Virus record (IMG/VR): IMGVR_UViG_3300009503_000396
Coordinates: 1-58,052 of that record
Length of the DNA: 58,052 nucleotides
DNA from: a virus
Lineage: Duplodnaviria > Caudoviricetes
Strand: one strand, 5' to 3'
Shown here: piece by piece, positions 1 through 58,052 of the stretch
Layout of the letters: every line of letters begins with the position of its first letter
How positions within the stretch are numbered: the first letter of the stretch is position 1
Notes under the pieces: generated by a model
Told to the model about the DNA's origin: nothing
The model's database searches: none
Seen by the model: the letters and a program-made list of their open reading frames with translations, nothing else
Made by a program: the position numbers and the translations under genes

Positions 1-2
1 AA

Positions 3-71
3 GCAGACACATTCAAGAAGGCAACAGAAATACTAGCACCCTTTGTCCTCCAGGAAGAACTGTCCAAGTGA
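3..71 (+). CDS. 3' end of a hypothetical protein (partial)
   Basis: Open frame ADTFKKATEILAPFVLQEELSK ending TGA 69-71. Confidence 0.55.
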   Translation, partial: ADTFKKATEILAPFVLQEELSK

Positions 72-81
72 GGGGAGAGAG

Positions 82-210
82 GTGAGTAAAGTCTACTACT
101 GTCGTGTGTGTATGAAAGTCTCAAAGACAAAGAAATGTGAGACATGTGGAGGAGAATGCGAGGAGTTTACAATCCCGGAAGATATAACTCTTGGTGTCAT
201 TGCTGTCTGA
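82..210 (+). CDS. small zinc-ribbon protein (42 aa)
   Basis: Manual translation MSKVYYCRVCMKVSKTKKCETCGGECEEF...; two CxxC pairs; purine-rich SD upstream. Confidence 0.6.
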   Translation: MSKVYYCRVCMKVSKTKKCETCGGECEEFTIPEDITLGVIAV

Positions 211-231
211 CAGTCAGTACAGAAGAGGACA

Positions 232-393
232 ATGAGAGTACCAAAACTATGCAAAGTCTGGTTTGAAGGCCCTTGTGGCAGAAAGATATGCTGTAGATAC
301 TGTGAGAAGAAAGACTGTGAGGTACGATGCTACAGAGCTAAAAGAAGCAAGTGCAATCTACGTATATCTCTATGGGACATGTTGACTGCTTAG
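232..393 (+). CDS. Cys-rich CCxxC-family protein, copy 1
   Basis: Manual translation MRVPKLCKVWFEGPCGRKICCRYCEKKDCEVRC...CNLRISLWDMLTA; aligns with 490 and 675 ORFs. Confidence 0.7.
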   Translation: MRVPKLCKVWFEGPCGRKICCRYCEKKDCEVRCYRAKRSKCNLRISLWDMLTA

Positions 394-489
394 ACCAATC
401 TGGAGTGCTACTGCCAAAAGAAGGAGGAATACAACACAAAGAATATAAGTCAGGAGTGGAAAAGACATAGTAAGAACGCAAGGTGCTAA

Positions 490-678
490 ATGATGGAGAA
501 CGTACCGGGAGATGCTGCATCGTCTAGGACAGTAAAGAGATATTGTGCAGTATGGTTTCTGACTGAATGTGGTAAGAGACTTTGTTGTCACTTCTGTGAG
601 AACAAGAAACTATGTGGCAAGTGTAATGCTAAATACGTCACTTGTCCTCAACGTGTATATGTCTGGGATGTGATGTGA
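490..678 (+). CDS. Cys-rich CCxxC-family protein, copy 2
   Basis: KRYCAVWF..CGKRLCCHFC..C..C..CPQRVYVWDV. Confidence 0.7.
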   Translation: MMENVPGDAASSRTVKRYCAVWFLTECGKRLCCHFCENKKLCGKCNAKYVTCPQRVYVWDVM

Positions 679-848
679 CACAACAAGGAAGAAATGTCCT
701 CAAGAGGTATTGTAGAAAATGGCCGTACTGTCCTATTGGTAAGCATGTGTGTTGTTACTTCTGCAAAGAGGAATGTGACGTTAGATGCCTATCAGTTGAA
801 GACTGGAGAACATGTGAACAACGTTGCAAGTTATGGAATGTATTGTGA
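675..848 (+). CDS. Cys-rich CCxxC-family protein, copy 3
   Basis: GTG 675 overlaps the previous TGA; KRYCRKW..GKHVCCYFC..CDVRC..CEQRCKLWNV. Confidence 0.7.
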   Translation: MTQQGRNVLKRYCRKWPYCPIGKHVCCYFCKEECDVRCLSVEDWRTCEQRCKLWNVL

Positions 849-971
849 AAGACAAGTTGGAAAGAAGAGGGAAGGAAAGAAAATGGTAACTATATCTACT
901 TACTATCTATGTCCTCTGTCTGTCAAAAGGAGGAAGTGTGTGAACACTAGAAGACACTTGGAAGTGTCCAT

Positions 972-1220
972 GTGGAGATGATAGCACAAATACCAGCAAT
1001 AATTGTTCTCCTTCTGTTTGACACAATAGCTTTCTTGTTTGTTGGTTGGAGTATGATAGGGAAATTAGTAAAGGTGATAAGAAGGAAACTCAACAAGTCC
1101 ACAGAATCCAAAACAAAACAAGTAGTAGTTGCATGTCCAGTTCCATTGAGGAGAACAGAATATATGTATGGAGAGTGTGATGCAGAACTGGATGCTCAAG
1201 ACGAAGAGGAAGGTGTATGA
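972..1220 (+). CDS. small single-pass membrane protein
   Basis: N-terminal hydrophobic stretch, basic segment, acidic tail. Confidence 0.6.
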   Translation: MEMIAQIPAIIVLLLFDTIAFLFVGWSMIGKLVKVIRRKLNKSTESKTKQVVVACPVPLRRTEYMYGECDAELDAQDEEEGV

Positions 1221-1402
1221 CAAAGAGACTTAAAGAACAAGAGTGGTTAGTCTATCGCATGCAATACAACCATTGTTGTATCTGTTGTAAACATCTTCTT
1301 AAGAACACATGCCCAAAAGGTATAGATTATCCTAGAGTAATGGGATTCAGTAAACGTTATCCTCTCTGGAGAATAGGAAGTGCATGTGAATGCTGGTGTT
1401 AA
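1217..1402 (+). CDS. Cys-rich hypothetical protein
   Basis: CCICC..C..CECWC; ATGA overlap with upstream gene. Confidence 0.55.
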   Translation: MTKRLKEQEWLVYRMQYNHCCICCKHLLKNTCPKGIDYPRVMGFSKRYPLWRIGSACECWC

Positions 1403-1668
1403 ACCTAAGAGATGACAGAGTGATGGATAAGATAGAGTCTCTAAATGACATCTATCTAAAACTCTTTGGTCAGAAGAGAATTTGTGTCGCTTGTGGAGAG
1501 ACTTTCTATTGTATTGGTAGATGTGAAAAAGACTTTGGTGATAGAACACAACAGATTGACTTGTGCATGTGTAAGAGATGTTTAGTAGGTCAACTGAGAA
1601 AGGACAAGAGAGCATACATCAACAAACGTCTCAGGTGTTATACGTTCTTTAGTGAGGATAGAAAATGA
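1390..1668 (+). CDS. Cys-rich hypothetical protein
   Basis: CVACGETFYCIGRC...CMCKRC. Confidence 0.55.
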   Translation: MLVLNLRDDRVMDKIESLNDIYLKLFGQKRICVACGETFYCIGRCEKDFGDRTQQIDLCMCKRCLVGQLRKDKRAYINKRLRCYTFFSEDRK

Positions 1669-2270
1669 AAGAGTTTCATTTCAGTAAAGGGAACAGGAAG
1701 ATAACAAACAACGTTCTTATCTGGAATCTTCCAGCAATCAGCACTTGCCCTGGAAGTTCAACTGAGTGTAGAAAGTTCTGTTATGCCCTAAAGGCAGAAC
1801 GGTATCCCTCTTGCTTAGCCTCACGGAAGAAGAATCTGGAATTCTCTAAAAGAGAAGACTTTGTAGAACGTATAGTCGAATACTTAAAGAAACGGAAAGA
1901 GACAACAATTAGAGTTCATGAATCAGGGGACTTCTATTGTCCTTCATACTTCTACAAATGGTGTGAAATAGCAAGACAACTACCAGAGAAGACTTTCTAT
2001 GCTTATACCAAGTCATACTTCTTCAACAACTTCTGGGACAATGTACCAAGTAACTTCAAATTAATCCAGAGTGTAGAATCTAGGTTTCCAAACAAAGTTG
2101 ACTGGTCAAGGAGTACAGCTAGAGTGATACTTAGTCCAACAGAGAGGAAGCCAAATGAGTTCATCTGTCCAGAACAATTGGCAAAGAAGAAAGGAAGAAA
2201 GTTAAAGTGCATGGAAGAATGTAAACTTTGTCTGAGGGACAATATCCATGTTTGTTTCCTCAAGCACTAA
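1665..2270 (+). CDS. GP88-family (phage gene product 88) Fe-S/radical-SAM-like protein
   Basis: Motifs KGNxK, WNLPA..TCPG...C...CYA, IRVHESGDF, FYAYTKS and C-terminal CP..C..C..C. Confidence 0.8.
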   Translation: MKEFHFSKGNRKITNNVLIWNLPAISTCPGSSTECRKFCYALKAERYPSCLASRKKNLEFSKREDFVERIVEYLKKRKETTIRVHESGDFYCPSYFYKWCEIARQLPEKTFYAYTKSYFFNNFWDNVPSNFKLIQSVESRFPNKVDWSRSTARVILSPTERKPNEFICPEQLAKKKGRKLKCMEECKLCLRDNIHVCFLKH

Positions 2271-2286
2271 GACAAGAGGCAAGAAC

Positions 2287-2553
2287 ATGGAGACATACCT
2301 CTGGAGAAAGTTAGTCCCTAAAAAGGATATCTGTACAATCAAATGCCTTACTTGTTGTTGGGAATGTTCTTACTTGGACAAATGTGTATTTGAATCAGGA
2401 GGAATATGTTGTCTCTCACCATTCCATAAAGTGTGTCTTCATGCAGTAAAAGTATATCTACAAACATTCTATGGTTTGACAGAGCTAGAAGCATTCAGAT
2501 TAGCTTTAGAAGCCAAAGAAGGAAGGAGGATACATTATGACAAGAAGATGTGA
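2287..2553 (+). CDS. Cys-rich CCxxC-family protein (divergent)
   Basis: CTIKCLTCCWEC..C..CC..C. Confidence 0.6.
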   Translation: METYLWRKLVPKKDICTIKCLTCCWECSYLDKCVFESGGICCLSPFHKVCLHAVKVYLQTFYGLTELEAFRLALEAKEGRRIHYDKKM

Positions 2554-2660
2554 CTGTTGTGGTAGGATAATACCACTAGGAAAACCACACGTAGCTCACT
2601 TTAGCTGTGGTGTTTCCAGATGACATTAAGGAAGAGAAATAAGAAGACAGATGAGGAAAT

Positions 2661-2864
2661 GTGGAGAGAGATCTTGGCCTCTGGCAAGCATGTGATATCC
2701 TTACTTGTCCAATGAACAGAGGAGGATGGTGTAAGAATCCTACGTACTACAAATACTTCCCAGTAGGAGGAGTAGTTATGATTTGTACTGTTACAATGGA
2801 AGGAATAGTAAAGAGAGTGGAGAAAGAAGAAAATGGTTGGATAGAGGAGTTGGAGTTGAAATGA
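2661..2864 (+). CDS. hypothetical protein
   Basis: ORF track; four Cys; start uncertain. Confidence 0.45.
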   Translation: MERDLGLWQACDILTCPMNRGGWCKNPTYYKYFPVGGVVMICTVTMEGIVKRVEKEENGWIEELELK

Positions 2865-3061
2865 CAACATACTGTTTCTGGAAAGTACTCACACGTATCT
2901 TCAGTTCACCAACTTACAAGTGTATCAAGTGTTGTGCCATATGCAAAAAGAAGTGCAAGGACTGTCATTGGACTAAAGGATGCTACTTACGTCTTTCAGA
3001 GACAGAATATCTCATTCTTAGAGTTAGTTTGTCCACTTTGACAGTCCTGCGGATGCATTAG
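2861..3061 (+). CDS. Cys-rich CCxxC-family protein
   Basis: MTTYC..KCIKCCAICKKKCKDCHWTKGCYLRLS; ATGA overlap. Confidence 0.65.
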   Translation: MTTYCFWKVLTRIFSSPTYKCIKCCAICKKKCKDCHWTKGCYLRLSETEYLILRVSLSTLTVLRMH

Positions 3062-3087
3062 AATATTTACAGTCTCTGAGGAGAAGA

Positions 3088-3327
3088 ATGGAACAAAAGT
3101 ATTGTCTCATAAAAGTAAGTGACCCTTCACACTACGTCATGAAAGATGGAAAGCCTTGCATTAGGTGTTGTTATGGTTGTCCAGACATTGACAGTTGCCA
3201 TTGGAAGGGTTTGTGTCACTTGAGAGAAACATGTCTCTTACGTATTTCAGCGAGAGAAATGGTTTTGTGTCGTATTGATCCAGCATACAAAGAAATCATA
3301 ATCGCAAGGAGAGTAAAACTTCTCTAG
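3088..3327 (+). CDS. Cys-rich CCxxC-family protein
   Basis: KYC..PCIRCCYGC..SCHWKGLC..CLLRIS; paralogue of 2861 ORF. Confidence 0.65.
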   Translation: MEQKYCLIKVSDPSHYVMKDGKPCIRCCYGCPDIDSCHWKGLCHLRETCLLRISAREMVLCRIDPAYKEIIIARRVKLL

Positions 3328-3337
3328 GTGTGAGAAG

Positions 3338-3718
3338 ATGAAGTACTCTCTTGTCTTTTCTCACATAGGAACACGTTCATTCTTAGTGAATAGGAGAACA
3401 ATCATTGAAAGGTATGCTGTTTGGCACATGTTTGTTGATGGAGAATTCTATGCCAATATACACTTAACATCTTCTTCTTATCTCCATGAATTGTTGAAAG
3501 AACTCTCTGACAAGGATGGAGCAATATCTTTTGACGAGGATGAGTGGAAACTAATCAAGTATTGTTTAGACCATACAAGGAAGTGGAAGATATTTGCAGA
3601 AGCAAGAGACACACTTAGAAAACAAGGAAGAGAAGCCATGTTCAATTACCTCAAAGAGAAATTAGCTGTTCATATACTTTCAGACAACTTGAAGGGAGTT
3701 AGATGGCAAAGAAACTAA
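3338..3718 (+). CDS. hypothetical protein
   Basis: 126-aa ORF in co-directional array. Confidence 0.6.
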   Translation: MKYSLVFSHIGTRSFLVNRRTIIERYAVWHMFVDGEFYANIHLTSSSYLHELLKELSDKDGAISFDEDEWKLIKYCLDHTRKWKIFAEARDTLRKQGREAMFNYLKEKLAVHILSDNLKGVRWQRN

Positions 3719-4008
3719 GAGACATACTCGACAAAGTTATAGACTCCATCCTTCTCATTGGCTATCCAATCTACCGTCTCAAGTGGAAGATAGTCTCTTG
3801 GAGAGAAGAACGTAAGCTATACAAGACAGAACAATGGAAGTTGATGTTGTATGGATATAAGACATGCATGTTTTATAGAGATTGGGGAGAGGGAAATGAA
3901 GTCTGCACAAGGAAGCTTGATAGTAAATTAAATTGTTTCTTTGGTAATGTACATTGTGACAAGTATAGATGTAAAGTTTATATCAATGACCCAATCAAAT
4001 GTTGGTAG
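3703..4008 (+). CDS. hypothetical protein, Cys-containing C-terminus
   Basis: ORF with SD GGGAG upstream. Confidence 0.55.
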   Translation: MAKKLRDILDKVIDSILLIGYPIYRLKWKIVSWREERKLYKTEQWKLMLYGYKTCMFYRDWGEGNEVCTRKLDSKLNCFFGNVHCDKYRCKVYINDPIKCW

Positions 4009-4017
4009 GTGAAATAC

Positions 4018-4233
4018 ATGCCTTCACATGGTTCATTGAGCAAGTCAGGGAAAGTACGAACACAACAACCTAAGCGATGGAGCGAACTTGGTCGAAAGAA
4101 TAGAAAAGGAGTACTAATGCATCACTACCACAAACACCTCTCTCCAAGACTTAGCACACGAAGAAGGTATGAGAAATATTTTGTCTTAAAGAGAAGGAAG
4201 GGACAAGTTTACAAATTTATGATACACAAGTGA
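4018..4233 (+). CDS. rps30e: 30S ribosomal protein S30e (eS30) homologue with an internal insertion
   Basis: MPSHGSLSKSGKVRTQQPK...PRLSTRRRYEK matches the archaeal eS30 signature MPxHGSLTKAGKVRxQTPK...PRxxNRxxYxKR; SD GGTGA 4008-4012 five nt before ATG 4018. Confidence 0.88.
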   Translation: MPSHGSLSKSGKVRTQQPKRWSELGRKNRKGVLMHHYHKHLSPRLSTRRRYEKYFVLKRRKGQVYKFMIHK

Positions 4234-4235
4234 AA

Positions 4236-4497
4236 GATGGAGGGTAAGTCTGAAGAACTTTTGTTGTCTGTGCAGACTTTTTACTTTCCCTTCATCCACG
4301 AGTGGGAGTTGACAAGTCTGTTGATGATTTTTCAGTCTATTAGACTAATCTACTTGTCAGCTCCCAAATTGGCCGATGAGAGTCTTAGAATAGGTTTCAA
4401 GTCTGTTAAGAGATTCAACTCTCATCGGCCAACTCCAAAGAAGTCGAGATGTCTTTCGAGTATCTTCAGTCTTTAAGGAAGTAGTTACCTCTTTCCT
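4236..4497 (+). ncRNA. candidate structured RNA: consecutive long hairpins downstream of eS30
   Basis: Stems 4236-4244/4288-4296, 4304-4317/4352-4365 and 4369-4383/4418-4432 (perfect 15 bp); mismatches are G-U on the + strand; further weak hairpin with UUCG loop at about 4446-4466. Confidence 0.6.
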
Positions 4498-4520
4498 CTC
4501 CTGCAAATTGATTCTTTAAC

Positions 4521-4534
4521 AGAAAATTTATAAG
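4521..4534 (+). promoter_or_regulatory. archaeal BRE/TATA promoter
   Basis: AGAAAA-TTTATAAG about 35 nt upstream of ATG 4570. Confidence 0.6.
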
Positions 4535-4569
4535 TCAGTAAAGTAACGTGTAGAGTAGGATGGAAGAGG

Positions 4570-4839
4570 ATGGAACCAATTCGTAGACACAAAGTCCGCT
4601 GTCTTATTTGCAAGAAAGAAGGTGTAGTAGAAATTCAAGGAGGAAAGATACTTACGAGTGGTTGGTACTATTATGGAAGGATGGACATGAATGCTTGTCA
4701 TACAAACAAGTATGTGTACCTCTTTACACCAGAAAACAAGAAGAACCCTTGGAGACGTATAAAGAACCCAGACTATGATCCTAATGTCAAGAGAAAATAT
4801 GTTGAGATATGGGAATGTCCAAAATGTGCAGAAGAATAA
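4570..4839 (+). CDS. zinc-ribbon-like hypothetical protein
   Basis: CLIC at N-terminus and WECPKC at C-terminus. Confidence 0.65.
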   Translation: MEPIRRHKVRCLICKKEGVVEIQGGKILTSGWYYYGRMDMNACHTNKYVYLFTPENKKNPWRRIKNPDYDPNVKRKYVEIWECPKCAEE

Positions 4840-4850
4840 AGCATGAAGAA

Positions 4851-4937
4851 CTCCGAGAGAAGGGTAAGCACGTGAGTCTAACATTTTTCTTCAGTCTCCG
4901 AGGTATGTTTACTCTCGTGCTTGCCCTCTAAACGGAG
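4851..4937 (+). other. intergenic bulge-helix-bulge (BHB) RNA motif closing a 70-nt hairpin (candidate EndA-processed intron/circular RNA)
   Basis: CUCCG-AGAG-[AAG]-GGUAAGCACG pairs with CGUGCUUGCC-CUCU-[AAA]-CGGAG: a 4-bp helix with 3-nt bulges on opposite strands. Confidence 0.6.
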
Positions 4938-4943
4938 GTTAAT

Positions 4944-5240
4944 GTGTTGAAAATTACAACTTTACGACCTCTTTGGAAACAGATAACCTTTGAAGAAAAT
5001 GAACCAGGGATCTGTTGGAATACATCAATGGCAGAAGAACGAATATTCTATGTGAGAGCTGGAGACAAGATGTGTGCTGTAGGAATGATACGGAGAGGAC
5101 GCAACTGGAATGACTATGGTGCAGAAGGAATGCACTGTGCAGATTGTCCATACTTCCTTCACAAGAAAGTAATGGGAAGAGCAGAGAAAGAACTACTGCA
5201 TGAATTGGAGGAGACTTTGAAGAGAAGAATAAAGGTGTAG
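4944..5240 (+). CDS. hypothetical protein
   Basis: SD GGAGG 4934-4938; C..C..CADCPY. Confidence 0.6.
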   Translation: MLKITTLRPLWKQITFEENEPGICWNTSMAEERIFYVRAGDKMCAVGMIRRGRNWNDYGAEGMHCADCPYFLHKKVMGRAEKELLHELEETLKRRIKV

Positions 5241-5244
5241 ACGT

Positions 5245-5586
5245 ATGAGAGTAAAACTACGTATTAGCTTCCCCTATGGAGAAGTATTGTGGTGGAACAA
5301 AGATCACTATGAACGTATCACATCCGACAATATCCTTAGGTGTTTGTTGGACTTCACAGAAGTAAGAGCATTCAATTGTGTCTTCAACTATAAAGACCAT
5401 ACATTCACAGTTACAGCAGACTTGTCTCCTCTGACAGAAAAACAGTTAATCGATAGCTTCAGAGAAGCATTTGCTAAACTATTCAAGAAGAACCAAGTAA
5501 TGGTTACTGTATTAGAAAGACACTTGAGCAAGAAGGAGACAGAGCAAGTAGTCACTGCTTTAATGATGGAGAAGTTGGAGGATTAG
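5245..5586 (+). CDS. hypothetical protein
   Basis: 113-aa ORF in array. Confidence 0.6.
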   Translation: MRVKLRISFPYGEVLWWNKDHYERITSDNILRCLLDFTEVRAFNCVFNYKDHTFTVTADLSPLTEKQLIDSFREAFAKLFKKNQVMVTVLERHLSKKETEQVVTALMMEKLED

Positions 5587-5588
5587 CT

Positions 5589-5978
5589 ATGGAAGCGAAA
5601 TACTTACTTCGTTCTGCACCAAATGGTAGATTCTACTTGTTGGAGAAGAGCAATGGAGAATATGTCTCAATAGGTATGTTGTTGACTGAATATCCCATAG
5701 ACAAAGAACTCACACTTGCATTGGCTAACAAGGTGAAGAAGTTCCAAGTACTGCTCCGAAATGAAGGTGATATCATTTATATCTTGCCAGACAAGTTTGG
5801 AGACTTGTTGAAGATACACATCAAAGTCTATGGAAGGTTGCAGTCATTTGGAGAGAAGTTAAGATACATTGAGAGACTTCAGTTCTTTACACTCTTAGAA
5901 GAGGAGAACTATGAAGAACTCATACGAAGACTTGAACTCTTATATCTTGGAACAGTTGTGGAGGGAGAACACAAGTGA
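5589..5978 (+). CDS. hypothetical protein
   Basis: 129-aa ORF in array. Confidence 0.6.
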   Translation: MEAKYLLRSAPNGRFYLLEKSNGEYVSIGMLLTEYPIDKELTLALANKVKKFQVLLRNEGDIIYILPDKFGDLLKIHIKVYGRLQSFGEKLRYIERLQFFTLLEEENYEELIRRLELLYLGTVVEGEHK

Positions 5979-6298
5979 AGGTGTCAAATAGTACACGACA
6001 ATGGTATTTAACGAACATCATGGACGTATTGGAGAAGCATAGACAAGCAAATGTGAGAGTCATAAGTATGGAACTCACTAAGCTTGGTGGTAAGAAGTAT
6101 CCAGCAAATGAAGGACGGATAACTAATTATCTCAGACAACTGAGGAAGATGGGATATGTGGATTACTGTCGTAAGAATACAAAGCATAGAATAAGACTTA
6201 AACTACCCTCACATGAAGGAGTGTGGATGTTCAAAAAGAAATGGAAGGAAGGAGGTGAGTTGGATGGGGAGACAAGGACTCTCAGACAAAGCACGTAA
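5975..6298 (+). CDS. winged helix-turn-helix protein, paralogue 1
   Basis: WY..IMDVL...YP...GRITNYLRQLRKMGYV...W. Confidence 0.65.
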   Translation: MKVSNSTRQWYLTNIMDVLEKHRQANVRVISMELTKLGGKKYPANEGRITNYLRQLRKMGYVDYCRKNTKHRIRLKLPSHEGVWMFKKKWKEGGELDGETRTLRQST

Positions 6299-6524
6299 GT
6301 GGTATACAGAACAAATCCTAAATGTTTTGAGAGGACAAGAACATGGTGTGACTACTGCAGAGATTATCTTCTCTCTCAAGAAGCTATCCCAACAACGTTA
6401 TCCATTGCAGAAAGGAAGAATAACAAGTCTTCTTAAAGAAATGAGGAACTATGGTCTGATAAGAGGAGAACGTCCAGAAGGAAGTCATGTAGTATTGTGG
6501 GAGTTGAATGGTAAACCAAAGTGA
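6264..6524 (+). CDS. winged helix-turn-helix protein, paralogue 2
   Basis: SD GGAGGTGA 6251-6258; WY..ILNVL...YP...GRITSLLKEMRNYGLI...W. Confidence 0.7.
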   Translation: MGRQGLSDKARKWYTEQILNVLRGQEHGVTTAEIIFSLKKLSQQRYPLQKGRITSLLKEMRNYGLIRGERPEGSHVVLWELNGKPK

Positions 6525-6711
6525 ACCTAGAAAGAGAAATGGACAGAGCAGGCTAAAGAAACGTACTCTCAAACTCATCTCTTCTACATTACAGAATACT
6601 GGATGGTTGACGTTGATGTACTTTCTTTGGATAGCATACAATCCAATTGGAATTGCTCTGTCTATCATATGCCTCTTTTCCAGTGACTATATCTCGTTGC
6701 TAGGTGATTAG
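6508..6711 (+). CDS. small two-helix membrane protein
   Basis: Two hydrophobic segments. Confidence 0.5.
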   Translation: MVNQSEPRKRNGQSRLKKRTLKLISSTLQNTGWLTLMYFLWIAYNPIGIALSIICLFSSDYISLLGD

Positions 6712-7204
6712 AACGTTGTCTCGTGTAGGGAGAAATTGTTGGAAGTCAAGGGAACCTTTCTGTTTCTCACTTGAGGAAGAAGTGACCAATGTGAAAGACT
6801 TTGCTACTCTTTTGTATCACTATCTGAAGACAATACGACTACCATTTCATTATGAACGTATAGAAGTATACTTCGAAGGAGAGTATGTTGACAATGACTT
6901 CCGAAGACACTGGGAGACAGGCATTATCTTGATCTACTTGAAGAAGCCTTGGAGAGTCAAATTGGACATACGCTATGACAAGTTTACTAGTCCATATGTC
7001 ATAAAAATAGAGTTCAGTGAAGGAAGTAAGTGTCTAAAAGTATGGAATGAGGAGAGAGACATGGACTATTATTGGAGAATGCCTCTTGAACAAATAGAGA
7101 AATTCTACAACATAATGAAGAAGTTTGCTGCTAAAGACTTCTTGGAGATGGCACTCTATGAATGTTCTAAAAGAAGAAACAGAGTGGAAGAAGATACTGT
7201 TTAG
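6704..7204 (+). CDS. hypothetical protein
   Basis: 166-aa ORF. Confidence 0.6.
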   Translation: MIRTLSRVGRNCWKSREPFCFSLEEEVTNVKDFATLLYHYLKTIRLPFHYERIEVYFEGEYVDNDFRRHWETGIILIYLKKPWRVKLDIRYDKFTSPYVIKIEFSEGSKCLKVWNEERDMDYYWRMPLEQIEKFYNIMKKFAAKDFLEMALYECSKRRNRVEEDTV

Positions 7205-7349
7205 TCCCGAAGAATGCAAATACTATTACCATGGTCTGTGTGTTCTTAAGCTAATAGAAGATAATGTTCCCAATCTTGCTCATTATGTCTGTAGGAGAGT
7301 GTGTGAGAGATTTGCACATAAGAGTGAAGTTAGTGAACAAAATACGTAG
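7158..7349 (+). CDS. small Cys4 protein, paralogue 1
   Basis: WKKILFSPEECKYY..GLCVLKL...CRRVCERF. Confidence 0.6.
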   Translation: MNVLKEETEWKKILFSPEECKYYYHGLCVLKLIEDNVPNLAHYVCRRVCERFAHKSEVSEQNT

Positions 7350-7527
7350 AGAAGAGGAGAAGTTGTGGAACAAGATACTATACAACCCAGACAAGTGTAG
7401 ATACTACATCGAAGGCAAGTGCTTTCTTAAGCTAAGAGGTTATTGGACTATTCATCGTCTAAGAGACTTCGACTGCAAAGGCTTGTGTGAGATGTTTCAA
7501 CATGTCAGGGAAGAAAGAACAACCTAG
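7333..7527 (+). CDS. small Cys4 protein, paralogue 2
   Basis: WNKILYNPDKCRYY..GKCFLKL...CKGLCEMF. Confidence 0.6.
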   Translation: MNKIRREEEKLWNKILYNPDKCRYYIEGKCFLKLRGYWTIHRLRDFDCKGLCEMFQHVREERTT

Positions 7528-7768
7528 ATGTTATGCTGCCATAATTCTGGGAAAGAAACTCTCTTCATCATGGGCACAATGCAAGAAAAGAGTCAATGGT
7601 CTTTGTTGTAAGGACTGTTCAGAAGTAACAATGTGTCCTACTCCTTGTTCACAAATACTTCTCTACTTTAAGATAGATGATGAGTCTTTCAACTTCGAAG
7701 GATTTAAATGTAGGTTTTATTGTACACCTACTCAAGCAGTAATGAGGAGAATAGCTGGTGATACTTGA
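7502..7768 (+). CDS. Cys-rich CCxxC-family protein (divergent)
   Basis: RCY...C...LCCKDC...CPTPC...CRFYC. Confidence 0.55.
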   Translation: MSGKKEQPRCYAAIILGKKLSSSWAQCKKRVNGLCCKDCSEVTMCPTPCSQILLYFKIDDESFNFEGFKCRFYCTPTQAVMRRIAGDT

Positions 7769-8088
7769 TGGGTGTGTTTGACTCCTTCTGGATACGGATG
7801 AAATGTCCAATATGTCAATATGAAGACAACTTTGAATTTCAAACGAAAGAGTTTGTCCAATGCTTACTTCACTTCTACGTAGGAGATAATGTAAACCAGA
7901 AGATTACCTCCACTCGTCTAGGACAAATGTACATCAAAGACGGAGAAATACTTGGGGCTATTTCGTACTGCAAGAATTGCAAGTCTAGACTTAGAGGTAC
8001 TATTGTGATTAAGAAGGGAAAGTTTGTAAGAGTTAAGAATGTCAAACGTTGGGATGATCCAGAAGACATAGGAGTGAATATCGTATGA
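7768..8088 (+). CDS. conserved phage-type zinc-ribbon hypothetical protein
   Basis: MGVFD..CPIC..FQTK..C..VGD..CKNC, a pattern recalled from uncharacterised phage proteins. Confidence 0.6.
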   Translation: MGVFDSFWIRMKCPICQYEDNFEFQTKEFVQCLLHFYVGDNVNQKITSTRLGQMYIKDGEILGAISYCKNCKSRLRGTIVIKKGKFVRVKNVKRWDDPEDIGVNIV

Positions 8089-8366
8089 AGAAGTGTGACA
8101 CTTGCAAGAAAGACATCACTGACAACAGTTTCATTCAAGTAACCTTCTATGGTAACTGCCAAAGACTTATGTTGTATTGGAGAAAGCCTATTCAGTTGGA
8201 GTTCTGTAGTTTCAATTGCTTCCAAGAATACTTCAACATGTTGACAAAAGAACAAGCACTGGAAGAATTGGCGGAGAGGAGGCATTGGGAGTCGAGATAC
8301 CCTGTTCCAGCAAGTGCAATGAGGCAAGGTGAGGAGGAGACGGATAAGAAGGAAGGGAGTGAGTAA
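8085..8366 (+). CDS. TRASH/MYM-like zinc-finger protein
   Basis: CDTC...FCSFNC. Confidence 0.6.
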   Translation: MKKCDTCKKDITDNSFIQVTFYGNCQRLMLYWRKPIQLEFCSFNCFQEYFNMLTKEQALEELAERRHWESRYPVPASAMRQGEEETDKKEGSE

Positions 8367-8696
8367 GTGTCAGCAGAATTCACAATGACACTAGGTAAAC
8401 AAGGTACTTGTCAGATATGTGGGAAAGAAGTGTATTCAAAAATGTTCACGTGTGACTTATGTGGCAAAAAGACCTGCACATTACACATGAAGGCACTAGT
8501 TAGTATCGTGACAGAAGTTGGCTATGTTACTACTTCGAGTACTCTTGCACCCATTGTTTATTCTACTCCTGCCAGCAAAATAGAAATGTTTATCTGTTCC
8601 GAATGTGCTGATGCACTTAAACTGTCTCTAAGGGTATTGGCAGGAAGGAATAAGGATGAAGATAAAGATCACGAGAATAAAGATAACAGCAAATGA
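8367..8696 (+). CDS. zinc-finger hypothetical protein
   Basis: CQICG..CDLCG..C..H..CSEC. Confidence 0.6.
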   Translation: MSAEFTMTLGKQGTCQICGKEVYSKMFTCDLCGKKTCTLHMKALVSIVTEVGYVTTSSTLAPIVYSTPASKIEMFICSECADALKLSLRVLAGRNKDEDKDHENKDNSK

Positions 8697-8988
8697 ACAC
8701 TTGCCACCAGAGAAAGCAGTAAATGCTGTGATATCCTTCAAAGCTCAAAAAGGTAAGTTCCACTGTGAAGGAATAGTGAACACAACGATTTACACCTTCT
8801 TGGAGAGAGAAAGTATTATCAGCAGTCTCTATGGATTAATAGTACGTGAAGTCTTGTATCAGTACAAAGCTTGGAAGGATATACAAAGAAAAGAGGCAAC
8901 TCTCACAAGACATATGCCTTGGTTGAAGGACTTGGAGGGTAATGAAATACCACCTGAATATATCTTGGCAGAGGAGTTGGACAGATGA
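8656..8988 (+). CDS. hypothetical protein
   Basis: 110-aa ORF ending ILAEELDR. Confidence 0.6.
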   Translation: MKIKITRIKITANEHLPPEKAVNAVISFKAQKGKFHCEGIVNTTIYTFLERESIISSLYGLIVREVLYQYKAWKDIQRKEATLTRHMPWLKDLEGNEIPPEYILAEELDR

Positions 8989-9287
8989 AGGAGTTGGTTC
9001 CTCTCTCATTTCTCAGAGTAGGAGAAAGTGGTCTCATAGTTTCAGTCACTGGTCATCCAATACTTGTGACCAAGTTAAAGTCTCTTGGTTTTGATGTAGG
9101 AAAGATTGTTCTTGTTGTTGCAACAACTACTGGATACTTTGGTAGTTACATGCTTGTGAAAGTAGAAAGTAGACAAGTGAAACTGAACTATTCAGAAGCT
9201 AATTACATCATTGTTGAGAGAGAAAGAATAGAACCTATACCTACTCCTAATCCAACCTTGCCGGTGTATGCTTTTGGAACAAGATGA
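8985..9287 (+). CDS. feoA: FeoA-domain (SH3-like) protein
   Basis: LSxLxxGExGxIxxV..KLxSLGFxxGxxVxV..G..LVKV..VxLxxxEAxxIxV FeoA pattern. Confidence 0.75.
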   Translation: MKELVPLSFLRVGESGLIVSVTGHPILVTKLKSLGFDVGKIVLVVATTTGYFGSYMLVKVESRQVKLNYSEANYIIVERERIEPIPTPNPTLPVYAFGTR

Positions 9288-9498
9288 AAAGATTTGTGCT
9301 ATATGCGGGAAACCAATCAAACAACGCATACGTTTCGTACTTGTTCTTGAGAAAAGAGAACGTTATAGAACTTACTTCAAACCTACTCCTCTTGGTTTAT
9401 ACTTCCATGAGGGATGTGTGAAGAAGATATCAGTTAATGTAAAGAATCTATGGGATCTCATTCGAGTAATGAACCAATTGACAGGGAGAACCCGTTGA
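9268..9498 (+). CDS. zinc-finger hypothetical protein
   Basis: CAICGKPI...YFHEGC. Confidence 0.6.
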   Translation: MLLEQDEKICAICGKPIKQRIRFVLVLEKRERYRTYFKPTPLGLYFHEGCVKKISVNVKNLWDLIRVMNQLTGRTR

Positions 9499-9532
9499 TC
9501 TAAGTATGAAGGAGAAATGGAGGTGACCAAGT

Positions 9533-9751
9533 GTGAATTACAGGAAGATAATAGCTAAAGAGTTTGTCGTCATTAGTTTCTATGCTGGTTGTTTCTTAAC
9601 TCCTCTGGTACTAAGTGCGATTGCTCTTGACAACTGTCTGCGGTCTGCTCCTCCTTTGGTGAAGGTTGTGACTTCTTTATTGTTAGGTTTTGTCTGGGGT
9701 CTCTGGTTACAGTTAGCTACAAAGATCTTGAACACTGTACTGAAAGAGTAA
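9533..9751 (+). CDS. small membrane protein
   Basis: SD GGAGGTGA; two hydrophobic helices. Confidence 0.6.
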   Translation: MNYRKIIAKEFVVISFYAGCFLTPLVLSAIALDNCLRSAPPLVKVVTSLLLGFVWGLWLQLATKILNTVLKE

Positions 9752-9753
9752 AA

Positions 9754-9761
9754 TATTTAAG
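9754..9761 (+). promoter_or_regulatory. putative TATA box
   Basis: TATTTAAG followed by CAGTAAAG, which also follows the 4527 TATA box. Confidence 0.4.
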
Positions 9762-9782
9762 ACCAGTAAAGAAAGTAGAAGT

Positions 9783-10619
9783 GTGAGACATATGCGAATG
9801 CCGAAGTTAGACTTCAAAAGACTTCTGTTCCTCCTCTTCCTATTCTTAGGATTCTTGGAGGCTGGACTACCGGGACTAGTAGCTGGTTTCTTCTTCTGGG
9901 CAGTGCCAAGTGTTCTCTTGACACTCTCATTGATACCATTTGTTGGTTATTTCATCTATGATGCTTTCAAGACACCTCTATTGGACAACATTAAACATTT
10001 CATACCAGATACAGTACTAACAGAGAAAGTAGCTATGTTCTTTGACCTTCAAGCAATTATCTATTGTATTCTGACATCAGCACTAGTAGTTGCAGCTATT
10101 GTCTTAGTTATCTTCTTCTGGAAGAGGAGACAAAAGAAAAAGGCAGCAGCACTTGAGTTTGTGAGTCTAAAAGAAACAATACTAGCAATGGACTGGAAAG
10201 ACCTTGAAGACTTTGTAAACAAGTTGAAAGACAAGTTGAAAGGTGTAAATCCACACTTGGCTGGCTCAGTTCTCTTTTGGTTGGGTATTGGTGTTTCTTC
10301 TCATGACTTCTACTGGGAAGCAAATGAGTGGCAAGTAAATACCAAGAGACCAACACATGGTGTCTATCTAGGTCTTGGACTTGCAACTACTGGAACTACA
10401 ATCATAGAACCAAGTGTAGTGAAGAATGCATTCTTCTACTTGGGTGAAGCACTGTGTCTGATAGGTTTCTGGACTTTATCACTCTTGCCGAGGGGAGTTT
10501 CAAGGTGGATCTCTCATTTCTTCTGGTGGTCTGGTACTGGTCTAATGATATGGAACTGGTATATACATGTCAAACCAGAACTCATCAATGATACCGAGAA
10601 AGCTAAAGTCTTCACTTAA
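9783..10619 (+). CDS. multi-pass membrane protein
   Basis: Several hydrophobic segments; N-terminal part resembles 13592 ORF (LIPFVGxxIY / IIPIAGxxIY). Confidence 0.7.
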   Translation: MRHMRMPKLDFKRLLFLLFLFLGFLEAGLPGLVAGFFFWAVPSVLLTLSLIPFVGYFIYDAFKTPLLDNIKHFIPDTVLTEKVAMFFDLQAIIYCILTSALVVAAIVLVIFFWKRRQKKKAAALEFVSLKETILAMDWKDLEDFVNKLKDKLKGVNPHLAGSVLFWLGIGVSSHDFYWEANEWQVNTKRPTHGVYLGLGLATTGTTIIEPSVVKNAFFYLGEALCLIGFWTLSLLPRGVSRWISHFFWWSGTGLMIWNWYIHVKPELINDTEKAKVFT

Positions 10620-10620
10620 A

Positions 10621-10638
10621 CACCCTTCTTTTTCTTTG
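10621..10638 (+). terminator. pyrimidine/oligo-T tract terminator
   Basis: CACCCTTCTTTTTCTTTG directly after a stop codon. Confidence 0.45.
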
Positions 10639-10702
10639 TGAGGAGTGGTAAAATGAATAAAGTATTACTTGGGTACATGTGGTATTTGGATAGTGATGAT
10701 AG

Positions 10703-11182
10703 ATGAAAGAGAAGCCATCATTCTTGGTTAGGAGAGCAGCGAAAGAGCACACATGCCTCTACTGTGGCAAGACAATACCGAAAGGTACAAAGTATTATGT
10801 AAAAACAGAGACACCAAAGGAATTGCGTAAGGCATTGGAACAGCGGACTGGTTGGTCTGTTTACACAATCAAAGCACGTACTCGTTTCTGGTATATTGAC
10901 AAAGTCAATTGGCCATTCTGTAGTCTAGAGTGTTTAGCAATGTATTGCAATACAGAACGAGACAAGTTGCCTCAAGAAGTGCAAGAACGTATTCAGCAAA
11001 AGATAAAGTCTATTGTTGATAATGTGAGTGAGATTGTGAGTGTGATTGTAGCACTTGGAGGGAGTAAACCCTACGAACGGGATAAGTTTATAAGTCTCTT
11101 ACAAGTAAAAGGAGGTGACGATTGGTATGGAAGAAGCGTATGGATTGCCCGTGAAGGAAGTACCTCCAGGCAAGGTGTTTGA
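10703..11182 (+). CDS. TRASH-like zinc-finger protein
   Basis: RRAAKEHTCLYCGKTIPKG...PFCSLEC. Confidence 0.65.
   Translation: MKEKPSFLVRRAAKEHTCLYCGKTIPKGTKYYVKTETPKELRKALEQRTGWSVYTIKARTRFWYIDKVNWPFCSLECLAMYCNTERDKLPQEVQERIQQKIKSIVDNVSEIVSVIVALGGSKPYERDKFISLLQVKGGDDWYGRSVWIAREGSTSRQGV
11087..11094 (+). promoter_or_regulatory. putative TATA box
   Basis: TTTATAAG followed by SD GGAGGTGA 11111-11118. Confidence 0.5.
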
Positions 11183-11333
11183 TATCAGATACTATCCAGC
11201 ACGAGAATGGGTTCTCATCTACTTGGACAGAGAGACTTATGACTCAATTAGAAAAGCTTGTGAAGAACACAAGATTGATGTCAAGAAGGCTATCTATGGC
11301 AGTCTTATCCACATTAGAGAAGCACTCAAGTAG
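11127..11333 (+). CDS. small protein, possible ribbon-helix-helix
   Basis: VLIYLDRETYDSIRKACEEHKIDVKKAI; strong SD. Confidence 0.5.
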   Translation: MEEAYGLPVKEVPPGKVFDIRYYPAREWVLIYLDRETYDSIRKACEEHKIDVKKAIYGSLIHIREALK

Positions 11334-11372
11334 CCTGGAGGTTATAGTCTTTAAAAGAAAAGAGGTGAGTGT

Positions 11373-12353
11373 ATGGAATTGAAAATAGATCCCAAGTTAG
11401 AGAGCATAATTCCACCACTACGTGAAGATGAACTGAAAGCACTGGAGACATCCTTGAAAGAGAAAGGACAGATAATGCCAATACTAGCAATGCCAGATGG
11501 AACAATCATAGATGGACATCACAGATACAAACTCTTGAAGAAACTAGGTCTAGAGCCTAGAGTACAAGTCATGGAAAATGTGAAGACAATAGATGAGGCA
11601 TTGAAACTAGCCTTTGAAATCAATGTACAGAGACGACAACTAAGTCTACCCATGAAGTTAAAGTGGGCTTATGAAGTCGAGAAACAAATATTAGAAGCAG
11701 AAGCTAGACATAGACAAGGAAGACATGGAGAAATTCGTGACCAACTTGGTCACGAATTCAGTCGTACTCGAACTAAAATAGCTGAAAAATTAGGGGTAGG
11801 TGAGGGGACAGTATGGCGTGCATTCAAGATCTTGCAGGATGCTCCTGAAGAGTTCAAGAACCTCTGGCTTTCTGAACAAGTAACTACAAATGCTGCAGCA
11901 ACAGCAACAGAAGCACTTGAGTCTATACCAGAAGAATACAAGGATAGGAAAGAAGCACTTATTGAGATGGTAGTTGAAGACCCAGACAGAATAACAGAGA
12001 TCAAAAAGATAGTTGGTAACACTAATGCTGTTATAGCAATGATAGAAGGAGAAACAGATGAAGTCAGAGCAAAATTAGAGGAACGATACAAGCCACTGTA
12101 CTTTACACCAGACTTAGATCCAAGAGAAGTCTTATGGTATGCTGAAGAGATCTCACAATCTTCACATAAGCTATCAAAAGGCATCAAGTTAGCCGAAGAA
12201 ATTGGTGAAACATTCGAGGAAGCAGACGCATGGTTCGCTCACTATGGTGGAAGATGTATCAGGGAGGTCAAAGCTTGGGAGGGCGAGTGGGACAAGTTCC
12301 AGGAACAACTCGAAAAGAAAGGAAAGTTCTCAGTTGGGGAGAAAACAGAGTAA
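11373..12353 (+). CDS. ParB/Srx-like N-terminal domain protein with HTH
   Basis: L..SL...G...PI......IIDGHHRY; NVQRRQL; IAEKLGVGEGTVWR. Confidence 0.85.
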   Translation: MELKIDPKLESIIPPLREDELKALETSLKEKGQIMPILAMPDGTIIDGHHRYKLLKKLGLEPRVQVMENVKTIDEALKLAFEINVQRRQLSLPMKLKWAYEVEKQILEAEARHRQGRHGEIRDQLGHEFSRTRTKIAEKLGVGEGTVWRAFKILQDAPEEFKNLWLSEQVTTNAAATATEALESIPEEYKDRKEALIEMVVEDPDRITEIKKIVGNTNAVIAMIEGETDEVRAKLEERYKPLYFTPDLDPREVLWYAEEISQSSHKLSKGIKLAEEIGETFEEADAWFAHYGGRCIREVKAWEGEWDKFQEQLEKKGKFSVGEKTE

Positions 12354-13027
12354 CCATCCTCTCAACTCCTGAAGAAATTGAAGAATTCATTGACTTATAT
12401 CCAGAGGCTAAAGACTACAATTGTCCAGATTGTGAAGAAGGAGATGTAGTGGTAGACACAATTCGCAATTTTGTCTATCACTTCTCAGTATATAAATGTC
12501 CATACTGTGAAAAAAGATTTCCTACAATAGAAGCATTCAAAGAACATGTAAAAATAGTACAAGAGGAGTACTTACTTGCTGACGAAGAAGCTAAGATCCC
12601 AGAACATCCCTTTGTAAAACCAGATGAGTATCAAGAAGTACTAATGGAACACACGTTCTCCAAAGCACTAGTCTATTATGCTGTTGTATGCCCAAGAGAA
12701 ATAATACCTCTACCATCTTCTGTAGAGTATTCTGAAGAACACCCAAAAGTTCCAACAGCAGAAGAACGACAACGACATGATGAACTAATGGCTAAGTGGA
12801 GGGAAGAGATGATGAAGACTTATCACACTAGACAACCCAAGATTGACTTACTTCCTAATGGAGATTTACATGATCCTGGTGGCAACCGTTGGTGGTATTG
12901 GACAGTGCAAGTTTGGGTTGATGAACGCAATTGTTGGAGGCCACTGCCTAAAAAGTTCAGAGAAGATCCACCAGGCAAGGTGAGAGTTCTCTTTCTATTG
13001 GCTATTATTCCTGAGGAAGAAGAATGA
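12287..13027 (+). CDS. zinc-finger-containing hypothetical protein
   Basis: CPDC and YKCPYCEKRF.....EH; GTG 12287 preceded by GGAGG. Confidence 0.6.
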   Translation: MGQVPGTTRKERKVLSWGENRVTILSTPEEIEEFIDLYPEAKDYNCPDCEEGDVVVDTIRNFVYHFSVYKCPYCEKRFPTIEAFKEHVKIVQEEYLLADEEAKIPEHPFVKPDEYQEVLMEHTFSKALVYYAVVCPREIIPLPSSVEYSEEHPKVPTAEERQRHDELMAKWREEMMKTYHTRQPKIDLLPNGDLHDPGGNRWWYWTVQVWVDERNCWRPLPKKFREDPPGKVRVLFLLAIIPEEEE

Positions 13028-13254
13028 TTGTCCTCTACACCCTCCCTAACTGTCCAAAATGTCAAGTAGTCAAACTCTTCTTGAGACGAAAAGGAATAGA
13101 CTTTGAAGAAAGAGATGCCAGAGACTATTCAACACTTCTACTAACTCAGCACATGCAAGAAGCACCAGTCATAGAGATCAACGGTCAGTTCTACACTTTC
13201 GAGACTTTGACAGAACTAGAGGACATCTTACGACAAGAAGGGTATAGTATATAA
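13024..13254 (+). CDS. glutaredoxin-like NrdH-redoxin
   Basis: LYTLPNCPKC..K..L...GIDFEE...APVIEING. Confidence 0.85.
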   Translation: MIVLYTLPNCPKCQVVKLFLRRKGIDFEERDARDYSTLLLTQHMQEAPVIEINGQFYTFETLTELEDILRQEGYSI

Positions 13255-13258
13255 AACA

Positions 13259-13588
13259 GTGACAAGAAAGAGAGTGGACGGTGACATAGTGTTCAAGTGG
13301 TTCAAGAAGAGAGAACAGAAGAAGAAACGACAAAGATACTTTGAGGAAGGGATAGAACAGAGTAAGTACCCGGACTTTCTTAAGCAAATAGATGTTGCTA
13401 TTATAGACTTGTTGAGAGATTATCCAGATGATGACACTCTACTCAGCAAACTTGGAGAAGAAGCATCAAGATGGTTTACTGATATGCCTCACTTGAACCT
13501 TACGTCGTTCAAAGCAGGTGTAGTATATGGAATGTTTCTTCTCTTGAGACATAGAAAGCAACGCAAACGAGAAAGTTATGTAGTATAG
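13259..13588 (+). CDS. hypothetical protein
   Basis: 109-aa ORF. Confidence 0.6.
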   Translation: MTRKRVDGDIVFKWFKKREQKKKRQRYFEEGIEQSKYPDFLKQIDVAIIDLLRDYPDDDTLLSKLGEEASRWFTDMPHLNLTSFKAGVVYGMFLLLRHRKQRKRESYVV

Positions 13589-13591
13589 GAG

Positions 13592-13954
13592 GTGAAAAGA
13601 GTGAGTGAGAAAAAGCCTTCAGTAAGACCGGATAAGAGATTATGGTGGTTCGACACTCTCTTCTTGGCTACGGTTCTTATTCTTGGATACTTCGAAACAC
13701 AAAGTCTCAATTTCCTAATGGCTGTACCACTGTACTTCTTTGGCTTCGTTGCATCGTTCCTTGGCATCATACCAATAGCTGGTCCTTTGATATACTTCTT
13801 TGGCATGAGAGCATTGTTCAATGCCTTGCTCAGTACTTTCAACCTCTCGATGCCAGTGACATCAGCAATAATTTTCTGGTACTTCTTCGGATTCACAGTG
13901 TTTTATAACTTCATTATTCTTCTGATCCTAATACTAGCAAAGACAGGACAATGA
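13592..13954 (+). CDS. multi-pass membrane protein (paralogue of 9783 N-terminus)
   Basis: Three to four hydrophobic helices. Confidence 0.65.
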   Translation: MKRVSEKKPSVRPDKRLWWFDTLFLATVLILGYFETQSLNFLMAVPLYFFGFVASFLGIIPIAGPLIYFFGMRALFNALLSTFNLSMPVTSAIIFWYFFGFTVFYNFIILLILILAKTGQ

Positions 13955-13956
13955 AG

Positions 13957-13964
13957 TATATAAA
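13957..13964 (+). promoter_or_regulatory. putative TATA box
   Basis: TATATAAA in the intergenic gap before 13991 ORF. Confidence 0.45.
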
Positions 13965-13990
13965 ACACTCTCTTTTTCTCTTCCTTAGAG

Positions 13991-14254
13991 GTGAACGATG
14001 TGGGTAAGAAAAATCAGTTGTATGCAAAGTATGTTCGTCTAATGCAGTCAGCAGAGAAACCTAATGAGATATACTTAGTACTAGAGAAAGATGAACCAAT
14101 GGAGAAGAAGTACATGAGACAGTTTGACAATATGTTCATGGGCAAGGATGTGATCATCACTATTACACCATTGATTAGAGAGAAGAAGCACAAGGCAGAA
14201 CAGAAGGACGAAGAAGAAATACCAATATCGCCATTCTGGGATGTGGAAACATGA
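13991..14254 (+). CDS. hypothetical protein
   Basis: ORF; SD GAGGTGA suggests start near 14000. Confidence 0.55.
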   Translation: MNDVGKKNQLYAKYVRLMQSAEKPNEIYLVLEKDEPMEKKYMRQFDNMFMGKDVIITITPLIREKKHKAEQKDEEEIPISPFWDVET

Positions 14255-14442
14255 ACAAAAGGACATATTACAAGGACAGAGGATATTGTTGTTATTGTCG
14301 CAAGTGGATACCAACAGAACAACTGAAGAAAGTCTACATCAAGAAGTTAGGTGTCTATGCACTCTACTGTCCAATACACTTAAAACAAGTAAGACTTAAG
14401 CCTAGGACAGTGAAGATGGGAGAAGTACCAACAAGGAGGTGA
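14251..14442 (+). CDS. small basic zinc-finger protein
   Basis: YCCYCRKW...YCPIH..VRLKPR. Confidence 0.6.
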   Translation: MNKRTYYKDRGYCCYCRKWIPTEQLKKVYIKKLGVYALYCPIHLKQVRLKPRTVKMGEVPTRR

Positions 14443-14446
14443 AAGT

Positions 14447-14698
14447 GTGAGTAGAGCAGAAGAAGAGAAGCGACTAAGAGAAATGTTAGCACGTAGAGCA
14501 CAATCAGTACAATGTCCATACATCAATGAGTGCAAGCAAAAAGTCTTGAAAGAAGAGGCAGAAATGATGTGTAAAGACTTGGAGATCACTGAAGAAATAG
14601 TCTCTCTACATGTAGCTGGTAATCACGGTTGGCAAGTCTGTAAGATCTACAATGAGATCCGAAGAGAGAAGGAAGGAAAGTTACCGAGGGAATGGTAG
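14447..14698 (+). CDS. hypothetical Cys-containing protein
   Basis: SD GGAGGTGA; CPY..C..C..C. Confidence 0.6.
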   Translation: MSRAEEEKRLREMLARRAQSVQCPYINECKQKVLKEEAEMMCKDLEITEEIVSLHVAGNHGWQVCKIYNEIRREKEGKLPREW

Positions 14699-14998
14699 TT
14701 GAACTTGGAGATAGTCTTTGAACTGTTACATTCTGTGGATGGAAATGCGGCAGAGCACATTACGTTGAAACTGTTGAAGTATTTCCGACCAACCAACCTT
14801 CATATTGAACAAGAGACCTGTGGATTGAAAGTACAATTAAAACATGCTGACCCAATTCCACCATTTTCTGTTATCAAACAGATAAAAAAGGAATTGGAAG
14901 GAATACTGTATTTCAAACACACTATCAGAGAAATAGACTTGGAAGAACATGAGAAGGATGTAATAGAGAAATGGTTCTTGGCAGAGGCAATAAGTTAA
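14699..14998 (+). CDS. hypothetical protein
   Basis: 99-aa ORF. Confidence 0.55.
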   Translation: MNLEIVFELLHSVDGNAAEHITLKLLKYFRPTNLHIEQETCGLKVQLKHADPIPPFSVIKQIKKELEGILYFKHTIREIDLEEHEKDVIEKWFLAEAIS

Positions 14999-15033
14999 AT
15001 AGGAAAGGAACAAACAGTTGTTTGGGACCTAAG

Positions 15034-15477
15034 ATGAGGAGAAAGACTTTGTTTCTTCTGTTATTAGTATCTCTTCTAACTATTGGAATAACTACTGCAG
15101 TCTTGATGGCACATGTGAACATCTCAAATAAAGCTAAAGTCAAAGCAATAGGAATTAAAGTCTACTTTGATGAAGCATGCACACAAGAAGTGACTACACT
15201 TGACTGGGGTGATGTCTCTGACTCCAAGACATACACTGTATATGTAAAGAATGTCGGAAATGCACCAATTACTCTGACAATGACAACAGAAGATTGGAAT
15301 CCGGCAAGTGTTGTCAAGTACATTTCTTTCACATGGGACTATGATGGAAGCACTATTTATCCTAAGACAGTTAAACCTGTTACATTTACGTTGCAAGTGA
15401 CTAACCCGGACGGAATAGTGCAAGAAGAAATAAGTGATGTGAGTTGGACAATAGTTGTCACAGCCTCCCAAGTCTAA
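15034..15477 (+). CDS. secreted Ig-like/TasA-like protein resembling an abundant Bathyarchaeia family
   Basis: Signal peptide MRRKTLFLLLL..; VYxDxxCT..LDWG..VYVKNxGNxPITL..WNP..FTWDYDG..VTFTLxV. Confidence 0.7.
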   Translation: MRRKTLFLLLLVSLLTIGITTAVLMAHVNISNKAKVKAIGIKVYFDEACTQEVTTLDWGDVSDSKTYTVYVKNVGNAPITLTMTTEDWNPASVVKYISFTWDYDGSTIYPKTVKPVTFTLQVTNPDGIVQEEISDVSWTIVVTASQV

Positions 15478-15674
15478 GACGTTTGCTTCTCTCTCTTTTT
15501 CTTTTGTTTGCAAGTAGTGTTTGTCTAGGCATAGGTTGGAAAATTGGTTCATTGGTTCAAGAAGGACTTCTGCCTACAGTAGACTTCTTTGACAGTGTTA
15601 GTCTCTTGATAGTTGGTTTTGTCCTCTACTGTTACCATGTCTATCTAATTATCAAGTGGCCAACAGAACATTAG
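15444..15674 (+). CDS. small membrane protein
   Basis: Two hydrophobic helices; start uncertain. Confidence 0.45.
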   Translation: MDNSCHSLPSLRRLLLSLFLLFASSVCLGIGWKIGSLVQEGLLPTVDFFDSVSLLIVGFVLYCYHVYLIIKWPTEH

Positions 15675-15724
15675 TGAAATGTTTATATGAAATAACATTT
15701 GAGGTAATAGGATGGAGGACAGAC

Positions 15725-17284
15725 ATGGAACAAGTAAGAGATAAGATATTGTGTCAGATAGATGAAATAGAGAAGAACCTTTATGGCATGAGAGACATCA
15801 TCAAGATCTTCTGTCTCTCTAAAGCATGTGACTTGACTATTCTCTTGTTGGGTATCCATGCAACAGCTAAGTCTTCACTTGCTAGGTTATGGTCAATAAC
15901 CACTGGACTCAATTACCGTATAACCACCGCTTCGGAAGTTGATGAGTCACTTTTAGCCTATATTGATCCAGCCGTGTTCAGAGAGAGAAATATAGTACAG
16001 ATGAGAAGAGGAGAACTAATGGAGAAGAATCATGTAATCATAGATGAATATTTCTTATGGCCCAATAGGTTCAGAGCTAAGTTACATCAGTTGTTGGAAG
16101 AGAAGACATATGCTGGACTAGAATCACTTGTCTATACCTGGACATTCCTCTCCAATCCCCTGTCAGAGTACTATTCTGGCCAGATAGAAGACATAAACAT
16201 GGCAACAACAGACAGGATTGATCTCTTTGTCCCAGTTTACCAAGCTGCCATCGTTCCTAGTGAGACTATGATACGTAAATTCTCTAAATACGGAAGGAGA
16301 GAACGTCAACTTGATCAGATAACTACGTGGGATGATTACTTGAAAGCTAGAGAAGAGATAACCAGAGTTAATGTTCCTTCTAAGGTTATAATATGGTTGT
16401 CTCTGTTTGCACATGCACTTGCTGGTTGTAAACAAGTAAAAGAGAAATGGAATCTATCAAGAGCAAGAATGAAGAAGTTATGTGCCTCATGCAATGAAGT
16501 CAATCACCTCTGTGCGAAAGTATGCTTGTCAAAACCAAGGTTCTTGAGAGCAACTGTTATTCTTGCAAAAGGACTGGCATGGTTAAATGGACGAGACACA
16601 GTAACTCTTGAAGATGTACAAGAGGCTATCTATTATACACTTCCACACAGACTTGTGTGGATACAAGAAGAACTGTCTTATGAAGAGTCTCTGCAACGTG
16701 TGCCAGAACTCATCCAACAGTTCAATGATGACATGCTTGCATGGAAGAATAGAGGTATCTTCACTCAACTAGGAAAAGTAATTGAAGCTAGTAAGAAAAT
16801 ACCACCAGTCTATGAAGAGAAGGTAGGTCAAGACTTATTAGCTGATGTAGCAGAGATATTCCTTCTGAAACAATTTGTGTCAGAAACATTGGAAGCAATT
16901 AAACAGGATGTCTGTAACTTCTACAAACTAGAGGCCAAGAATCAGACATTCAAGACATTGAAAGAAGTAAGGCAATTCCTTGAGCAGTCTGGGTTGAATG
17001 CTTATGACAAGGAGATGTTGTTGTATGACATTGCTCCGTCTAATCTATCTTTGACACTTCCACTTGATCTCGATAGGTTAGTAACAGTGCTTGTTACCTT
17101 CCACAAACAAAACAAAGTCTCTATTGATCCTCAGAAGGTCTTGCTTCAAAGACTTGCAGAGAGTACAAGTTTTGATTCTGACCTTGTTAGACTACATGAG
17201 TACAATGGTTTGGTAAAGATTCTGTTCAATACAGAGAAGGACAAAGAACAGTTTGAACGTTTATGGGAGGGTCAAGATGTCTGA
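15725..17284 (+). CDS. MoxR/RavA-like AAA+ ATPase
   Basis: Walker A-like GIHATAKSSLAR, Walker B VIIDE, SNP sensor I, TDRI, lid AWLNGRDTVTLEDV...LPHRL. Confidence 0.8.
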   Translation: MEQVRDKILCQIDEIEKNLYGMRDIIKIFCLSKACDLTILLLGIHATAKSSLARLWSITTGLNYRITTASEVDESLLAYIDPAVFRERNIVQMRRGELMEKNHVIIDEYFLWPNRFRAKLHQLLEEKTYAGLESLVYTWTFLSNPLSEYYSGQIEDINMATTDRIDLFVPVYQAAIVPSETMIRKFSKYGRRERQLDQITTWDDYLKAREEITRVNVPSKVIIWLSLFAHALAGCKQVKEKWNLSRARMKKLCASCNEVNHLCAKVCLSKPRFLRATVILAKGLAWLNGRDTVTLEDVQEAIYYTLPHRLVWIQEELSYEESLQRVPELIQQFNDDMLAWKNRGIFTQLGKVIEASKKIPPVYEEKVGQDLLADVAEIFLLKQFVSETLEAIKQDVCNFYKLEAKNQTFKTLKEVRQFLEQSGLNAYDKEMLLYDIAPSNLSLTLPLDLDRLVTVLVTFHKQNKVSIDPQKVLLQRLAESTSFDSDLVRLHEYNGLVKILFNTEKDKEQFERLWEGQDV

Positions 17285-17780
17285 GTTTAAAGACCAAACA
17301 GAAACATATCCAGATGTGTATGGCTATACGATCAAAAGAGAACGGAAAGAACGTGTAGTTATCCAAGGAGTACACATGGAGATAAAGAAATACACAACAA
17401 CACAAGGAACAAAAGGCATACGTATATCGTTACTAGAGAACACAGGAGAGTTCTTCATAAAGTTCAATGAGTATCTCAGTAGTATCGAGAACCATAGACC
17501 AGAGGAAGAGAGAGCGTTAAACATGTGGTCATTCACTACTTTCTGTTCCGCTGATCCAGGTCTACAAGTGATGGATGAGACTGGTTTCTATGTCTATCAG
17601 AACCATATTGTCTTCAATGAAGAGAAGAATGCAGCATCACCTCAAGAAAGACTAATCAGATTTGTTGAATACTACAAGAAGAGGTTTGGCCTGAAGACAC
17701 GACTGAAGGAGGATGAGTTTGAGGACTTGGAGATGTTGGAGGTAGGACATCTTGAAGGAGTTGATCACACCAAAGAATGA
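17277..17780 (+). CDS. hypothetical protein in AAA/VWA operon
   Basis: Overlaps AAA stop; acidic C-terminus. Confidence 0.6.
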   Translation: MSEFKDQTETYPDVYGYTIKRERKERVVIQGVHMEIKKYTTTQGTKGIRISLLENTGEFFIKFNEYLSSIENHRPEEERALNMWSFTTFCSADPGLQVMDETGFYVYQNHIVFNEEKNAASPQERLIRFVEYYKKRFGLKTRLKEDEFEDLEMLEVGHLEGVDHTKE

Positions 17781-18612
17781 GAAGAGCGTAAGAGAACGTA
17801 TCCAAGAACTTCTTGTGAGAGCATGGTCAATAGCTAAACCAATGTTTGCACGCATGCAACTACACTTCAAAGTTTATCCAATAGAATCATACTTCTCTAC
17901 TGCTGGTCACATATTCTGGGTTACTCCTGTCTGGAGAGGAGAAGCATTTACACTCTCTATTCTCTTACATGAAGGTCTTCACTGGGCATTGTATCCAGTA
18001 GATGTGTTTAGAAACATAAAAGACATCTATGAAGCAAGAAGACTGCTAGCAGAGGAGCTACACTATCAACCTAAGATCATTCATAAAGACTTGTGGAGAA
18101 TAGAAGAAGATTGGTCAGACTTTGAATACTCCTTTGAAGAGTTCCAACTTGTCTGTAATATTCTTGGAGACTACATTGTAAACCTCTGGATACATGATCA
18201 CTATCCAACAGTGTGGAAAGACTTGTGGGATTTCTTGTACAAAGAAGGAACATTCTATGAGAAGGAGAAAGCATTGAAACGTGATACTTCTTTTCTGTTG
18301 TACTTGGCTGCTTATCCAGAACTGATAAGAGGTCTCCCTTCAGTTGAGCTCCAAGAGTCTTCAACGAAAGCACTTGTACCACATATCGTCAGGATTGTCC
18401 GTCTAGTAAGAGAAGGACGAATATCTACACCATATGCCCTGAAAGAGTTAGTAAAGATATTCCACAATAAGATACAACAAGACTTGAAAGAACAACAACA
18501 GAAAGGCAAACAAGGAGAAGAAGAGATGAAATGTCCTCAGTGTCATTCAGACAAAGGATGGGAAATAGTAGCTTACTATGATGAGAAGAAGAAATCATGG
18601 GTGAGTGTCTAA
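17752..18612 (+). CDS. HExxH putative metallopeptidase (VWA-associated type)
   Basis: ILLHEGLH followed by CNILGDYIVN (NxxxDxxxN); Q/K/G/E linker; terminal CPQC. Confidence 0.7.
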   Translation: MKELITPKNEKSVRERIQELLVRAWSIAKPMFARMQLHFKVYPIESYFSTAGHIFWVTPVWRGEAFTLSILLHEGLHWALYPVDVFRNIKDIYEARRLLAEELHYQPKIIHKDLWRIEEDWSDFEYSFEEFQLVCNILGDYIVNLWIHDHYPTVWKDLWDFLYKEGTFYEKEKALKRDTSFLLYLAAYPELIRGLPSVELQESSTKALVPHIVRIVRLVREGRISTPYALKELVKIFHNKIQQDLKEQQQKGKQGEEEMKCPQCHSDKGWEIVAYYDEKKKSWVSV

Positions 18613-18836
18613 TGGGAGGGAAATACTTGGAGAAGATAGTCCTCAAATGCCCTCATTGTGGGCATCCTCTCAAAGTGAAGTATGTCAAAGATCCATTTGA
18701 GATAATCTACACATGTGAACACTGCAAAGGAGATTGGGAATGGACAGACTGGACTGAATACTTTGCTAGCCTAGAAAAGAAGTTCAATCCATCTAAGAAA
18801 GGAAGTGTCTTACATGAAAGTAAAGGTAAAGTGTAA
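18612..18836 (+). CDS. zinc-ribbon protein
   Basis: CPHCG...YTCEHC. Confidence 0.6.
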   Translation: MGGKYLEKIVLKCPHCGHPLKVKYVKDPFEIIYTCEHCKGDWEWTDWTEYFASLEKKFNPSKKGSVLHESKGKV

Positions 18837-19800
18837 GAACTGTGGATACACCTTTGAAGTAGACTTGAAACTTTCACCTCTTGGTCCTTTGAATCCAATA
18901 CAGAAGAGAGAGTTAGGACCTAAGATCAAGATTGATAAAGCATCACTTGACAAGATCTTGGACATAGCAAAGGGTGCTTCTTATGATGAACTAGAAAAGA
19001 TGGGTCTAGATATTCCTATTCCAGAATGGGAAGATGCACTGCAACGAGCAACAGTTAGACGCTTCTTGTTGGATAACTTGAAAGTAGCTAAGACCAAGAA
19101 ACGGAGAATGGGAGAGAAGTTTGTTACAGGCACTGAACCTTTCAGAATGGGAGATAGTTTCAAAGACATAAGTCTGCCAGCAAGTGAAGTAGCTAGCCTT
19201 GGTGTGGAAGATATTCGCCTTGTACCAGGTGTGACTCTCCAGAAGAAAGTCTTTGGGAGAACGAAAGGATATGATGTCGAAGAACTGAAAGGAACTAAGT
19301 TGTTGGTTATCTTGGATGGTAGTGGGAGTATGCTTGTTGGTCAAGAAGCAGATATGTCTGGAAAAGTAGGGAAAGCACTCATGATAGCTAAAGAACTCTA
19401 TGACTTGTCACAAAAGTTTGGATTTGAATATGATCTTGTTGTCTTCTCAGACTTAGCTATGCGAATACCAAGAGAAGACTTGAAAACATTCTTCAAAGAT
19501 ATTTCTTACAGAAACAACATGAGAATTTGGAATGGTGGTACACGTTTACGTAGAGGTCTTGAGAAGTTCACTGAGGCAGAGTACAAAGATGCTAATGTCA
19601 TTATCTTGTCAGACATGGAACTAGGTGACATATCAGAGACAAAGGATAAGATCATAGAAATAACTAAACTAACAAATAGCTTCAAGATAGTTCTAATTGA
19701 ACATAGTGACTATGACTTGAAACTGAGAGAAGACGCTACACGACAACTCTTTCCACCAGATGTAAACTTACAAGTATTAGCTATTCCAGTTAGAAGATAA
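18814..19800 (+). CDS. von Willebrand factor A domain protein
   Basis: MIDAS LLVILDGSGSM, VVFS, GGT, VIILSD; N-terminal CKNC. Confidence 0.85.
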   Translation: MKVKVKCKNCGYTFEVDLKLSPLGPLNPIQKRELGPKIKIDKASLDKILDIAKGASYDELEKMGLDIPIPEWEDALQRATVRRFLLDNLKVAKTKKRRMGEKFVTGTEPFRMGDSFKDISLPASEVASLGVEDIRLVPGVTLQKKVFGRTKGYDVEELKGTKLLVILDGSGSMLVGQEADMSGKVGKALMIAKELYDLSQKFGFEYDLVVFSDLAMRIPREDLKTFFKDISYRNNMRIWNGGTRLRRGLEKFTEAEYKDANVIILSDMELGDISETKDKIIEITKLTNSFKIVLIEHSDYDLKLREDATRQLFPPDVNLQVLAIPVRR

Positions 19801-19810
19801 AAATAGGTGA

Positions 19811-20026
19811 GTGAAGAAAAGAGAGTTGGTAACTATGGCTAGATTCAAAATGAAGAATGACTTCTATGAAGTAACAATCAAGAGTGCAAATATCAACAAG
19901 ATAGAAATAGAGATTGTGTTCTCGGAGAAGGAAATACCAGAACAAGAGATTCGAAATCTTGAACAATCACTACGACTCATCCTAGAAGCTTGTGGAAGGT
20001 TTACACCAAACCCTTCTAAAAGATGA
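19811..20026 (+). CDS. hypothetical protein
   Basis: ORF in array. Confidence 0.5.
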   Translation: MKKRELVTMARFKMKNDFYEVTIKSANINKIEIEIVFSEKEIPEQEIRNLEQSLRLILEACGRFTPNPSKR

Positions 20027-20493
20027 TCTGGATGTACACCTTCCAGAGATTTACTCCACGAATGAAGAAACAAGTTCTTCACTTCTTCGAGTCATTAAGT
20101 CTAGACACAAGAAAGAAGGCTAGTGTATCTGGAGTAGATGCCAACACATTGTACTTCAACTTCCGTCAGAACTGGAGAGAGAAGGTTGCTGTTGTGTTGT
20201 TGAAGGACACTGAAGTAATAGCTGTTGGAGAACTAAGTCCTTGTGCAGATGGTTATGAAATGCAGTCTGTATTCGTTAGAGATGATTTGCAACACAAAGG
20301 CATTGGTACAAAGTTAGTCAAATACCTCTTTGCTCTTTCTCTTTTGAATGGCAAGAGAATTATCTATGCAAGTGTCTTGAAAGACAATTACATTGCTTTA
20401 GACTTCTACAAGAAACTAGGCTTTAGGATAATAGGAAGAAATGAAATTGTTTATAAACTAGTTAAGAGACTTGACATGAGGGTGTATTCATGA
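20023..20493 (+). CDS. GNAT N-acetyltransferase
   Basis: VFVRDDLQHKGIGTKL (motif A); N..ALDFYKKLGF. Confidence 0.9.
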   Translation: MIWMYTFQRFTPRMKKQVLHFFESLSLDTRKKASVSGVDANTLYFNFRQNWREKVAVVLLKDTEVIAVGELSPCADGYEMQSVFVRDDLQHKGIGTKLVKYLFALSLLNGKRIIYASVLKDNYIALDFYKKLGFRIIGRNEIVYKLVKRLDMRVYS

Positions 20494-20720
20494 GCAGGAT
20501 ATGGGATTGGATTGGTCGTAAAGTGTTGTCGAAAGGAGAGGTACCTCCAGGTATGGATTTCTGTGATGCTTGTGGTAAGATCTATCCCAAAGAGGACATG
20601 CACCATGTACTGATTCCTGGTGAAGGAGAAGTTATTCTCTGTGAAGAGTGTATTGAGATACCACCTTCTTGGTTGAAGTTTCCATACAGGGCTAAGAGGG
20701 TGAAGAATGAAACCCAATAA
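20490..20720 (+). CDS. zinc-finger hypothetical protein
   Basis: CDACG...LCEEC. Confidence 0.6.
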   Translation: MSRIWDWIGRKVLSKGEVPPGMDFCDACGKIYPKEDMHHVLIPGEGEVILCEECIEIPPSWLKFPYRAKRVKNETQ

Positions 20721-21138
20721 TTACTACATAGATGGTTCAAGTGCTGGTCTCTATGGTTACTATGAGACTCAGACGGGAAAAGCAGTCATAATTGAAGATG
20801 ACATGGAACTCACTAACAACCAAGCAGAATGGCTTGCACTCTATACCCTTGTTCTTGACTTGCCTGATGATTGGGAGGGCACAGTGTATTCTGATTCAGA
20901 ACTAGTAGTCAATCAGTTCAATGGTGAGTATGCTATTAGAGATCCAGAACTACGGAGAATAGCTAGACTAGTAAGAACTGTCTGTGAGAGTAAACACTTG
21001 AGACTTAGACTCATCTGGATACCAAGAGAAGCAAATGAAGCAGGAAAAGAAATAGAGAGAAGATTGGCAAGAAGAAGAGTTGCACGATGGTTGGCAGAAC
21101 AGGAAGGATTGTGTGGAGATGAAATCCCTCAGACATAA
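20707..21138 (+). CDS. rnhA: ribonuclease HI
   Basis: YIDGS, TNNQAEW, YSDSELVVNQ.NG.Y, WIPRE.N. Confidence 0.9.
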   Translation: MKPNNYYIDGSSAGLYGYYETQTGKAVIIEDDMELTNNQAEWLALYTLVLDLPDDWEGTVYSDSELVVNQFNGEYAIRDPELRRIARLVRTVCESKHLRLRLIWIPREANEAGKEIERRLARRRVARWLAEQEGLCGDEIPQT

Positions 21139-22645
21139 TGGAGTATACATTCCAACCTACTCACCAATAGGTCTGAGGATAAAGTTCAAAGGAAGAACAA
21201 TAGACTTAAGTGACGAAGCAGAGAACATGGCTGTTCAATTTGTCAAGAAGTTTGGTACTCCATATGTGGAAGACAAAGTCTTTGTGACTAATTTCTTGAC
21301 AGACTTCTCAAAGGCAATTGATGTAGACAAGGAAGAAGGATGTCTTGAACTTAAGAACTATGACTTCTCTGAGATACAACATTATCTAGAGGAAGTGAAG
21401 AAAAGGACAGAAGCAATGACCAAAGAAGAGAAGAAGTTGGCCTCTCATTTGAAGAAACTTGTCCGAGAAAGACTGAAGGAACAATACGGTTACGCCTATG
21501 TGGATGGTGTGAAGACACCACTCATGAACTGGGCAGTAGAACCAGCTAGTATCTTCATGAGCAAAGGAAACAATCCTCTAAGAGGAAGATGGAAGAGAGC
21601 AGTTAAGAAAGAAGAGATCGTGCTCAATAGTTCTGAACCAATGCCTGGATGGAAGACGGTGTGGGAACCAGAACAGATGTGGATAGCCAAGTGGCCAGAA
21701 GTCTTTGATCCTACAAGATACAAGTATGTGTGGTTACATCCATCTTCCTCTCTTCGACAAGAAAGGGAACAAGCTAAGTTTGACAAGGCATTGGAACTGG
21801 AACACAAGATCAACTTAGTCAAGGAATTCATCGAGAAAGAACTTTCCAGCAAGGATGAGACAAGAAGGAAGTTAGCAACTGTATGTTGGTTGATGATGCA
21901 TCTTGGGATACGAGTAGGAGATGAGAAGATCGCTGGAGAACGTGGGACGGTAGGATGTACTACACTGAAACCAAGCAATGTTATCTTGGAAGATGGCAAC
22001 AAGGTTGTCCTAGACTTCATCGGAAAAGACTTTGTTCACTGGCACAGAGAAATAGTAGTTCCTCAACAAGTGTATGAGAACTTAAAAGAGTTCAGGGAAT
22101 CTGCTGGAACAGACTTTATTTTCAAAGGACTCAACTCAGCTAAAGTTTCAAGATTCCTCAAGGAAGTTGTACCTGGATTGAGTGCTAAAGTCTTCAGGAC
22201 ATATCTAGCTGGTACTCTCTGGGACAGACATGCCAATGAGAATGCAAAGTATGTGTTTGATGATACACCAGAACATGTAAGGAAGTACTTGTTCAAGAAG
22301 ACAAATCTTGAAGTGGCAAAAGCACTCAACCACAAGAAGGCACTGCCAAAGAACTTCAGTGAGAGACTAGCAAAGAAAGAAGAACGTTTGAAGAAGGAAT
22401 ATGAGAAATTACTGTTGATACCACAAGACAAAACAGAGAAGTGGAGGAAACAGAGGATGAAAGTAGAAAAACTAGCTGCAGAACTAGAACTCATGAAAGA
22501 GACAGCCGAATGGAATTTGAACACATCTCTTACATCTTACATTGATCCTAGGAGAGTTCTTAAATTCTTAAAGAGGATAGAACTACCAGTTGAAGATGTA
22601 TACTCAAAAGCTTTGAGGGAGAAGTTCTCATGGGCTATTACTTAG
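21119..22645 (+). CDS. top1: DNA topoisomerase IB (eukaryote/Thaumarchaeota-like long form)
   Basis: SLRHNG, GIRVGDEK, TVGCTTL, DFIGKD, SAKVFRTY, LNHKK, TSLTSYIDPR (catalytic R-K-R-H-Y). Confidence 0.95.
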   Translation: MKSLRHNGVYIPTYSPIGLRIKFKGRTIDLSDEAENMAVQFVKKFGTPYVEDKVFVTNFLTDFSKAIDVDKEEGCLELKNYDFSEIQHYLEEVKKRTEAMTKEEKKLASHLKKLVRERLKEQYGYAYVDGVKTPLMNWAVEPASIFMSKGNNPLRGRWKRAVKKEEIVLNSSEPMPGWKTVWEPEQMWIAKWPEVFDPTRYKYVWLHPSSSLRQEREQAKFDKALELEHKINLVKEFIEKELSSKDETRRKLATVCWLMMHLGIRVGDEKIAGERGTVGCTTLKPSNVILEDGNKVVLDFIGKDFVHWHREIVVPQQVYENLKEFRESAGTDFIFKGLNSAKVSRFLKEVVPGLSAKVFRTYLAGTLWDRHANENAKYVFDDTPEHVRKYLFKKTNLEVAKALNHKKALPKNFSERLAKKEERLKKEYEKLLLIPQDKTEKWRKQRMKVEKLAAELELMKETAEWNLNTSLTSYIDPRRVLKFLKRIELPVEDVYSKALREKFSWAIT

Positions 22646-23085
22646 AGATTCTCTCTGGTGAAGAACGTTCATCGGTAACGTTAAGCCATCATGCCTCTGT
22701 ATCTACTGAAGGAAAGAAATCCTTGAAGAAATATAGTGACAAAGTCTTAGTCTTTCTCTATTTGGATGATCAGCTCGTCTGGGCAAACGATGAAAGGAAA
22801 GTATGGTTTGAAATAGCCAACAAGTCTCTGCAAGTTAACTCAGAATATATAGGACAACCTAATGCTTATCGTGCTTATTTAAGAATAGACCTCAAGGCAA
22901 AAGCAGATGTCACATTCAATGTAATTGAAATAAACCTCAAAGAAGAAGATGTCCTGTATACCAGGAGACTACAAATGCCAGCATGCCTTACTCTTCGCAC
23001 CAATGAGAGAATTATAGTAGAAATAGTAGATAAGGGTGATGAACCTGGAAAGTATTTCATTCCCAAAGCAGAAAGGACAAGCTAA
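22630..23085 (+). CDS. hypothetical protein
   Basis: 151-aa beta-rich ORF. Confidence 0.55.
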   Translation: MGYYLEILSGEERSSVTLSHHASVSTEGKKSLKKYSDKVLVFLYLDDQLVWANDERKVWFEIANKSLQVNSEYIGQPNAYRAYLRIDLKAKADVTFNVIEINLKEEDVLYTRRLQMPACLTLRTNERIIVEIVDKGDEPGKYFIPKAERTS

Positions 23086-23218
23086 AGAAGCACTCATAGA
23101 ATTAATGAGAGAAATATGTAGAAAGTGCAAACACATTGACACTGACATCAATGATCCCTGTTGTACTGAGTGTAAGTTTAGAAAATATGAACAGTTGATC
23201 TATTCTTTCTTGGAGTGA
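23036..23218 (+). CDS. small Cys-rich protein
   Basis: CRKC...CCTEC. Confidence 0.5.
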   Translation: MMNLESISFPKQKGQAKEALIELMREICRKCKHIDTDINDPCCTECKFRKYEQLIYSFLE

Positions 23219-23251
23219 ATAAGTGCAGCTGTTTGGTCCCATGGTAATATT

Positions 23252-23259
23252 TTTATAAT
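23252..23259 (+). promoter_or_regulatory. putative TATA box
   Basis: TTTATAAT in an AT-rich gap before the amidinotransferase. Confidence 0.5.
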
Positions 23260-23281
23260 TAAAAAAGACAATGGAAAAAGT

Positions 23282-26110
23282 GTGACCTCAATGAAATTGG
23301 CAATGGTTGAACCAACTTATCTAAGTGCTAAAGTACCGAACAACAAATGGATGGAAGATATGACAGATGAAGAGAGACAAGTGAATCTGCCAGTAGCATA
23401 TCAACAATGGTTCAATTTATATTCCTTACTTACACAAGGAGCAACTGTCTACTTGGTACCACCAAAGCCACAGTATCAGGACCAATGTTATGATGGTGTG
23501 ACAGAGGTCTATACTAGAAGTGGTTGGAAGAAGTTTAAGGATGTCACTCTTGAAGATGAAATTTTAAGTCTAAACCCAAAGACATTGGAAATGGAATATG
23601 TTAGACCTATCAGAAAACAGGAATATCCTTATTCCGGCAAAATGTTTCATTTCATTGGCAAAGAAGTTGATTTAAGAGTTACAGAAGATCACAACATACT
23701 CTACCTTCACAGGGTTAAAGGACATCCAGATAAATACATCATTAGATTTGCAAAACCCTCAACATTACCAAAGAACTTAGGGTTTCCATCTAAAGGAGGC
23801 AACTTTACATTCTCAACCACTCCCAGTGAAATTGTTTTTGAGGAATATAGAGGAGAAAATGGACGAACATATCCAAAGAGAGTATTTAAAGCTGAAGACT
23901 GGTTCAGTTTTGTAGGATGGTATCTTTCAGAAGGATCTTCGGGTCAACATAACAAACATTACCATGTTTGCATATCACAAACAATCTATGCAGAAGAAAT
24001 CAAACAATTACTAGAACGAATGGATCTGCCATACTACTTTGATGGTAGAGATTTCGAAATTGCCGACAAAAGACTCTATGAATTCTTTAAACAATTTGGT
24101 AAAGCTGAAGAAAAATTTATTCCAAGAGAAATGCAGGATTCGATTTATCTTCCATATCTAATTGATAGTCTTTTGAAGGGAGATGGGAACAAAAGCAGAA
24201 CAGAATATTATACTAAAAGCAAACGCTTGGCCGATGACGTTCAAGCTGCTCTAATTAAATTAGGTTTCAGAGCAAACATCAGAAGAAATAAAGATGGAAG
24301 TTATGTGGTACATTTTTCCAAGAAGAATTCTTGGTGTCGAAACGTGATAGTTGAGGAAGTCCAAAATGAGATGGTCTATGATGTAACTCTGCCCAAGAAT
24401 CATATAATGCTAGTTAGAAGAAATGGTAAAGCAGTCTGGAGTGGAAACTGTTATGTTGTAAATGCAGGGATAGTTCTTCCACATCTACAGTTGTATCAAA
24501 ATAGAAATGTCTGTGTACTTAGCAAGTTCAAAGCTGAAGCTAGACCTGGAGAAGAATTAGAACTCAAGAAATTAGTTGAAGAACTAGGTTATGAAACATA
24601 TCAATGTCCATACTACTTTGAAGGTGAAGCTGAATGTTATGATGAGGAAACTGAAATTTTAACAGAGAAAGGTTGGAAATTCTTTAAGGATTTGGATGCA
24701 ACAGACCTAGTGATGACTTATGATCCCATTTCCAAGACTTTATATTTCCAGAAACCAATTGCTTACCAAAAATACTTTTTCGATGGTGAGTTAATTCGGT
24801 TGAAAAATAGATATATTGATGCTCTTGTTACTCCAGACCACAATGTATTTTTGAAGACTACAACAGGTAACCTTATGTTTGCAAAGGCATCTGTTCTACC
24901 AAAGAACTTTTATCTTATCATAACAGGTGTTTGGAAACCTCACAGAGAAGTTCGTGAAATAATTCCTGAATTTCTTAGAGATAAAATTTCTATAGAGACT
25001 TGGCTTAAGTTTTTAGGATGGTATCTTTCTGAAGGATATGTTAATTTCAACGAAGAAGCAGGCAACTATCAAATTTGGATCTGTCAAAATAGGAAAGCCC
25101 ATCCAGAAAAATATCAAGAAATAGAAGAACTTCTAAAGAACATGGGCTTTTCTGTTTCTCATGGAGAGAATGGTTTAATTGTTTACTCGAAAGAGTTAGC
25201 CCAGTACCTTAAACAGTTTGGTCAAGCTAATTCAAAGTTTATTCCTCAAGAAATCAAGCAACTTGATCCTTCTCTTCTAAGAATTCTGATCGATGCAATG
25301 ATGAAAGGAGATGGACATAATAGTAAGAAGTCAAAATATTATTCTACTTCATCAAAACAATTAGCCGATGATTTCCAAGAAATCTGTTTGAAATGTGGGA
25401 TCCCAGCATTTATAGGCTTTCAGTACAAAACTCTTAATGGGAAGACATTCTTAACTTACAGAGTTTATATCAGAAAAGCTAAACAAGAAACTGTTTTTCA
25501 CCAGTTTATTCCTGAAAAAGTCAGATATAAAGGATTTGTATACGATGTAACTGTTCCTGAAAATCATATTCTTTTAGTCAGAAGACATGGAAAGCCCTTC
25601 CTTAGTGGAAACTGTAAATGGCTTAATGAAAATGTCTACATTGGTGGGTATGGCATAAGGACTTCCAAGAGAGCCCATGCATGGTTGGAAGAACAGTTTG
25701 GGTGTAAGATAATTCCAGTTGAGACAGATGAGTGGTTGTATCACTTAGACTGCTTAGTATTTCCTATCAGCAATGACTACTGTATTATTTGTGAAGATAT
25801 ACCTCAAGACACTAAGGATCAGATAAAGAAGTATACAAATGTCATTGAAGTACCATACGACAACTGTCTTGAAGGAATAACTAACAGTTTTAGACTTAAT
25901 AGTTATGTCTTGAACGCTGATGTCTCAAAGAGTGTAACTGGAATGCAAGCACTGAAACAAATCAAGTCTGAACAACAGAAACTTACAGAGATATGTGCAG
26001 ATTTGGGTTTGACACCAGTATTCATTGACTTGTCAGAGTTCCTCAAGTCAGGAGCACTCCTCTCTTGCATGATACTTCATTTAACATGGGAGGAGTGTTG
26101 GTTAGGTTGA
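23282..26110 (+). CDS. amidinotransferase/guanidino-modifying (pentein) enzyme interrupted by two inteins
   Basis: Spliced exteins give A..QW..L, DQ-CYVVNAG, R.GE, FEGEAE, GxRT, YHLDC, EFLKSGALLSCM.LHL. Confidence 0.85.
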   Translation: MTSMKLAMVEPTYLSAKVPNNKWMEDMTDEERQVNLPVAYQQWFNLYSLLTQGATVYLVPPKPQYQDQCYDGVTEVYTRSGWKKFKDVTLEDEILSLNPKTLEMEYVRPIRKQEYPYSGKMFHFIGKEVDLRVTEDHNILYLHRVKGHPDKYIIRFAKPSTLPKNLGFPSKGGNFTFSTTPSEIVFEEYRGENGRTYPKRVFKAEDWFSFVGWYLSEGSSGQHNKHYHVCISQTIYAEEIKQLLERMDLPYYFDGRDFEIADKRLYEFFKQFGKAEEKFIPREMQDSIYLPYLIDSLLKGDGNKSRTEYYTKSKRLADDVQAALIKLGFRANIRRNKDGSYVVHFSKKNSWCRNVIVEEVQNEMVYDVTLPKNHIMLVRRNGKAVWSGNCYVVNAGIVLPHLQLYQNRNVCVLSKFKAEARPGEELELKKLVEELGYETYQCPYYFEGEAECYDEETEILTEKGWKFFKDLDATDLVMTYDPISKTLYFQKPIAYQKYFFDGELIRLKNRYIDALVTPDHNVFLKTTTGNLMFAKASVLPKNFYLIITGVWKPHREVREIIPEFLRDKISIETWLKFLGWYLSEGYVNFNEEAGNYQIWICQNRKAHPEKYQEIEELLKNMGFSVSHGENGLIVYSKELAQYLKQFGQANSKFIPQEIKQLDPSLLRILIDAMMKGDGHNSKKSKYYSTSSKQLADDFQEICLKCGIPAFIGFQYKTLNGKTFLTYRVYIRKAKQETVFHQFIPEKVRYKGFVYDVTVPENHILLVRRHGKPFLSGNCKWLNENVYIGGYGIRTSKRAHAWLEEQFGCKIIPVETDEWLYHLDCLVFPISNDYCIICEDIPQDTKDQIKKYTNVIEVPYDNCLEGITNSFRLNSYVLNADVSKSVTGMQALKQIKSEQQKLTEICADLGLTPVFIDLSEFLKSGALLSCMILHLTWEECWLG
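23486..24448 (+). mobile_element. intein with LAGLIDADG homing endonuclease (321 aa)
   Basis: Starts CYDGVTEVYTRSG; VTEDH; GWYLSEG; LLKGDG; ends VYDVT...WSGN before Cys. Confidence 0.92.
24635..25612 (+). mobile_element. intein with LAGLIDADG homing endonuclease (326 aa)
   Basis: Starts CYDEETEILTEKG; VTPDH; LGWYLSEG; MMKGDG; ends LSGN before Cys. Confidence 0.92.
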
Positions 26111-26883
26111 TGCATCTAAAAGACTGGTTGGCATCAGAAGAAGTCCAACGAATAAGGAGAATGAGTTGGAAAGATATTCTTGAGAAAGAGTTCAATAGAA
26201 ATCCAATTAGACCTATCAAGTATTCTCCCACTGCCTTTTATGCTCCAAATGATGGTGTAGTGCTACACACGAAAGTGGTTAAGTCGGATGAAGAATACAT
26301 CAATGTGAAAGGAAGGAAACTTACAGTACAAGACCTTCTTCAAGACAAGAAGTACAACGAAGAAAGTCTTGTGATTGGTATCTTCTTGACTGTATATGAC
26401 ATGCACTATTCAAGAATGCCAACAGATGCTATCATCAGATGCACATGGAAAGAAGTAGAAGGTATCTCTTCAGGAATGTTCAATCTAGAGAGACTAATTA
26501 TTGGAAAAGGAACTATTGATGTCAATCTTGAAGACTATTTGTTTAGCAATGAAAGATGGGTCTTTGAATGTGCTAACTTGAGACATGACTTCAAGTACTA
26601 CATAGTACAAGTGGCAGATGTGGATGTAAACATCATATTGCCCTATATCAAAGACAAATGGACATTCAAGAGACAAGGAGAGACATTCAGTTTTGTGACT
26701 TATGGTAGTCATACAGAGATTATAATTCCTATTAAGTATGCTCCTAAACTCTTAATACCACAAGACGATATCTACCATGTAAGTACATCGGATGTACTGG
26801 TAGAGTTCGGAGGGAAGGAAGGTGCACAAGCACAAAGTGTCAGAAACAAAGACAAGAAGTCTTCTAAAAGCTGTAACAGCTAG
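26110..26883 (+). CDS. phosphatidylserine-decarboxylase-like pyruvoyl enzyme
   Basis: F.R.P.R, APNDG.V, IGIFL..YD.H..R.P, NER, VQVA, G..F..V.YGS (self-cleavage motif). Confidence 0.8.
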   Translation: MHLKDWLASEEVQRIRRMSWKDILEKEFNRNPIRPIKYSPTAFYAPNDGVVLHTKVVKSDEEYINVKGRKLTVQDLLQDKKYNEESLVIGIFLTVYDMHYSRMPTDAIIRCTWKEVEGISSGMFNLERLIIGKGTIDVNLEDYLFSNERWVFECANLRHDFKYYIVQVADVDVNIILPYIKDKWTFKRQGETFSFVTYGSHTEIIIPIKYAPKLLIPQDDIYHVSTSDVLVEFGGKEGAQAQSVRNKDKKSSKSCNS

Positions 26884-27094
26884 AGTATTGGAAGTTTTTG
26901 TAGATACACTGTTGCTAGGAACTATCTATTCATTCTTTGGCATTCATTCTCCTTACGAACTAGCTTTAGGTCTTTCTCTGTTGATAGAGTTCTTATGTGC
27001 TGTTGCAACATATATTAATGAGAGATTGTGGAATAAAATACAATGGGGCAGAGAAGTAGAGGATGTCTATGAAGACAGAACCAAAGACTCTTGA
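26822..27094 (+). CDS. DUF2061-family membrane protein
   Basis: ETxxRSLLKAVTxR...Y.NERLWNKI.WG. Confidence 0.75.
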   Translation: MHKHKVSETKTRSLLKAVTARVLEVFVDTLLLGTIYSFFGIHSPYELALGLSLLIEFLCAVATYINERLWNKIQWGREVEDVYEDRTKDS

Positions 27095-27419
27095 GATGTC
27101 TTGCTACTATCAGAAGCATCATAAAGTCTTGCATTGTCCTTACTGTGGTTACAAGATGGAGTTCATAGTCTTCTATTCTTATGATAGCTCTTTGAAATTT
27201 TGGCACTGTCCAGAATGTGATTTGTACATTAATGATAGAACAGACTTTGATGAACACAGTCTTATAGATGCACGTAAGTATCATAGGAGACAGCTGAAAA
27301 GTGCAGTGGAACGTTTAGAACGAGAACTAGCAGAGAAGAAAAGACAGTATTCTCTGTATGGTAAGTACATGACACCGAAACAGAAGGTGAAGCTACTTGC
27401 GGAAGAACTCGAACGTTAA
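27063..27419 (+). CDS. zinc-ribbon plus coiled-coil protein
   Basis: CPYCG...WHCPEC; ends LLAEELER. Confidence 0.6.
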   Translation: MSMKTEPKTLEMSCYYQKHHKVLHCPYCGYKMEFIVFYSYDSSLKFWHCPECDLYINDRTDFDEHSLIDARKYHRRQLKSAVERLERELAEKKRQYSLYGKYMTPKQKVKLLAEELER

Positions 27420-27531
27420 CATTATTTCTATTCGTATTTCTTCAATGCTTATTCTTTCTCGGTGGTTTGAAGAAATGGAAACATTTAGAAGAGGAGTTGG
27501 CAGTACTTGAACTAGCAAGGAAGTTGGAGAA

Positions 27532-28158
27532 ATGAGAAAAGTAAAAGTACAGACTGAAGAGGTCAGCTATCCTTGCCCACGATGTGGCAACTTTGAGAAA
27601 CCGTATATGTATTCGAAAGATGGCTATGCTTACATGCTCTGTTCTAAATGCCATACTCAGTACAAGACATCTACAGCAGTCAGTGCCAATTTCCGAAAGT
27701 TCTGTTCGAAAGTAGGGAGTAAGCCTAATCGTAGTCCCACATACTACACATCATCTGAAGAGAAAGTACGGAGATTCTTGCTACGAAGAGGATTGTTAGA
27801 AGGACTAGACTTCTTCCACAATGCTCGTATTGGTCCATTTGTGAATGGGAGCAAGAGAAAAGTCTACTATTGGATAGATTTTGTTGTACCTTCTAAAAGA
27901 TTACTTATTGAATGTAGTCCAAGCATTTGGCACAAGATGTGGAATCGTGAAGAAGCGGACAAACGTAAGAATCAATTAGTGGAACAGCTTGGTTGGACAA
28001 TAATTCATCTTGATGAGAAAGAACTTAATCAACTAAACAAGAAGAGGAAGAAATCAAAGTATCCGAAGACTGACAATGTGAAGAAACTCTATCAATTGTT
28101 TGGCTGTACAGAAGAGTATGAAGTAACAGATGAAAGAAATCGAGAAAAAGGTCAATAA
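27532..28158 (+). CDS. zinc ribbon plus DUF559/Vsr-like PD-(D/E)xK endonuclease
   Basis: CPRC..CSKC; SSEEKV..L, YWIDF......IEC...WH, D..KN..L...GWTII. Confidence 0.7.
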   Translation: MRKVKVQTEEVSYPCPRCGNFEKPYMYSKDGYAYMLCSKCHTQYKTSTAVSANFRKFCSKVGSKPNRSPTYYTSSEEKVRRFLLRRGLLEGLDFFHNARIGPFVNGSKRKVYYWIDFVVPSKRLLIECSPSIWHKMWNREEADKRKNQLVEQLGWTIIHLDEKELNQLNKKRKKSKYPKTDNVKKLYQLFGCTEEYEVTDERNREKGQ

Positions 28159-28170
28159 CTTATAACAGAA

Positions 28171-28428
28171 GTGAGAACTATGCTGGCACTAACTATTGGC
28201 TATCTAGGAATGGGTGCAGTACTCTTTGGTCTTTACTTAAGTAGAGAACATTACAAGCTATCACAAGTATCTTCCTTCATAGGAGGTGCCTCTTTAACAA
28301 CAAGTGCCACACTTACAGGCTCAGTTGGAAATCCATTTCAAGTTCTAAATATTATCTACTCTTTGATAGCTGTCTACAATCTCGTCAAATTAAGAGGGAA
28401 GAAACATGCTAGAAAGAAAATGCCCTGA
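28171..28428 (+). CDS. small membrane protein
   Basis: Three hydrophobic segments. Confidence 0.55.
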   Translation: MRTMLALTIGYLGMGAVLFGLYLSREHYKLSQVSSFIGGASLTTSATLTGSVGNPFQVLNIIYSLIAVYNLVKLRGKKHARKKMP

Positions 28429-28543
28429 TTGTGGTTCCACAGATGTTAAAGTCTTAACACTTCCACTCAACGAGGAAGAAGAGTTCATCTACTGTAACAC
28501 ATGCAAGAAGGTAAACGTGGTCACAAAGGTGAAGATAAAGTGA
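28406..28543 (+). CDS. small zinc-ribbon protein (45 aa)
   Basis: Manual translation MLERKCPDCGSTDV...IYCNTCKK. Confidence 0.6.
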   Translation: MLERKCPDCGSTDVKVLTLPLNEEEEFIYCNTCKKVNVVTKVKIK

Positions 28544-28830
28544 ACAAACTTGGAAAACCAAAGAAATGTCCCTTCTGTAATCCCAGTTATGCCTTTAGAA
28601 CATTTGGTGGATTGGTCAGACATGTTCAGTTCAATCACTTGTATGACGTTAGAAAGAAATGGTGCTTAGTACCTATAGATGCCAAGTATCTTGGTATAGA
28701 GACACCATCTGGCATTAGATATATTGACATCAAAGGATGGGATGAAGTGGAAGAGTTTCTTGAAGACTATGTGCAAGACTTCAACAATCCAAGTAGACTC
28801 TCTTCGAGGTTATGGAAATATGTCAAATGA
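28540..28830 (+). CDS. C2H2 zinc-finger protein
   Basis: CPFC....F.....L.RHV...H. Confidence 0.65.
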   Translation: MNKLGKPKKCPFCNPSYAFRTFGGLVRHVQFNHLYDVRKKWCLVPIDAKYLGIETPSGIRYIDIKGWDEVEEFLEDYVQDFNNPSRLSSRLWKYVK

Positions 28831-29200
28831 AGACTGGGAGAAAGAGTGGAGAGAACAAGAGAAGTTAGGAGAGAAGTATGCTGACCTATTGTATGAACTC
28901 AACAAAGCCTTTAGACAAGAACTAAGGAAGTTAGCGAAAGGTAGAAAGAATGTTGTACCAACCAAGTATGTTCTACCAAAGAACTATCTTGTAAGACTAA
29001 TGGAAGAACCGATGTTCAGAAGAGCATGTCAGCACAAAGTGGCATGGATATATGTTAAGAGAGAAGATCAGACAGAAGGGTATTGGCACAAGGTACAACT
29101 TTATCCGAATATCGGTGGAGTACCAGTAGAGGCAGGGAAAGAACTAAGAGTTGAAATCACTAAAATGCCACAACGGAGGAGATTGAAATGCAAGAAATAG
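28820..29200 (+). CDS. hypothetical protein
   Basis: ORF in array. Confidence 0.55.
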   Translation: MSNEDWEKEWREQEKLGEKYADLLYELNKAFRQELRKLAKGRKNVVPTKYVLPKNYLVRLMEEPMFRRACQHKVAWIYVKREDQTEGYWHKVQLYPNIGGVPVEAGKELRVEITKMPQRRRLKCKK

Positions 29201-29736
29201 ATTTGGACACAATACTCAGGCCAAGAAGACTAAGTTCTGGAGCAGTGTATGAACTCTTGAAGAAGCAAGAAATTCACGTCTACTTAGCTGGTCCAATCTC
29301 TTTTGCTGAAGACTTGCAAGACTATCGTAGACAGCTACGAGAGGGACTCTTGAAGATAAGTCCAAAGTTTAAGATACATGACCCCTGGGAAAGGGAACAA
29401 GCATTGGGACCCATCAATTCAAACCATCTGAGTTATGAGGAGAAGAAAGCAGTTGCTGAAGAGGTAATCACAGCAGACTTGAAAGATATTGCTTCTTGTG
29501 ACATGTTGTTAGCTTACATATTTAGAATAGGAGTTGGCTCGTCTATGGAGATCTTCTTTGCTTCACGTGTTCTTGGGAAACCAGTCATAGTTGTCTACAG
29601 CCCAGAAGATGAGACAGAGGCTAATGTGCCTCTCTGGTTGATTGGACATGCTAATCTAATATTCCGTTCAAAGAAAGGTTTGTACTCATGGTTAAGAAAA
29701 GCATTGGAGGATGTAGAAAATGGAAACAGAACCTGA
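29188..29736 (+). CDS. nucleoside 2-deoxyribosyltransferase/dNMP N-glycosidase family
   Basis: VYLAGPI, DL..I..CD..LA, GSSMEI..A...GKPV. Confidence 0.85.
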   Translation: MQEIDLDTILRPRRLSSGAVYELLKKQEIHVYLAGPISFAEDLQDYRRQLREGLLKISPKFKIHDPWEREQALGPINSNHLSYEEKKAVAEEVITADLKDIASCDMLLAYIFRIGVGSSMEIFFASRVLGKPVIVVYSPEDETEANVPLWLIGHANLIFRSKKGLYSWLRKALEDVENGNRT

Positions 29737-30316
29737 AGAACCAGATGGCGAACCCCTTCAATTCGTTGAGAAAGTGGAAAGAAGAGTAGATGACATTGTA
29801 GAATATGAACTTCTAAAACACAACACTATCGTATTACATGGTGAATTGACAGAAGAACTTTGCAATAGAGTGAGCAAACAGTTACTCTTCTTGGCACTGA
29901 AAGGGACTAAAAAGATTAACATTATTCTCAACTCTGTTGGTGGAGAAGTCTATCATGGTCTTCTTGTGTTCAACACACTAGAGGATCTGAAACAACGTGG
30001 TATACAGGTAACGATAGAAGCAAGAGGACTTTGTGCTAGTATGGGAGTTCTTATTCTCATGGGTGCTACAAAGCGAGTAGCTGCAAAGTACACTCGTTTT
30101 CTGTTACATGAGACATCCTCATTCACTTATGGGAAAGTCTCTGAGATGAAGGAAGGAGTACAAGAACTTGAACGTCTAAATGCTATGTTGGATGAGATAA
30201 TCATAGAACGTACGAAGATAAGTAAGAAAGTGTTGGAAGAAAAGACACGCAAAAGAGAATGGTGGCTGAGTGCAGAAGAAGCACTGAAGTATGGCATTAT
30301 CCATGAGATAAAGTAA
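29720..30316 (+). CDS. clpP: ClpP-family protease
   Basis: LNSVGGEV, GLCASMG, FLLHE, WWLSAEEALKYGI. Confidence 0.9.
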   Translation: METEPEEPDGEPLQFVEKVERRVDDIVEYELLKHNTIVLHGELTEELCNRVSKQLLFLALKGTKKINIILNSVGGEVYHGLLVFNTLEDLKQRGIQVTIEARGLCASMGVLILMGATKRVAAKYTRFLLHETSSFTYGKVSEMKEGVQELERLNAMLDEIIIERTKISKKVLEEKTRKREWWLSAEEALKYGIIHEIK

Positions 30317-30320
30317 AAAG

Positions 30321-30328
30321 TTTATATT
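30321..30328 (+). promoter_or_regulatory. putative TATA box
   Basis: AAAAAG-TTTATATT upstream of SD GGAGG. Confidence 0.45.
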
Positions 30329-30361
30329 GTCCTACATTAATGAAAGAAAAGGAGGTTGTGT

Positions 30362-32371
30362 ATGGAAATAAGATCTGGTGTTGTACTGGATGCGAAAGAA
30401 TCTGAGATTCCTGTGATTGTTCTGGAAAAGAAGAAAGGAACAGACTATGGAGAAATCTGTTTCATGGGCGACTGGCACTTAGGTTGTCAACCAGCTAATT
30501 CCTTAGTAGGTCTGGGTACAAGAATACAAGATGTGAGAGTTGGTGACTATGTAGGACAAGGACAAGTTCTAAAGACTTACAAGAGAGAGCCAAAGGAAGG
30601 AGAAAAACTTTATACATTGTTCATTACTGGGCTTCTTCCACTTAAGTTCACTGGGAATCATCCACTTCTAATAGCAAGAGGGAGAGGAAAGGCAAAACAT
30701 GGAGGAGTCTACATTAAGCCTGAGATAGAGAATTTTGCATTTGTCAGAACTGAAGATGCCAAAGTTGGTGACTGGGTTCTTCTTCCCAAGCTCCCTGAAG
30801 AACAGATGAAGATCTACCTACGACCTCAAAGGACTTGGCACAACCATACAGAGCTTACAGTTGACGAAGAAATAGCTAGATTCCTTGGATTTTATGTTGC
30901 TGATGGATATGTACATCGAAGCAGCATAGTTCTTTGTTTCAATCCTAAGAAGGATGGTAAGTTAATCAACAAATATAGAACAATTATAGAGAAAAGATTT
31001 GGACGGAAATGTACACTTGACAAGAGAGGACAACTAAGTTTCTCTTTTAAAGCATTGGCTGAATATCTCAAGAATCTAGGCAAGGTGAGGACAAAACGTG
31101 TTCCTCTGGAGATCCTTTATTCTCCTCGGCACATTGTTGAAACATTCTTAGAAGGATACATTGACGGGGATGGTTGGAAAGTTAGAAATGAATACAGAGC
31201 CACAACTGTTTCTGAAGTGCTAGCATATCAACTAAGTCTTCTTTCACCTAAAATTGAAAAGCTAATCACTATCCAGGCCTATGAACCTAAGAGACATATA
31301 TGGCCTAATGGCAAAATGTATCGTGAACACAAATGTTATCACATTTCTATCCCAATTGAGAGAAAGAAACAACGATACGGAGTCCTGAAAGAAGGACTAA
31401 CATTACGTATCGAAGATATCTTCGTGGAACCGCTGAGAGAGCCTGTGTATAACTTAACTACAACTTCCAATACGTACTATGCTCCAATTATAGTTCACAA
31501 TTCAGGTAATTTCTCTCTTGGACAATACATAGAGTACTTAGCTTATCTACTAGAACATCCTGAAATAAAAGTAGTTCTGATGGGAGACTTGATAGAAATG
31601 GGTGCATTGAGTCCTTATGGTGCTTCAGAAGAGAAAGTAGGCTCAATGCAGTTACTTGATGTTATCAGATTGTTAGAACCAATCAAAGACAGAATAATAG
31701 TCATGTTAGAAGGAAACCATGAAGAGCGTTTCTGGAGAGCAACAAAAGGGACAGATACAGTAACCAAGTCTGTTGCAGATGCTCTGAAAATACACCCTCT
31801 CTTACCAGGTCCAGAGAGAGGACAACTCTTCATGGTCAAAGTAGGAGAACAAGTATATTCTGTTTATGCTATTCATGGATCAACTGGTGCAACTATTTAC
31901 AAGGCAACACAATTAAGCAAAGTCTTTGCTAATATCCACACATCTCTAGCTGTACACGGACACAATCATCAGATATTCAAAGATCACAGAACATACTATG
32001 GAGTACGAGAGATAAAAGGAAAGTACTATCTAACAGTGCATGAACAGTATTGGTTGACAACTGGATGCTTTGTGAAGAACTTAGGGTATGCAGAGAAAGG
32101 AGCAATGCCAGTGACGAAGATAGGAGCACCATTTGTCAGATTCTATGCAAATCGTGAAGCTATTGAGATTATTGATGATCCAAGAATAACCTATGGAATA
32201 GGAACTGGGTCAAAGAAGATAGACTTGAAGAAGATAGGTTTGAAAGGGTTAGACTTGGAAAAGTACGAAGAACTGAGAGGATTTGGTGGCACACAAGTCT
32301 TGAAGAAAGGACGATGGGTGGAAACTGAGATATGTCCTTCTGTAGAATTGGATACGAAAGAGGAAGCTTAG
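30362..32371 (+). CDS. calcineurin-like metallophosphoesterase with intein
   Basis: GDWHLG | S, MGDLIE, GNHE, IHG, GHNH. Confidence 0.9.
   Translation: MEIRSGVVLDAKESEIPVIVLEKKKGTDYGEICFMGDWHLGCQPANSLVGLGTRIQDVRVGDYVGQGQVLKTYKREPKEGEKLYTLFITGLLPLKFTGNHPLLIARGRGKAKHGGVYIKPEIENFAFVRTEDAKVGDWVLLPKLPEEQMKIYLRPQRTWHNHTELTVDEEIARFLGFYVADGYVHRSSIVLCFNPKKDGKLINKYRTIIEKRFGRKCTLDKRGQLSFSFKALAEYLKNLGKVRTKRVPLEILYSPRHIVETFLEGYIDGDGWKVRNEYRATTVSEVLAYQLSLLSPKIEKLITIQAYEPKRHIWPNGKMYREHKCYHISIPIERKKQRYGVLKEGLTLRIEDIFVEPLREPVYNLTTTSNTYYAPIIVHNSGNFSLGQYIEYLAYLLEHPEIKVVLMGDLIEMGALSPYGASEEKVGSMQLLDVIRLLEPIKDRIIVMLEGNHEERFWRATKGTDTVTKSVADALKIHPLLPGPERGQLFMVKVGEQVYSVYAIHGSTGATIYKATQLSKVFANIHTSLAVHGHNHQIFKDHRTYYGVREIKGKYYLTVHEQYWLTTGCFVKNLGYAEKGAMPVTKIGAPFVRFYANREAIEIIDDPRITYGIGTGSKKIDLKKIGLKGLDLEKYEELRGFGGTQVLKKGRWVETEICPSVELDTKEEA
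30485..31501 (+). mobile_element. intein with LAGLIDADG homing endonuclease (339 aa)
   Basis: Starts CQPANSLV; FTGNHP; LGFYVADG; FLEGYIDGDG; ends VYNL...IVHN before Ser. Confidence 0.92.
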
Positions 32372-32640
32372 TTATTGGCAGATATGACAAAGAAGGTTAC
32401 GTCAAGATACCAGTACAGTACAGGAAATACTTTATCAATAAAAGAGTCAAACTACTATTTGATCCAGAGAAGAATTTGTTGGCATTGAAACCAAGTGATG
32501 ATCCAAATGACTTTCCGACAAGTTATTGGCGTGTATGGTGTTCTGCATTCATAAGAAGTTATGACATACCTGCTCAAAAAGTCCCAGTTGTTTGGGATGA
32601 GAAGAACAAGTATTTGATAGCAAGGATTAAGAGGCAGTAG
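32332..32640 (+). CDS. AbrB/SpoVT-like swapped-hairpin protein (start uncertain)
   Basis: RYDKEGYVKIPVQYRK...V.L..D....L.LKP. Confidence 0.5.
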   Translation: MSFCRIGYERGSLVIGRYDKEGYVKIPVQYRKYFINKRVKLLFDPEKNLLALKPSDDPNDFPTSYWRVWCSAFIRSYDIPAQKVPVVWDEKNKYLIARIKRQ

Positions 32641-32642
32641 TT

Positions 32643-32918
32643 GTGGACTTGGCACTTGTTCTTAGTCTAATAGACACTGTTATCATTGGAGGTTTTGCTA
32701 TCTATAGGACTTATGTCAACTACAAGTCATGGAAACTGCAAGAGAAGATGTTAGAGGAATCGAGACAGTATTGGAATAGTTGGAAGGAACGAAGCAAGGA
32801 TGTAGCAAGGAAAGTACTTGAAGAAATATCAACTGAAGACTTGATAGCAGAACTAGAACGAAGAGAAAAAGAGAAAAAGGTTGTTTGTCAGAAAAGACAC
32901 AGGAGGAAAAACTTGTGA
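32643..32918 (+). CDS. membrane-anchored coiled-coil protein
   Basis: N-terminal TM, charged helix. Confidence 0.55.
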   Translation: MDLALVLSLIDTVIIGGFAIYRTYVNYKSWKLQEKMLEESRQYWNSWKERSKDVARKVLEEISTEDLIAELERREKEKKVVCQKRHRRKNL

Positions 32919-33289
32919 CAAGAGAACGGAAAGCACGTAAAAGACCATTCTGTCCTCTCTGTAACTCAGAGATGAAAAGGAAGGGCAAGAAAGGAAAGAA
33001 TGAATACTATAAATGTCCAAAGTGTGGGTGCAAACAGTTTCAAGATGGTTCTTACAGACAGAAACCAAATCCGGATACCTTGGACATAATGAACAGAGCA
33101 ATACGAGAACAGAGGAAAGAACAGTCATTGAAAAGGCTTATAAAGAGATTGAAGAAACAGAAGTATTTGCCTTACAAGACTTTCATCTGGGAAGGACGTG
33201 TGATTAATTTGGATGAGTATGATAGAGATGGAAACCTAATACCAAAGAAAGAGGAAAGGAAAGAGGAAACACTGCTTGAGGGTCAATGA
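32885..33289 (+). CDS. zinc-ribbon protein
   Basis: CPLC..MKRKG..YYKCPKCG. Confidence 0.6.
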   Translation: MSEKTQEEKLVTRERKARKRPFCPLCNSEMKRKGKKGKNEYYKCPKCGCKQFQDGSYRQKPNPDTLDIMNRAIREQRKEQSLKRLIKRLKKQKYLPYKTFIWEGRVINLDEYDRDGNLIPKKEERKEETLLEGQ

Positions 33290-33633
33290 TGTGTAAGAAT
33301 TGTGCATTTGCAGATGTAGACAGACCAAGTGAGAAAGAACAATGTAAAGTATGCATACGTAATCCTAAGAATCTCTCTCATAGATTTAAACCAACTACAT
33401 TCAATGGTGAACAGATAGACAAGCCAATTGACATGTATGTCTCAAAAGAGTTCTGGAGTCTACTCATTAAAATAATAGAGAAAATGCAGAAAAGCAAGCC
33501 AGTGTATCCTCCACATCCTTGGATAACATACTATCCTTCACCTTGGTCTAATACAACAAGTTCTACTAATTACTACATTAGTGTCCCTACATCTGTGCCT
33601 CTTGAAAACAGGAAGGGAAGGAAGAGAACATGA
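33286..33633 (+). CDS. Cys-containing hypothetical protein
   Basis: CKNC...CKVCIRN; P/S/T-rich tail. Confidence 0.55.
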   Translation: MMCKNCAFADVDRPSEKEQCKVCIRNPKNLSHRFKPTTFNGEQIDKPIDMYVSKEFWSLLIKIIEKMQKSKPVYPPHPWITYYPSPWSNTTSSTNYYISVPTSVPLENRKGRKRT

Positions 33634-34826
33634 AATTGAATAAGTCTCCATTCACTGAACGTTTCTTGAAGAAAGCATATGAAGAATACAGAGAGCCAGG
33701 ACTGTTCTGGGCATCACTTACACTCTTGTCTTCTTGTTTTGTAGTTACTAGACACAAATGGTTGTTGATGAAATTTGGATCTTCTGGTGTTGGTAAGACA
33801 ATAAGTGATAAAGTAGCAATAGAGACATTTGGAAGTAGCCTTCATCCTCTAGTGATCTCTGGTAGACTTACACCTGCAGGAATGGCAAAAGTAATGAAGA
33901 AAGCAGAGAATGACAAAACAGCAAAAGAACATCTAGAGAAGTTCAGAAGGGCTAAACTGATATTCGTTGAAGACTTATCCCGTTGTACTACTCACTACTT
34001 GAAACTGACATCTCTTCAGTTCTTAGCTGGTCTAACAAAGACAACTCTCTTAGATGACTTGACTTCTGAAGGAGGGACTTTTGGAGGTAATCTGGGAGAT
34101 GAACCAAAGAAGAGCATGGTAGCTGGAACACCATCTGACTGGGAAGAAATTTCTAGTACTTCTTTGTACAATGAGTTTATTGACAGACGTTCATTAACTG
34201 CTATAGCACTTATGTCTCCAAAAGAATGGGCTGTACGTGAACAATTAGCAAAACAGACAACAGAGACAAAGGAAGATTGGCAAATAGTTCTACACTGGAA
34301 AGATATGATCTACAGTACAGACATACCGACTTACTATGGTCCTATGTTGGAACCTGTTTTTGGTCCACACAGGGACTCACTGTATGAGAAACTAGCAGCA
34401 TTCAAACACTTTCCTGAGAACGTACTGTACATGGTTGACTCATTGGCAGAAGGACATGCTAGACTTAATGGAAGAAACCAAGTAGGACCAGAAGACTATG
34501 AAGCAATAGAGAAACTGTTCTCAAGATTCCTGTTGTTGGCTGACATGAAGAAGAAAGAACTCTACATCGTAGAAGAATTGTGTAAGTCTCATGGAATGTT
34601 GACATTAGAAGAACTCACATATAGACTTAGGAAGAGAGCAAAACGTGAAGATCTACCAGACCTAGAAGTGGTACAGAAGACAATTTGTAACTATGCAGAA
34701 GCATCAAAGTACCTCAGTAAGACACGTGCATCACATAACAAGCCTGCATATGTCATGTTGTCTAATTATCTAAGAAGCATCTTCAATACATGGGATAAAG
34801 AAGTAAAGGAAGTGATAACGAAATGA
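33630..34826 (+). CDS. AAA+ ATPase, MCM-like core with C-terminal wHTH-like domain
   Basis: GSSGVGKT, SGRLTPAG, IFVEDL, FIDRR, AEGHARLNGRNQV..EDY. Confidence 0.65.
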   Translation: MKLNKSPFTERFLKKAYEEYREPGLFWASLTLLSSCFVVTRHKWLLMKFGSSGVGKTISDKVAIETFGSSLHPLVISGRLTPAGMAKVMKKAENDKTAKEHLEKFRRAKLIFVEDLSRCTTHYLKLTSLQFLAGLTKTTLLDDLTSEGGTFGGNLGDEPKKSMVAGTPSDWEEISSTSLYNEFIDRRSLTAIALMSPKEWAVREQLAKQTTETKEDWQIVLHWKDMIYSTDIPTYYGPMLEPVFGPHRDSLYEKLAAFKHFPENVLYMVDSLAEGHARLNGRNQVGPEDYEAIEKLFSRFLLLADMKKKELYIVEELCKSHGMLTLEELTYRLRKRAKREDLPDLEVVQKTICNYAEASKYLSKTRASHNKPAYVMLSNYLRSIFNTWDKEVKEVITK

Positions 34827-35500
34827 AAGAAGCAGTCATTTTATGTGGTGGACAAGGACTGAGGTTGAAAGGACACATTGATGTGCCCAAACCATTTCTG
34901 ATCATAGATACAGAGACTGGTGAAACTCTCCTTGAGGCACAACTGAAGTGGTTGTTGGCATATAACTTTGAACATGTCATTTTAGCTATCTCACGAGAGA
35001 ACTACAAGTACATGAGAATAAACTACTCTAGACTTATGACACTCCCGTGGTTAGATCCATCTATTGAAGATGAGTATTTGGGTACTGGTGGTGCTCTAAG
35101 GAAAGCATTGGACTTTGTGGAAGAGAAGAACTTCTATGTTATGAATGTAGATGACATTTGTTCTTATAATCCAGATGAGTTGTACAATGCACAGAGGACT
35201 AGCAATGCAATACTCATCAAACAAGCAAGGTTGCCCTTTGGTGTAGTTGAGGTTGGACCAGACATGAGAGTAATAGACTTTGTAGAGAAACCAATGATTA
35301 GTAAGTATGTCTCATGCGGACATTATGTCTTCAACAGAAAGTTAGTTGAACAGTTCTTGCCAACAGAAGGAGACTTAGAACAGACACTGTTGAGAGAACT
35401 AGCAAAACAAGGATTATTGTATGCTCATGTCCTAACTGGCAAATGGATAACAATAAACACGTTCAAAGACTTGTTGGAAGCAAGGAGAAGTTTGAAATGA
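34823..35500 (+). CDS. sugar-phosphate nucleotidyltransferase (NTP_transferase)
   Basis: AVILCGGQGLRL...PKP, LGTGGAL, MNVDD, FGVV, FVEKP. Confidence 0.92.
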   Translation: MKEAVILCGGQGLRLKGHIDVPKPFLIIDTETGETLLEAQLKWLLAYNFEHVILAISRENYKYMRINYSRLMTLPWLDPSIEDEYLGTGGALRKALDFVEEKNFYVMNVDDICSYNPDELYNAQRTSNAILIKQARLPFGVVEVGPDMRVIDFVEKPMISKYVSCGHYVFNRKLVEQFLPTEGDLEQTLLRELAKQGLLYAHVLTGKWITINTFKDLLEARRSLK

Positions 35501-36081
35501 AGTACATAGAAAAGATACAAGATAAGAAGTTGAAGTCAGCAGTACAAGATGCATACAGGAAATATGCTTACAAGCTACACTTCATACCAGCTTCTGTGTC
35601 TGGTAGTTATCATCCAGAAGATGAGAGAGGAAAGGAAGGACTTAATATTCACGTTGAGAAGTTATGTTGGTTCCTTGACCAAGTAGTCCAACAGTACAAG
35701 TTGTCAGATGAGACAAGAGATATTCTCCTGACAGCAGCATACTTCCATGACTTGGGGAAAGTAAAGTTAACAACAGTCAAACATGTGTTAGTATACAAGT
35801 CCAAGAAAGAAGAACGTTGTGTGAGAGTAGAACGTAATGTCTATGGATATGACAACCATGCAGAGGTAAGTGCTCAATTGGCTGAACAGTATTTGATCAA
35901 ATATGGTGTCCCAGAAGAACAACGTAATGTGATTGTCAGTATCATCCGCAAACACATGAGTCATTGGACACCACATGCTCCTCAACCATCAACAGAATTG
36001 GAGAAGTTATTTGCTCTTGGAGACTTTATTGTCTCACGAAAGGAATTCACACTAAGGAAGGAACGGAAGTGGTTATGGTAG
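35497..36081 (+). CDS. HD-domain phosphohydrolase
   Basis: PAS..YH...GL..H, AAYFHDLGK, H...S, HM..W, A.GD. Confidence 0.85.
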   Translation: MKYIEKIQDKKLKSAVQDAYRKYAYKLHFIPASVSGSYHPEDERGKEGLNIHVEKLCWFLDQVVQQYKLSDETRDILLTAAYFHDLGKVKLTTVKHVLVYKSKKEERCVRVERNVYGYDNHAEVSAQLAEQYLIKYGVPEEQRNVIVSIIRKHMSHWTPHAPQPSTELEKLFALGDFIVSRKEFTLRKERKWLW

Positions 36082-36093
36082 AGGAGAGAGTGG

Positions 36094-36360
36094 ATGTTGC
36101 CTGAAGAAATAGAACTAGTAGAAGACTGGATCAGAAGACGGGTTGGACCACTTCTCAAAGATCCTTATGCTATACGGAATGGTGTACTGTACGTATCACA
36201 AGAAGATTTTGAGACTGTTAAGGTAATTTTACACGACTATCTATGGTACAACCGTAAGGGGTTTCCAGTTATTGCATGTGGGATACCTGAGTACTGGAAC
36301 ATCCTAGTCTATGTGTACCACACAAAGGAGGAATTTGTATGGATAGTGACATTGAGTTAG
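36094..36360 (+). CDS. hypothetical protein
   Basis: 88-aa ORF. Confidence 0.55.
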   Translation: MLPEEIELVEDWIRRRVGPLLKDPYAIRNGVLYVSQEDFETVKVILHDYLWYNRKGFPVIACGIPEYWNILVYVYHTKEEFVWIVTLS

Positions 36361-36704
36361 AAGGAATATACAGACTGATGAAACAGAAATGGAAGTATGG
36401 ACATCCAGACTTCTACAGACTACTATTGCGAATGGGTGAAATCCACAACATAAAGAACAAAGGATATGGCATAGGAGACCCTCTAGGCAACTTTCTTGAG
36501 TGTGAAAGATTTGGTATTGAGGCCTGGAAAGGATGTCTAGTCCGTATGTCTGACAAGTACTCTCGCCTCTGCAACTTGGCTGCTAAGATAGACAGTCCAG
36601 AATATCAAGATGCTATCAAGCTAGAGAACTTAGAAGACACTCTTATAGACTTAGCAAACTATTCTCTCTTGTGTATCATACTACTAAGGAGAAGAAAACA
36701 ATGA
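36339..36704 (+). CDS. DUF1599 / nucleotide-modification-associated all-helical protein
   Basis: KNKGYG..DP..NF, VRMSDK..RL.NL, E..EDTLIDLANY. Confidence 0.8.
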   Translation: MDSDIELEGIYRLMKQKWKYGHPDFYRLLLRMGEIHNIKNKGYGIGDPLGNFLECERFGIEAWKGCLVRMSDKYSRLCNLAAKIDSPEYQDAIKLENLEDTLIDLANYSLLCIILLRRRKQ

Positions 36705-36841
36705 GATGTCCAAAGTGTGGATCTACTAGCATAGACCAATGTCCTAAGTGCAAACAAGGACTGAAGAAATGTCTTACTTGTGGTTTTGTAGCTGAACAGA
36801 AATATTTTGAAGGTACTCCACTACCATCACAGAAGGAATGA
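36701..36841 (+). CDS. small protein with three CxxC motifs (46 aa)
   Basis: Manual translation MRCPKCGSTSIDQCPKCKQGLKKCLTCGF...; overlaps both neighbours by ATGA. Confidence 0.6.
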   Translation: MRCPKCGSTSIDQCPKCKQGLKKCLTCGFVAEQKYFEGTPLPSQKE

Positions 36842-37140
36842 GCATGGACATTTCAGAATACGTGAAGAGATGTGGCGAGTCCGCCAATCGCAAAGGTTGG
36901 AAAGTGACGTGGGAAGAGTATCCAGCATATCTTCTTGCTACAATTGATGAACTCACTGATTCTTTTGACAGTGGTTGGAGAGATGACAACAAGACAAAGG
37001 CTTTTGAAGAGATCGGAGATTGTCTAATACGTCTGTTTCATATCATCCATGATCTAGGGATACCAATTGAAGAAATCTTAAATAGACTTATGACAGAGAA
37101 CGAACACAGGCCTTACAAGCACAACAGAAAGAGAATTTAG
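36838..37140 (+). CDS. MazG-like NTP pyrophosphohydrolase
   Basis: KGW, DEL.D, EEIGD..IR, N..RPYKH. Confidence 0.8.
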   Translation: MSMDISEYVKRCGESANRKGWKVTWEEYPAYLLATIDELTDSFDSGWRDDNKTKAFEEIGDCLIRLFHIIHDLGIPIEEILNRLMTENEHRPYKHNRKRI

Positions 37141-40100
37141 GTGATTTGCTTGTATGTCATTAAGAGAGATGGGAGAAAGGTCTCTTTCGAAGAAGAGAAG
37201 ATACGAAAAGCAATAACAAAAGCAGCTGCTTCTGTAGGAGAAGTTGATAGACAGAAGATCAATGAGATAACTAAAGCAGTGTTGCAGAAGCTAACAAAAG
37301 AAACAATAAGCGTGGAAGAGATACAAGACAAGATAGAAGAGACTTTAGTACAGTTCAAAGAGTACAAGATAGCAAAGGCTTACATCCTTTATCGACAGAG
37401 AAGAACCAATGCCAGAAGACTAGCTGCTTCCCTTGGTGTGAAGGATGACTTGAAACTGCCAACATCTGCACTAATTGTACTGTCTAAGAGATATCTATTG
37501 AAGGATGAGAAAGGAAGAATAAAAGAGACACCAATGAAGTTATTTAGAAGAGTAGCAAGGGCAATAGCACAAGTAGATGAACAGTATGGTGCTTCTAGCA
37601 AAGATGTACGTAGATTAGCTGGACAGTTCTATGACTTGATGACACAAGGATATTTCCTACCTAACTCTCCAACACTGATGAATGCTGGAGCACCACTTGG
37701 ACAGTTGTCAGCATGTTTTGTCTTGCCAGTGCATGACTCTCTTGATTCTATCTTCTTGACACTATATCATACTGCCAAGATACATCAGACTGGTGGAGGA
37801 ACTGGATTTAACTTCTCTGCTCTCAGACCGACTGGTGATGTGGTGAGAACAACTGGTGGGGTAGCATCTGGTCCAGTGTCATTCATGAGAGTATATGATG
37901 CTGCTACACAAGAGATCAAACAAGGAGGTAAAAGAAGAGGAGCTAATATGGGTATTCTGAATGTTGACCATCCAGACATTCTAGAGTTCATAACTGCTAA
38001 GTCTAGAGGAGGATTAGAGAACTTCAATATCTCTGTTGCTGTTACGGATAAGTTCATGAGAGCAGTACAGTCAGGAGAGACAATACCACTAGTTAATCCA
38101 AGGAACAAAGAAGTCGTACAAAATGTACCAGCTAGAGCAATATGGGACTTGATAGTAGCAGAAGCATGGAGATCTGGTGATCCAGGTCTTCTCTTCTTGG
38201 ACACTATCAACAAGTCTAATTCAAATGTAGTACCAAAGTATGGACCTATAGAAGCTACTAATCCATGCTTAAGTGGAGAGACGTGGACAATGACAAGTAA
38301 TGGTCCTAGGAGGATAAGAGATTTACTTGGGAAAAGGAACCTTGAGCTTATTGTGCAAAATTGTCCATGGCTAAGCCCTGATGGTTTCTTCGAAAGTGGG
38401 GCAAAAGAAACAGTAGAAATCCTAACTAAAGAAGGATTCTCGTTTAGAGCTACACTTGACCACCATGTATTTACTGCCGATTTTAGAAAATTGCAAGTGC
38501 GAGACTTGAAGCCTGGAGATAAACTGAAAATCTCAAGAGGTAAAGGAAAATGGTCTGGAAGATATGGATTTGAAGAAGGATATCTACTTGGTTTGCTCTA
38601 TGGGGATGGAACTCTCACACCTGAGCCTGCACTGTATTCCTGGACCACTGAAGAAGGTTCTAGGGAAGTAAGACAATTAGCTTTCAAGTTTGCTTCTAAA
38701 CTCAAGCATAGGAAAGACTGGAAAGGTTGGCAAAAACCAAACAAGGCTTCGTGTACAAAGATGGCAGTCAGAGGCCTAAGAACTCTTTTAAGAGAGCTGG
38801 GGCTTGAGAATAGGAAGTGCATAACTCCACAAATGGAAGAAGCAAGTCCAATGTTTTATAGAGGATTCTTGCGAGGGCTCTTTGACACAGACGGATCAGT
38901 GCAAGGTACCCAAGAAAAGGGTGTCTCCATTCGGCTAGCTCAACGTGATTTTGCCTTTCTCCAGGCTGTACAAAGAATGCTCCTTAGACTGGGCATTTTC
39001 TCTAGGATCTACAAGAGAAGAGACAAACACTTGCAGAAGTTCAAAGGAAAAGTCTATACCTGCAAAGAACAGTTCGAATTAATTATTTCCAATGAGGACT
39101 TACTTTTATTCAAGGAAATGATCAACTTCACAAATTCAGCTAAGGAAAGGAAGCTAAGAGACCTCTTAGTCCGATACAAGAGAAGATTGAATAAATCTAG
39201 AGACACAGTTACATTTATTGGCATCTCTAATCCGAGAAAAGAACCGGTGTATGACATACAGGTCCCTGGGTTAAACCAATTAGAGGCTAATGGAATAGTA
39301 GTTGGCAACTGTGGAGAATTGCCATTGTATCCATATGAGTCTTGCAATCTTGGTTCAATCAATCTATCTAAGTTTGTGAAGATGAACAAAGAACCACACA
39401 TTGACTGGGAGAGACTAGAACAAGTTGTTAGACTAGCAGTACATTTCCTTGACAATGTCATAGATGCAAATAAGTTTCCATTGCAAGAAATAGAGGCAAT
39501 GACAAAGAAGATACGAAGAGTTGGATTGGGCGTAATGGGTTGGGCTGATCTATTGATTGCACTGAACATAGCATACAACTCACAACAAGCACTGGACTTA
39601 GCTGCTGAAGTGATGAAGTTCATAACAGAGAAAGCAAGAGATGAGTCTGTCAGACTAGGAGAACAGAGAGGAAGTTTCCCAGAGTTCAAAGACTCAATAT
39701 GGCCAAAGAGAGGATACAAGACTTTACGTAATGGAACAGTTACATGTATTGCACCTACTGGGACCATCTCTATACTAGCTGGTTGCTCTCCAGGAATAGA
39801 ACCATTGTTCTCAATTGTCACTGTTAGAGACTTGGAAGAGTCACTAGGTGCTAAGCTGGTAGATATCAATCAAGCATTTGAGAGTAGAGCTATCAAAGAA
39901 GGATTCTATTCTGAAGAGTTGATGGACAAGATAGCAAGAGACTTCTCTATTCAGAAGATACCTGAGATACCAGAAGAAGTGAAGAGAGTCTTTGTAACAG
40001 CACATGACATATCACCAGAGTGGCATGTGAAGATGCAAGCTACATTTCAGATGTATACTGACAATGCTGTCTCCAAGACTGTCAACTTACCATTCACAGC

Positions 40101-40233
40101 TACTCCACATGATGTTGAGAACATCTATTTCCTAGCATGGAAGTTAGGTTGCAAAGGAATTACTGTCTTCAGAACTGGGTCAAAGGGGAAACAAGTCTTC
40201 ACAACTTGTAAGGAATGTGAGGTGGGAGAATGA
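37141..40233 (+). CDS. nrdJ: class II (adenosylcobalamin) ribonucleotide reductase with ATP cone and intein
   Basis: VIKRDG ATP cone; PNSPTLMNAG, LSACFV, GGGTG, TNP|CGE, SCNLGS, APTGTIS, C-terminal CKEC. Confidence 0.95.
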   Translation: MICLYVIKRDGRKVSFEEEKIRKAITKAAASVGEVDRQKINEITKAVLQKLTKETISVEEIQDKIEETLVQFKEYKIAKAYILYRQRRTNARRLAASLGVKDDLKLPTSALIVLSKRYLLKDEKGRIKETPMKLFRRVARAIAQVDEQYGASSKDVRRLAGQFYDLMTQGYFLPNSPTLMNAGAPLGQLSACFVLPVHDSLDSIFLTLYHTAKIHQTGGGTGFNFSALRPTGDVVRTTGGVASGPVSFMRVYDAATQEIKQGGKRRGANMGILNVDHPDILEFITAKSRGGLENFNISVAVTDKFMRAVQSGETIPLVNPRNKEVVQNVPARAIWDLIVAEAWRSGDPGLLFLDTINKSNSNVVPKYGPIEATNPCLSGETWTMTSNGPRRIRDLLGKRNLELIVQNCPWLSPDGFFESGAKETVEILTKEGFSFRATLDHHVFTADFRKLQVRDLKPGDKLKISRGKGKWSGRYGFEEGYLLGLLYGDGTLTPEPALYSWTTEEGSREVRQLAFKFASKLKHRKDWKGWQKPNKASCTKMAVRGLRTLLRELGLENRKCITPQMEEASPMFYRGFLRGLFDTDGSVQGTQEKGVSIRLAQRDFAFLQAVQRMLLRLGIFSRIYKRRDKHLQKFKGKVYTCKEQFELIISNEDLLLFKEMINFTNSAKERKLRDLLVRYKRRLNKSRDTVTFIGISNPRKEPVYDIQVPGLNQLEANGIVVGNCGELPLYPYESCNLGSINLSKFVKMNKEPHIDWERLEQVVRLAVHFLDNVIDANKFPLQEIEAMTKKIRRVGLGVMGWADLLIALNIAYNSQQALDLAAEVMKFITEKARDESVRLGEQRGSFPEFKDSIWPKRGYKTLRNGTVTCIAPTGTISILAGCSPGIEPLFSIVTVRDLEESLGAKLVDINQAFESRAIKEGFYSEELMDKIARDFSIQKIPEIPEEVKRVFVTAHDISPEWHVKMQATFQMYTDNAVSKTVNLPFTATPHDVENIYFLAWKLGCKGITVFRTGSKGKQVFTTCKECEVGE
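38266..39309 (+). mobile_element. intein with LAGLIDADG homing endonuclease (348 aa) at the RNR NPC/CGE site
   Basis: Starts CLSGET; ATLDH; LGLLYGDG; LRGLFDTDG; ends VYDI...VGN before Cys. Confidence 0.93.
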
Positions 40234-40400
40234 TAGAATGTGTCTGTTCTTGTTGTCGTAAGAAGATCTCACACAATGAATTCTTGAAATTTGGTGGTCT
40301 GTGTAAGGAATGTGCACGTGAAACAGCTAGACTGTTCATTGAAGAAGGTGAAGAAGGAGTAAGAAAATACTATGAGCAAAAGAGAAGAGAGAAACAATAA
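40230..40400 (+). CDS. small zinc-finger protein (56 aa)
   Basis: Manual translation MIECVCSCCRKKI...GGLCKEC. Confidence 0.55.
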   Translation: MIECVCSCCRKKISHNEFLKFGGLCKECARETARLFIEEGEEGVRKYYEQKRREKQ

Positions 40401-40563
40401 CTGCTACTGTTTTGGAGAGTATGGGACTAACATAAACTGTGATGAGTGTCCGAACAGACTAGTCTGCAAACAGTTCACATATGACAGACAGAAAGATATA
40501 TATCTCCGCTCAAAGGAAAAGTACAAAGGAAGAGGGAAGTTTAGAAAGAAGGATGTGTATTAG
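40372..40563 (+). CDS. small Cys-rich basic protein
   Basis: CFG....CDEC....C. Confidence 0.55.
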   Translation: MSKREERNNNCYCFGEYGTNINCDECPNRLVCKQFTYDRQKDIYLRSKEKYKGRGKFRKKDVY

Positions 40564-40564
40564 G

Positions 40565-41563
40565 ATGGAGACATTCACAAGGAAGGATGTACAGGAACTG
40601 AAGAAGCAGATTGAACCGATAAAGAAACTAGCTTTGCATGATGATGCTGATGGTATTACTTCTGCTGTGTTAATGTCCTATGCTTGTAAGATCTACAAAG
40701 TCTGGGCACCAGATGACTTTGGTGAATGGCCGATAACTCCTTACAAGGTCCAAGGACAACAAGAATATGAACTGCCACCAGATGTCTGTGTGGACATGGT
40801 ACCAGCAAACTCGGATTGGGTTGGTTTCTGCTTTGACCACCATCCAGGACACCCACCAGAAGAGAAGAGAAAGTACAAGTTAGTGTATGCAGATGTACCG
40901 GCATCATTGATTATCTATACAGTGTTTAAAGACTTTATCCCACAAGAACAGAGGTGGAAAGTTGTTGTTGGTGCAGTAGGAGATGGGCAACCAGAATTAG
41001 TACCTACGGAAATATGGAGAGAGTTTCCAGTGTTGTTAGAAGAGTGTATATCATCATGGGAGAAATATGGGAAAGTAGAGACAGTAAGTTATCCTCTGTA
41101 CATGAGACTTAGTTCTGGAATAAATGCAGCATGTAAACTGCCAGAGAAGTGGTACGTGGCATATTCAGTTCTCAGAAATGCTAAGAGTCCATGGGACTTG
41201 ATAAATGATCCATCTCTGAAAGCAGCAAAGGACTTCTTGGAGGAAGAAAGAAGTAAGATCTACAGTGAAACCAACCCAATCCAATTACGCAATGGTATAA
41301 GAATATGGCCATTTGCATCTGAGACAAAGATAGAAAGGACATTGGCATGGGAACTGTGGGAGAAGGACAAGAAAACAACAATTGCTATCAATACACAGAC
41401 TGGAAGAGGAAGCATACGAGGGACATTGGCAACACTCATCTATGAACACTTGAGTGCCAATGGTTTCAAAGCTTCTGGACATCCAGGCTTTGGAGGACTA
41501 AAGTTAAAGTCTGGACAGACATGGGAAGATGTGTACAAATGTCTAACTACTCTAAAGATTTAA
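40565..41563 (+). CDS. DHH-family phosphoesterase (RecJ/GAN/Cdc45-like)
   Basis: HDDADGITS, VD, FDHH, GSIR, SGH..GG. Confidence 0.85.
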   Translation: METFTRKDVQELKKQIEPIKKLALHDDADGITSAVLMSYACKIYKVWAPDDFGEWPITPYKVQGQQEYELPPDVCVDMVPANSDWVGFCFDHHPGHPPEEKRKYKLVYADVPASLIIYTVFKDFIPQEQRWKVVVGAVGDGQPELVPTEIWREFPVLLEECISSWEKYGKVETVSYPLYMRLSSGINAACKLPEKWYVAYSVLRNAKSPWDLINDPSLKAAKDFLEEERSKIYSETNPIQLRNGIRIWPFASETKIERTLAWELWEKDKKTTIAINTQTGRGSIRGTLATLIYEHLSANGFKASGHPGFGGLKLKSGQTWEDVYKCLTTLKI

Positions 41564-41566
41564 ATA
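41559..41566 (+). promoter_or_regulatory. putative TATA box
   Basis: AAAGA-TTTAAATA upstream of SD GGAGG and ATG 41607. Confidence 0.55.
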
Positions 41567-41606
41567 CCCCTCTTCCATGTTATAGGTAAAAAGGAGGAAT
41601 GGATGT

Positions 41607-42722
41607 ATGGATAAGAAAGAGGAAGAATCTTTGTTGAGAGCTTACGCAGAGACCACAGGAAAGTCTGTCACTGTTCTAAGGAAGTTGTTAGAGGAAGCAA
41701 AGAAAGAAGCAAAGGCGTCTGGTACAGAGAATGACAATGTCATCAAAGGAAAGTTCAGGAAGAAAGTAAGGAATCTTATCTATTCTGAAATGACTGGGAG
41801 ACAAATAACACGGAAAGAACCAGTAATGTTCAGAGGATTTATCCTTGGTGCAGATGCTGTCCGAGACTTGAAAGAACAAATGAGGAGAAAAGCACTGAGG
41901 ATCTTTGAGGAAGAAGGAGAGAATGCAAAGATAGAAGGATATGTTGATGAGAATGGAAATCCAATTGACTGGAGACCAACTATAAGAAACAGACGAGGAG
42001 AAGAAGTAGAGAACCCAGACTACCACAAGCCTATCACAGGACATCTGTATGTCAGGGACTTGTTTGGTATTGCTATCAAGGAAGGAGAGACTAAGCCTAA
42101 ACTGTTTGTGATGTCATTATGGGGAGGATTTGCTACTCAGACAAGTTGGAGACCTTTTGTACCTGTGGAGTTCAAAGCAACAATAAAGTCTGAAGGAAAC
42201 TACTATGTCCTGAATCCGCCAAGAGTACTTCAGAAAGGAGAGAAAGGATTCAGAAAGATATCAATGGAAATAGACTACATGCAATGGATAAAAGAAGCAC
42301 TTGGTGACAGAGAATATCCACTTACTGAATTGCCAAAAGCAGTTGAGAATACAAGACATGCTAAAGATCCGTGGATAATAGTCAAAGGAATTGTTGATTC
42401 TATTGACACAGAAGTCAATCCAAAGACTGGATCAAGGACGTTGACAATAACTGATCCAGATGCTGGAATGACTGATGTTGTTAGAGTGTTCATACCAAAA
42501 GACTTTCCATTGGCATTCAGAGAGTACTCAAAGGTAATTGTCTTTGGAAGACCAAGAGCATGGAAACGAGAAGATGACGACACTATACACTATTCGATAA
42601 GAGGAATAAGTGTATATCCAATACCAGGAGAGACAATAGAAGTACCAGTAGAAGAAGTGAAACCTGCACAAGGATATGTTGAGGGTGAAGAAGAAGAAGG
42701 TTGGGACCTCTGGGAAGAGTAG
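41607..42722 (+). CDS. putative OB-fold single-stranded DNA-binding protein
   Basis: OB-like segments (IVKGIV..., TLTITD...VRVF, VIVFG); acidic-aromatic tail EEEEGWDLWEE; adjacent to recombinase. Confidence 0.6.
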   Translation: MDKKEEESLLRAYAETTGKSVTVLRKLLEEAKKEAKASGTENDNVIKGKFRKKVRNLIYSEMTGRQITRKEPVMFRGFILGADAVRDLKEQMRRKALRIFEEEGENAKIEGYVDENGNPIDWRPTIRNRRGEEVENPDYHKPITGHLYVRDLFGIAIKEGETKPKLFVMSLWGGFATQTSWRPFVPVEFKATIKSEGNYYVLNPPRVLQKGEKGFRKISMEIDYMQWIKEALGDREYPLTELPKAVENTRHAKDPWIIVKGIVDSIDTEVNPKTGSRTLTITDPDAGMTDVVRVFIPKDFPLAFREYSKVIVFGRPRAWKREDDDTIHYSIRGISVYPIPGETIEVPVEEVKPAQGYVEGEEEEGWDLWEE

Positions 42723-42733
42723 GGTAAGGAGGG

Positions 42734-43696
42734 ATGGAAATGGCAACAATATCAACTGGTTGTAAGACTCTCGATGATCTTCTTGCAGGAGGTCTCAAGA
42801 CTTCTGTCATCACCCTTCTTTTTGGTGCACCTAACTTAGGGAAAACATGGTTATGCTATCAAGTCTCATGCATGTGTACAAGACCACCTAAAGAAGGTGG
42901 ACTAGGAAAGAAAGTACTGTACTTGGACACAGAAGGTTTCTTCTTTACAGAAGACACTGTCGAACGCTTTGCTACTTTCTTCAAGAAAAGATGGCCAGAT
43001 TGTGATCCAAGTAAAATTGAGATAGTACAAGTGCCAGATCTGTTCCATCTTGGAGAACAGTTTGGTATGCAGTTTGAGGTACATCAGGAAGAAGCAAGAG
43101 TGTCAGTGGTGACAAAGTATCCAACAGAGAAGCAGAAGGAATTGGCAGAGAAGAAAGGAAAGAGTGTTGTAGACACACCAACAACAAAAGACAAAGACTG
43201 GTTGGAGAAAGCTCCAGTGTACAAGAAAGTAAAGTCTGGTGACTATGGACTAATTGTTATAGACTCTGTCACTGTGCCAATCAAGAGTGAAATATCAGCA
43301 ACAACACAGAACTTTCCTGCTAGAACAAGTGTGCTATCTGCTCTATTTGGTGCATGTTATCCAATAGCTAGACGTGCAGATATTGCAATACTAATTACAG
43401 ATCACTTGACAGCCAACCCAATGTCTCCTGGATATCAGTTTGGCACTGGTGATCCCTGGGGTGGAAGGAATGTCATGTACTATGTCAAACATATCTTTGG
43501 TATCTACAAACCCACAAAGGAATACATTGAGGCTTATGCGCCTGATGGAGCAAGAGTCAGACGTTTTGCAAGATACAGGTATCCAGGACTGGATCCTGCG
43601 ATTGTAGCTGTCAAACTCGAAAAGGATAAGGGCTACATAGATTTGCCACCAAAAGGTGCCAAACCAGCTAAGACAGAGGAGGTCATTGAAACATGA
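42734..43696 (+). CDS. RadA/RadB-family recombinase ATPase (no N-terminal HhH)
   Basis: ISTGC..LD.LL.GG, GAPNLGKT, YLDTEG, IVIDS, PWGG. Confidence 0.9.
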   Translation: MEMATISTGCKTLDDLLAGGLKTSVITLLFGAPNLGKTWLCYQVSCMCTRPPKEGGLGKKVLYLDTEGFFFTEDTVERFATFFKKRWPDCDPSKIEIVQVPDLFHLGEQFGMQFEVHQEEARVSVVTKYPTEKQKELAEKKGKSVVDTPTTKDKDWLEKAPVYKKVKSGDYGLIVIDSVTVPIKSEISATTQNFPARTSVLSALFGACYPIARRADIAILITDHLTANPMSPGYQFGTGDPWGGRNVMYYVKHIFGIYKPTKEYIEAYAPDGARVRRFARYRYPGLDPAIVAVKLEKDKGYIDLPPKGAKPAKTEEVIET

Positions 43697-43851
43697 GCAA
43701 GCAAGAAGAGACAGTCTACTACTGTATCTGGGAGACAAATGAAAAAGAAGTCTGCCCAATACGAACCAAATACAAGTTGAAACCAGAGAGTCTAGTACTG
43801 TTCTGTGCCAACTGTACTAAGTTGCCTCTCAACAAAAGGAAATATCCTTAA
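43693..43851 (+). CDS. small Cys4 protein (52 aa)
   Basis: Manual translation MSKQEETVYYCIW...CPIR...FCANC. Confidence 0.6.
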   Translation: MSKQEETVYYCIWETNEKEVCPIRTKYKLKPESLVLFCANCTKLPLNKRKYP

Positions 43852-43870
43852 CTCCCTTTTCTTTTTTCTT
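43852..43870 (+). terminator. oligo-T terminator
   Basis: CTCCCTTTTCTTTTTTCTT directly after a stop codon. Confidence 0.55.
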
Positions 43871-43897
43871 AATTGTTTAGGACTAAGGAGGGTCAAT

Positions 43898-44683
43898 GTG
43901 ACCCAAGTATCTTTTGACAAAGGAATTGTGAAGAAAGAGAACAATGCAATAAAGGTTACTCCTGCTGACAATTCTGTTCCCAAGCCTACCGACAATGGTC
44001 TAACTATTATGTATGTAGACGTTCATGAACCTGTTGAGATAGTTGAAAGGTTACAGAAAGAGAAAGGAATCTATGTAATACGTAAAGCATTGCCTGTTGG
44101 AGATTACTGTTTCTCCAACATAGGCATAGAGAGAAAGACTTTGTCAGATTTCTACAACTCAATTGTTCATGGTGACAAGCATATATGGAAACAACTCTTC
44201 AATCTGAAACATGCTTTTGAGAGACCAATCCTGATAGTAGAAAGATGGGATGACACGTTCTTAGCTTCACCTAACATGGAGAAGACAATAAGAGGAGCAA
44301 TAGCAGCAATTGTACTTATGGGCATAACAGTATTAGTGATACCAGGGAAAGGACAGAATATCAAGCCATTTGTTGATCAACTAGCATACTTGTTCTTCTC
44401 ATCAGACAAGAAAGCACTGTCAATGAGGCCAATACCAGAGAAAGGAAAGTCACGTTCTAAGAAGGATATTATCTCAGACATCATCTGTATGTTACCCGAA
44501 TGGGGCAGAGCAATGGGTGATGCTATAGCCTCTAGGGTTCAGAGTGTTGAAGAGATATGCAAGATGACTGATGAAGACTTGAAGAAGATATGTCCAAACA
44601 TAGGACCTAAGAGACTAGCTATTCTCAGATGGATATTCAATGGACAAGAACTGCCAAAGAAAGAGGGGCAGAACAACGGATGA
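43898..44683 (+). CDS. ERCC4/XPF nuclease, short form with HhH
   Basis: VDxHE, LPVGDY, IERKT..DF..SI, QL..L...ERPILIVE; HhH-like LPEWG and IGPK. Confidence 0.9.
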   Translation: MTQVSFDKGIVKKENNAIKVTPADNSVPKPTDNGLTIMYVDVHEPVEIVERLQKEKGIYVIRKALPVGDYCFSNIGIERKTLSDFYNSIVHGDKHIWKQLFNLKHAFERPILIVERWDDTFLASPNMEKTIRGAIAAIVLMGITVLVIPGKGQNIKPFVDQLAYLFFSSDKKALSMRPIPEKGKSRSKKDIISDIICMLPEWGRAMGDAIASRVQSVEEICKMTDEDLKKICPNIGPKRLAILRWIFNGQELPKKEGQNNG

Positions 44684-47343
44684 CGAAAGGTGTTTGGACA
44701 ACTATCAAGTACAAGAATGAAGTGTTTGATCCTACTCTTTCTGAGACTGATCCAAAGAAGTATAGACCAACTATTTATCTATGGACAAGAGACACAGACT
44801 TGAAACGTCATCGTCTTGTGATAAAAGATTTCAAGCCTTACTTCTATGTAATACCTGCTGTCAAGTCTGAAGCCAATGAAATATTCAATTCACCTGAGAT
44901 AGAGAAGTGGGAAGAAGTAGACTTTAATGGAAGAAAATTGTACAAGATATACTCGTACATCCCTGGTTTTGTAACAAAGTTAAGAAGTCTAGTGACAACA
45001 CGTTTTGCTCAGGCAGCAGCACGAGAAGCCGATGTGTTGTTTGAACTACGGTTCTTGATTGACAAAGGAATAAGAGGAAGTCTAGAATGGGATGAGCAAG
45101 GAAACATTAGACCATTGTCTGAGGACTTGAACATTCCACTCAGGAAAGTGTACATTGACATTGAAATCCATGCTGACAGACAGGTTGAAGGAGGTGGTAT
45201 GCAGAAGGATGAGTTCATTAGGTGCATTACTGCCTATGACTCATATGAGAGAGTCTACTATACATGGTACTTCAATGAATATGACTTGAAGCTGTCTGGA
45301 GATGACAGTTGGAAGATAACATGGTGTAGAACAATTGAAGAGATGTTAAAGTCTTTTCTCGAATATGTTAGAGACAGAGATCCAGATGTGATAACTGGAT
45401 ACAATGTAGACTTTGACTTGTTGAACATACAACAAGAAGCATTGCGTCAAGGGTTAGGAAAAGAACTATCCTACTTGTCTGCGTTGTGGGACTTGGGATA
45501 TGTTGGTCTGAAGAAAGGAACAAAAAAACGAAGAATAAGAGGAGTTGATTGGTCACATTCTGGTTTGTTGATTGATGGACGTGAAGTAATTGACATCCTC
45601 GACTGTATACGTATGATCTCACGAAGTCAGTTGAGGAGTTATACACTAGACTTTGTTGTTAAACAGTTCTTGGATCCAAATGAAGGAAAGATAACCTACC
45701 AAGGAAAGCCTGTTTCTTCTAACATCATCAAAGTATGGGACGAAAGTCCAATGACAGTACTTCAATACAACAAACATGATGTTGAACTAGTTGTCAAATT
45801 GGATGAGAAGAATGAACTGATTGGTTTCCTTGATCAGTTGAGAAAGACAGTTGGTGTTAGATTGGATGATGCATTCTCCAATCAACGAATGATAGACACA
45901 GAAGCATTGAGAAGAAGAGACTTTCCTCTGCCTTCCAAGTTTGAAAGAAAGCATGAAGAAGAGGAAGAGACTTACAAAGGTGCTCTTGTTATTGCTCCAG
46001 TACCAGGACTGCACAAGTGGGTTGTGTGTCTAGACTACAAAAGTCTGTATCCTACAATCATAAGGACGTTCAACATTGATACTGATACCTTCATTTCACA
46101 TGAGAAACTGTTGAGGAAAGGAGCAGAGTACTACGAGTTCACTAATCTAGAAGGGACAAAGAAATGGAGATTCTACAAGGAACCGAGAGGACTGTTTCCA
46201 CAGATGTTGGATGACTTTACAAGGATGAGAGATGAGTACAGAAAACAACTAGCAGGAGAAAAAGATACAGAGAAGAAAAGGTTGCTGGACATCAAGCAAG
46301 AAGTTGTCAAAGTCTTGTCTAATGCTGTCTATGGAGCATTTGGATACAGGTCTAGAAAACACAATTTGGAAGTAGCAGAAGCAGTGACAGCTTTTGGACA
46401 ACGAATGATTAAGTTTGCTGGTGAAGTAGCTGAAGAACTTGGAATGAAAGTGATTTATGGTGACACGGACTCAGTGTTCGTAGCAACAGGAGCAAACAAT
46501 TATGGTGAAGCATACAATGCTGGTCTACGTCTTCAAGATGAGATAATGAGAAGAATACCTAGATACATTCATCAGTTCAATGTGAGTTCAAAGGAGAAGT
46601 GTCTGTTTGAGATCAAGTTTGAAAAGGTGTACAGTAAGTTCTTCATTGGTGCACAGAAAGGGAAGGCAGTGAAGAAAAGATATTGTGGTTATGTGTTGGA
46701 GAAAGATGGTAGTAGTCACCTAGATGTAAAAGGATTTGACATTAGACGAAGTGACACATCAGATTTTGCTGTCAAGCTACAACGTAAACTCATAGAGACT
46801 TTGTTGAAGGGCAAGGAAAAGGAGAAAGTCTTGGAAGAGATAGCAAATGAACTGAACAGAATAACAGAAGTACCATTGGAAGAGATAGGTGTGCCATCTG
46901 CAATAACAAAACCACTAACAGAGTATAAGTCTAATGCTGTGCAGAAGAGAGCAGCAGAGAATGCTAACAAGTATCTGAACACTAAATACAAGTATGGTTC
47001 CAAGCCTCTGAGACTATACATCATACCACCACAACCAGAACAGTTGTACCCAAAGATGGCTAAAAGGTCAGAAGCAGAAAGAGATGCACTTGCTGAGGAA
47101 CTGAAGAAATTGGATGTCATAGCTTTTGATCAGACAATTGAATTGCCAGGATGGGTAAAAGTAGACTACAAAAGAATGTTAGCATTGACAGTAAAACCAA
47201 AGATAGAGAGATTCCTAGAAGCATTGGAAATAACTTGGGAAGAGATACAGAAATACTTGAAACCAGAATTGAGAGTCGAAAAGAAGAGAAAGAGAAAAGA
47301 ACTTCCTTTGGATGTGTACTTTGGAGGGAAGACAAATGCTTAG
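44680..47343 (+). CDS. polB: family B DNA polymerase with 3'-5' exonuclease
   Basis: DIE, GYNVDFD, YNKHD, DYKSLYP, KVLSNAVYG, YGDTDS, KKRY; PIP-like tail ELPLDVYF. Confidence 0.97.
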   Translation: MTKGVWTTIKYKNEVFDPTLSETDPKKYRPTIYLWTRDTDLKRHRLVIKDFKPYFYVIPAVKSEANEIFNSPEIEKWEEVDFNGRKLYKIYSYIPGFVTKLRSLVTTRFAQAAAREADVLFELRFLIDKGIRGSLEWDEQGNIRPLSEDLNIPLRKVYIDIEIHADRQVEGGGMQKDEFIRCITAYDSYERVYYTWYFNEYDLKLSGDDSWKITWCRTIEEMLKSFLEYVRDRDPDVITGYNVDFDLLNIQQEALRQGLGKELSYLSALWDLGYVGLKKGTKKRRIRGVDWSHSGLLIDGREVIDILDCIRMISRSQLRSYTLDFVVKQFLDPNEGKITYQGKPVSSNIIKVWDESPMTVLQYNKHDVELVVKLDEKNELIGFLDQLRKTVGVRLDDAFSNQRMIDTEALRRRDFPLPSKFERKHEEEEETYKGALVIAPVPGLHKWVVCLDYKSLYPTIIRTFNIDTDTFISHEKLLRKGAEYYEFTNLEGTKKWRFYKEPRGLFPQMLDDFTRMRDEYRKQLAGEKDTEKKRLLDIKQEVVKVLSNAVYGAFGYRSRKHNLEVAEAVTAFGQRMIKFAGEVAEELGMKVIYGDTDSVFVATGANNYGEAYNAGLRLQDEIMRRIPRYIHQFNVSSKEKCLFEIKFEKVYSKFFIGAQKGKAVKKRYCGYVLEKDGSSHLDVKGFDIRRSDTSDFAVKLQRKLIETLLKGKEKEKVLEEIANELNRITEVPLEEIGVPSAITKPLTEYKSNAVQKRAAENANKYLNTKYKYGSKPLRLYIIPPQPEQLYPKMAKRSEAERDALAEELKKLDVIAFDQTIELPGWVKVDYKRMLALTVKPKIERFLEALEITWEEIQKYLKPELRVEKKRKRKELPLDVYFGGKTNA

Positions 47344-47779
47344 CTTTCCTTGTTTTGCACTGAAAGAGAATAGGATAATACTATCACGAGAAGAATTAGA
47401 AATGAGGTTGAAAGAAGCACATGAGTCTGGGAAGTCTTGTGAAGTAAGTCTGTATGGTTTCAGCATGTGGTATAACATGGAGCCAATAGAAGAAAGTGTT
47501 ATCCTTGACAAAGTGGTCTACAGCGGGAAGAAGGAAGACTTGGAGGAGTTGGCAGAGAGGAAGTTGGAGGACGGGAAAGAAAGTGTTCTTATCTATGATG
47601 GATCACGATATCTGTTGTTTGTGAAAGAAGAAGTAGACTCACTAGAGGCCTTGAGAAAGATACAGGAACCAAATGTCAAGATAATAACAAATGTGAAAGA
47701 AAAGTTTGTATTCCCAGGGTATCCAAATCTTAAAACTGGTCAATTGAGTAGAGTAATACGGAAGTGGAAGAAGCAATGA
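47336..47779 (+). CDS. degenerate (apparently inactive) AEP primase small-subunit-like protein
   Basis: FP..., VSLY.F, ILDKVVYSG (cf. IDKxxFDxD), IYDGSRYLLFV (cf. FSGxKGxH), FPGYPNLKTG (cf. RxPxTxNxKTG). Confidence 0.55.
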   Translation: MLSFPCFALKENRIILSREELEMRLKEAHESGKSCEVSLYGFSMWYNMEPIEESVILDKVVYSGKKEDLEELAERKLEDGKESVLIYDGSRYLLFVKEEVDSLEALRKIQEPNVKIITNVKEKFVFPGYPNLKTGQLSRVIRKWKKQ

Positions 47780-49938
47780 GAGTTTGTTGGATATCTGATT
47801 ATCCTCTGAAAGGATCATCATTTGGTACTGTGACATATGAACTACTTACACGTATGCCAAAAGAACACTTCTTTGATGTGTTGAGTCTAGCTTACAAAGG
47901 GATGCCTCTGAAGATAGAAGAGAACATACGGATATTTGAATTGGAGAAAGCATACCAATTGACATACTACTTTGAGAAGTTGAAACCGGATGTAATTGTT
48001 CTATTCCACTCATACTGGTTGTTGGATTCTGTGGCATCACAAATGAATACTGCTCCTGGTAAGAAGATACTGTACATTCCAGTTGAAGGAGAAGATGTTC
48101 CATTTGAGTATCGGAAACACTTTGGGACTTATGACCTGATATTAACACCTTCAGAGTATTCAAGACGAGTGTTGAAGAAAGCAGACATAGATGCAAAGGT
48201 AGTTCCTCATGGTGTGGATACCAAGTTCTTCTTTCCAAAGCAGAAAGGTTGGCATGAGTTCAGATTTGGATACCTTGGTTTGAATGACATACGGAAACAA
48301 GTACCACGTGTCATGGAAGCCTATGCAAGACTTAAGCAAGGAACACTGGTTATTGCTGCTGACAAAGAAGGACACTATGATCTTCCATACTTGGCTAAAC
48401 AGTACAACATTGCTCCTATCTTCATAGAACAGAAGTTGAATGGACTAACTATGAGTAGAGAAGCAGTTAGAGACTTCCTTCAGTCACTGGATGTCTACAT
48501 AGCACCTGCAAGTGAATGCTTAAGCCCTGACACTGAGATAGTTACCGAAGAAGGAAAGAAAAAGATCTCACAAATAAGAGTTGGAGAAAAGGTTCTAACA
48601 TCAAAAGGTTGGAGAAGAGTAGAAAGAATTTTCCACCAAGAAAATCTGAAACCTGCTTGTAAACTGACTACCAGCCTTCTGAATGAAGTGGCCTCTTTCA
48701 CAAAAGATCACTTGGTTCTAGCAGCTAAGAGAACTGCTTACCATGGCAAAAAGAAAGCAGGTAAGGTAAGATATTATCCAGTAGGTTCTTTGAAGAGAGG
48801 AGATTTTGTTGCTTATCCAATTCCACAAGGCGAGAAAGAGTTGACTATTAACGTGGATAAGATTGTTGCCCCTAGTAAAGGTCGAAATCAGTACACTACT
48901 TTCTTGTACAAGAGAGAGAAACAGTTGCCTCCAATTCTAAAAGTAGACAAGGACTTCATGTCATTTTTAGGATACTATATTTCAGAAGGCTGTGTTGACA
49001 GGAGGAATGGGCTGATTCTAAGTAACTCTGATCCTCACATATTAAAAGAAATGGAAGACTTGGGCAAGAAGATATTTGGGATTGAGCCACGGAAAAATGT
49101 CCACCAAAAAGGAAGTTACAAACCAGTGACTAACTTGTGTTTTCAAAGTATTAGGCTAGTGAAACTCTTCAGAAATCTATTTGGAGCAAGAAGTTATGAA
49201 AAACATTTGCCTTGGAGTTTCTTACAACTAAAAAATGAATACTTGAAAGCCTTCCTTTTAACCTACATTAAAGGAGATGGTTGCTTCTCGAAGAAAGGTA
49301 ATAGAAAAAGCATTAGAATCTCAACAACTTCAAAAGAACTCTTCGAACAGTTGAAACTGATTTGTTTGAAACTTGGCTTGGTTCCATCTTGTCACACTCG
49401 TAGATTTAAGAACCCTCGGTGGCACACAGAATTCTCATTAAGTATTCATGGGCCTCAAGTCACTTACTTAGGCTTTCCTTCACCTAACAAAGAGAAACAT
49501 CAATTCTTTCTTAGAAGGGGTAAATTAGTCTTGATTCCAATAAAGAAAATTGAAGATACATCATTCAATGAGCGTTGGGACATAAGGGTAGAAGGAACCC
49601 ATGATTTTGTTGCCAATTGTTTGGTACATAATTCATTTGGCTTACCTGCTTTGGAGGCACAAGCATGTGGAGTACCAACAATTGCAATTGATCATGGTGC
49701 CGCAAAGGAAGTATTGAACAATGGTGCTGTCTACTGTAATGTAGCTGACTATCTAGAGACAACAATAGGAAAGATAGCACTCATTTCTGTACCAGACCTG
49801 TATAGGAAGATGAGATTCATGATACAAGTGAAAGAAGCATATGAAAAGACAGCAAGAAAGGCATTGGAGAATGCACAGAGATGGCCATGGGAGAATGCTG
49901 TGACAAAAATGTTAGAAGCATTGGAGGAGGTGAAGTAG
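47776..49938 (+). CDS. GT4-family glycosyltransferase with intein
   Basis: VVPHGVDT, N..RKQ, PASE|SFGLPALEAQACG. Confidence 0.9.
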   Translation: MRVCWISDYPLKGSSFGTVTYELLTRMPKEHFFDVLSLAYKGMPLKIEENIRIFELEKAYQLTYYFEKLKPDVIVLFHSYWLLDSVASQMNTAPGKKILYIPVEGEDVPFEYRKHFGTYDLILTPSEYSRRVLKKADIDAKVVPHGVDTKFFFPKQKGWHEFRFGYLGLNDIRKQVPRVMEAYARLKQGTLVIAADKEGHYDLPYLAKQYNIAPIFIEQKLNGLTMSREAVRDFLQSLDVYIAPASECLSPDTEIVTEEGKKKISQIRVGEKVLTSKGWRRVERIFHQENLKPACKLTTSLLNEVASFTKDHLVLAAKRTAYHGKKKAGKVRYYPVGSLKRGDFVAYPIPQGEKELTINVDKIVAPSKGRNQYTTFLYKREKQLPPILKVDKDFMSFLGYYISEGCVDRRNGLILSNSDPHILKEMEDLGKKIFGIEPRKNVHQKGSYKPVTNLCFQSIRLVKLFRNLFGARSYEKHLPWSFLQLKNEYLKAFLLTYIKGDGCFSKKGNRKSIRISTTSKELFEQLKLICLKLGLVPSCHTRRFKNPRWHTEFSLSIHGPQVTYLGFPSPNKEKHQFFLRRGKLVLIPIKKIEDTSFNERWDIRVEGTHDFVANCLVHNSFGLPALEAQACGVPTIAIDHGAAKEVLNNGAVYCNVADYLETTIGKIALISVPDLYRKMRFMIQVKEAYEKTARKALENAQRWPWENAVTKMLEALEEVK
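48517..49632 (+). mobile_element. intein with LAGLIDADG homing endonuclease (372 aa)
   Basis: Starts CLSPDTEI; FTKDH; LGYYISEG; YIKGDG; ends LVHN before Ser. Confidence 0.93.
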
Positions 49939-49939
49939 C

Positions 49940-50230
49940 ATGGAGAAGAAAGAGATAGAGAAAGTACGATATGTTGAAGGGTGGCGTTGTGAGTTCTGTG
50001 GTGAGATATATCCAACAAAAGAAGAAGCAGAGATGTGTTGGGAAAGACACATACGTTTTGAGATGCAACCTGTATTCTCAATGCAGGATGAGTTCCCTAT
50101 TGAAGTCCTTGTGAAGAAGATAGAAGGAAACTACTATACTGAGATAGCAACATATGAGCTAAAGAAGAAAGAGAAAGTACTGATAGAGCGACATGGAGGT
50201 GAAGAAGATGTCAGTGGAAATAGCACCTAG
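49940..50230 (+). CDS. zinc-finger hypothetical protein
   Basis: WRCEFCG..Y....EA..C...H. Confidence 0.65.
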   Translation: MEKKEIEKVRYVEGWRCEFCGEIYPTKEEAEMCWERHIRFEMQPVFSMQDEFPIEVLVKKIEGNYYTEIATYELKKKEKVLIERHGGEEDVSGNST

Positions 50231-52553
50231 AGTATCACAACAAGAGATAGTTCTGGACAAGAAAGAACATGGACGTACTTGGCGAGAGATGAGGATACTT
50301 TGGCATTCTGTAGCACCCTACATTCAATCAGGGTACGGGACAGTAACTAAACAAATGGTCAGCAGACTTTTGAACAAAGGATTTGTAGTCTTTGTCTCTG
50401 CATACTATGGACTACAACCTGGAGGGATAATCAATTGGAACGGTATCTATGTCCTACCAACAGAGAAGAGTCCTAAAGATCCACTAGGTTTTGCTTCTGC
50501 AAAAGAACACTTCAAACGCTTCAAGTGTGATCTAGCAGTATTCCATAGTGATTTCTGGGTCTCATATGAGTTTGCTAAGTCTATGCCAGTATCATTGTGT
50601 TACAGTCCCATAGACCATGAGAACTATCCTGAGAAATGGTTAAGTATTCTAAGGGCATACAACTATGTTGCTGTACCTTCTAGACATGCTGAGAATGAAC
50701 TGAAGAAGTTTGGGATACATGCACACTTCTTGCCACATGGAGTTGACATAAATATTTATCATCCAATGGACAAGACAATGTGCAAGAGATCATTTGGTCT
50801 TAACCCAGAGAAGTTCATCATTGGAATAGTAGCTGCCAACAATGACGAAGAATGCTTTGATGAACTAACAGAAATTCTAACAAGAGATGGTTGGAAGAAC
50901 TACAAAGAAATAAGTGAGAACGACTTCTTTGCCACTCTAAATGAAAAGGGAGAACTGGAATATCAAAAACCGTTGAGAATAGTCATTTACTCAGGAAAGA
51001 GAAAGATGCACTTACTGCAGACTAAGTTTCTAGACTTCTGTACTACCTTAGGTCATGAGCATTATGTTCAAGCATTCAACAATAGAGTGCAAGGAGGCAG
51101 AACTAGCTTTAGAAAAGAAACTTCTGCAGAGATCTTTGGTAAGAGAAGATGCTTCAAGAAGACTGCTATTTGGAAAGGAGAAGACGTAGAATACTTCTAC
51201 CTACCACCTTATAAAAGGAAATGGACTAACAGTGAAAGGTATTATTACAAACCAGAACTTCAAATAAAGATGGATGCATTTCTAAAATTGATTGGCTACT
51301 ATCTTTCAGAAGGTAGCTGTAATAGATATACTGTATTTATCTCTCAAAACGACGGGAGAAAGAAGGAAGAGATGCTAAGAGACCTTAGAGATTTGCCATT
51401 CAAAATAGGATCAGGAAAAGGAAAACTTTGGATCAACGATGTACAACTTGCTTCTTACATGAGAACTTTAGGTACTTCGGCAAGTGAGAAAAGACTACCA
51501 AGAGAACTACTAAACCTTAGTTCAAGACAATTAAGGATTCTCTGGAACGCAATTGTGAGAGGAGATGGCTGGAAACACTGCAACTCTGAGGCCTATTCTA
51601 CTACTTCAAAAGAACTTGCTGACCAACTTCAAGAGCTTCTTCTAAAGATAGGTGCTTGGGGTACTATTATTAAGAGAAAGATGAAAAAAGGAAGAATAGG
51701 AAAAAGAACAATAAAACCTTACTCTCAATATATCTACATTATAAGGAGAAATTCTCTTGAGGCTGTTGAGAATAGGCCTTCAAGACCAGGAAAGACTTTC
51801 TTAGAGAAGATCATAGATTATGAAGGAAATGTCTGGTGTGTAGAGGTTCCAAATCACTTAGTGTATGTAAGAAGAAATGGCAAAACAATGTGGTCTGGTC
51901 AAACAAGGAAAGCTTGGGATGCGAATTTTCTTGCTGTCAAGTATTTCTTAGACAACAATCCAGACGCTAAGAAGGATGTGGATGTGATTGTTCATACTAA
52001 TCCTGTGAGTGAGAAAGGAAGAAACCTGTATGAATTGGCACATCAGATAGGTGTAGAACAACATATTGTGTGGAATGAACCTTACTTGTCATATCTGTTA
52101 GGATTTCCTGAGAGTTTGATGTGTAAACTCTACAATGCAATGGATGTGTTCCTATTACTTTCACGTAGAGAAGGTTTCTGCCTTCCAGCATTAGAAGCAC
52201 AAGCTTGTGGAGTACCTTGCATACTTAATGAGTTTAGTGCATTGATAGAACGAAATGACTATGGACGGTGTGGATGGTTAGTAAAGCCTGCCACCTATAT
52301 CTATTCACCACTGAATGCGATAACATCTATACCAGATCCATATAAGGGGGCTGAAGCATTGGAAGAAGCATACAACAATGACTCCAAGAGAGAACACTTT
52401 GCAAAGAGAGCACTGGAGTGTGCAAAACAACAGACATGGGACATTGCTGTGGAAAAGTACTTCTTGCCATTGCTAGAACACATTGGAGAAAATATTCCTC
52501 ATCTGTCAAGTAAGTCTACAGAGAAGAAGTTGGAGGAAAGAAAACTTGCATAG
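50208..52553 (+). CDS. GT4-family glycosyltransferase with intein
   Basis: SGYG, PHGVD, VAANNDEE|TRK, SRREGFCLPALEAQACG. Confidence 0.9.
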   Translation: MSVEIAPRVSQQEIVLDKKEHGRTWREMRILWHSVAPYIQSGYGTVTKQMVSRLLNKGFVVFVSAYYGLQPGGIINWNGIYVLPTEKSPKDPLGFASAKEHFKRFKCDLAVFHSDFWVSYEFAKSMPVSLCYSPIDHENYPEKWLSILRAYNYVAVPSRHAENELKKFGIHAHFLPHGVDINIYHPMDKTMCKRSFGLNPEKFIIGIVAANNDEECFDELTEILTRDGWKNYKEISENDFFATLNEKGELEYQKPLRIVIYSGKRKMHLLQTKFLDFCTTLGHEHYVQAFNNRVQGGRTSFRKETSAEIFGKRRCFKKTAIWKGEDVEYFYLPPYKRKWTNSERYYYKPELQIKMDAFLKLIGYYLSEGSCNRYTVFISQNDGRKKEEMLRDLRDLPFKIGSGKGKLWINDVQLASYMRTLGTSASEKRLPRELLNLSSRQLRILWNAIVRGDGWKHCNSEAYSTTSKELADQLQELLLKIGAWGTIIKRKMKKGRIGKRTIKPYSQYIYIIRRNSLEAVENRPSRPGKTFLEKIIDYEGNVWCVEVPNHLVYVRRNGKTMWSGQTRKAWDANFLAVKYFLDNNPDAKKDVDVIVHTNPVSEKGRNLYELAHQIGVEQHIVWNEPYLSYLLGFPESLMCKLYNAMDVFLLLSRREGFCLPALEAQACGVPCILNEFSALIERNDYGRCGWLVKPATYIYSPLNAITSIPDPYKGAEALEEAYNNDSKREHFAKRALECAKQQTWDIAVEKYFLPLLEHIGENIPHLSSKSTEKKLEERKLA
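50853..51902 (+). mobile_element. intein with LAGLIDADG endonuclease and C-terminal Gln (350 aa)
   Basis: Starts CFDELTEILTRDG; IGYYLSEG; IVRGDG; ends VWCVEVP...RRNGKTMWSGQ before Thr. Confidence 0.88.
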
Positions 52554-54108
52554 TATCTGTATTGGATCAATAGTGAAGAACGCTTCTTCTTATCTTCCTA
52601 ACTTTCTCCAACAGATAGAGAACTTGGACTATCCAAAGGACAAGATACGACTATTGTTTGTGTATGGTGAGTCTCAAGACAATACATTGGAGATACTGAA
52701 GAACTGTAAACTAAACAGAGAGGTCTACGCTGAACAAAACATATGGCGAGGAGAAGGTGGACCAGAACTCCTTGCGGATGCTTGGAATGACATGTGCAGT
52801 ATCTGTACAGAAGACTACTTTGTTCATGCTTCTGCTGATTTGAAGTACATTCCACCAGATATCTTACAGAGACTTATAGCACACGACAAGGACATAGTAG
52901 CGCCATTCACATACATAGAGAATACCAACAAGTTCTTTGACACATATGTCTTTAGGATACGTGGGCAGAGGTTTCCAGAGAACATAAAACTAGAAGGACT
53001 GACAGAAGTTGATTCTGTTGGAACATTCATGGTGATAAAGAAGAAAGTGATTGAACAAGTAAAGTGGGAAAATCCTCATCCTCCTCTCCAGTTCTGTCAC
53101 AATGCAAGAAAGAAAGGATTTAAAGTCTACGTCGATCCTTCTATAGCTGTTATCCATCCTCTACCAACAATGGTTTGGAATCCTCGTTTTGTAACAGATG
53201 CTAAACGAAAAGTAGAAGATGTAGCTCTCTATGTACAGAAAGGACTTTTCACATATGACAATCTAAGACATATGAGAATATACATAAATGGCAAAGATCT
53301 TGTCCACCGAGCATCATTTCTTGGTACTGAGAAAGAAGAACCAATTGATGTCATCATGTTGAGTTACAACAATTTGGAACTGACAAGGCAAGCAATTGAG
53401 AGTCTATATGCACACACAAACTATCCTTTTAGACTTATAGTTGTTGACAATGCTTCTGATGATGGCACTCAGGAATACCTCAAGTCTTTGAAATATCCTA
53501 ACTTGACTCTTGTATTGGAACAAGAAAGAGACAGTGGATACTGTGAAGGAATGAACAAAGGCCTGAAAGAAGTAAAGTCTGAGATCTATGGAGTAGTGCA
53601 AAATGACATGATATTCTTTGAAGACAATTGGTTGAGAGAACTAGTATTGACAATCAACAGTGATCCAAAGATCGGGATAGTAAGTTGCAAACTGCTATAT
53701 CCAGATGGGACAATACAGTTTGGTGGTGGTACATTTGACCAGTTTGGTAATTGGTACCATGTTGGGAGAGGAAAACCAAAACTACTGTGTAGTACATTGC
53801 GAGAAATACCAGCAACAACATCTGCACTTATGTTAGTACGAAAACAAGCATTCTCTCACTTTGATGAGTCATACATTGGTGTAGCTTCATGGAATGATAT
53901 TGACATGAGTCTACGTGTACGTCAAGCTGGATGGAAAATAGTGTATTGTCCATTTGCTGAAGTAATACACTTGGAGAGTAAGACAGCACTGGCAGACATG
54001 AGAGAATTCCAAAAGCAATGGACAAACAACTCTAAACTGTTCTATTCACGTTGGTTGGAATTCTTGAAGAAAGACATGCAAGAACATCCGGAGTTGTACA
54101 TACCATGA
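52546..54108 (+). CDS. double-domain GT2-type glycosyltransferase
   Basis: N-domain LDYPK..GESQDNT..EVDSVGT; C-domain VIMLSYN..VVDNASDDGT..QNDM..DID.SLR; TTG start after GGAGG. Confidence 0.88.
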   Translation: MHSICIGSIVKNASSYLPNFLQQIENLDYPKDKIRLLFVYGESQDNTLEILKNCKLNREVYAEQNIWRGEGGPELLADAWNDMCSICTEDYFVHASADLKYIPPDILQRLIAHDKDIVAPFTYIENTNKFFDTYVFRIRGQRFPENIKLEGLTEVDSVGTFMVIKKKVIEQVKWENPHPPLQFCHNARKKGFKVYVDPSIAVIHPLPTMVWNPRFVTDAKRKVEDVALYVQKGLFTYDNLRHMRIYINGKDLVHRASFLGTEKEEPIDVIMLSYNNLELTRQAIESLYAHTNYPFRLIVVDNASDDGTQEYLKSLKYPNLTLVLEQERDSGYCEGMNKGLKEVKSEIYGVVQNDMIFFEDNWLRELVLTINSDPKIGIVSCKLLYPDGTIQFGGGTFDQFGNWYHVGRGKPKLLCSTLREIPATTSALMLVRKQAFSHFDESYIGVASWNDIDMSLRVRQAGWKIVYCPFAEVIHLESKTALADMREFQKQWTNNSKLFYSRWLEFLKKDMQEHPELYIP

Positions 54109-55205
54109 AAGTTGGAATAATTGGAGTAGGGAAAGTAGGTTCTGCCATGATGGCTTGTTTTGCCAAACATGGACATGATGTCTTGGGATATGACATTAGA
54201 CCAAATCCTTTAGACAACGTTTCTAGGACAGAGAAAGACTTGGAACTCCTAGTTAAACAATACAACTTGAAACAGAGAATACGACCATTGAGAGAAGTAG
54301 TGGGACATTCAGAGATATTGTTCTTCATAGTACAGACACCTTCACAGCCAAGTGGTTTGTTCTCTATTAGTTTCCTAGAGAAAGCTGTCAGAGACTGTGC
54401 TAGAATAGACAAGAACAAAGTCTATGCAATAAACAGTACTGTTCCACCTGGAACATGTGAATACTTATCACGGTACTGTAAGAGACTTTACTACAATCCA
54501 CTCTACATAAGACTAGGAACAGTCATAGAAGACTTGGAGAAGATAAAGTTTGTACTCATAGGTTGCAGAGATACAAGTGAAAGACCTAGTGAACTGATAG
54601 AGTTTTGGAAGACAATATCTGAAGGAGAAGTCTTTGTCTCTGACTGGAAGACAGTTGAAGTTACGAAGATGACACTCAATCTGATAATGACAACAAACAT
54701 ATCTCTAATAAACAAGTTGGGAGAGATCTATAGAAAGAGTAATGCTGACTTTGGTTATCTGAAACAACTGTTGACATTAGACAAGAGATTCCAACTGGCT
54801 TCCTATACACCTGGACTAGGATATGGTGGTCCATGTCTGCCAAGAGATACACGAATGATGACATACTATTGCAGACAGATAGGAGTCAATGCTAATCTCT
54901 TCCAAGAAGTAGAGAACATCAACATGGAACAGATCCAACGAGTACTGGAATTGTGCAAAGAGTACAAACGAGTAGGTGTATATGGAATAGGATACAAAGT
55001 AGGTTCTGAAATACTTACTGACTCACAAGGGTGGATACTAGTACAGGAACTAAAGAAGCTGGGAAAGCATGTTGAGATATATGATCCTTATAATGCAGAA
55101 GAGTCTACAGTGAAGACGGAAGAAGAATTAGCTAAAAAGTCTGACATAATCATACTGACATTGCCATACAAGACAAGGATCAACGTGATAAACTTGTGGG
55201 AGTGA
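54105..55205 (+). CDS. UDP-glucose/GDP-mannose 6-dehydrogenase family
   Basis: KVGIIGVGKVG, VQTP, STVPPGT, GYGGPCLPRD. Confidence 0.92.
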   Translation: MKVGIIGVGKVGSAMMACFAKHGHDVLGYDIRPNPLDNVSRTEKDLELLVKQYNLKQRIRPLREVVGHSEILFFIVQTPSQPSGLFSISFLEKAVRDCARIDKNKVYAINSTVPPGTCEYLSRYCKRLYYNPLYIRLGTVIEDLEKIKFVLIGCRDTSERPSELIEFWKTISEGEVFVSDWKTVEVTKMTLNLIMTTNISLINKLGEIYRKSNADFGYLKQLLTLDKRFQLASYTPGLGYGGPCLPRDTRMMTYYCRQIGVNANLFQEVENINMEQIQRVLELCKEYKRVGVYGIGYKVGSEILTDSQGWILVQELKKLGKHVEIYDPYNAEESTVKTEEELAKKSDIIILTLPYKTRINVINLWE

Positions 55206-55209
55206 GAAA

Positions 55210-56283
55210 ATGAAACTAGCACTTGTTTCTACATGGGATACTGTCTGTGGTATAGCTTTCTATGCTCATCAGTACATGGAATGTATGCAACGACATGGTG
55301 TAAAAGTTAAAGTCTTCTCTGAGAAGGATCTGCCTAATGTACCTAACATCCAAACACCCAAGACAATACCATTTGAAAAGGCATGGAGTAGATATGACAG
55401 AGACTGGTTAGAGATGGCAAAGAAGATAATTGGTTGGAAGGCAGATGTTGTTCTAATTATCCATGAGGCAGGAATGTTTGGTACGGACACACGTATGAAA
55501 CAACTTGTTTCGACACTACAACAGGCAGGCATCAAAGTCTTCATAGACATTCAGTGTCCAGACTTGAAAGGATATTATGAAAGTCTAGATGCCAATGGAT
55601 ACATATGTACTACATGTCCCTCTGAAGCTTATGTTCCAAGAGGAAGAACACTTGTAATTCCATTGCCAGTAAGAGTATACCCAGAGATTTCAAAAGAAGA
55701 GAGTAGACAAGTACTAGGAATTCCAAGAAATATCCAGATGGGACTAGTAACTGGATTCTTGAGAGCAGCTACTGGAATACCAGAAATAGTCTCTGCATGG
55801 AAGGATGTAGTACAAGCATACCCCACAGCTAGATTGTACTTTGCTGGTGGGATACATCCTTTCGATACAGACTATTGGTTACAACAAGGAAAGGAACTTG
55901 TCAAACAACTGCGTCTAGAGAACAATGTCTTCTTTACTGAGAAGATACATACAGATGAGGAACTGATGTTGTTTGGTGCTGCAACTGATGTCTTTCTTAA
56001 CTACAGACTACGTTCCAATCCAGCAATAGTAGGTGGTGCTATAATGAGAGCGATTTCTTCAAGGAGACCAGCTATAGTATATGACTGTGCACCAGTAGCA
56101 ATATTGAACAAAGGAGTAATCAGAGTAAGAAGTGTGGAGGAAATGACTCAAGCAATCGTCAAAGTTTTTAGTGATCCAATGTTAGAGAGACAACTGACAG
56201 ATGAAATGAGAGAGTTATATGCAGAACGTAATTGGGAAGTAATTGTACCACAGATAATAAAGTTCATGGAGGAAACACCTTGA
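55210..56283 (+). CDS. GT4-family glycosyltransferase
   Basis: STW...CGIA.Y; GFL...G; HP; GA...A. Confidence 0.75.
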   Translation: MKLALVSTWDTVCGIAFYAHQYMECMQRHGVKVKVFSEKDLPNVPNIQTPKTIPFEKAWSRYDRDWLEMAKKIIGWKADVVLIIHEAGMFGTDTRMKQLVSTLQQAGIKVFIDIQCPDLKGYYESLDANGYICTTCPSEAYVPRGRTLVIPLPVRVYPEISKEESRQVLGIPRNIQMGLVTGFLRAATGIPEIVSAWKDVVQAYPTARLYFAGGIHPFDTDYWLQQGKELVKQLRLENNVFFTEKIHTDEELMLFGAATDVFLNYRLRSNPAIVGGAIMRAISSRRPAIVYDCAPVAILNKGVIRVRSVEEMTQAIVKVFSDPMLERQLTDEMRELYAERNWEVIVPQIIKFMEETP

Positions 56284-56924
56284 CATTGGAATGGAAAGGA
56301 AAGAAAGTAACATCATACCATAAAGATCTACCTCTTTGTTTGAGAGACAAAGAAGGACAACTTGAATTTGAAGACATTTGGACACCAGACAAGAACTGGA
56401 TAGTTGTGGATGTAGGAGCACATATTGGACTGTTTACACTGATGGTAGCAGACAAGGTAAGTAAAGTCTATGCATTAGAACCAATGAGCCAAGCAAGGAA
56501 CTCACTGACAAGAAACTTGGAGATAAACAATATAACTAATGTAGTTGTGTTAGAGAAAGCACTTTCAACGTATGATGGACAGATGAAACTCTGGTTGGAT
56601 GAATGGGGTTCTGGAGGTCATACTGCTCTCAAATATATGTTCAAGTACTTTGAAGAAGTTCCTTGTATAACTTGGGACACATTCTGCAAGACATTTGATC
56701 TACGACAAATTGACTTGTTAAAGATACACACTGAAGGAACAGAACTGGAACTATTGAAGAGTATAAACAACAATCTTCCAAAGAGGATAATCATTGCATG
56801 GTGGCATGGATATGAGTACACAGACTTTAGTAAACAGAAAGAAGAACTGATCTCTGAACTAAAGAAGAAAGGATATGTCATTAGGAAAGAAACAAAGGAG
56901 AACTTGTTTGGTGAGCTGACTTGA
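56280..56924 (+). CDS. FkbM-family methyltransferase
   Basis: VVDVGAHIG, ALEP, IDLLKIHTEGTE. Confidence 0.88.
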   Translation: MTLEWKGKKVTSYHKDLPLCLRDKEGQLEFEDIWTPDKNWIVVDVGAHIGLFTLMVADKVSKVYALEPMSQARNSLTRNLEINNITNVVVLEKALSTYDGQMKLWLDEWGSGGHTALKYMFKYFEEVPCITWDTFCKTFDLRQIDLLKIHTEGTELELLKSINNNLPKRIIIAWWHGYEYTDFSKQKEELISELKKKGYVIRKETKENLFGELT

Positions 56925-57832
56925 GGATATGTGTTCCAGTCTGGCACTTGCATGTCCTAGACCATTTAGCACAATTGTTCCCTGAACATCAGTTTGTTGT
57001 ATGGGGTACTGGAAGACTAGGAGACTTTGGCTATCCACATGCTACTAACATCTACCAAGTATTTAGACCTTGGAATGAAGTAAAGTATGAGCAGTTTGAT
57101 CTGTTGTTGGATGCAGCAGAGGCAGAGAACTGGACACCAAACTACTTTGAAGTGACAAGGCATATACGTATGCCAAGAGTTATCTCTGTAACCTACTCAA
57201 GGACTCCACACCACTTGGACTACTACAAGGAATTTGAAGAATACCCTAAAGTCTTTGAAGATACTGAAACAATGAAAATATGGAATATGAAGAACTCACA
57301 TGTCATCTATCACTGTCCTCTTCTTTTCTACAATGCCAAGTGGTTAGGGAATGAAACCAAGTTGTTTACTGTCTACAACTACTACAAACGAAATCGTCTG
57401 TTCTCGAAAGATGAAGAATTCTATGTTCAATTAGAGAAACACTTACCACTAGTTGTACACGATGGAAGCATAGACTTTATCTCTGAGGAAGAACTAGTCA
57501 AGAAATATGCCACACACCGTTGTTTTGTAGATGGATCAGTTGAGAGACGTATGACAAATGCATTTCTACAAGCGCTTGCATTGGGCATGCCTTGCATAGT
57601 TGTCAAGTCTACTCATGACAATAACAAGATGGTGATAGACAAGAAGAGTGGATTTATTGTCTCCAATGTAGAAGAAGCTATTGAACGTGGAAGAGTATTG
57701 TTGGAGGACAAGAATCTAGCAGAAGAGTTTCACAATGTAGCATTACAAGTACGAGAAGACTTTATAAACCCGAACATGTGTAAAAAGAACTGGACTGAGT
57801 TGTTTGAAGAGGCCTTGGTGATTGGACCATGA
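56921..57832 (+). CDS. GT-B glycosyltransferase-like protein
   Basis: [17 protein letters not shown]; in glycan cluster. Confidence 0.7.
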
Positions 57833-58052
57833 AGGTACTTGTAACTGGTGGTTGTGGATTCATTGGAAGTCATCTTGCGAAGAGACTGTACAATGAAGGA
57901 CATGATGTAACAATAGTTGACATACAAGAGAATCCTTACATGAAGTACAAGTACTACACAAAGAAAGTCATTGGAGATCTACGTGATGCTAGAGTTGCAC
58001 TGAAAGTGACGAAAGGAATGGATCGTGTATATCACTTGGCTGCCAACATGGG
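57829..58052 (+). CDS. NAD-dependent nucleotide-sugar epimerase (GDP-mannose 3,5-epimerase-like), 3' truncated
   Basis: Manual translation [16 protein letters not shown]...GDLRD...VYHLAANM. Confidence 0.85.

Follow-up and report, generated by a model that had tools for sequence, protein, structure and literature searches.

Virus-encoded ribosomal proteins and the position of eS30

Ribosomal proteins encoded by viruses are known mainly from bacteriophages, and the literature, as far as its text was available, cites L21e and bL19 for archaeal viruses. Mizuno et al. reportedly found some of the phage proteins to be incorporated into E. coli ribosomes. According to the accessible sections of PMC10541130, bL19 was preceded in archaeal viruses by a single detected ribosomal protein, L21e, and 'S30' is absent from the text of that paper. 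The sole eS30 entry in the available portion of the main text of PMC6375957 is a murine sarcoma retrovirus, and excerpts on this retroviral S30 sequence describe it as antisense and untranslated. In the accessible part of a 2026 archaeal virus database paper, the term 'ribosomal protein' is absent. No report of eS30 in archaeal viruses was found in the literature searched, which fits, within the portions of the sources available, an earlier sequence-only reading of this DNA that had called an archaeal-virus eS30 unknown.

The protein eS30 is one of three small-subunit proteins common to TACK archaea, Asgard archaea and eukaryotes. The available sections of PMC11698992 describe it as confined to these three groups and as positioned at the mRNA entry channel, where it contacts h16. 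The same sections report that Pro2 of S. solfataricus eS30 packs on h44 beside the A site and that in eukaryotes a histidine of the eS30 tail stabilises the codon-anticodon pair.

An eS30 gene among viral ORFs

The DNA analysed here (the window, 58,052 nucleotides) is a linear IMG/VR virus record of hot-spring origin with a CheckV completeness of 33%. A frame of 71 amino acids followed by a TGA stop at 4018..4233 (+) was confirmed, as far as sequence comparison goes, to encode a divergent archaeal-type eS30 homologue in a virus. A Shine-Dalgarno-like AGGTGA at 4007..4012 (+) ends 5 nt upstream of ATG 4018 and overlaps the TAG stop (4006-4008) of the preceding ORF 3703-4008, and the earlier claim that this ORF has its own Shine-Dalgarno sequence was borne out. 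Within the window, a 4-mer of GGAGGTGA was found at -4..-18 of 39 of the 86 plus-strand ORFs, compared with 15.5% of random positions. The program had called the ORF as 4009..4233 (+), from an in-frame GTG at 4009. This GTG is unlikely to be the true start; translation from ATG 4018 gives a protein beginning with MPSHGSLSK, and every homologue opens with MP[ST]HGSL.

The surrounding genes are small viral ORFs, and the eS30 ORF gave the only match to Ribosomal_S30 in the record. No other ribosomal protein surfaced in the Pfam and PHROG scans run on the window ORFs, and Rfam over 3700-4700 returned one sub-threshold match and nothing more. The sequence-only reading had described the gene as isolated among viral ORFs and overlooked its membership in a sizeable virus-associated subfamily with a conserved insert.

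Relationship to cellular eS30

Profile searches related the viral protein to eS30 at modest scores. NCBIfam NF006817 (S30e) matched with an E-value of 1.1e-8 and 34.8 bits, with a curated cut-off of 75. Pfam PF04758 (Ribosomal_S30), proposed earlier as the profile for a check, did match the protein with an E-value of 0.001, and its score of 19.6 bits stayed under the cut-off of 27. Both curated cut-offs (gathering and equivalog) were thus missed, a point overlooked in the sequence-only reading. The archaeal S30e chain 9fhl_e of the S. solfataricus 30S subunit matched with an E-value of 2.6e-5. In this alignment, viral residues 1-19 pair with chain residues 1-19 without a gap and viral residues 38-61 pair with 26-48, and therefore 18 viral residues stand against 6 cellular ones between the paired parts. 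When the viral family was compared with 28 cellular eS30 sequences by hhalign, the probability was 99.6% and the E-value 9.4e-25, with a single 14-column gap. The Atlas clusters nearest to the viral protein were all Ribosomal_S30. Together, NF006817, PF04758, 9fhl_e and hhalign upheld the earlier identification as the archaeal ribosomal protein eS30.

Because the cut-offs were missed and the insert splits the alignment, the viral protein was filed as a divergent homologue or subfamily and not as an equivalog. The HMM scores below the cut-offs are probably also the reason why the gene was left unannotated. Only 10 of the 48 insert-bearing family members described below attain a Pfam E-value of <=1e-3, and routine annotation misses the family because most of its members fail the standard HMM thresholds. 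A profile made from the family (alignment A2) could mark such viruses, invisible to routine annotation, in future surveys.

A fold search with the AlphaFold2 model of the protein against the PDB gave no significant match, the best E-value being 1.2. Six of its nine rows were eukaryotic eS30 chains, with scores at chance level.

Parts of the protein and the insert

The N-terminal tail (residues 1-19, MPSHGSLSKSGKVRTQQPK, 4018..4074, +) has Pro2 and His4, as in the signature of archaeal eS30, and is the most conserved region of the viral family. Its motif HGSL.KAGKVR is conserved and the tail almost invariant, Pro2 and His4 of this A-site tail are strictly conserved, and G5, L7, K9, A10 and G11 are each at least 90% conserved in the 48 viral-family sequences. 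Towards the other end, residues 43-56 (PRLSTRRRYEKYFV, 4144..4185, +) are the equivalent of the PRxxNRxxYEKR helix of cellular eS30. The basic motif P-R-x-x-N-R-x-x-Y-x-K of this C-terminal helix is present in the window protein, and across the viral family P43 never varies and R48 is kept in at least 90% of the sequences. The C-terminal tail (LKRRKGQVYKFMIHK, 4186..4230, +) has a GQ motif as in Bathyarchaeia-type eS30 (…LQRKxGQNW).

Between these parts lies the insert of the virus family (residues 24-37, LGRKNRKGVLMHHY, 4087..4128, +), which is basic and rich in histidine and was delimited by hhalign and linker lengths. Residues 24-37 face the 14-column gap of the cellular profile, corresponding to a net gain of 13 residues. 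The segment from PK to PR has 23 amino acids in the viral protein versus 9 in chain 9fhl_e, and the linker from R14 to P43 has 28 residues in the window protein versus 15-16 in all 30 of 30 cellular rows. The sequence-only reading had counted a 23-residue PK–PR segment, an insertion of about 13 residues and the letters MHHYHKH within it, all of which were found again.

In an AlphaFold2 model built from the family alignment (mean pLDDT 76.5), the C-terminal helix is predicted at residues 43-56 with a pLDDT of up to 95. Around the insert, a short helix at 21-24 and a beta-bridge between 27 and 33 are predicted, with a mean pLDDT of 81-86 over residues 21-40.

Size and relationships of the insert-bearing family

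A word-based protein search with the single viral protein recovered the protein itself alone. A profile made from the window protein and its one IMG/VR relative was searched against 1.84 billion representatives and yielded 53 matches at E<=1e-3, of which 48 (the two query proteins included) have the insert at the same place and the remaining five are short cellular-type sequences. Insert-bearing eS30 comprises 48 clusters at 50% identity. The 48-member profile, searched in turn against a collection of 5.8 billion clusters, matched 176 proteins at E<=1e-8. Ranks 1 to about 64 of these are insert-bearing and those below are cellular S30e of 53-62 aa, the source-named proteins in the lower ranks being all S30e from Bathyarchaeota/Bathyarchaeia, save two MAGs labelled bacteria. 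Linker lengths taken from hmmalign were long in 66 and short in 54 of the 120 matches listed of the 176; these counts are approximate, as at least five rows that are insert-bearing by eye (P0015, P0010, P0022, P0028 and P0039) have the insert misplaced by hmmalign.

Across 53 viral-type rows, linker length ranges from 19 to 38 residues, with a median of 28. The inserted segment follows a common pattern, made up of an aromatic-R/K-E element, a stretch of basic residues and, right before the invariant proline, H-x-[KRQ]-[KRPA]-H. The last of these was found in 35 of the 53 viral-type rows versus none of 30 cellular rows.

A phylogeny had been proposed as a check, and a tree was calculated from 55 columns, all outside the insert. 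Of the 53 insert-bearing rows, it united 50 on a branch that has an SH-aLRT of 91 and is not starred, and it left three (P0020, P0030 and P0046) outside. The simplest reading would be a single origin of the insert form and its later spread among viruses.

Short linkers in the cellular eS30 sampled

In the genomes sampled, cellular eS30 was found to be of the short type. The family profile matched 373 of 401 evenly drawn Thermoproteota genomes. All 150 matches listed span 126-180 nt (235 further matches lie beyond those listed), and the best 30 are 50-62 aa long and all of the short type. A scan of a genome collection gave 14 eS30 loci, each of 58-62 aa. In metagenomes, at least 599 stretches matched, of which at least 539 were confirmed as eS30 relatives; linkers were read in 80 of these loci and had 15-17 residues in 78 and 27-28 in two. 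In the cells sampled, eS30 is without the insert.

Viral carriers of the insert form

The window is contained in full in two hot-spring metagenome runs, from which it may derive. Of its 93 called ORFs, 86 are on the plus strand. Among their products are a protein with a phage GP88 domain, a MoxR-type AAA protein accompanied by a VWA protein, ClpP and phosphatidylserine decarboxylase, and a complete, eukaryote-type topoisomerase IB. A Mre11-like exonuclease, a class I ribonucleotide reductase (RNR), a RadA/Rad51-like ATPase, an ERCC4 nuclease and a DNA polymerase of family B (PolB) are also present, together with sugar-nucleotide and glycosyltransferase genes. Intein/LAGLIDADG segments interrupt five window genes. 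No tRNA was found in the window or in five related genomes (G001-G005), and one tRNA-Pro was found in the metagenome contig L075.

No head, portal or terminase gene was found among the 10 largest ORFs of the window or among 55 further ORFs compared with PHROGs, and because these 58 kb are without a structural gene, the viral nature of the window rests on IMG/VR and on its relatives. Such a stretch might also be a cellular contig or a mis-assembly, with the eS30 of an unsampled archaeal lineage that has a longer linker. RNR, TopoIB, RadA, XPF, ClpP and glycosyltransferases are found in cells too, and the direct cellular sample was the phylum Thermoproteota, with Asgard archaea, DPANN and Euryarchaeota outside it. 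The record itself was classified as viral by IMG/VR, and the orientation of nearly all ORFs on one strand, the phage GP88 domain and the lack of tRNA genes and of a second eS30-family match in the window speak against a cellular contig, as a single contig of run X1 that covers the entire window with no differences speaks against a mis-assembly. Database sources point in the same direction. The 25 insert-bearing clusters at 90% identity that were inspected have 1-4 members each from metagenome sources only, and none of the 25 has an NCBI or UniRef record versus two of five cellular-type control clusters; two insert-bearing clusters outside those 25 (P0199 and P0047) have an NCBI source, nameless, and would fit a cellular origin.

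Relatives of the window also speak against a cellular origin. The IMG/VR genome G005 has homologues for 25 window ORFs at 36-67% identity, 24 of which are colinear in the two, from 28.7 to 54.1 kb. It carries its own insert-type eS30 and a tail module, in which a tail-fibre/virion protein was recognised at E 1.9e-12, a minor tail protein at E 1.1e-8 and a tape-measure protein by a weak match. The PolB proteins of the window and G005 share 48-51% identity, and among 50,697 deposited phage and archaeal-virus records the window PolB is nearest to that of haloarchaeal tailed viruses, at about 25% identity. Because of this PolB kinship and the colinearity with a tail-gene-bearing genome, the window was assigned to a large archaeal tailed virus, of which it comprises the genes for replication and metabolism. 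The earlier description of the carrier as a virus is in line with this.

A survey of IMG/VR had also been suggested. A scan with the family pattern matched 20 stretches, nine of which were confirmed as eS30 relatives. Six of the nine are insert-bearing, two further ones encode eS30 of about 57-60 aa, in which the linker measures 16 and 20 residues, and one is of eukaryotic type and lies on a giant-virus MAG. (DUF5832 and DUF7197 are giant-virus families.) The survey thus found recurrence on six insert-bearing contigs, including two complete genomes. One of these (G003, 59.4 kb) is rated 100% complete and has direct terminal repeats; its major head protein was recognised at E 4e-22 and its portal protein at E 2.8e-19, and it also encodes head maturation proteases and tail proteins. 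The other (G004, 79.3 kb) is likewise complete with direct terminal repeats and has a large terminase (E 7.7e-15). Insert-bearing copies on two terminal-repeat genomes with capsid, portal or terminase genes are difficult to reconcile with a cellular source, which we regard as very improbable. In addition, the 67.5-kb metagenome contig L075 has an insert-bearing eS30 near homologues of the MoxR/VWA proteins of the window (29-42% identity). Family members also lie on long contigs of 86 kb, 99 kb, 144 kb and 172 kb. Among the 50,697 INPHARED phage and archaeal-virus records, zero eS30 matches were obtained at E<=1.

Possible hosts

The presence of eS30 suggests that the host belongs to the TACK or Asgard archaea. 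Among cellular eS30 sequences with a name, those of Bathyarchaeota are the nearest, and they have the C-terminal GQ motif in common with the viral proteins. The nearest named TopoIB proteins come from Nitrososphaeria MAGs (50-51% identity), and one from a MAG labelled Archaeoglobaceae has 61% identity. A spacer-type search of window positions 1-20000 against 401 Bathyarchaeia genomes returned one 32-nt match (91%, E 8.4e-4). This match was considered as a host clue and read as chance; the locus is without a repeat array.

Selection and gene neighbourhood

The eS30 gene is found in viruses whose PolB identity is only 28-51%. Between two of the eS30 loci (L019 and L021), 54 of 72 residues and just 148 of 216 bases are identical; dN is 0.21 and dS is saturated, so that a dN/dS ratio is not given. 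Contigs about 90-95% identical to the window from three other hot-spring runs (three studies) cover the eS30 gene, and positions 4242-4509 directly downstream of it are missing or replaced in them. The gene thereby appears to be kept under selection in the viruses and not to be a recent passenger.

The neighbours of the gene differ: it lies beside ClpP in G005 and beside RNR in G001, whereas small ORFs surround it in the window. A gene neighbourhood that varies among viruses would suit a protein that has left the ribosome and acquired a new function as a nucleic-acid binder. Such a protein might chaperone RNA, condense or package DNA, or regulate, and the insert, rich in His and Lys, would be its new binding surface. 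The protein is very basic (the family linker has K 22%, R 11% and H 8%), and its scores beneath the eS30 family cut-offs would be compatible with such a change. However, the part that is conserved best is the N-terminal tail, which in cellular eS30 makes specific contacts deep in the 30S subunit that a generic binder is not expected to keep, and the motif of the C-terminal helix is retained too. An existence off the ribosome is therefore decidedly unlikely.

Proposed role in the host ribosome

From the sequence data, we infer incorporation of the viral eS30 into the 30S subunit and any effect on translation. The swap into host ribosomes suggested in the sequence-only reading gains indirect support because a viral family that has diverged widely still conserves the ribosome-contacting motifs of both the N-terminal tail and the C-terminal helix. 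The recurrence of insert-bearing eS30 in many archaeal virus genomes suggests that a modified protein is placed at the mRNA entrance of the ribosome. It is proposed, with a probability of roughly 0.6, that the viral eS30 occupies the eS30 site of the host 30S subunit, bringing a basic element that contains His close to h16 and to the mRNA as it enters. A broader interpretation, according to which a widespread lineage of archaeal tailed viruses rebuilds the mRNA entry channel and the A-site neighbourhood of its TACK hosts by means of an altered eS30 with an insert of about 13 residues, is tentative and has somewhat less than an even chance of being correct.

The following course of events may be envisaged. 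An ancestor of this group of archaeal tailed viruses would have captured the gene for eS30 from a host of TACK type; the cellular sequences that come closest are Bathyarchaeia-like. The captured eS30 might then have acquired the basic, His-containing insert of about 13 residues between N-terminal tail and C-terminal helix, and purifying selection would have acted since then in many diverged viral lineages. During infection, the viral protein would be produced from its own cistron led by the Shine-Dalgarno sequence and take the eS30 site of the host 30S subunit at the mRNA entry channel, beside h16. The conserved N-terminal tail could still reach h44 and the A site, and on the shoulder the insert would contribute a further basic, structured element. 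The outcome might be ribosomes tuned to the virus, which could, for instance, load or unwind mRNA differently, decode differently or resist a host factor that acts at the entry channel.

Where rRNA is packed as tightly as at this site, an insert of 13 residues might just as well stand in the way of normal binding. The viral eS30 might also act as an inhibitor or decoy that binds the eS30 site or the pre-30S particle, where the insert blocks the entry of mRNA or factors and host translation or assembly is shut off. The binding motifs would be identical to those needed for incorporation, and the insert is located in the region that faces the mRNA entry channel and h16 according to the accessible sections of PMC11698992. 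The position of the gene amid small, early-looking ORFs might likewise suit a protein that acts on the host. Yet the virus depends on host ribosomes for its ~90+ ORFs and no encoded alternative was seen, and the strict conservation of Pro2 and His4 in the N-terminal tail exceeds what mere blocking requires. A shut-off of the host by the viral eS30 is for these reasons unlikely, and occupation of the eS30 site in working ribosomes is preferred.

If incorporation is true, archaeal ribosomes specialised by a virus would have a candidate example in the viral eS30. A conserved virus-specific variant of eS30 would also be a natural perturbation experiment on the position at the entry channel and the A site.

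Comparison with known systems

The viral protein resembles cellular archaeal eS30, as represented by chain 9fhl_e, in the gapless first 19 residues, in the PR..NR..YEK helix and in the order of these parts. It differs in a linker of 28 residues as opposed to 15-16, in scores below the family cut-offs and in being encoded by viral genomes. The viral insert moreover has a conserved motif of its own (aromatic-R-E … H-x-K-K-H).

With the bacteriophage ribosomal proteins bS21, bL12 and bL9 (PMC6375957, available portion) it has in common that a small, surface-exposed protein is encoded by a stand-alone gene in variable context. The phage cases are bacterial, whereas the protein described here is specific to eukaryotes and archaea, belongs to an archaeal virus and carries a virus-specific insert. 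Compared with the L21e of haloarchaeal tailed viruses and the bL19 of a Kunpengvirus of Bathyarchaeia, as given in the accessible sections of PMC10541130, viral eS30 is a different protein at a different subunit site.

The retroviral S30 sequence and eL40 are, as far as the available text on them goes, further examples of viruses that carry gene sequence for a small ribosomal protein of eukaryote type. Of these, eL40 is a large-subunit protein found in viruses of eukaryotes. In contrast to the retroviral S30, the eS30 gene described here is a sense ORF led by a Shine-Dalgarno sequence and conserved in archaeal viruses.

Repeats and small open reading frames around the viral eS30 gene

Directly 3' of the eS30 gene of the window, two inverted repeats were identified, each built from 15-bp arms around a 34-nt spacer (4303-4317/4352-4366 and 4369-4383/4418-4432). 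The stretch that contains them (4234-4500) has an RNA fold z-score of -5.8 and matched no family in Rfam. The arm sequence is found nowhere else within the window, and in kindred strains from other hot-spring runs the stretch from 4234 to 4500 is absent or substituted. This stretch could be a small mobile element; a structured RNA and a pair of terminators are further possibilities. An open reading frame of 79 amino acids (4237-4476) overlaps the stretch and may be spurious.

On both sides, the eS30 gene is flanked by series of small open reading frames of 55-110 amino acids (1-3330 and 7125-9500), with an abundance of CxxC pairs, which are probably zinc-ribbon-like paralogues and to which no family is assigned.

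Other genes of the window

The window, which belongs to an archaeal virus, codes for a complete topoisomerase IB of the eukaryotic type (21080-22645), with the DNA-binding domain at the N-terminus, the core domain, and the C-terminal domain all present. Relatives with 50-66% identity are found in their majority on metagenome contigs; those in Nitrososphaeria metagenome-assembled genomes (MAGs) reach 50-51%, and one at 61% comes from a MAG labelled as Archaeoglobaceae. One relative (P0085) is carried by a contig of 99,058 bases, exactly as long as the one on which an insert-bearing eS30 (P0010) lies. Because of this identical length, both may lie on one and the same contig.

A gene cluster at 15656-19800 comprises four genes: one for a MoxR-type AAA ATPase, one for a VWA protein, and two whose products matched no family. 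Three of these four genes (17253-19800) have homologues with 29-42% identity on a metagenome contig (L075, 390-3667), which also bears another insert-bearing eS30. The gene for the MoxR-type ATPase found no match on this contig.

Intein/LAGLIDADG segments are present in five genes within 58 kb (23282-26110, 30356-32371, 37141-40233, 47764-49938, and 50193-52553), among which are those for the ribonucleotide reductase (RNR) large subunit, an Mre11-like exonuclease, and two group-1 glycosyltransferases. On the colinear IMG/VR contig G005 the homologues are far shorter, for example 2109 nt for RNR versus 3093 nt in the window, and for this reason they fit intein-free alleles.

Further eS30 genes on IMG/VR contigs and in cellular genomes

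Two additional IMG/VR contigs carry an eS30 gene, one of 76.8 kb (L023, 6001-6183) with a linker of 16 residues and one of 136.4 kb (L024, 6001-6171) with a linker of 20 residues. In the tree, both cluster with one eS30 from Geoarchaeota (SH-aLRT 95). The former contig also harbours an anaerobic RNR, the latter a homologue of TFIIB as well as a DNA methylase that contains an intein. Both genes may go back to separate events in which archaeal viruses acquired eS30.

A eukaryote-type eS30 with a 16-residue linker was found on a giant-virus MAG contig (IMGVR_UViG_GVMAG-M-3300025860-20_000001, about 5998-6201). DUF5832 and DUF7197 proteins lie in its vicinity, and a homologue of eIF4E (PF01652, E 2.7e-22) is located about 500 bases upstream. 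In the part of the eL40 paper considered here, no eS30 is named in giant viruses, and the gene may also stem from contamination with host DNA.

The complete chromosome of Bathyarchaeum tardum (Bathyarchaeia) has two separately placed eS30 genes coding for 62 amino acids, both of the short-linker type, and two to three matches to the family profile occur in a few other Thermoproteota genomes as well.

Follow-up and report, generated by a model that had tools for sequence, protein, structure and literature searches.

A cluster of hairpins lying directly behind an eS30-like gene in a virus contig probably consists of stem-loop TIGR array units, that is, genes for tigRNA guide RNAs. The contig analysed here (the window) is a 58,052-bp linear IMG/VR virus record with a CheckV completeness of 33%, and its DNA is present in hot-spring metagenome runs, two of which (X1, X2) contain it in full; the runs listed for this DNA include no RNA run. 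Its + strand carries all of its long ORFs, which by Pfam include ribonucleotide reductase, family B DNA polymerase (PolB), glycosyltransferases and several LAGLIDADG inteins. The nearest GenBank relatives of the PolB belong to haloarchaeal tailed viruses, at ~26% identity, and the window is an archaeal-type virus contig. The features discussed below are as follows; bit scores come from model R1, for which only the four window units were used, and z compares a fold with shuffled sequences.

4018-4233, + strand: eS30-like gene; ATG 4018 gives MPSHGSL...; Pfam PF04758 E 1.3e-3, below cut-off
4213-4220, + strand: TATA-like AAATTTAT, 16 nt before unit 1
4236-4296, + strand: unit 1 (H1), stem 4236-4249/4283-4296, R1 61.0 bits, z -3.10; GTCT 4248-4251 then segment A 4252-4261, GTCT 4266-4269 then segment B 4270-4279
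4304-4365, + strand: unit 2 (H2), stem 4303-4317/4352-4366, z -5.43; GTCT 4316-4319 then segment A 4320-4329, GTCT 4335-4338 then segment B 4339-4348
4369-4432, + strand: unit 3 (H3), perfect 15-bp stem 4369-4383/4418-4432, z -6.38; GTCT 4382-4385 then segment A 4386-4395, GTCT 4401-4404 then segment B 4405-4414
4439-4499, + strand: decayed terminal unit, GTCT 4451-4454 and 4469-4472, stem largely lost
4524-4531, + strand: TATA-like AAATTTAT upstream of the 89-aa gene, assigned from sequence only
4570-4839, + strand: 89-aa zinc-ribbon gene between the two array parts; homologue in the related virus G001 54% identical
4861-4927, + strand: separate unit (H6), stem 4861-4877/4911-4927, R1 63.4 bits, z -7.54; GTCT 4876-4879 then segment A 4880-4889, GTCT 4894-4897 then segment B 4898-4907

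The window holds four very stable hairpins and one decayed unit (4439-4499). Three of the hairpins had been described in an earlier sequence-only reading, with closing stems of 9, 14 and 15 bp, and were confirmed at the same positions and sizes. The stem of H1 comprises 9 bp, a U.U mismatch and then 4 bp, and that of H2 has 14 bp, or 15 counting 4303/4366; the G-U wobbles reported for these two stems are present, while the U.U mismatch in H1 had gone unmentioned. AAGTCTG occurs at 4246, 4314 and 4399, as that reading had it, and the recurrent TTCAGTCT at 4331, 4465 and 4890 accounts for all three copies in the window. H6 (about 4864-4924), which follows the 89-aa gene, belongs to the same family as H1-H3 and was absent from the earlier description. 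Linkers between the back-to-back units measure 7, 3-4 and 7 nt.

Comparison with shuffles, the check proposed earlier, bore out the folding of the array: the + strand of 4230-4500 reached -94.5 kcal/mol (z -5.10), a value that none of 200 shuffles equalled. When 70-nt folds were slid along the whole window (mean -10.4, sd 3.7), the lowest was 4861-4930 (-31.8), followed by 4366-4435 (-30.9) and 4301-4370 (-27.5), all three within 700 nt. The two weaker hairpins that had been proposed for 4439-4499 showed no fold signal beyond shuffles (z -0.03), but both GTCT motifs are present there, at offsets 12 and 30, equal to those of the good units. R1 also finds its best non-training + strand match in the window at this place (10.4 bits, E 3.2). 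With motifs at the right offsets and a ruined stem, 4439-4499 is read as one decayed unit.

Alignment of the four window units revealed a common loop plan. Their stems, of 14-17 bp, differ in every copy and end in AGU; the loop of 33-34 nt follows the pattern CU-N10-U..A-AGUCU-N10-U..A, with the second (A)GUCU placed 18 nt after the first, and the 3' arm opens with ACU. The only letters invariant across the aligned units are AGTCT, GTCT and ACT. Half-units were then aligned on GTCT, drawn from nine good units (four from the window and five from G001) and two weak ones (window 4439-4499 and 14561-14621 of L003, the G001 locus); 21 of 22 were used, one being omitted as truncated. TCT was found in 21/21 half-units and the preceding G in 19/21, each of the ten positions after GTCT carried <=0.35 bit, and these variable positions were followed by U in 19/21 and, three positions on, by A in 18/21. 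Each hairpin therefore contains two variable stretches of 10 nt, with short conserved motifs on either side of each.

The stems of the nine good units, counted over 11-14 bp, pair at 117 of 123 positions (113 Watson-Crick and 4 G.U), and their sequences differ. Within the window's four units, 11 of 14 stem pairs are changed on both sides, with 96.4% of cells paired, and only the top three pairs (A-U, G-C, U-A) are invariant; these three are kept in 5-6 of the 6 units of a six-unit alignment (A5). The pairing figures are not independent evidence, because the hairpins were chosen as hairpins, whereas the shared loop plan is independent.

The relative G001 was reached through a gene for a GP88-family protein, encoded 2 kb upstream of the array (window 1665-2270; Pfam PF17338, E 4.6e-35; 185 homologues at E <= 1e-5), which was the sole useful anchor for finding it. 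An alignment of this query with 16 of the 185 homologues led to 33 viral loci. G001, in which locus L003 lies, is a complete 120.7-kb record with terminal repeats, and 65 of the 87 window ORFs match it in the same order, over G001 20-74 kb. R1 was searched against 32 loci: 31 of the 33 GP88 loci (two L011 duplicates omitted) and L002, a distant locus and the only one found in metagenome_contigs with the 89-aa protein (52% identity), which is cut at the gene and has no hairpin after it. Five units were found in L003 (41.2, 31.1, 20.1, 18.9 and 18.7 bits); every one lies on the + strand and combines a new stem sequence with the shared loop plan. Among the other 31 loci only L021 was hit, and weakly (16.6 bits, E 0.64, - strand). 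A second model, R2, built from six units with H2 and H3 held out, recovered H2 (42.8 bits, E 1.5e-6) and H3 (40.6 bits, E 4.9e-6). Run over the window with filters off, R2 returned nothing besides the four units, and thus no match at 4439-4499; over the whole of G001 it confined the units to one 1.2-kb stretch around one gene.

Scans of viral_contigs (IMG/VR) with the single eS30, 89-aa and PolB proteins yielded no close relative, and a scan with the alignment of the protein encoded by that G001 gene, described below as TasR, yielded G001 only. Genome_contigs gave nothing with the GP88 and TasR alignments, nor did GenBank phages give a match by DNA or by TasR protein. As a control, viral_contigs were scanned for the motifs only (two GTCT and AACT), which produced at least 114 single matches; none of the 80 loci listed among them had a convincing stem, the best scoring 23.8 bits with several unpaired positions.

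The gene that the G001 units surround and overlap is an ORF of 338 aa on which Pfam is silent. In NCBIfam it scored weakly against two families, well short of either cut-off (36.4 bits vs 140, and 19.3 vs 100): IS110 RNA-guided transposase at E 3.1e-9 and TIGR-Tas endonuclease at E 9.7e-4. An exhaustive homologue search with the protein returned 106 representatives at E <= 1e-3, and a family profile was made from the query and 39 of these (40 sequences), 37 of which match NCBIfam TIGR_Tas_endo at E <= 0.001. Against the PDB this profile matched 9mty_A (TasR) at E 2.4e-28 over ~290 residues, nearly its full length; TasH chains followed at E 1.4e-13 and the IS621 transposase (8wt6) at E 6e-5. 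The TasR complex in entry 9MTY comes from Faure et al. 2025, according to the accessible text of that paper (PMC12045711). TaTasR (9MTY) is thus the closest solved relative of the G001 family, and its RuvC-like N-terminus, coiled coil and Nop-type C-terminal domain all align.

Residues D13, E66, D105 and D108 are conserved in the G001 TasR family, which suggests an intact RuvC-type site, as judged from the aligned sequences. In this respect the G001 protein differs from the two stem-loop TasR proteins of the Xu 2026 preprint, whose RuvC domains are described as inactive in its accessible text (10.64898/2026.09.09.750476). Two of the G001 units lie in frame within the 5' part of tasR, partly in a stretch of variable length. 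Three guide units in all were noted in frame inside the gene, at L003 13670-13802 and 14561-14621. In one unit, the bases of the 3' arm also encode the conserved NFFLE motif with the putative catalytic glutamate, and thus serve RNA stem and protein at once. The link between the hairpin units and TasR comes from one relative, G001.

The architecture of the units agrees closely with published stem-loop TIGR systems, as far as the accessible text of the two papers describes them. Some Tas clades have tandem stem-loop arrays besides dual-repeat arrays (Faure 2025, PMC12045711); arrays are located upstream of tas, downstream of it or in frame inside it, and conservation in the stems is confined to the bases beside the boxes (Xu 2026, 10.64898/2026.09.09.750476). 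The same is seen here: hairpins stand in tandem with short linkers, their palindromic stems are unlike in every unit and conserved only beside the motifs, and each loop has two variable segments between conserved motifs, of 10 nt here and 8-12 nt in the published arrays. The G001 units occupy all three positions relative to tas, and stem-loop TIGR systems in that text likewise occur in archaeal viruses and phages. Two features differ. One is that the window has no tas gene in its 58 kb. The other is that its motifs, (A)GUCU and U..A, are absent from the sets given in the accessible text of Xu 2026, namely the TIGRFinder motifs CCA, CGA, CTA and CAA with TG and CG, and CUU/UG for PateTasR (10.64898/2026.09.09.750476); because these letters are not among the published ones, the terms box C and box D are applied here by position only. 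[quoted passage not shown]

Based on these likenesses, we propose a plausible course of events, in which transcription, processing and loading are taken by analogy. [quoted passage not shown] Transcription of the window array's + strand would begin either with the eS30 operon or at 4213, where the TATA-like box is a possible promoter of the array's own judging by its letters. The transcript would be cut in the short linkers into single hairpins of ~60 nt. In each, (A)GUCU would precede every spacer in the box C position and U-N-W-A would follow it in the box D position, and a dimer of a TasR-type protein may bind the hairpin through these motifs. The two spacers would then pair with opposite strands of adjoining DNA sites, leading to binding or cutting. 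The protein itself would be encoded in the missing part of the genome or supplied in trans. As to the promoter, AAATTTAT occurs three times in the window, a total equal to chance expectation; the copy at 4524 is the TATA-like sequence previously noted after the array, and together with the second copy at 4213 it flanks the array. When 683 kb comprising the window, the whole of G001 and the other loci were screened for targets of the spacer pairs (10+10 nt in both orders, gap 0-2, <=3 mismatches), the sole hit was a self-artefact, and ten shuffled controls gave 2-10 hits.

No tas-like gene was found in the 58-kb window with five queries: the L003 TasR protein, NF052498, NF033542, PF02371 and the TasR-family profile (A6). 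In G001, a 3.7-kb cassette lies between the homologues of the window gene at 3703-4008 and of eS30; it contains a membrane protein, a zinc-ribbon protein, tasR with its units and two opposite-strand genes. In the window the 3703-4008 gene abuts eS30, the tasR cassette is absent from this place, and the units sit just after eS30 and after the following 89-aa gene, whose zinc-ribbon Pfam matches are all weak. Since the window record is incomplete, tasR may lie elsewhere in the genome.

Comparison with related strains indicates that the array site is variable. Contigs from three other hot-spring runs are ~88-93% identical to the window in the flanking genes and do not cover the array. A contig of strain X3 joins 4251 to 4487, 71 other letters replacing 235 nt, and other strain contigs stop at 4240 and 4485. 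The 4864-4924 unit is kept with substitutions in some strain contigs, and elsewhere 179 nt have become 68. The loose ends of the strain contigs carry two GTCT motifs at a distance of 13-14 nt, the letters in between being different, and differ from one another by indels that are not multiples of three. This pattern, read from the assembled letters, fits a presumed exchange of guide units and argues against a conserved 79-aa protein in the overlapping ORF.

These observations bear on an unlikely but tenable alternative, according to which the array is a relic of TIGR descent whose tasR has been lost, the hairpins being inert or serving, behind eS30 and the 89-aa gene, only to form transcript ends or to stabilise mRNA. 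The window without a tas gene, the missing cassette at the syntenic site and the decay of the 4439-4499 unit (z -0.03) all agree with it. So does the placement of each hairpin group just past a stop codon, together with the T5 runs contained in three of the loops; such runs can end archaeal transcription. Neutral decay, however, would erode stems and motifs, and H2, H3 and the 4864-4924 hairpin keep near-perfect stems of 15-17 bp with intact motifs. The contig is also only part of a genome, as its CheckV value and its collinearity with 20-74 of the 120.7 kb of G001 indicate. Finally, the units found here in related strains are different, so that turnover, and not decay alone, is at work at this site.

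That the window's virus has no Tas at all and carries a true orphan array, its guides being loaded onto the TasR of co-infecting G001-type relatives or of the host, is also unlikely, and we put it forward tentatively. Orphan or virus-borne mini-CRISPR arrays offer a parallel, being guide arrays in a virus with no effector gene nearby, as in the window. CRISPR arrays differ in having identical direct repeats and single spacers, whereas the window repeats only motifs of 4-6 nt. Were the orphan array real, the nuclease could be turned against rivals or soaked up by a decoy, the differences in units between strains with ~90%-identical flanks would record a fast arms race, and the site would provide a natural system for studying spacer gain in TIGR arrays.

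Returning to guide RNA genes as the preferred reading, several signals favour RNA from the + strand, although the numbers are small. Among the 123 stem pairs, + strand mismatches include 4 G.U against 0 A.C, with wobbles in H1, H2 and the 4864-4924 hairpin; the models score 61-66 bits on the + strand vs 15-26 bits on the - strand; and the units in G001 point the same way as tasR. We consider improbable an explanation at the DNA level, in which the inverted repeats are sites of recombination, replication start or packaging, or small mobile palindromes. Such an element would be in keeping with the - strand of 4230-4500, which folds equally well (z -5.81), and with a site that is a replacement hot spot between strains. 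Mobile palindromes, however, keep their arms and vary the middle, and the reverse is found here. The motif is strand-specific, with AGTCT occurring 8 times in the array region (0.84 expected) and AGACT twice, both as stem complements, and A.C mismatches, unlike G.U, are wanting. No stem arm recurs in the rest of the window at <=2 mismatches beyond chance-level 14-mers. Moreover, the G001 units surround a gene for a protein that uses guide RNA.

The neighbourhood of eS30 was at the centre of the sequence-only reading, which had suggested an undescribed, processed small-RNA cassette, possibly a protein sponge or a ribosome-directed RNA. The cassette survives in the form of the stem-loop tigRNA architecture; the word undescribed does not, this kind of array having been in print since 2025. 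The ORF before the array is a real but divergent eS30 homologue: in the PDB it is closest to an archaeal S30e chain, 9fhl_e (E 2.8e-5), whose N-terminal motif is near-identical. The array begins 3 nt past its stop codon and folds stably, as a structured ncRNA unrelated to Tas, such as a sponge or an RNA tied to eS30, might do. We regard such an RNA as very improbable. In G001 the next gene follows eS30 (L003 16573-16809) after 31 nt and the units lie 1.4-2.9 kb upstream, around the TasR gene, so the tie to eS30 is not conserved; nothing supports the sponge or ribosome-directed roles, and the Tas evidence opposes them. Rfam, too, assigned no family at gathering scores anywhere in the window, and at E <= 10 its hits in window 3900-5000 were noise, consisting of miRNA, snoRNA and riboswitch look-alikes at E >= 0.35.

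The eS30 gene is of some interest in itself. With a 12-residue insertion, this viral eS30 is kept at 65% identity in the two collinear viruses, the window and G001. In the accessible text of a 2019 survey of viral ribosomal proteins (PMC6375957), eS30 is named for a murine retrovirus only, and a literature search listed no paper whose title concerned eS30 in archaeal viruses.

The 79-aa ORF at 4237-4476 follows the eS30 TGA in the same frame; that it is a true gene, to which the hairpins are incidental, is scarcely credible. An 80-codon open frame is uncommon in non-coding DNA, and its codon score of 0.231 is one that small genes of the window also reach (mean 0.200, sd 0.079), but that test does not discriminate, as 14-17% of spurious ORFs score as high, the stretch has 45.7% purine vs 57.6% in the window, and X3 has lost the 235 nt. 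The ORF had been put forward as a threat to an RNA interpretation should it prove to be under purifying selection. It found no homologue beyond itself in a word-based search of 5.8 billion clusters and no Pfam match, and the objection fails with the replacement of the stretch in related strains. The ORF, within the window frame 4009-4476, shares the frame of eS30, with TGA and one codon between them.

Other known hairpin or guide systems were considered and set aside. A CRISPR array, in which near-identical direct repeats of 25-40 nt separate single spacers, was rejected because the aligned units share only short motifs. Archaeal box C/D sRNAs have C (RUGAUGA) and D (CUGA) boxes in K-turns and guide methylation of rRNA or tRNA; here no Rfam family was found at gathering scores, and at E <= 10 the only two snoRNA models (E 1.2 and 6.9) lay on the - strand. 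For H/ACA sRNAs the stems are too long for the fixed ACA distance and there is no ACA box. [quoted passage not shown] Like nick sites for primase or HUH proteins and precursors resembling those of miRNAs, these two also leave the twice-repeated motif with 10-nt gaps unexplained.

The bridge RNA and DEDD recombinase of IS110/IS1111 elements (IS621, 8WT6) are a more distant parallel. They share with the system in G001 a remote protein kinship, seen in the NCBIfam match at E 3.1e-9, and paired guide segments in helix-closed loops. A bridge RNA is nevertheless one molecule with two loops, located where a mobile element ends, whereas the present units form an array of single loops, and the G001 family is far closer to TasR (2.4e-28) than to IS621 (6e-5). 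The window contains no IS110 gene.

The hairpins are best explained by a known system and not by a new RNA class. What is new is an array of a kind known since 2025 that has its own box letters and lies in an archaeal-type virus with the effector gene not in the window; either the window or the G001 contig may already be listed in the supplements of Faure 2025 or Xu 2026 or in the TIGRSafari resource. The published array finder, as described in the accessible text of the latter, works around tas loci with fixed motif sets (10.64898/2026.09.09.750476), so an array with other motifs, away from tas, would escape it. TIGR-Tas was described only in 2025. A collinear pair of viruses, one with TasR and an array and the other with an array alone, offers, along with the differences in units between strains, a case for studying guides in trans and array turnover.

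Other features of the window were recorded in passing. LAGLIDADG/intein-type insertions occur in at least five of its large genes, the insertion-bearing ORFs being 23282-26110, 30356-32371, 37141-40233, 47764-49938 and 50193-52553; the genes are DDAH-like, one unnamed, ribonucleotide reductase and two glycosyltransferases. By tblastn, four of these ORFs match G001 over just 18-43% of their length, and the ribonucleotide reductase has no match there. A tRNA scan of the window found none. A 3.4-kb contig from the probable source run, similar in depth, has short matches to 4278-4298 and 4506-4523, on opposite strands; it may represent a further part, also with an array, of this genome or of a related one.

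Follow-up and report, generated by a model that had tools for sequence, protein, structure and literature searches.

The window analysed here, a stretch of 58,052 nucleotides from an archaeal virus, contains two coupled genes on the plus strand. The first (positions 23282 to 26110) was recognised from its open reading frame and Pfam matches as a pentein precursor of 942 amino acids carrying two inteins; the second (26110 to 26883) encodes a soluble pyruvoyl proenzyme of 257 amino acids from the phosphatidylserine decarboxylase (PSD) family (PF02666). The TGA of the pentein gene overlaps the ATG of the decarboxylase gene (TGATG, 26108 to 26112), as a first-pass annotation of this DNA had described. 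That annotation also gave the pentein gene a TATA box of its own. The intergenic gap 5' of the gene is 63 nucleotides long and does hold a TATA-like element, TTTATAAT (23252 to 23259, plus strand), a candidate archaeal-type promoter read in the sequence. The exact 8-mer is not over-represented, with one copy in the window against 2.5 expected; for 4 of 31 gene starts a looser TATA-like motif lies 15 to 50 nucleotides upstream, compared with 2% of random positions. The element is thus present, and its role as a promoter is plausible. Judging from orthologue starts, translation likely begins at the ATG at 23291 (MKLAMVEP...). Also near the pair in the window are genes for a nucleoside 2-deoxyribosyltransferase, a ribonucleotide reductase and an HD-domain protein.

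Downstream, an open reading frame of 90 amino acids (26822 to 27094, plus strand) overlaps the decarboxylase gene in its non-conserved tail and encodes hydrophobic segments (hydropathy maximum 2.1). It had been presented as a DUF2061 membrane protein of the same operon, which our searches do not bear out: it has no match of any kind in Pfam or NCBIfam, no DUF2061 match in a Pfam hmmscan even at E <= 10, and none when the record is searched directly with PF09834. A language-model feature search (Atlas) places it nearest to DUF2061 clusters (score 0.86, lead level), so it is possibly DUF2061-like. Since tblastn found no match to it in six related loci (L002-L006 and L008), we place it outside the conserved cassette.

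The inteins occupy residues 69-389 and 452-777 of the pentein precursor, leaving exteins of 68, 62 and 165 residues that would join into a protein of 295 amino acids. Pfam detects LAGLIDADG_3 (E 4e-13) and Intein_splicing, as well as DDAH_eukar on the C-extein. All segments lie on the plus strand. The N-extein (23282 to 23485, residues 1-68) has an NNxWM motif and ends in QDQ, which aligns with Asp65 of AgrE. Intein 1 (23486 to 24448, 321 amino acids) starts with Cys (CYDG), carries a TxxH block (VTEDH) and a LAGLIDADG domain, and ends in SGN with Cys at +1. The middle extein (24449 to 24634, 62 amino acids) contains YVVNAG, with the equivalent of AgrE Asn71, then RPGEE and FEGEAE (the AgrE Glu118 region). 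Intein 2 (24635 to 25612, 326 amino acids) repeats the organisation of the first, with CYDE at its start, VTPDH, a LAGLIDADG domain, SGN at its end and Cys at +1. The C-extein (25613 to 26110, 165 amino acids plus stop) brings GYGIRT, the catalytic His (LYHLDC) and the catalytic Cys (GALLSCMIL), so that the H and C motifs reported earlier are indeed intact.

Both copies combine the N-terminal Cys, TxxH block, endonuclease domain, C-terminal Asn and +1 nucleophile of LAGLIDADG inteins, and intein-free alleles (L002, L003 and L005) align across a precise junction; splicing is predicted. In both inteins Gly, rather than the usual His, precedes the terminal Asn, and the two are 35% identical to each other. 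The spliced product, computed by script, is 81% identical, end to end and with a single gap, to an intein-free orthologue. The presence of two homing inteins is therefore confirmed. The earlier suggestion that they mark a needed gene is weak on its own, because at least five ORFs of this virus bear intein or LAGLIDADG signatures; in its favour, both inteins sit within invariant active-site motifs of the pentein.

To which pentein family does the enzyme belong? The top 49 among the fold matches listed are all penteins, and a profile of the protein run against PDB sequences matched only ArgZ and AgrE (E 1e-34). The structural model (pLDDT 96.6) superposes on the N-domain of ArgZ with TM-scores of 0.81/0.88 and an E-value of 3e-22. 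His174, Cys283, Asp67, Glu126 and Glu128 are invariant among 54 sequences and present in the window exteins, and the equivalents of AgrE Asn22, Asp65, Asn71, Arg90, Glu118, Arg139, His168 and Cys264 show little or no variation among 54 homologues and are likewise present here. The viral pentein thus has in common with ArgZ (Synechocystis Sll1336) and AgrE (Anabaena Alr4995), represented by PDB 6jv0/6lrf, the catalytic Cys, His and acidic residues as well as Asn71, whose counterpart (Asn73 in L002 numbering, within YVVNAG in the window) is at least 90% conserved. We take Asn71 to act in the second hydrolysis step. According to the title of one PDB entry, a reaction intermediate is trapped by ArgZ N71S. 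By sequence and by structure the closest relatives are therefore of the ArgZ/AgrE type. The viral enzyme nevertheless differs from them: it is about 24% identical, falls far under the NCBIfam arginine-dihydrolase cut-offs (82.7 bits against 450 for NF052232, 83.2 against 1025 for NF052231), is a free-standing protein of 295 amino acids that lacks their fused ornithine-cyclodeaminase-type domain, has a decarboxylase as its partner and is interrupted, in the window, by two inteins.

Many homologues are annotated automatically as DDAH, which shares the superfamily and approximate size. For the M. tuberculosis DDAH model (NF045659) the pentein scores 85.9 bits against a cut-off of 300; that this equals its score for the dihydrolase model counts against the dihydrolase assignment. 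The Pfam match is borderline (DDAH_eukar; PF19420, cut-off 23, with 23.3 bits for the window precursor and 20.1 for an intein-free orthologue), and DDAH is absent from the sequence-profile search and comes after ArgZ in the fold search at only about E 1e-13, a much weaker match. This pentein's own family, moreover, keeps an Asn where ArgZ has Asn71.

The second gene matches PF02666 with an E-value of 1e-19 (71.1 bits, cut-off 22). Its TYG|SH motif places the predicted self-cleavage site between Gly199 and Ser200 (codons at 26704 to 26709, plus strand), where Ser200 would become the pyruvoyl group. These two residues, the counterpart of the LGST-type motif of the PSD family, are nearly invariant among 60 family members, and the Asp/His/Ser self-cleavage triad is kept (Asp48, His99, Gly199-Ser200). 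The product should be a pyruvoyl enzyme that cuts itself at this site. As the first-pass annotation had noted, it lacks a membrane anchor: its hydropathy over 19 residues peaks at 0.89, too low for a transmembrane segment. Fold matches of the model (pLDDT 88) are E. coli PSD (E 1.5e-6), PsiD (E 6e-5) and an arginine decarboxylase of Aspergillus oryzae (E 1.7e-3, 13% identity). With E. coli PSD (PDB 7cnw) it shares the Pfam family, the fold, the self-processing Asp, His and Ser residues and the Gly-Ser motif; it differs in being only 15-17% identical, in having no membrane-binding segment, in falling below all equivalog cut-offs and in belonging to a subfamily of about 240 amino acids genomically tied to a pentein. 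PsiD (acting on tryptophan, 8x4q) and the A. oryzae enzyme (9jer, 9jf5) are, like it, soluble PSD-fold pyruvoyl enzymes, and they act on free amino acids; they differ in being fungal, 350-380 amino acids long and 13-14% identical, with no known pentein pairing.

Could this be an ordinary archaetidylserine or phosphatidylserine decarboxylase serving membrane lipid synthesis, unrelated to the pentein? The Pfam match is compatible with this, relatives are named 'phosphatidylserine decarboxylase' in databases, and an ocean-virus survey counts viral psd as a phosphatidylethanolamine-pathway gene (PMC11360552). We nonetheless think it extremely unlikely, and rejected a plain archaetidylserine decarboxylase, since the protein reaches 37-44 bits where the NCBIfam equivalog models require 225-230 (at best 44 against 225, and 37 against 230), has no hydrophobic anchor and almost always adjoins a pentein. 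Its profile, run against 1.84 billion representatives, retrieved only 245 proteins at E <= 1e-3, the best 150 of which are mostly about 240 amino acids long, and viruses make up 93-96% of the nearest Atlas clusters. By its sequence, the decarboxylase is a member of a distinct, small, mostly viral subfamily of about 240 amino acids that nearly always stands beside a pentein.

All close relatives of the virus carry the two genes next to each other, with intein-free pentein alleles. Two of the related loci (L003 and L004) have an extra 96-codon ORF between the genes, and in L006 only the last 166 amino acids of the pentein are present. In the best 80 of 220 matching IMG/VR contigs, the pentein gene lies directly upstream of the decarboxylase gene in 77, the other three being cut at the contig start. 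Recurrent neighbours in these loci encode the gp23 capsid protein, a prohead protease and PhoH, which points to T4-like myoviruses; in T4-like phages the pair is flanked by the capsid gene and phoH. A search of 50,697 phage records gave the decarboxylase in 45 (39 Campylobacter, 6 Bacteroides) and the pentein in 47 (40 Campylobacter, 6 Bacteroides, 1 Ralstonia). The genes are adjacent in Bacteroides phage DAC19 (genes 243 and 244) and about 93 kb apart in Campylobacter phage CPX, whose pentein gene lies between those for the gp41 primase-helicase and the gp45 clamp. Bacteria have the pair too, in reversed order, in 76 of 80 loci (pentein directly downstream in 75, cut at the contig end in one). 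An exporter gene usually comes after the bacterial pair (MATE family in 44 of 80 loci, ABC family in 14). A PotD-like spermidine/putrescine-binding protein (E 1e-51 for the representative, a Verrucomicrobiales locus) is a neighbour family in 9 of the 80, a weak polyamine link. No third biosynthetic enzyme is conserved beside the pair in the 80 viral or the 80 cellular loci. We found no paper describing the pair, which is a widespread cassette strongly conserved over viruses and bacteria. The core idea of the first-pass annotation, that a pentein and a non-membrane PSD-like enzyme would act jointly in an undescribed two-step pathway, is upheld by this conserved pairing; lack of conservation, or a plain archaetidylserine decarboxylase, would have spoken against it.

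What would the pathway be? We tentatively read the pair as a metabolic cassette of two genes with which a large archaeal virus acts on arginine and probably converts it into putrescine. Gene 1 would be translated as the 942-residue precursor, from which the two LAGLIDADG inteins would splice out to leave the ArgZ/AgrE-type enzyme; this would most likely convert L-arginine into L-ornithine, two ammonia and CO2 by way of a covalent intermediate on Cys. Gene 2, whose translation is coupled to that of gene 1, would provide a soluble proenzyme with the phosphatidylserine decarboxylase fold, which would cut itself to form its pyruvoyl cofactor and then, most likely, decarboxylate ornithine to putrescine. 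The net conversion would be arginine to putrescine, 2 NH3 and 2 CO2. AgrE passes ornithine to its fused ornithine-using domain, and the cassette decarboxylase would take the place of that domain, which argues for ornithine as the intermediate. This route is our best reading, though held at somewhat less than even confidence; we infer its substrate, from homology, and likewise its step order, product and benefit to the virus. Among the products proposed earlier, a polyamine fits best, and nothing supports modification of lipid, glycan or DNA.

The two enzymes may also form a complex. The predicted score is 0.54 (0.54, 0.30 and 0.55 in separate runs), against 0.00 for the best of three controls, with at least 96% contact agreement between runs and partner pLDDT of at least 85. 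Of 80 solved complexes 58 attain this mark, as do 2 of 110 mismatched pairs, yet scores of 0.60 or less include only 7 of those 80 solved complexes and both passing mismatches, so that support is weak.

The same two enzymes could work in the opposite order, the PSD-fold enzyme turning arginine into agmatine and the pentein turning agmatine into putrescine or only N-carbamoylputrescine. Among solved PSD-fold enzymes, the only one acting on basic amino acids (A. oryzae, 9jer/9jf5) decarboxylates arginine rather than ornithine; it is among our fold matches, so the order could indeed be reversed, but that match is weak (E 1.7e-3). Also against this scheme, both arginines equivalent to AgrE Arg90 and Arg139, which we take to bind the substrate alpha-carboxylate, are kept, and the pentein is far closer to ArgZ/AgrE (E 3e-22) than to agmatine deiminase (6b10, E about 1e-9). 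Bacterial gene order, decarboxylase then pentein, agrees with this scheme, as does the route of chlorovirus PBCV-1, in which polyamine synthesis uses an arginine decarboxylase and a pentein, agmatine deiminase (PMC9992855). On balance we judge the reversed order distinctly unlikely.

The surroundings of the bacterial pair raise another question: is the product putrescine at all? In all eight bacterial loci inspected, the gene immediately after that of the pentein encodes an exporter (five MATE, three MsbA-like ABC), and an exported specialised product fits these exporters as well as putrescine does, although putrescine is itself a cation that cells export. All five bacterial genomes checked carry at least one other decarboxylase of the Orn/Arg/DAP type (two also an OKR-type), so that the operon is not the sole possible putrescine route there and looks accessory; spermidine-synthase-family matches occur in four of the five. 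In 19 cassette-bearing viral records, of which six are 90% complete or more, neither SpeD nor spermidine synthase is encoded. Fusions of some family members to Acb1 (P0156), an anti-CBASS protein, or to an ADP-ribosyltransferase (P0163) suggest a possible part in virus-host conflict, as might the mostly viral Atlas clusters. The pair could then make some other arginine-derived small molecule, such as a signal, antimetabolite or counter-defence compound, exported by bacteria and used by viruses in conflict with their hosts. Few products are possible from two arginine-acting enzymes, however, no third enzyme is conserved beside them, and no pentein fusion or extra domain suggests a different substrate. 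We consider this reading rather unlikely.

Nucleotides or viral DNA could also be the target, an amino-acid-derived group being attached to or reshaped on a base. The position of the CPX pentein gene among replication genes and the nucleotide-metabolism genes near the pair in the window are compatible with this, and Fletchervirus phages, which have unusual DNA bases, add a further point. We think it very unlikely all the same: no hydroxymethylase, kinase or transferase of the hypermodification type is linked to the pair in the 80 viral loci, in T4-like phages it lies next to the capsid gene and phoH, bacterial copies adjoin exporters instead of DNA enzymes, and the residues by which the pentein should bind a free amino acid are retained.

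Conversion of arginine to putrescine stays the preferred reading, and a viral precedent for such chemistry exists. According to PMC9992855, PBCV-1 encodes an arginine decarboxylase, an agmatine deiminase, an amidohydrolase and a homospermidine synthase, and some phages have pyruvoyl ornithine/arginine decarboxylases derived from SpeD; the words phosphatidylserine, amidinotransferase, dihydrolase, Campylobacter and Bacteroides are absent from the main text of that paper. Like the proposed cassette, PBCV-1 obtains putrescine-type amines from arginine with a decarboxylase and a pentein, and pyruvoyl chemistry occurs in the phage enzymes too. In contrast, these systems use alanine-racemase-fold or SpeD-fold decarboxylases and a pentein of the agmatine deiminase type. 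If our reading is correct, the cassette would supply polyamine and freed nitrogen during infection.

Two adjacent plus-strand genes, encoding a pentein-family enzyme (23282-26110) and a predicted pyruvoyl decarboxylase of the phosphatidylserine decarboxylase (PSD) family (26110-26883), form a cassette that we tentatively read as a pathway from arginine through ornithine to putrescine, with predicted substrates. Most of the gene structure described in the first-pass annotation held. LAGLIDADG and intein-splicing signatures, together with a pentein C terminus, are found in the 942-aa pentein ORF, which does contain two inteins, at residues 69-389 and 452-777, sharing 35% identity; each starts with Cys, has a TxxH block and ends in Asn followed by Cys. 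The exteins sum to 295 aa, and the computed spliced product aligns over its full length with the orthologue in the related viral locus L003, at 81% identity with one gap and exactly matching junctions. The insertion points of both inteins, following QDQ and FEGEAE respectively, lie within invariant active-site motifs, and intein-free alleles are present in relatives. The pentein stop codon overlaps the decarboxylase start as TGATG, in keeping with the translational coupling claimed earlier. The decarboxylase matches the PSD family (71 bits against a cut-off of 22), has a TYG/SH motif and contains no hydrophobic segment, so that the reported lack of a transmembrane anchor is borne out.

The cassette had also been credited with its own TATA box. 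The 63-nt gap before the pentein gene indeed holds TTTATAAT at 23252-23259; this exact word is unique within the window and is not over-represented (found once, expected 2.5 times). A less strict TATA-like pattern precedes 4 of 31 gene starts, compared with 2% of random positions. On these grounds a putative promoter belonging to the cassette is plausible, and the claim stands to that extent. The proposed third element fared worse: the 90-aa ORF at 26822-27094 (plus strand), previously called a DUF2061 membrane protein, has no HMM match to DUF2061 even at E <= 10, and is placed nearest to DUF2061 clusters by language-model search alone (score 0.86, the level of a lead). No counterpart of this ORF was found in six related viral loci (L002-L006 and L008).

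What reaction would the pentein catalyze? When its profile was run against all PDB sequences, ArgZ and AgrE were the sole matches (E 1e-34). The structural model (pLDDT 96.6) gives its best superposition with the N-terminal domain of ArgZ (TM 0.81/0.88, rmsd 2.4 Å, E 3e-22), with weaker matches to DDAH (about E 1e-13) and to amidinotransferases and agmatine deiminase (E 1e-9 to 1e-11). Counting along the alignment, we located the equivalents of AgrE Asn22, Asp65, Asn71, Arg90, Glu118, Arg139, His168 and Cys264, all of which are invariant or nearly so in 54 pentein homologues and present in the window. Asn71 is reportedly required for the second hydrolytic step in AgrE, and a PDB entry titled 'ArgZ(N71S) covalently bound to a reaction intermediate' fits this role. 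The pentein is thus most likely an enzyme that works like ArgZ, as predicted from its residues; since it scores 83 bits against a cut-off of 450 for the curated arginine-dihydrolase family, we do not call it ArgZ itself.

The decarboxylase retains the Asp, His and Gly-Ser residues of PSD self-processing, and its model (pLDDT 88) matches the fold of E. coli PSD, as well as those of the two solved PSD-fold enzymes whose substrates are free amino acids (PsiD and the arginine decarboxylase of Aspergillus oryzae). Searching 1.84 billion representative proteins with its profile gave 245 matches at E <= 1e-3, the best 150 of which are mostly about 240 aa long; this argues for a small, distinct subfamily, separate from the bulk of lipid PSDs, and we give very little credence to the notion that the enzyme is a plain lipid decarboxylase. 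The nearest Atlas clusters are 93-96% viral. Some members of the subfamily are fused to other domains: P0156 (390 aa) to the anti-CBASS phosphodiesterase Acb1, and P0163 (1114 aa) to a VapB-like region and an ADP-ribosyltransferase exoenzyme domain, while in P0166 a LAGLIDADG intein lies within the decarboxylase. None of the 150 listed representatives (the best 150 of 245) contains a pentein domain, and hence we found no fusion between the two partners of the cassette.

In the proposed pathway, the spliced pentein would convert L-arginine to L-ornithine, 2 NH3 and CO2, and the self-processed pyruvoyl enzyme would then decarboxylate ornithine to putrescine. AgrE has a fused ornithine-using domain that receives ornithine from the dihydrolase; the pairing of pentein and decarboxylase parallels this arrangement, an analogy that supports ornithine as the proposed compound handed over. 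The steps could also run in the opposite order, from arginine through agmatine to putrescine, an option we consider unlikely and whose net product would be identical. Should the pentein halt after one hydrolysis, either order would yield N-carbamoylputrescine. Predicted complexes of the two proteins scored 0.54 (runs of 0.54, 0.30 and 0.55; best of three controls 0.00), where scores of at most 0.60 that still pass the mark were obtained for 7 of 80 solved complexes and for both passing mismatches; the mark itself is reached by 58 of these 80 complexes and by 2 mismatched pairs out of 110. At least 96% of contacts are shared between the runs, the pLDDT of the partner is at least 85, and the prediction lends weak support to a physical complex.

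Our principal finding is that the pair is conserved across close relatives, IMG/VR loci, deposited phages and bacteria. All close relatives (72-76% identity) keep the pentein followed by the decarboxylase; because several of their loci duplicate one another, they amount to about four independent relatives. L006 holds just the C-terminal 166 aa of the pentein, and in L003 and L004, which count as one relative, a 96-aa ORF with no family match (6539-6829 and 3129-3419, respectively) lies between the two genes and breaks their translational coupling. An ORF encoding a zinc-ribbon and DUF559/MTES_1575-like endonuclease occurs at 27532-28158 in the window, at 3653-4171 in L003 and at 2173-2688 in L005 (55-61% identity); its position downstream of the cassette in the window and upstream in the relatives indicates that the neighborhood has been rearranged. 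In L002, carried by a related virus record of 120.7 kb with direct terminal repeats that is rated 100% complete, a 350-aa ORF on the minus strand (7963-9015) directly follows the cassette and may be a mobile-element gene.

A search of IMG/VR with the window decarboxylase as a single protein returned no match, and an alignment of the close-relative decarboxylases recovered one locus. Using a 12-sequence alignment of members of the decarboxylase subfamily as query, we matched 220 IMG/VR contigs. In 77 of the best 80 loci the pentein gene lies immediately upstream and overlaps by about 10 nt; in the other three, the decarboxylase starts within 45 nt of the contig end. The gp23 capsid protein, prohead protease and PhoH recur among the neighbors in these 80 loci, which identifies their carriers as T4-like myoviruses. 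The decarboxylase is also found in 45 of 50,697 deposited phage genomes (39 Campylobacter and 6 Bacteroides phages) and the pentein in 47 (40 Campylobacter, 6 Bacteroides and a weak match in one Ralstonia phage). Both genes are adjacent and in the viral order in Bacteroides phage DAC19. They are about 93 kb apart in the Fletchervirus Campylobacter phage CPX, a separation that may be the outcome of endonuclease-driven rearrangement. The CPX pentein lies between primase-helicase and clamp genes, and the decarboxylase beside GroES and a homing endonuclease. This endonuclease gene, of the Hef type (6728-8173 in the CPX locus, L009), overlaps the 3' end of the decarboxylase in Fletchervirus phages.

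With the same alignment, 148 matches were obtained among bacterial and archaeal contigs sampled at one genome per species. The isolates include Xenorhabdus, Streptoalloteichus, Nocardia, Saccharopolyspora, Allokutzneria, Saccharothrix, Streptomyces and Candidatus Glomeribacter; the metagenome bins are many and include Verrucomicrobiales, Acidobacteria, Sulfurimonas and Gammaproteobacteria. The pentein is adjacent in 75 of the best 80 bacterial loci and cut at the contig end in one more; of the remaining four, one is cut with nothing visible and three have no pentein within 5 kb, one of these containing a masked stretch. The bacterial order is decarboxylase then pentein, the viral order being seen in one of the 80 loci, on a Saccharibacteria bin contig. 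In a quick decarboxylase tree, the window and its relatives group together on a long branch, and 53 of 54 cellular sequences fall in one supported clade.

The bacterial neighborhoods and gene contents bear on the identity of the product. Neither SpeD nor spermidine synthase was found in 19 cassette-bearing viral records, which counts against putrescine. So do the five operon-bearing bacterial genomes checked: each carries one or more additional candidate decarboxylases for basic amino acids and four have spermidine-synthase-family matches, so these bacteria may make putrescine by routes other than the operon. A neighbor family found in 9 of the best 80 bacterial loci includes a PotD-like spermidine/putrescine-binding protein (E 1e-51; representative locus in Verrucomicrobiales). 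Of these 80 loci, 44 contain a MATE transporter family and 14 a family of MsbA-like ABC exporters, and an exporter directly follows the pentein in all eight loci listed gene by gene (five MATE, three ABC). These adjoining exporters, together with the decarboxylase fusions to Acb1 and to an ADP-ribosyltransferase, leave room for a specialized exported or conflict-related compound, and a different arginine-derived product is a possibility to keep in view, albeit a fairly unlikely one. More specifically, the pair could be an unrecognized mobile metabolic module making an arginine-derived amine for conflict, not a housekeeping polyamine: bacteria would export the amine via dedicated MATE or ABC pumps, and viruses would make it inside the host, disarming or reprogramming the cell. 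This idea would fit the two fusions, and such a module would be common to viruses of archaea, T4-like phages of marine origin, phages of gut Bacteroides and of Campylobacter, and many bacteria; we regard it as distinctly improbable. Modification of nucleotides or DNA by the pair seems to us very improbable. Of all these readings we give most weight to the route from arginine through ornithine to putrescine, at somewhat less than even odds.

The window, a complete IMG/VR record of 58,052 bp with an estimated completeness of 33% and all its sizeable genes on the plus strand, is a large archaeal virus, as marked by its gene set. This includes a full-length eukaryote-type topoisomerase IB with N, core and C domains (21080-22645), a RadA/Rad51-like recombinase, an ERCC4 nuclease, a family B DNA polymerase, a ribonucleotide reductase with ATP-cone and intein, ClpP and a nucleoside 2-deoxyribosyltransferase. 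Among named proteins, those most similar to this topoisomerase come from archaeal metagenome bins (one Archaeoglobaceae bin, 61% identity; Nitrososphaeria, about 50%; Bathyarchaeota and Aenigmarchaeota, 42-47%). The window is unusually rich in inteins, with at least six LAGLIDADG or intein-splicing elements in 58 kb: besides the two in the pentein (23282-26110), signatures occur in a 671-aa ORF after ClpP (30356-32371), in the ribonucleotide reductase (37141-40233) and in two group-1 glycosyltransferases (47764-49938 and 50193-52553). The latter belong to a glycosylation cluster (47764-57832) of four group-1 glycosyltransferases, a double family-2 glycosyltransferase, a UDP-glucose/GDP-mannose dehydrogenase and an FkbM methyltransferase; a nucleotidyl transferase is encoded at 34823-35500. 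A MoxR-like AAA+ ATPase (AAA_lid_2, bpMoxR; 15656-17284) and a VWA-domain protein (18805-19800) are encoded two genes apart, a usual pairing found here in a virus. A GNAT acetyltransferase encoded at 20023-20493, 3 kb before the cassette, was considered as a polyamine acetyltransferase and rejected: its similarity to PaiA is weak and generic (28 bits against a cut-off of 250), leaving the polyamine link unsupported.

Each enzyme belongs to a superfamily already known; what appears undescribed is their pairing as a pathway and the substrate of the PSD-fold partner. We found no description of the pair in a literature search covering few subscription journals, and no papers on a Fletchervirus amidinotransferase or a Campylobacter phage phosphatidylserine decarboxylase. 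The main text of a survey of virus-encoded polyamine enzymes (PMC9992855) does not contain 'phosphatidylserine', 'amidinotransferase' or 'dihydrolase', nor do those of two articles on polyamines (PMC13625781, PMC10407285) contain these terms or 'PSD'. In an ocean-virus auxiliary-gene survey (PMC11360552), viral psd is assigned to phosphatidylethanolamine (lipid) synthesis, and amidinotransferase is dealt with separately, as a creatine-synthesis gene. Pipelines label the cassette genes 'phosphatidylserine decarboxylase' and 'amidinotransferase/DDAH', and our reading may correct this routine annotation of both. Cultured phages that infect Bacteroides thetaiotaomicron and Campylobacter jejuni carry the pair, as do culturable bacteria such as Xenorhabdus and several actinomycetes, which makes the question directly testable. 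If the reading is true, the cassette would constitute an undescribed arginine route to putrescine or a related amine, combining two types of enzyme hitherto not known to be partners and carried by bacterial and archaeal viruses. It would be a new entry among virus-encoded polyamine and nitrogen-mobilizing functions, and the PSD fold would gain another non-lipid substrate.
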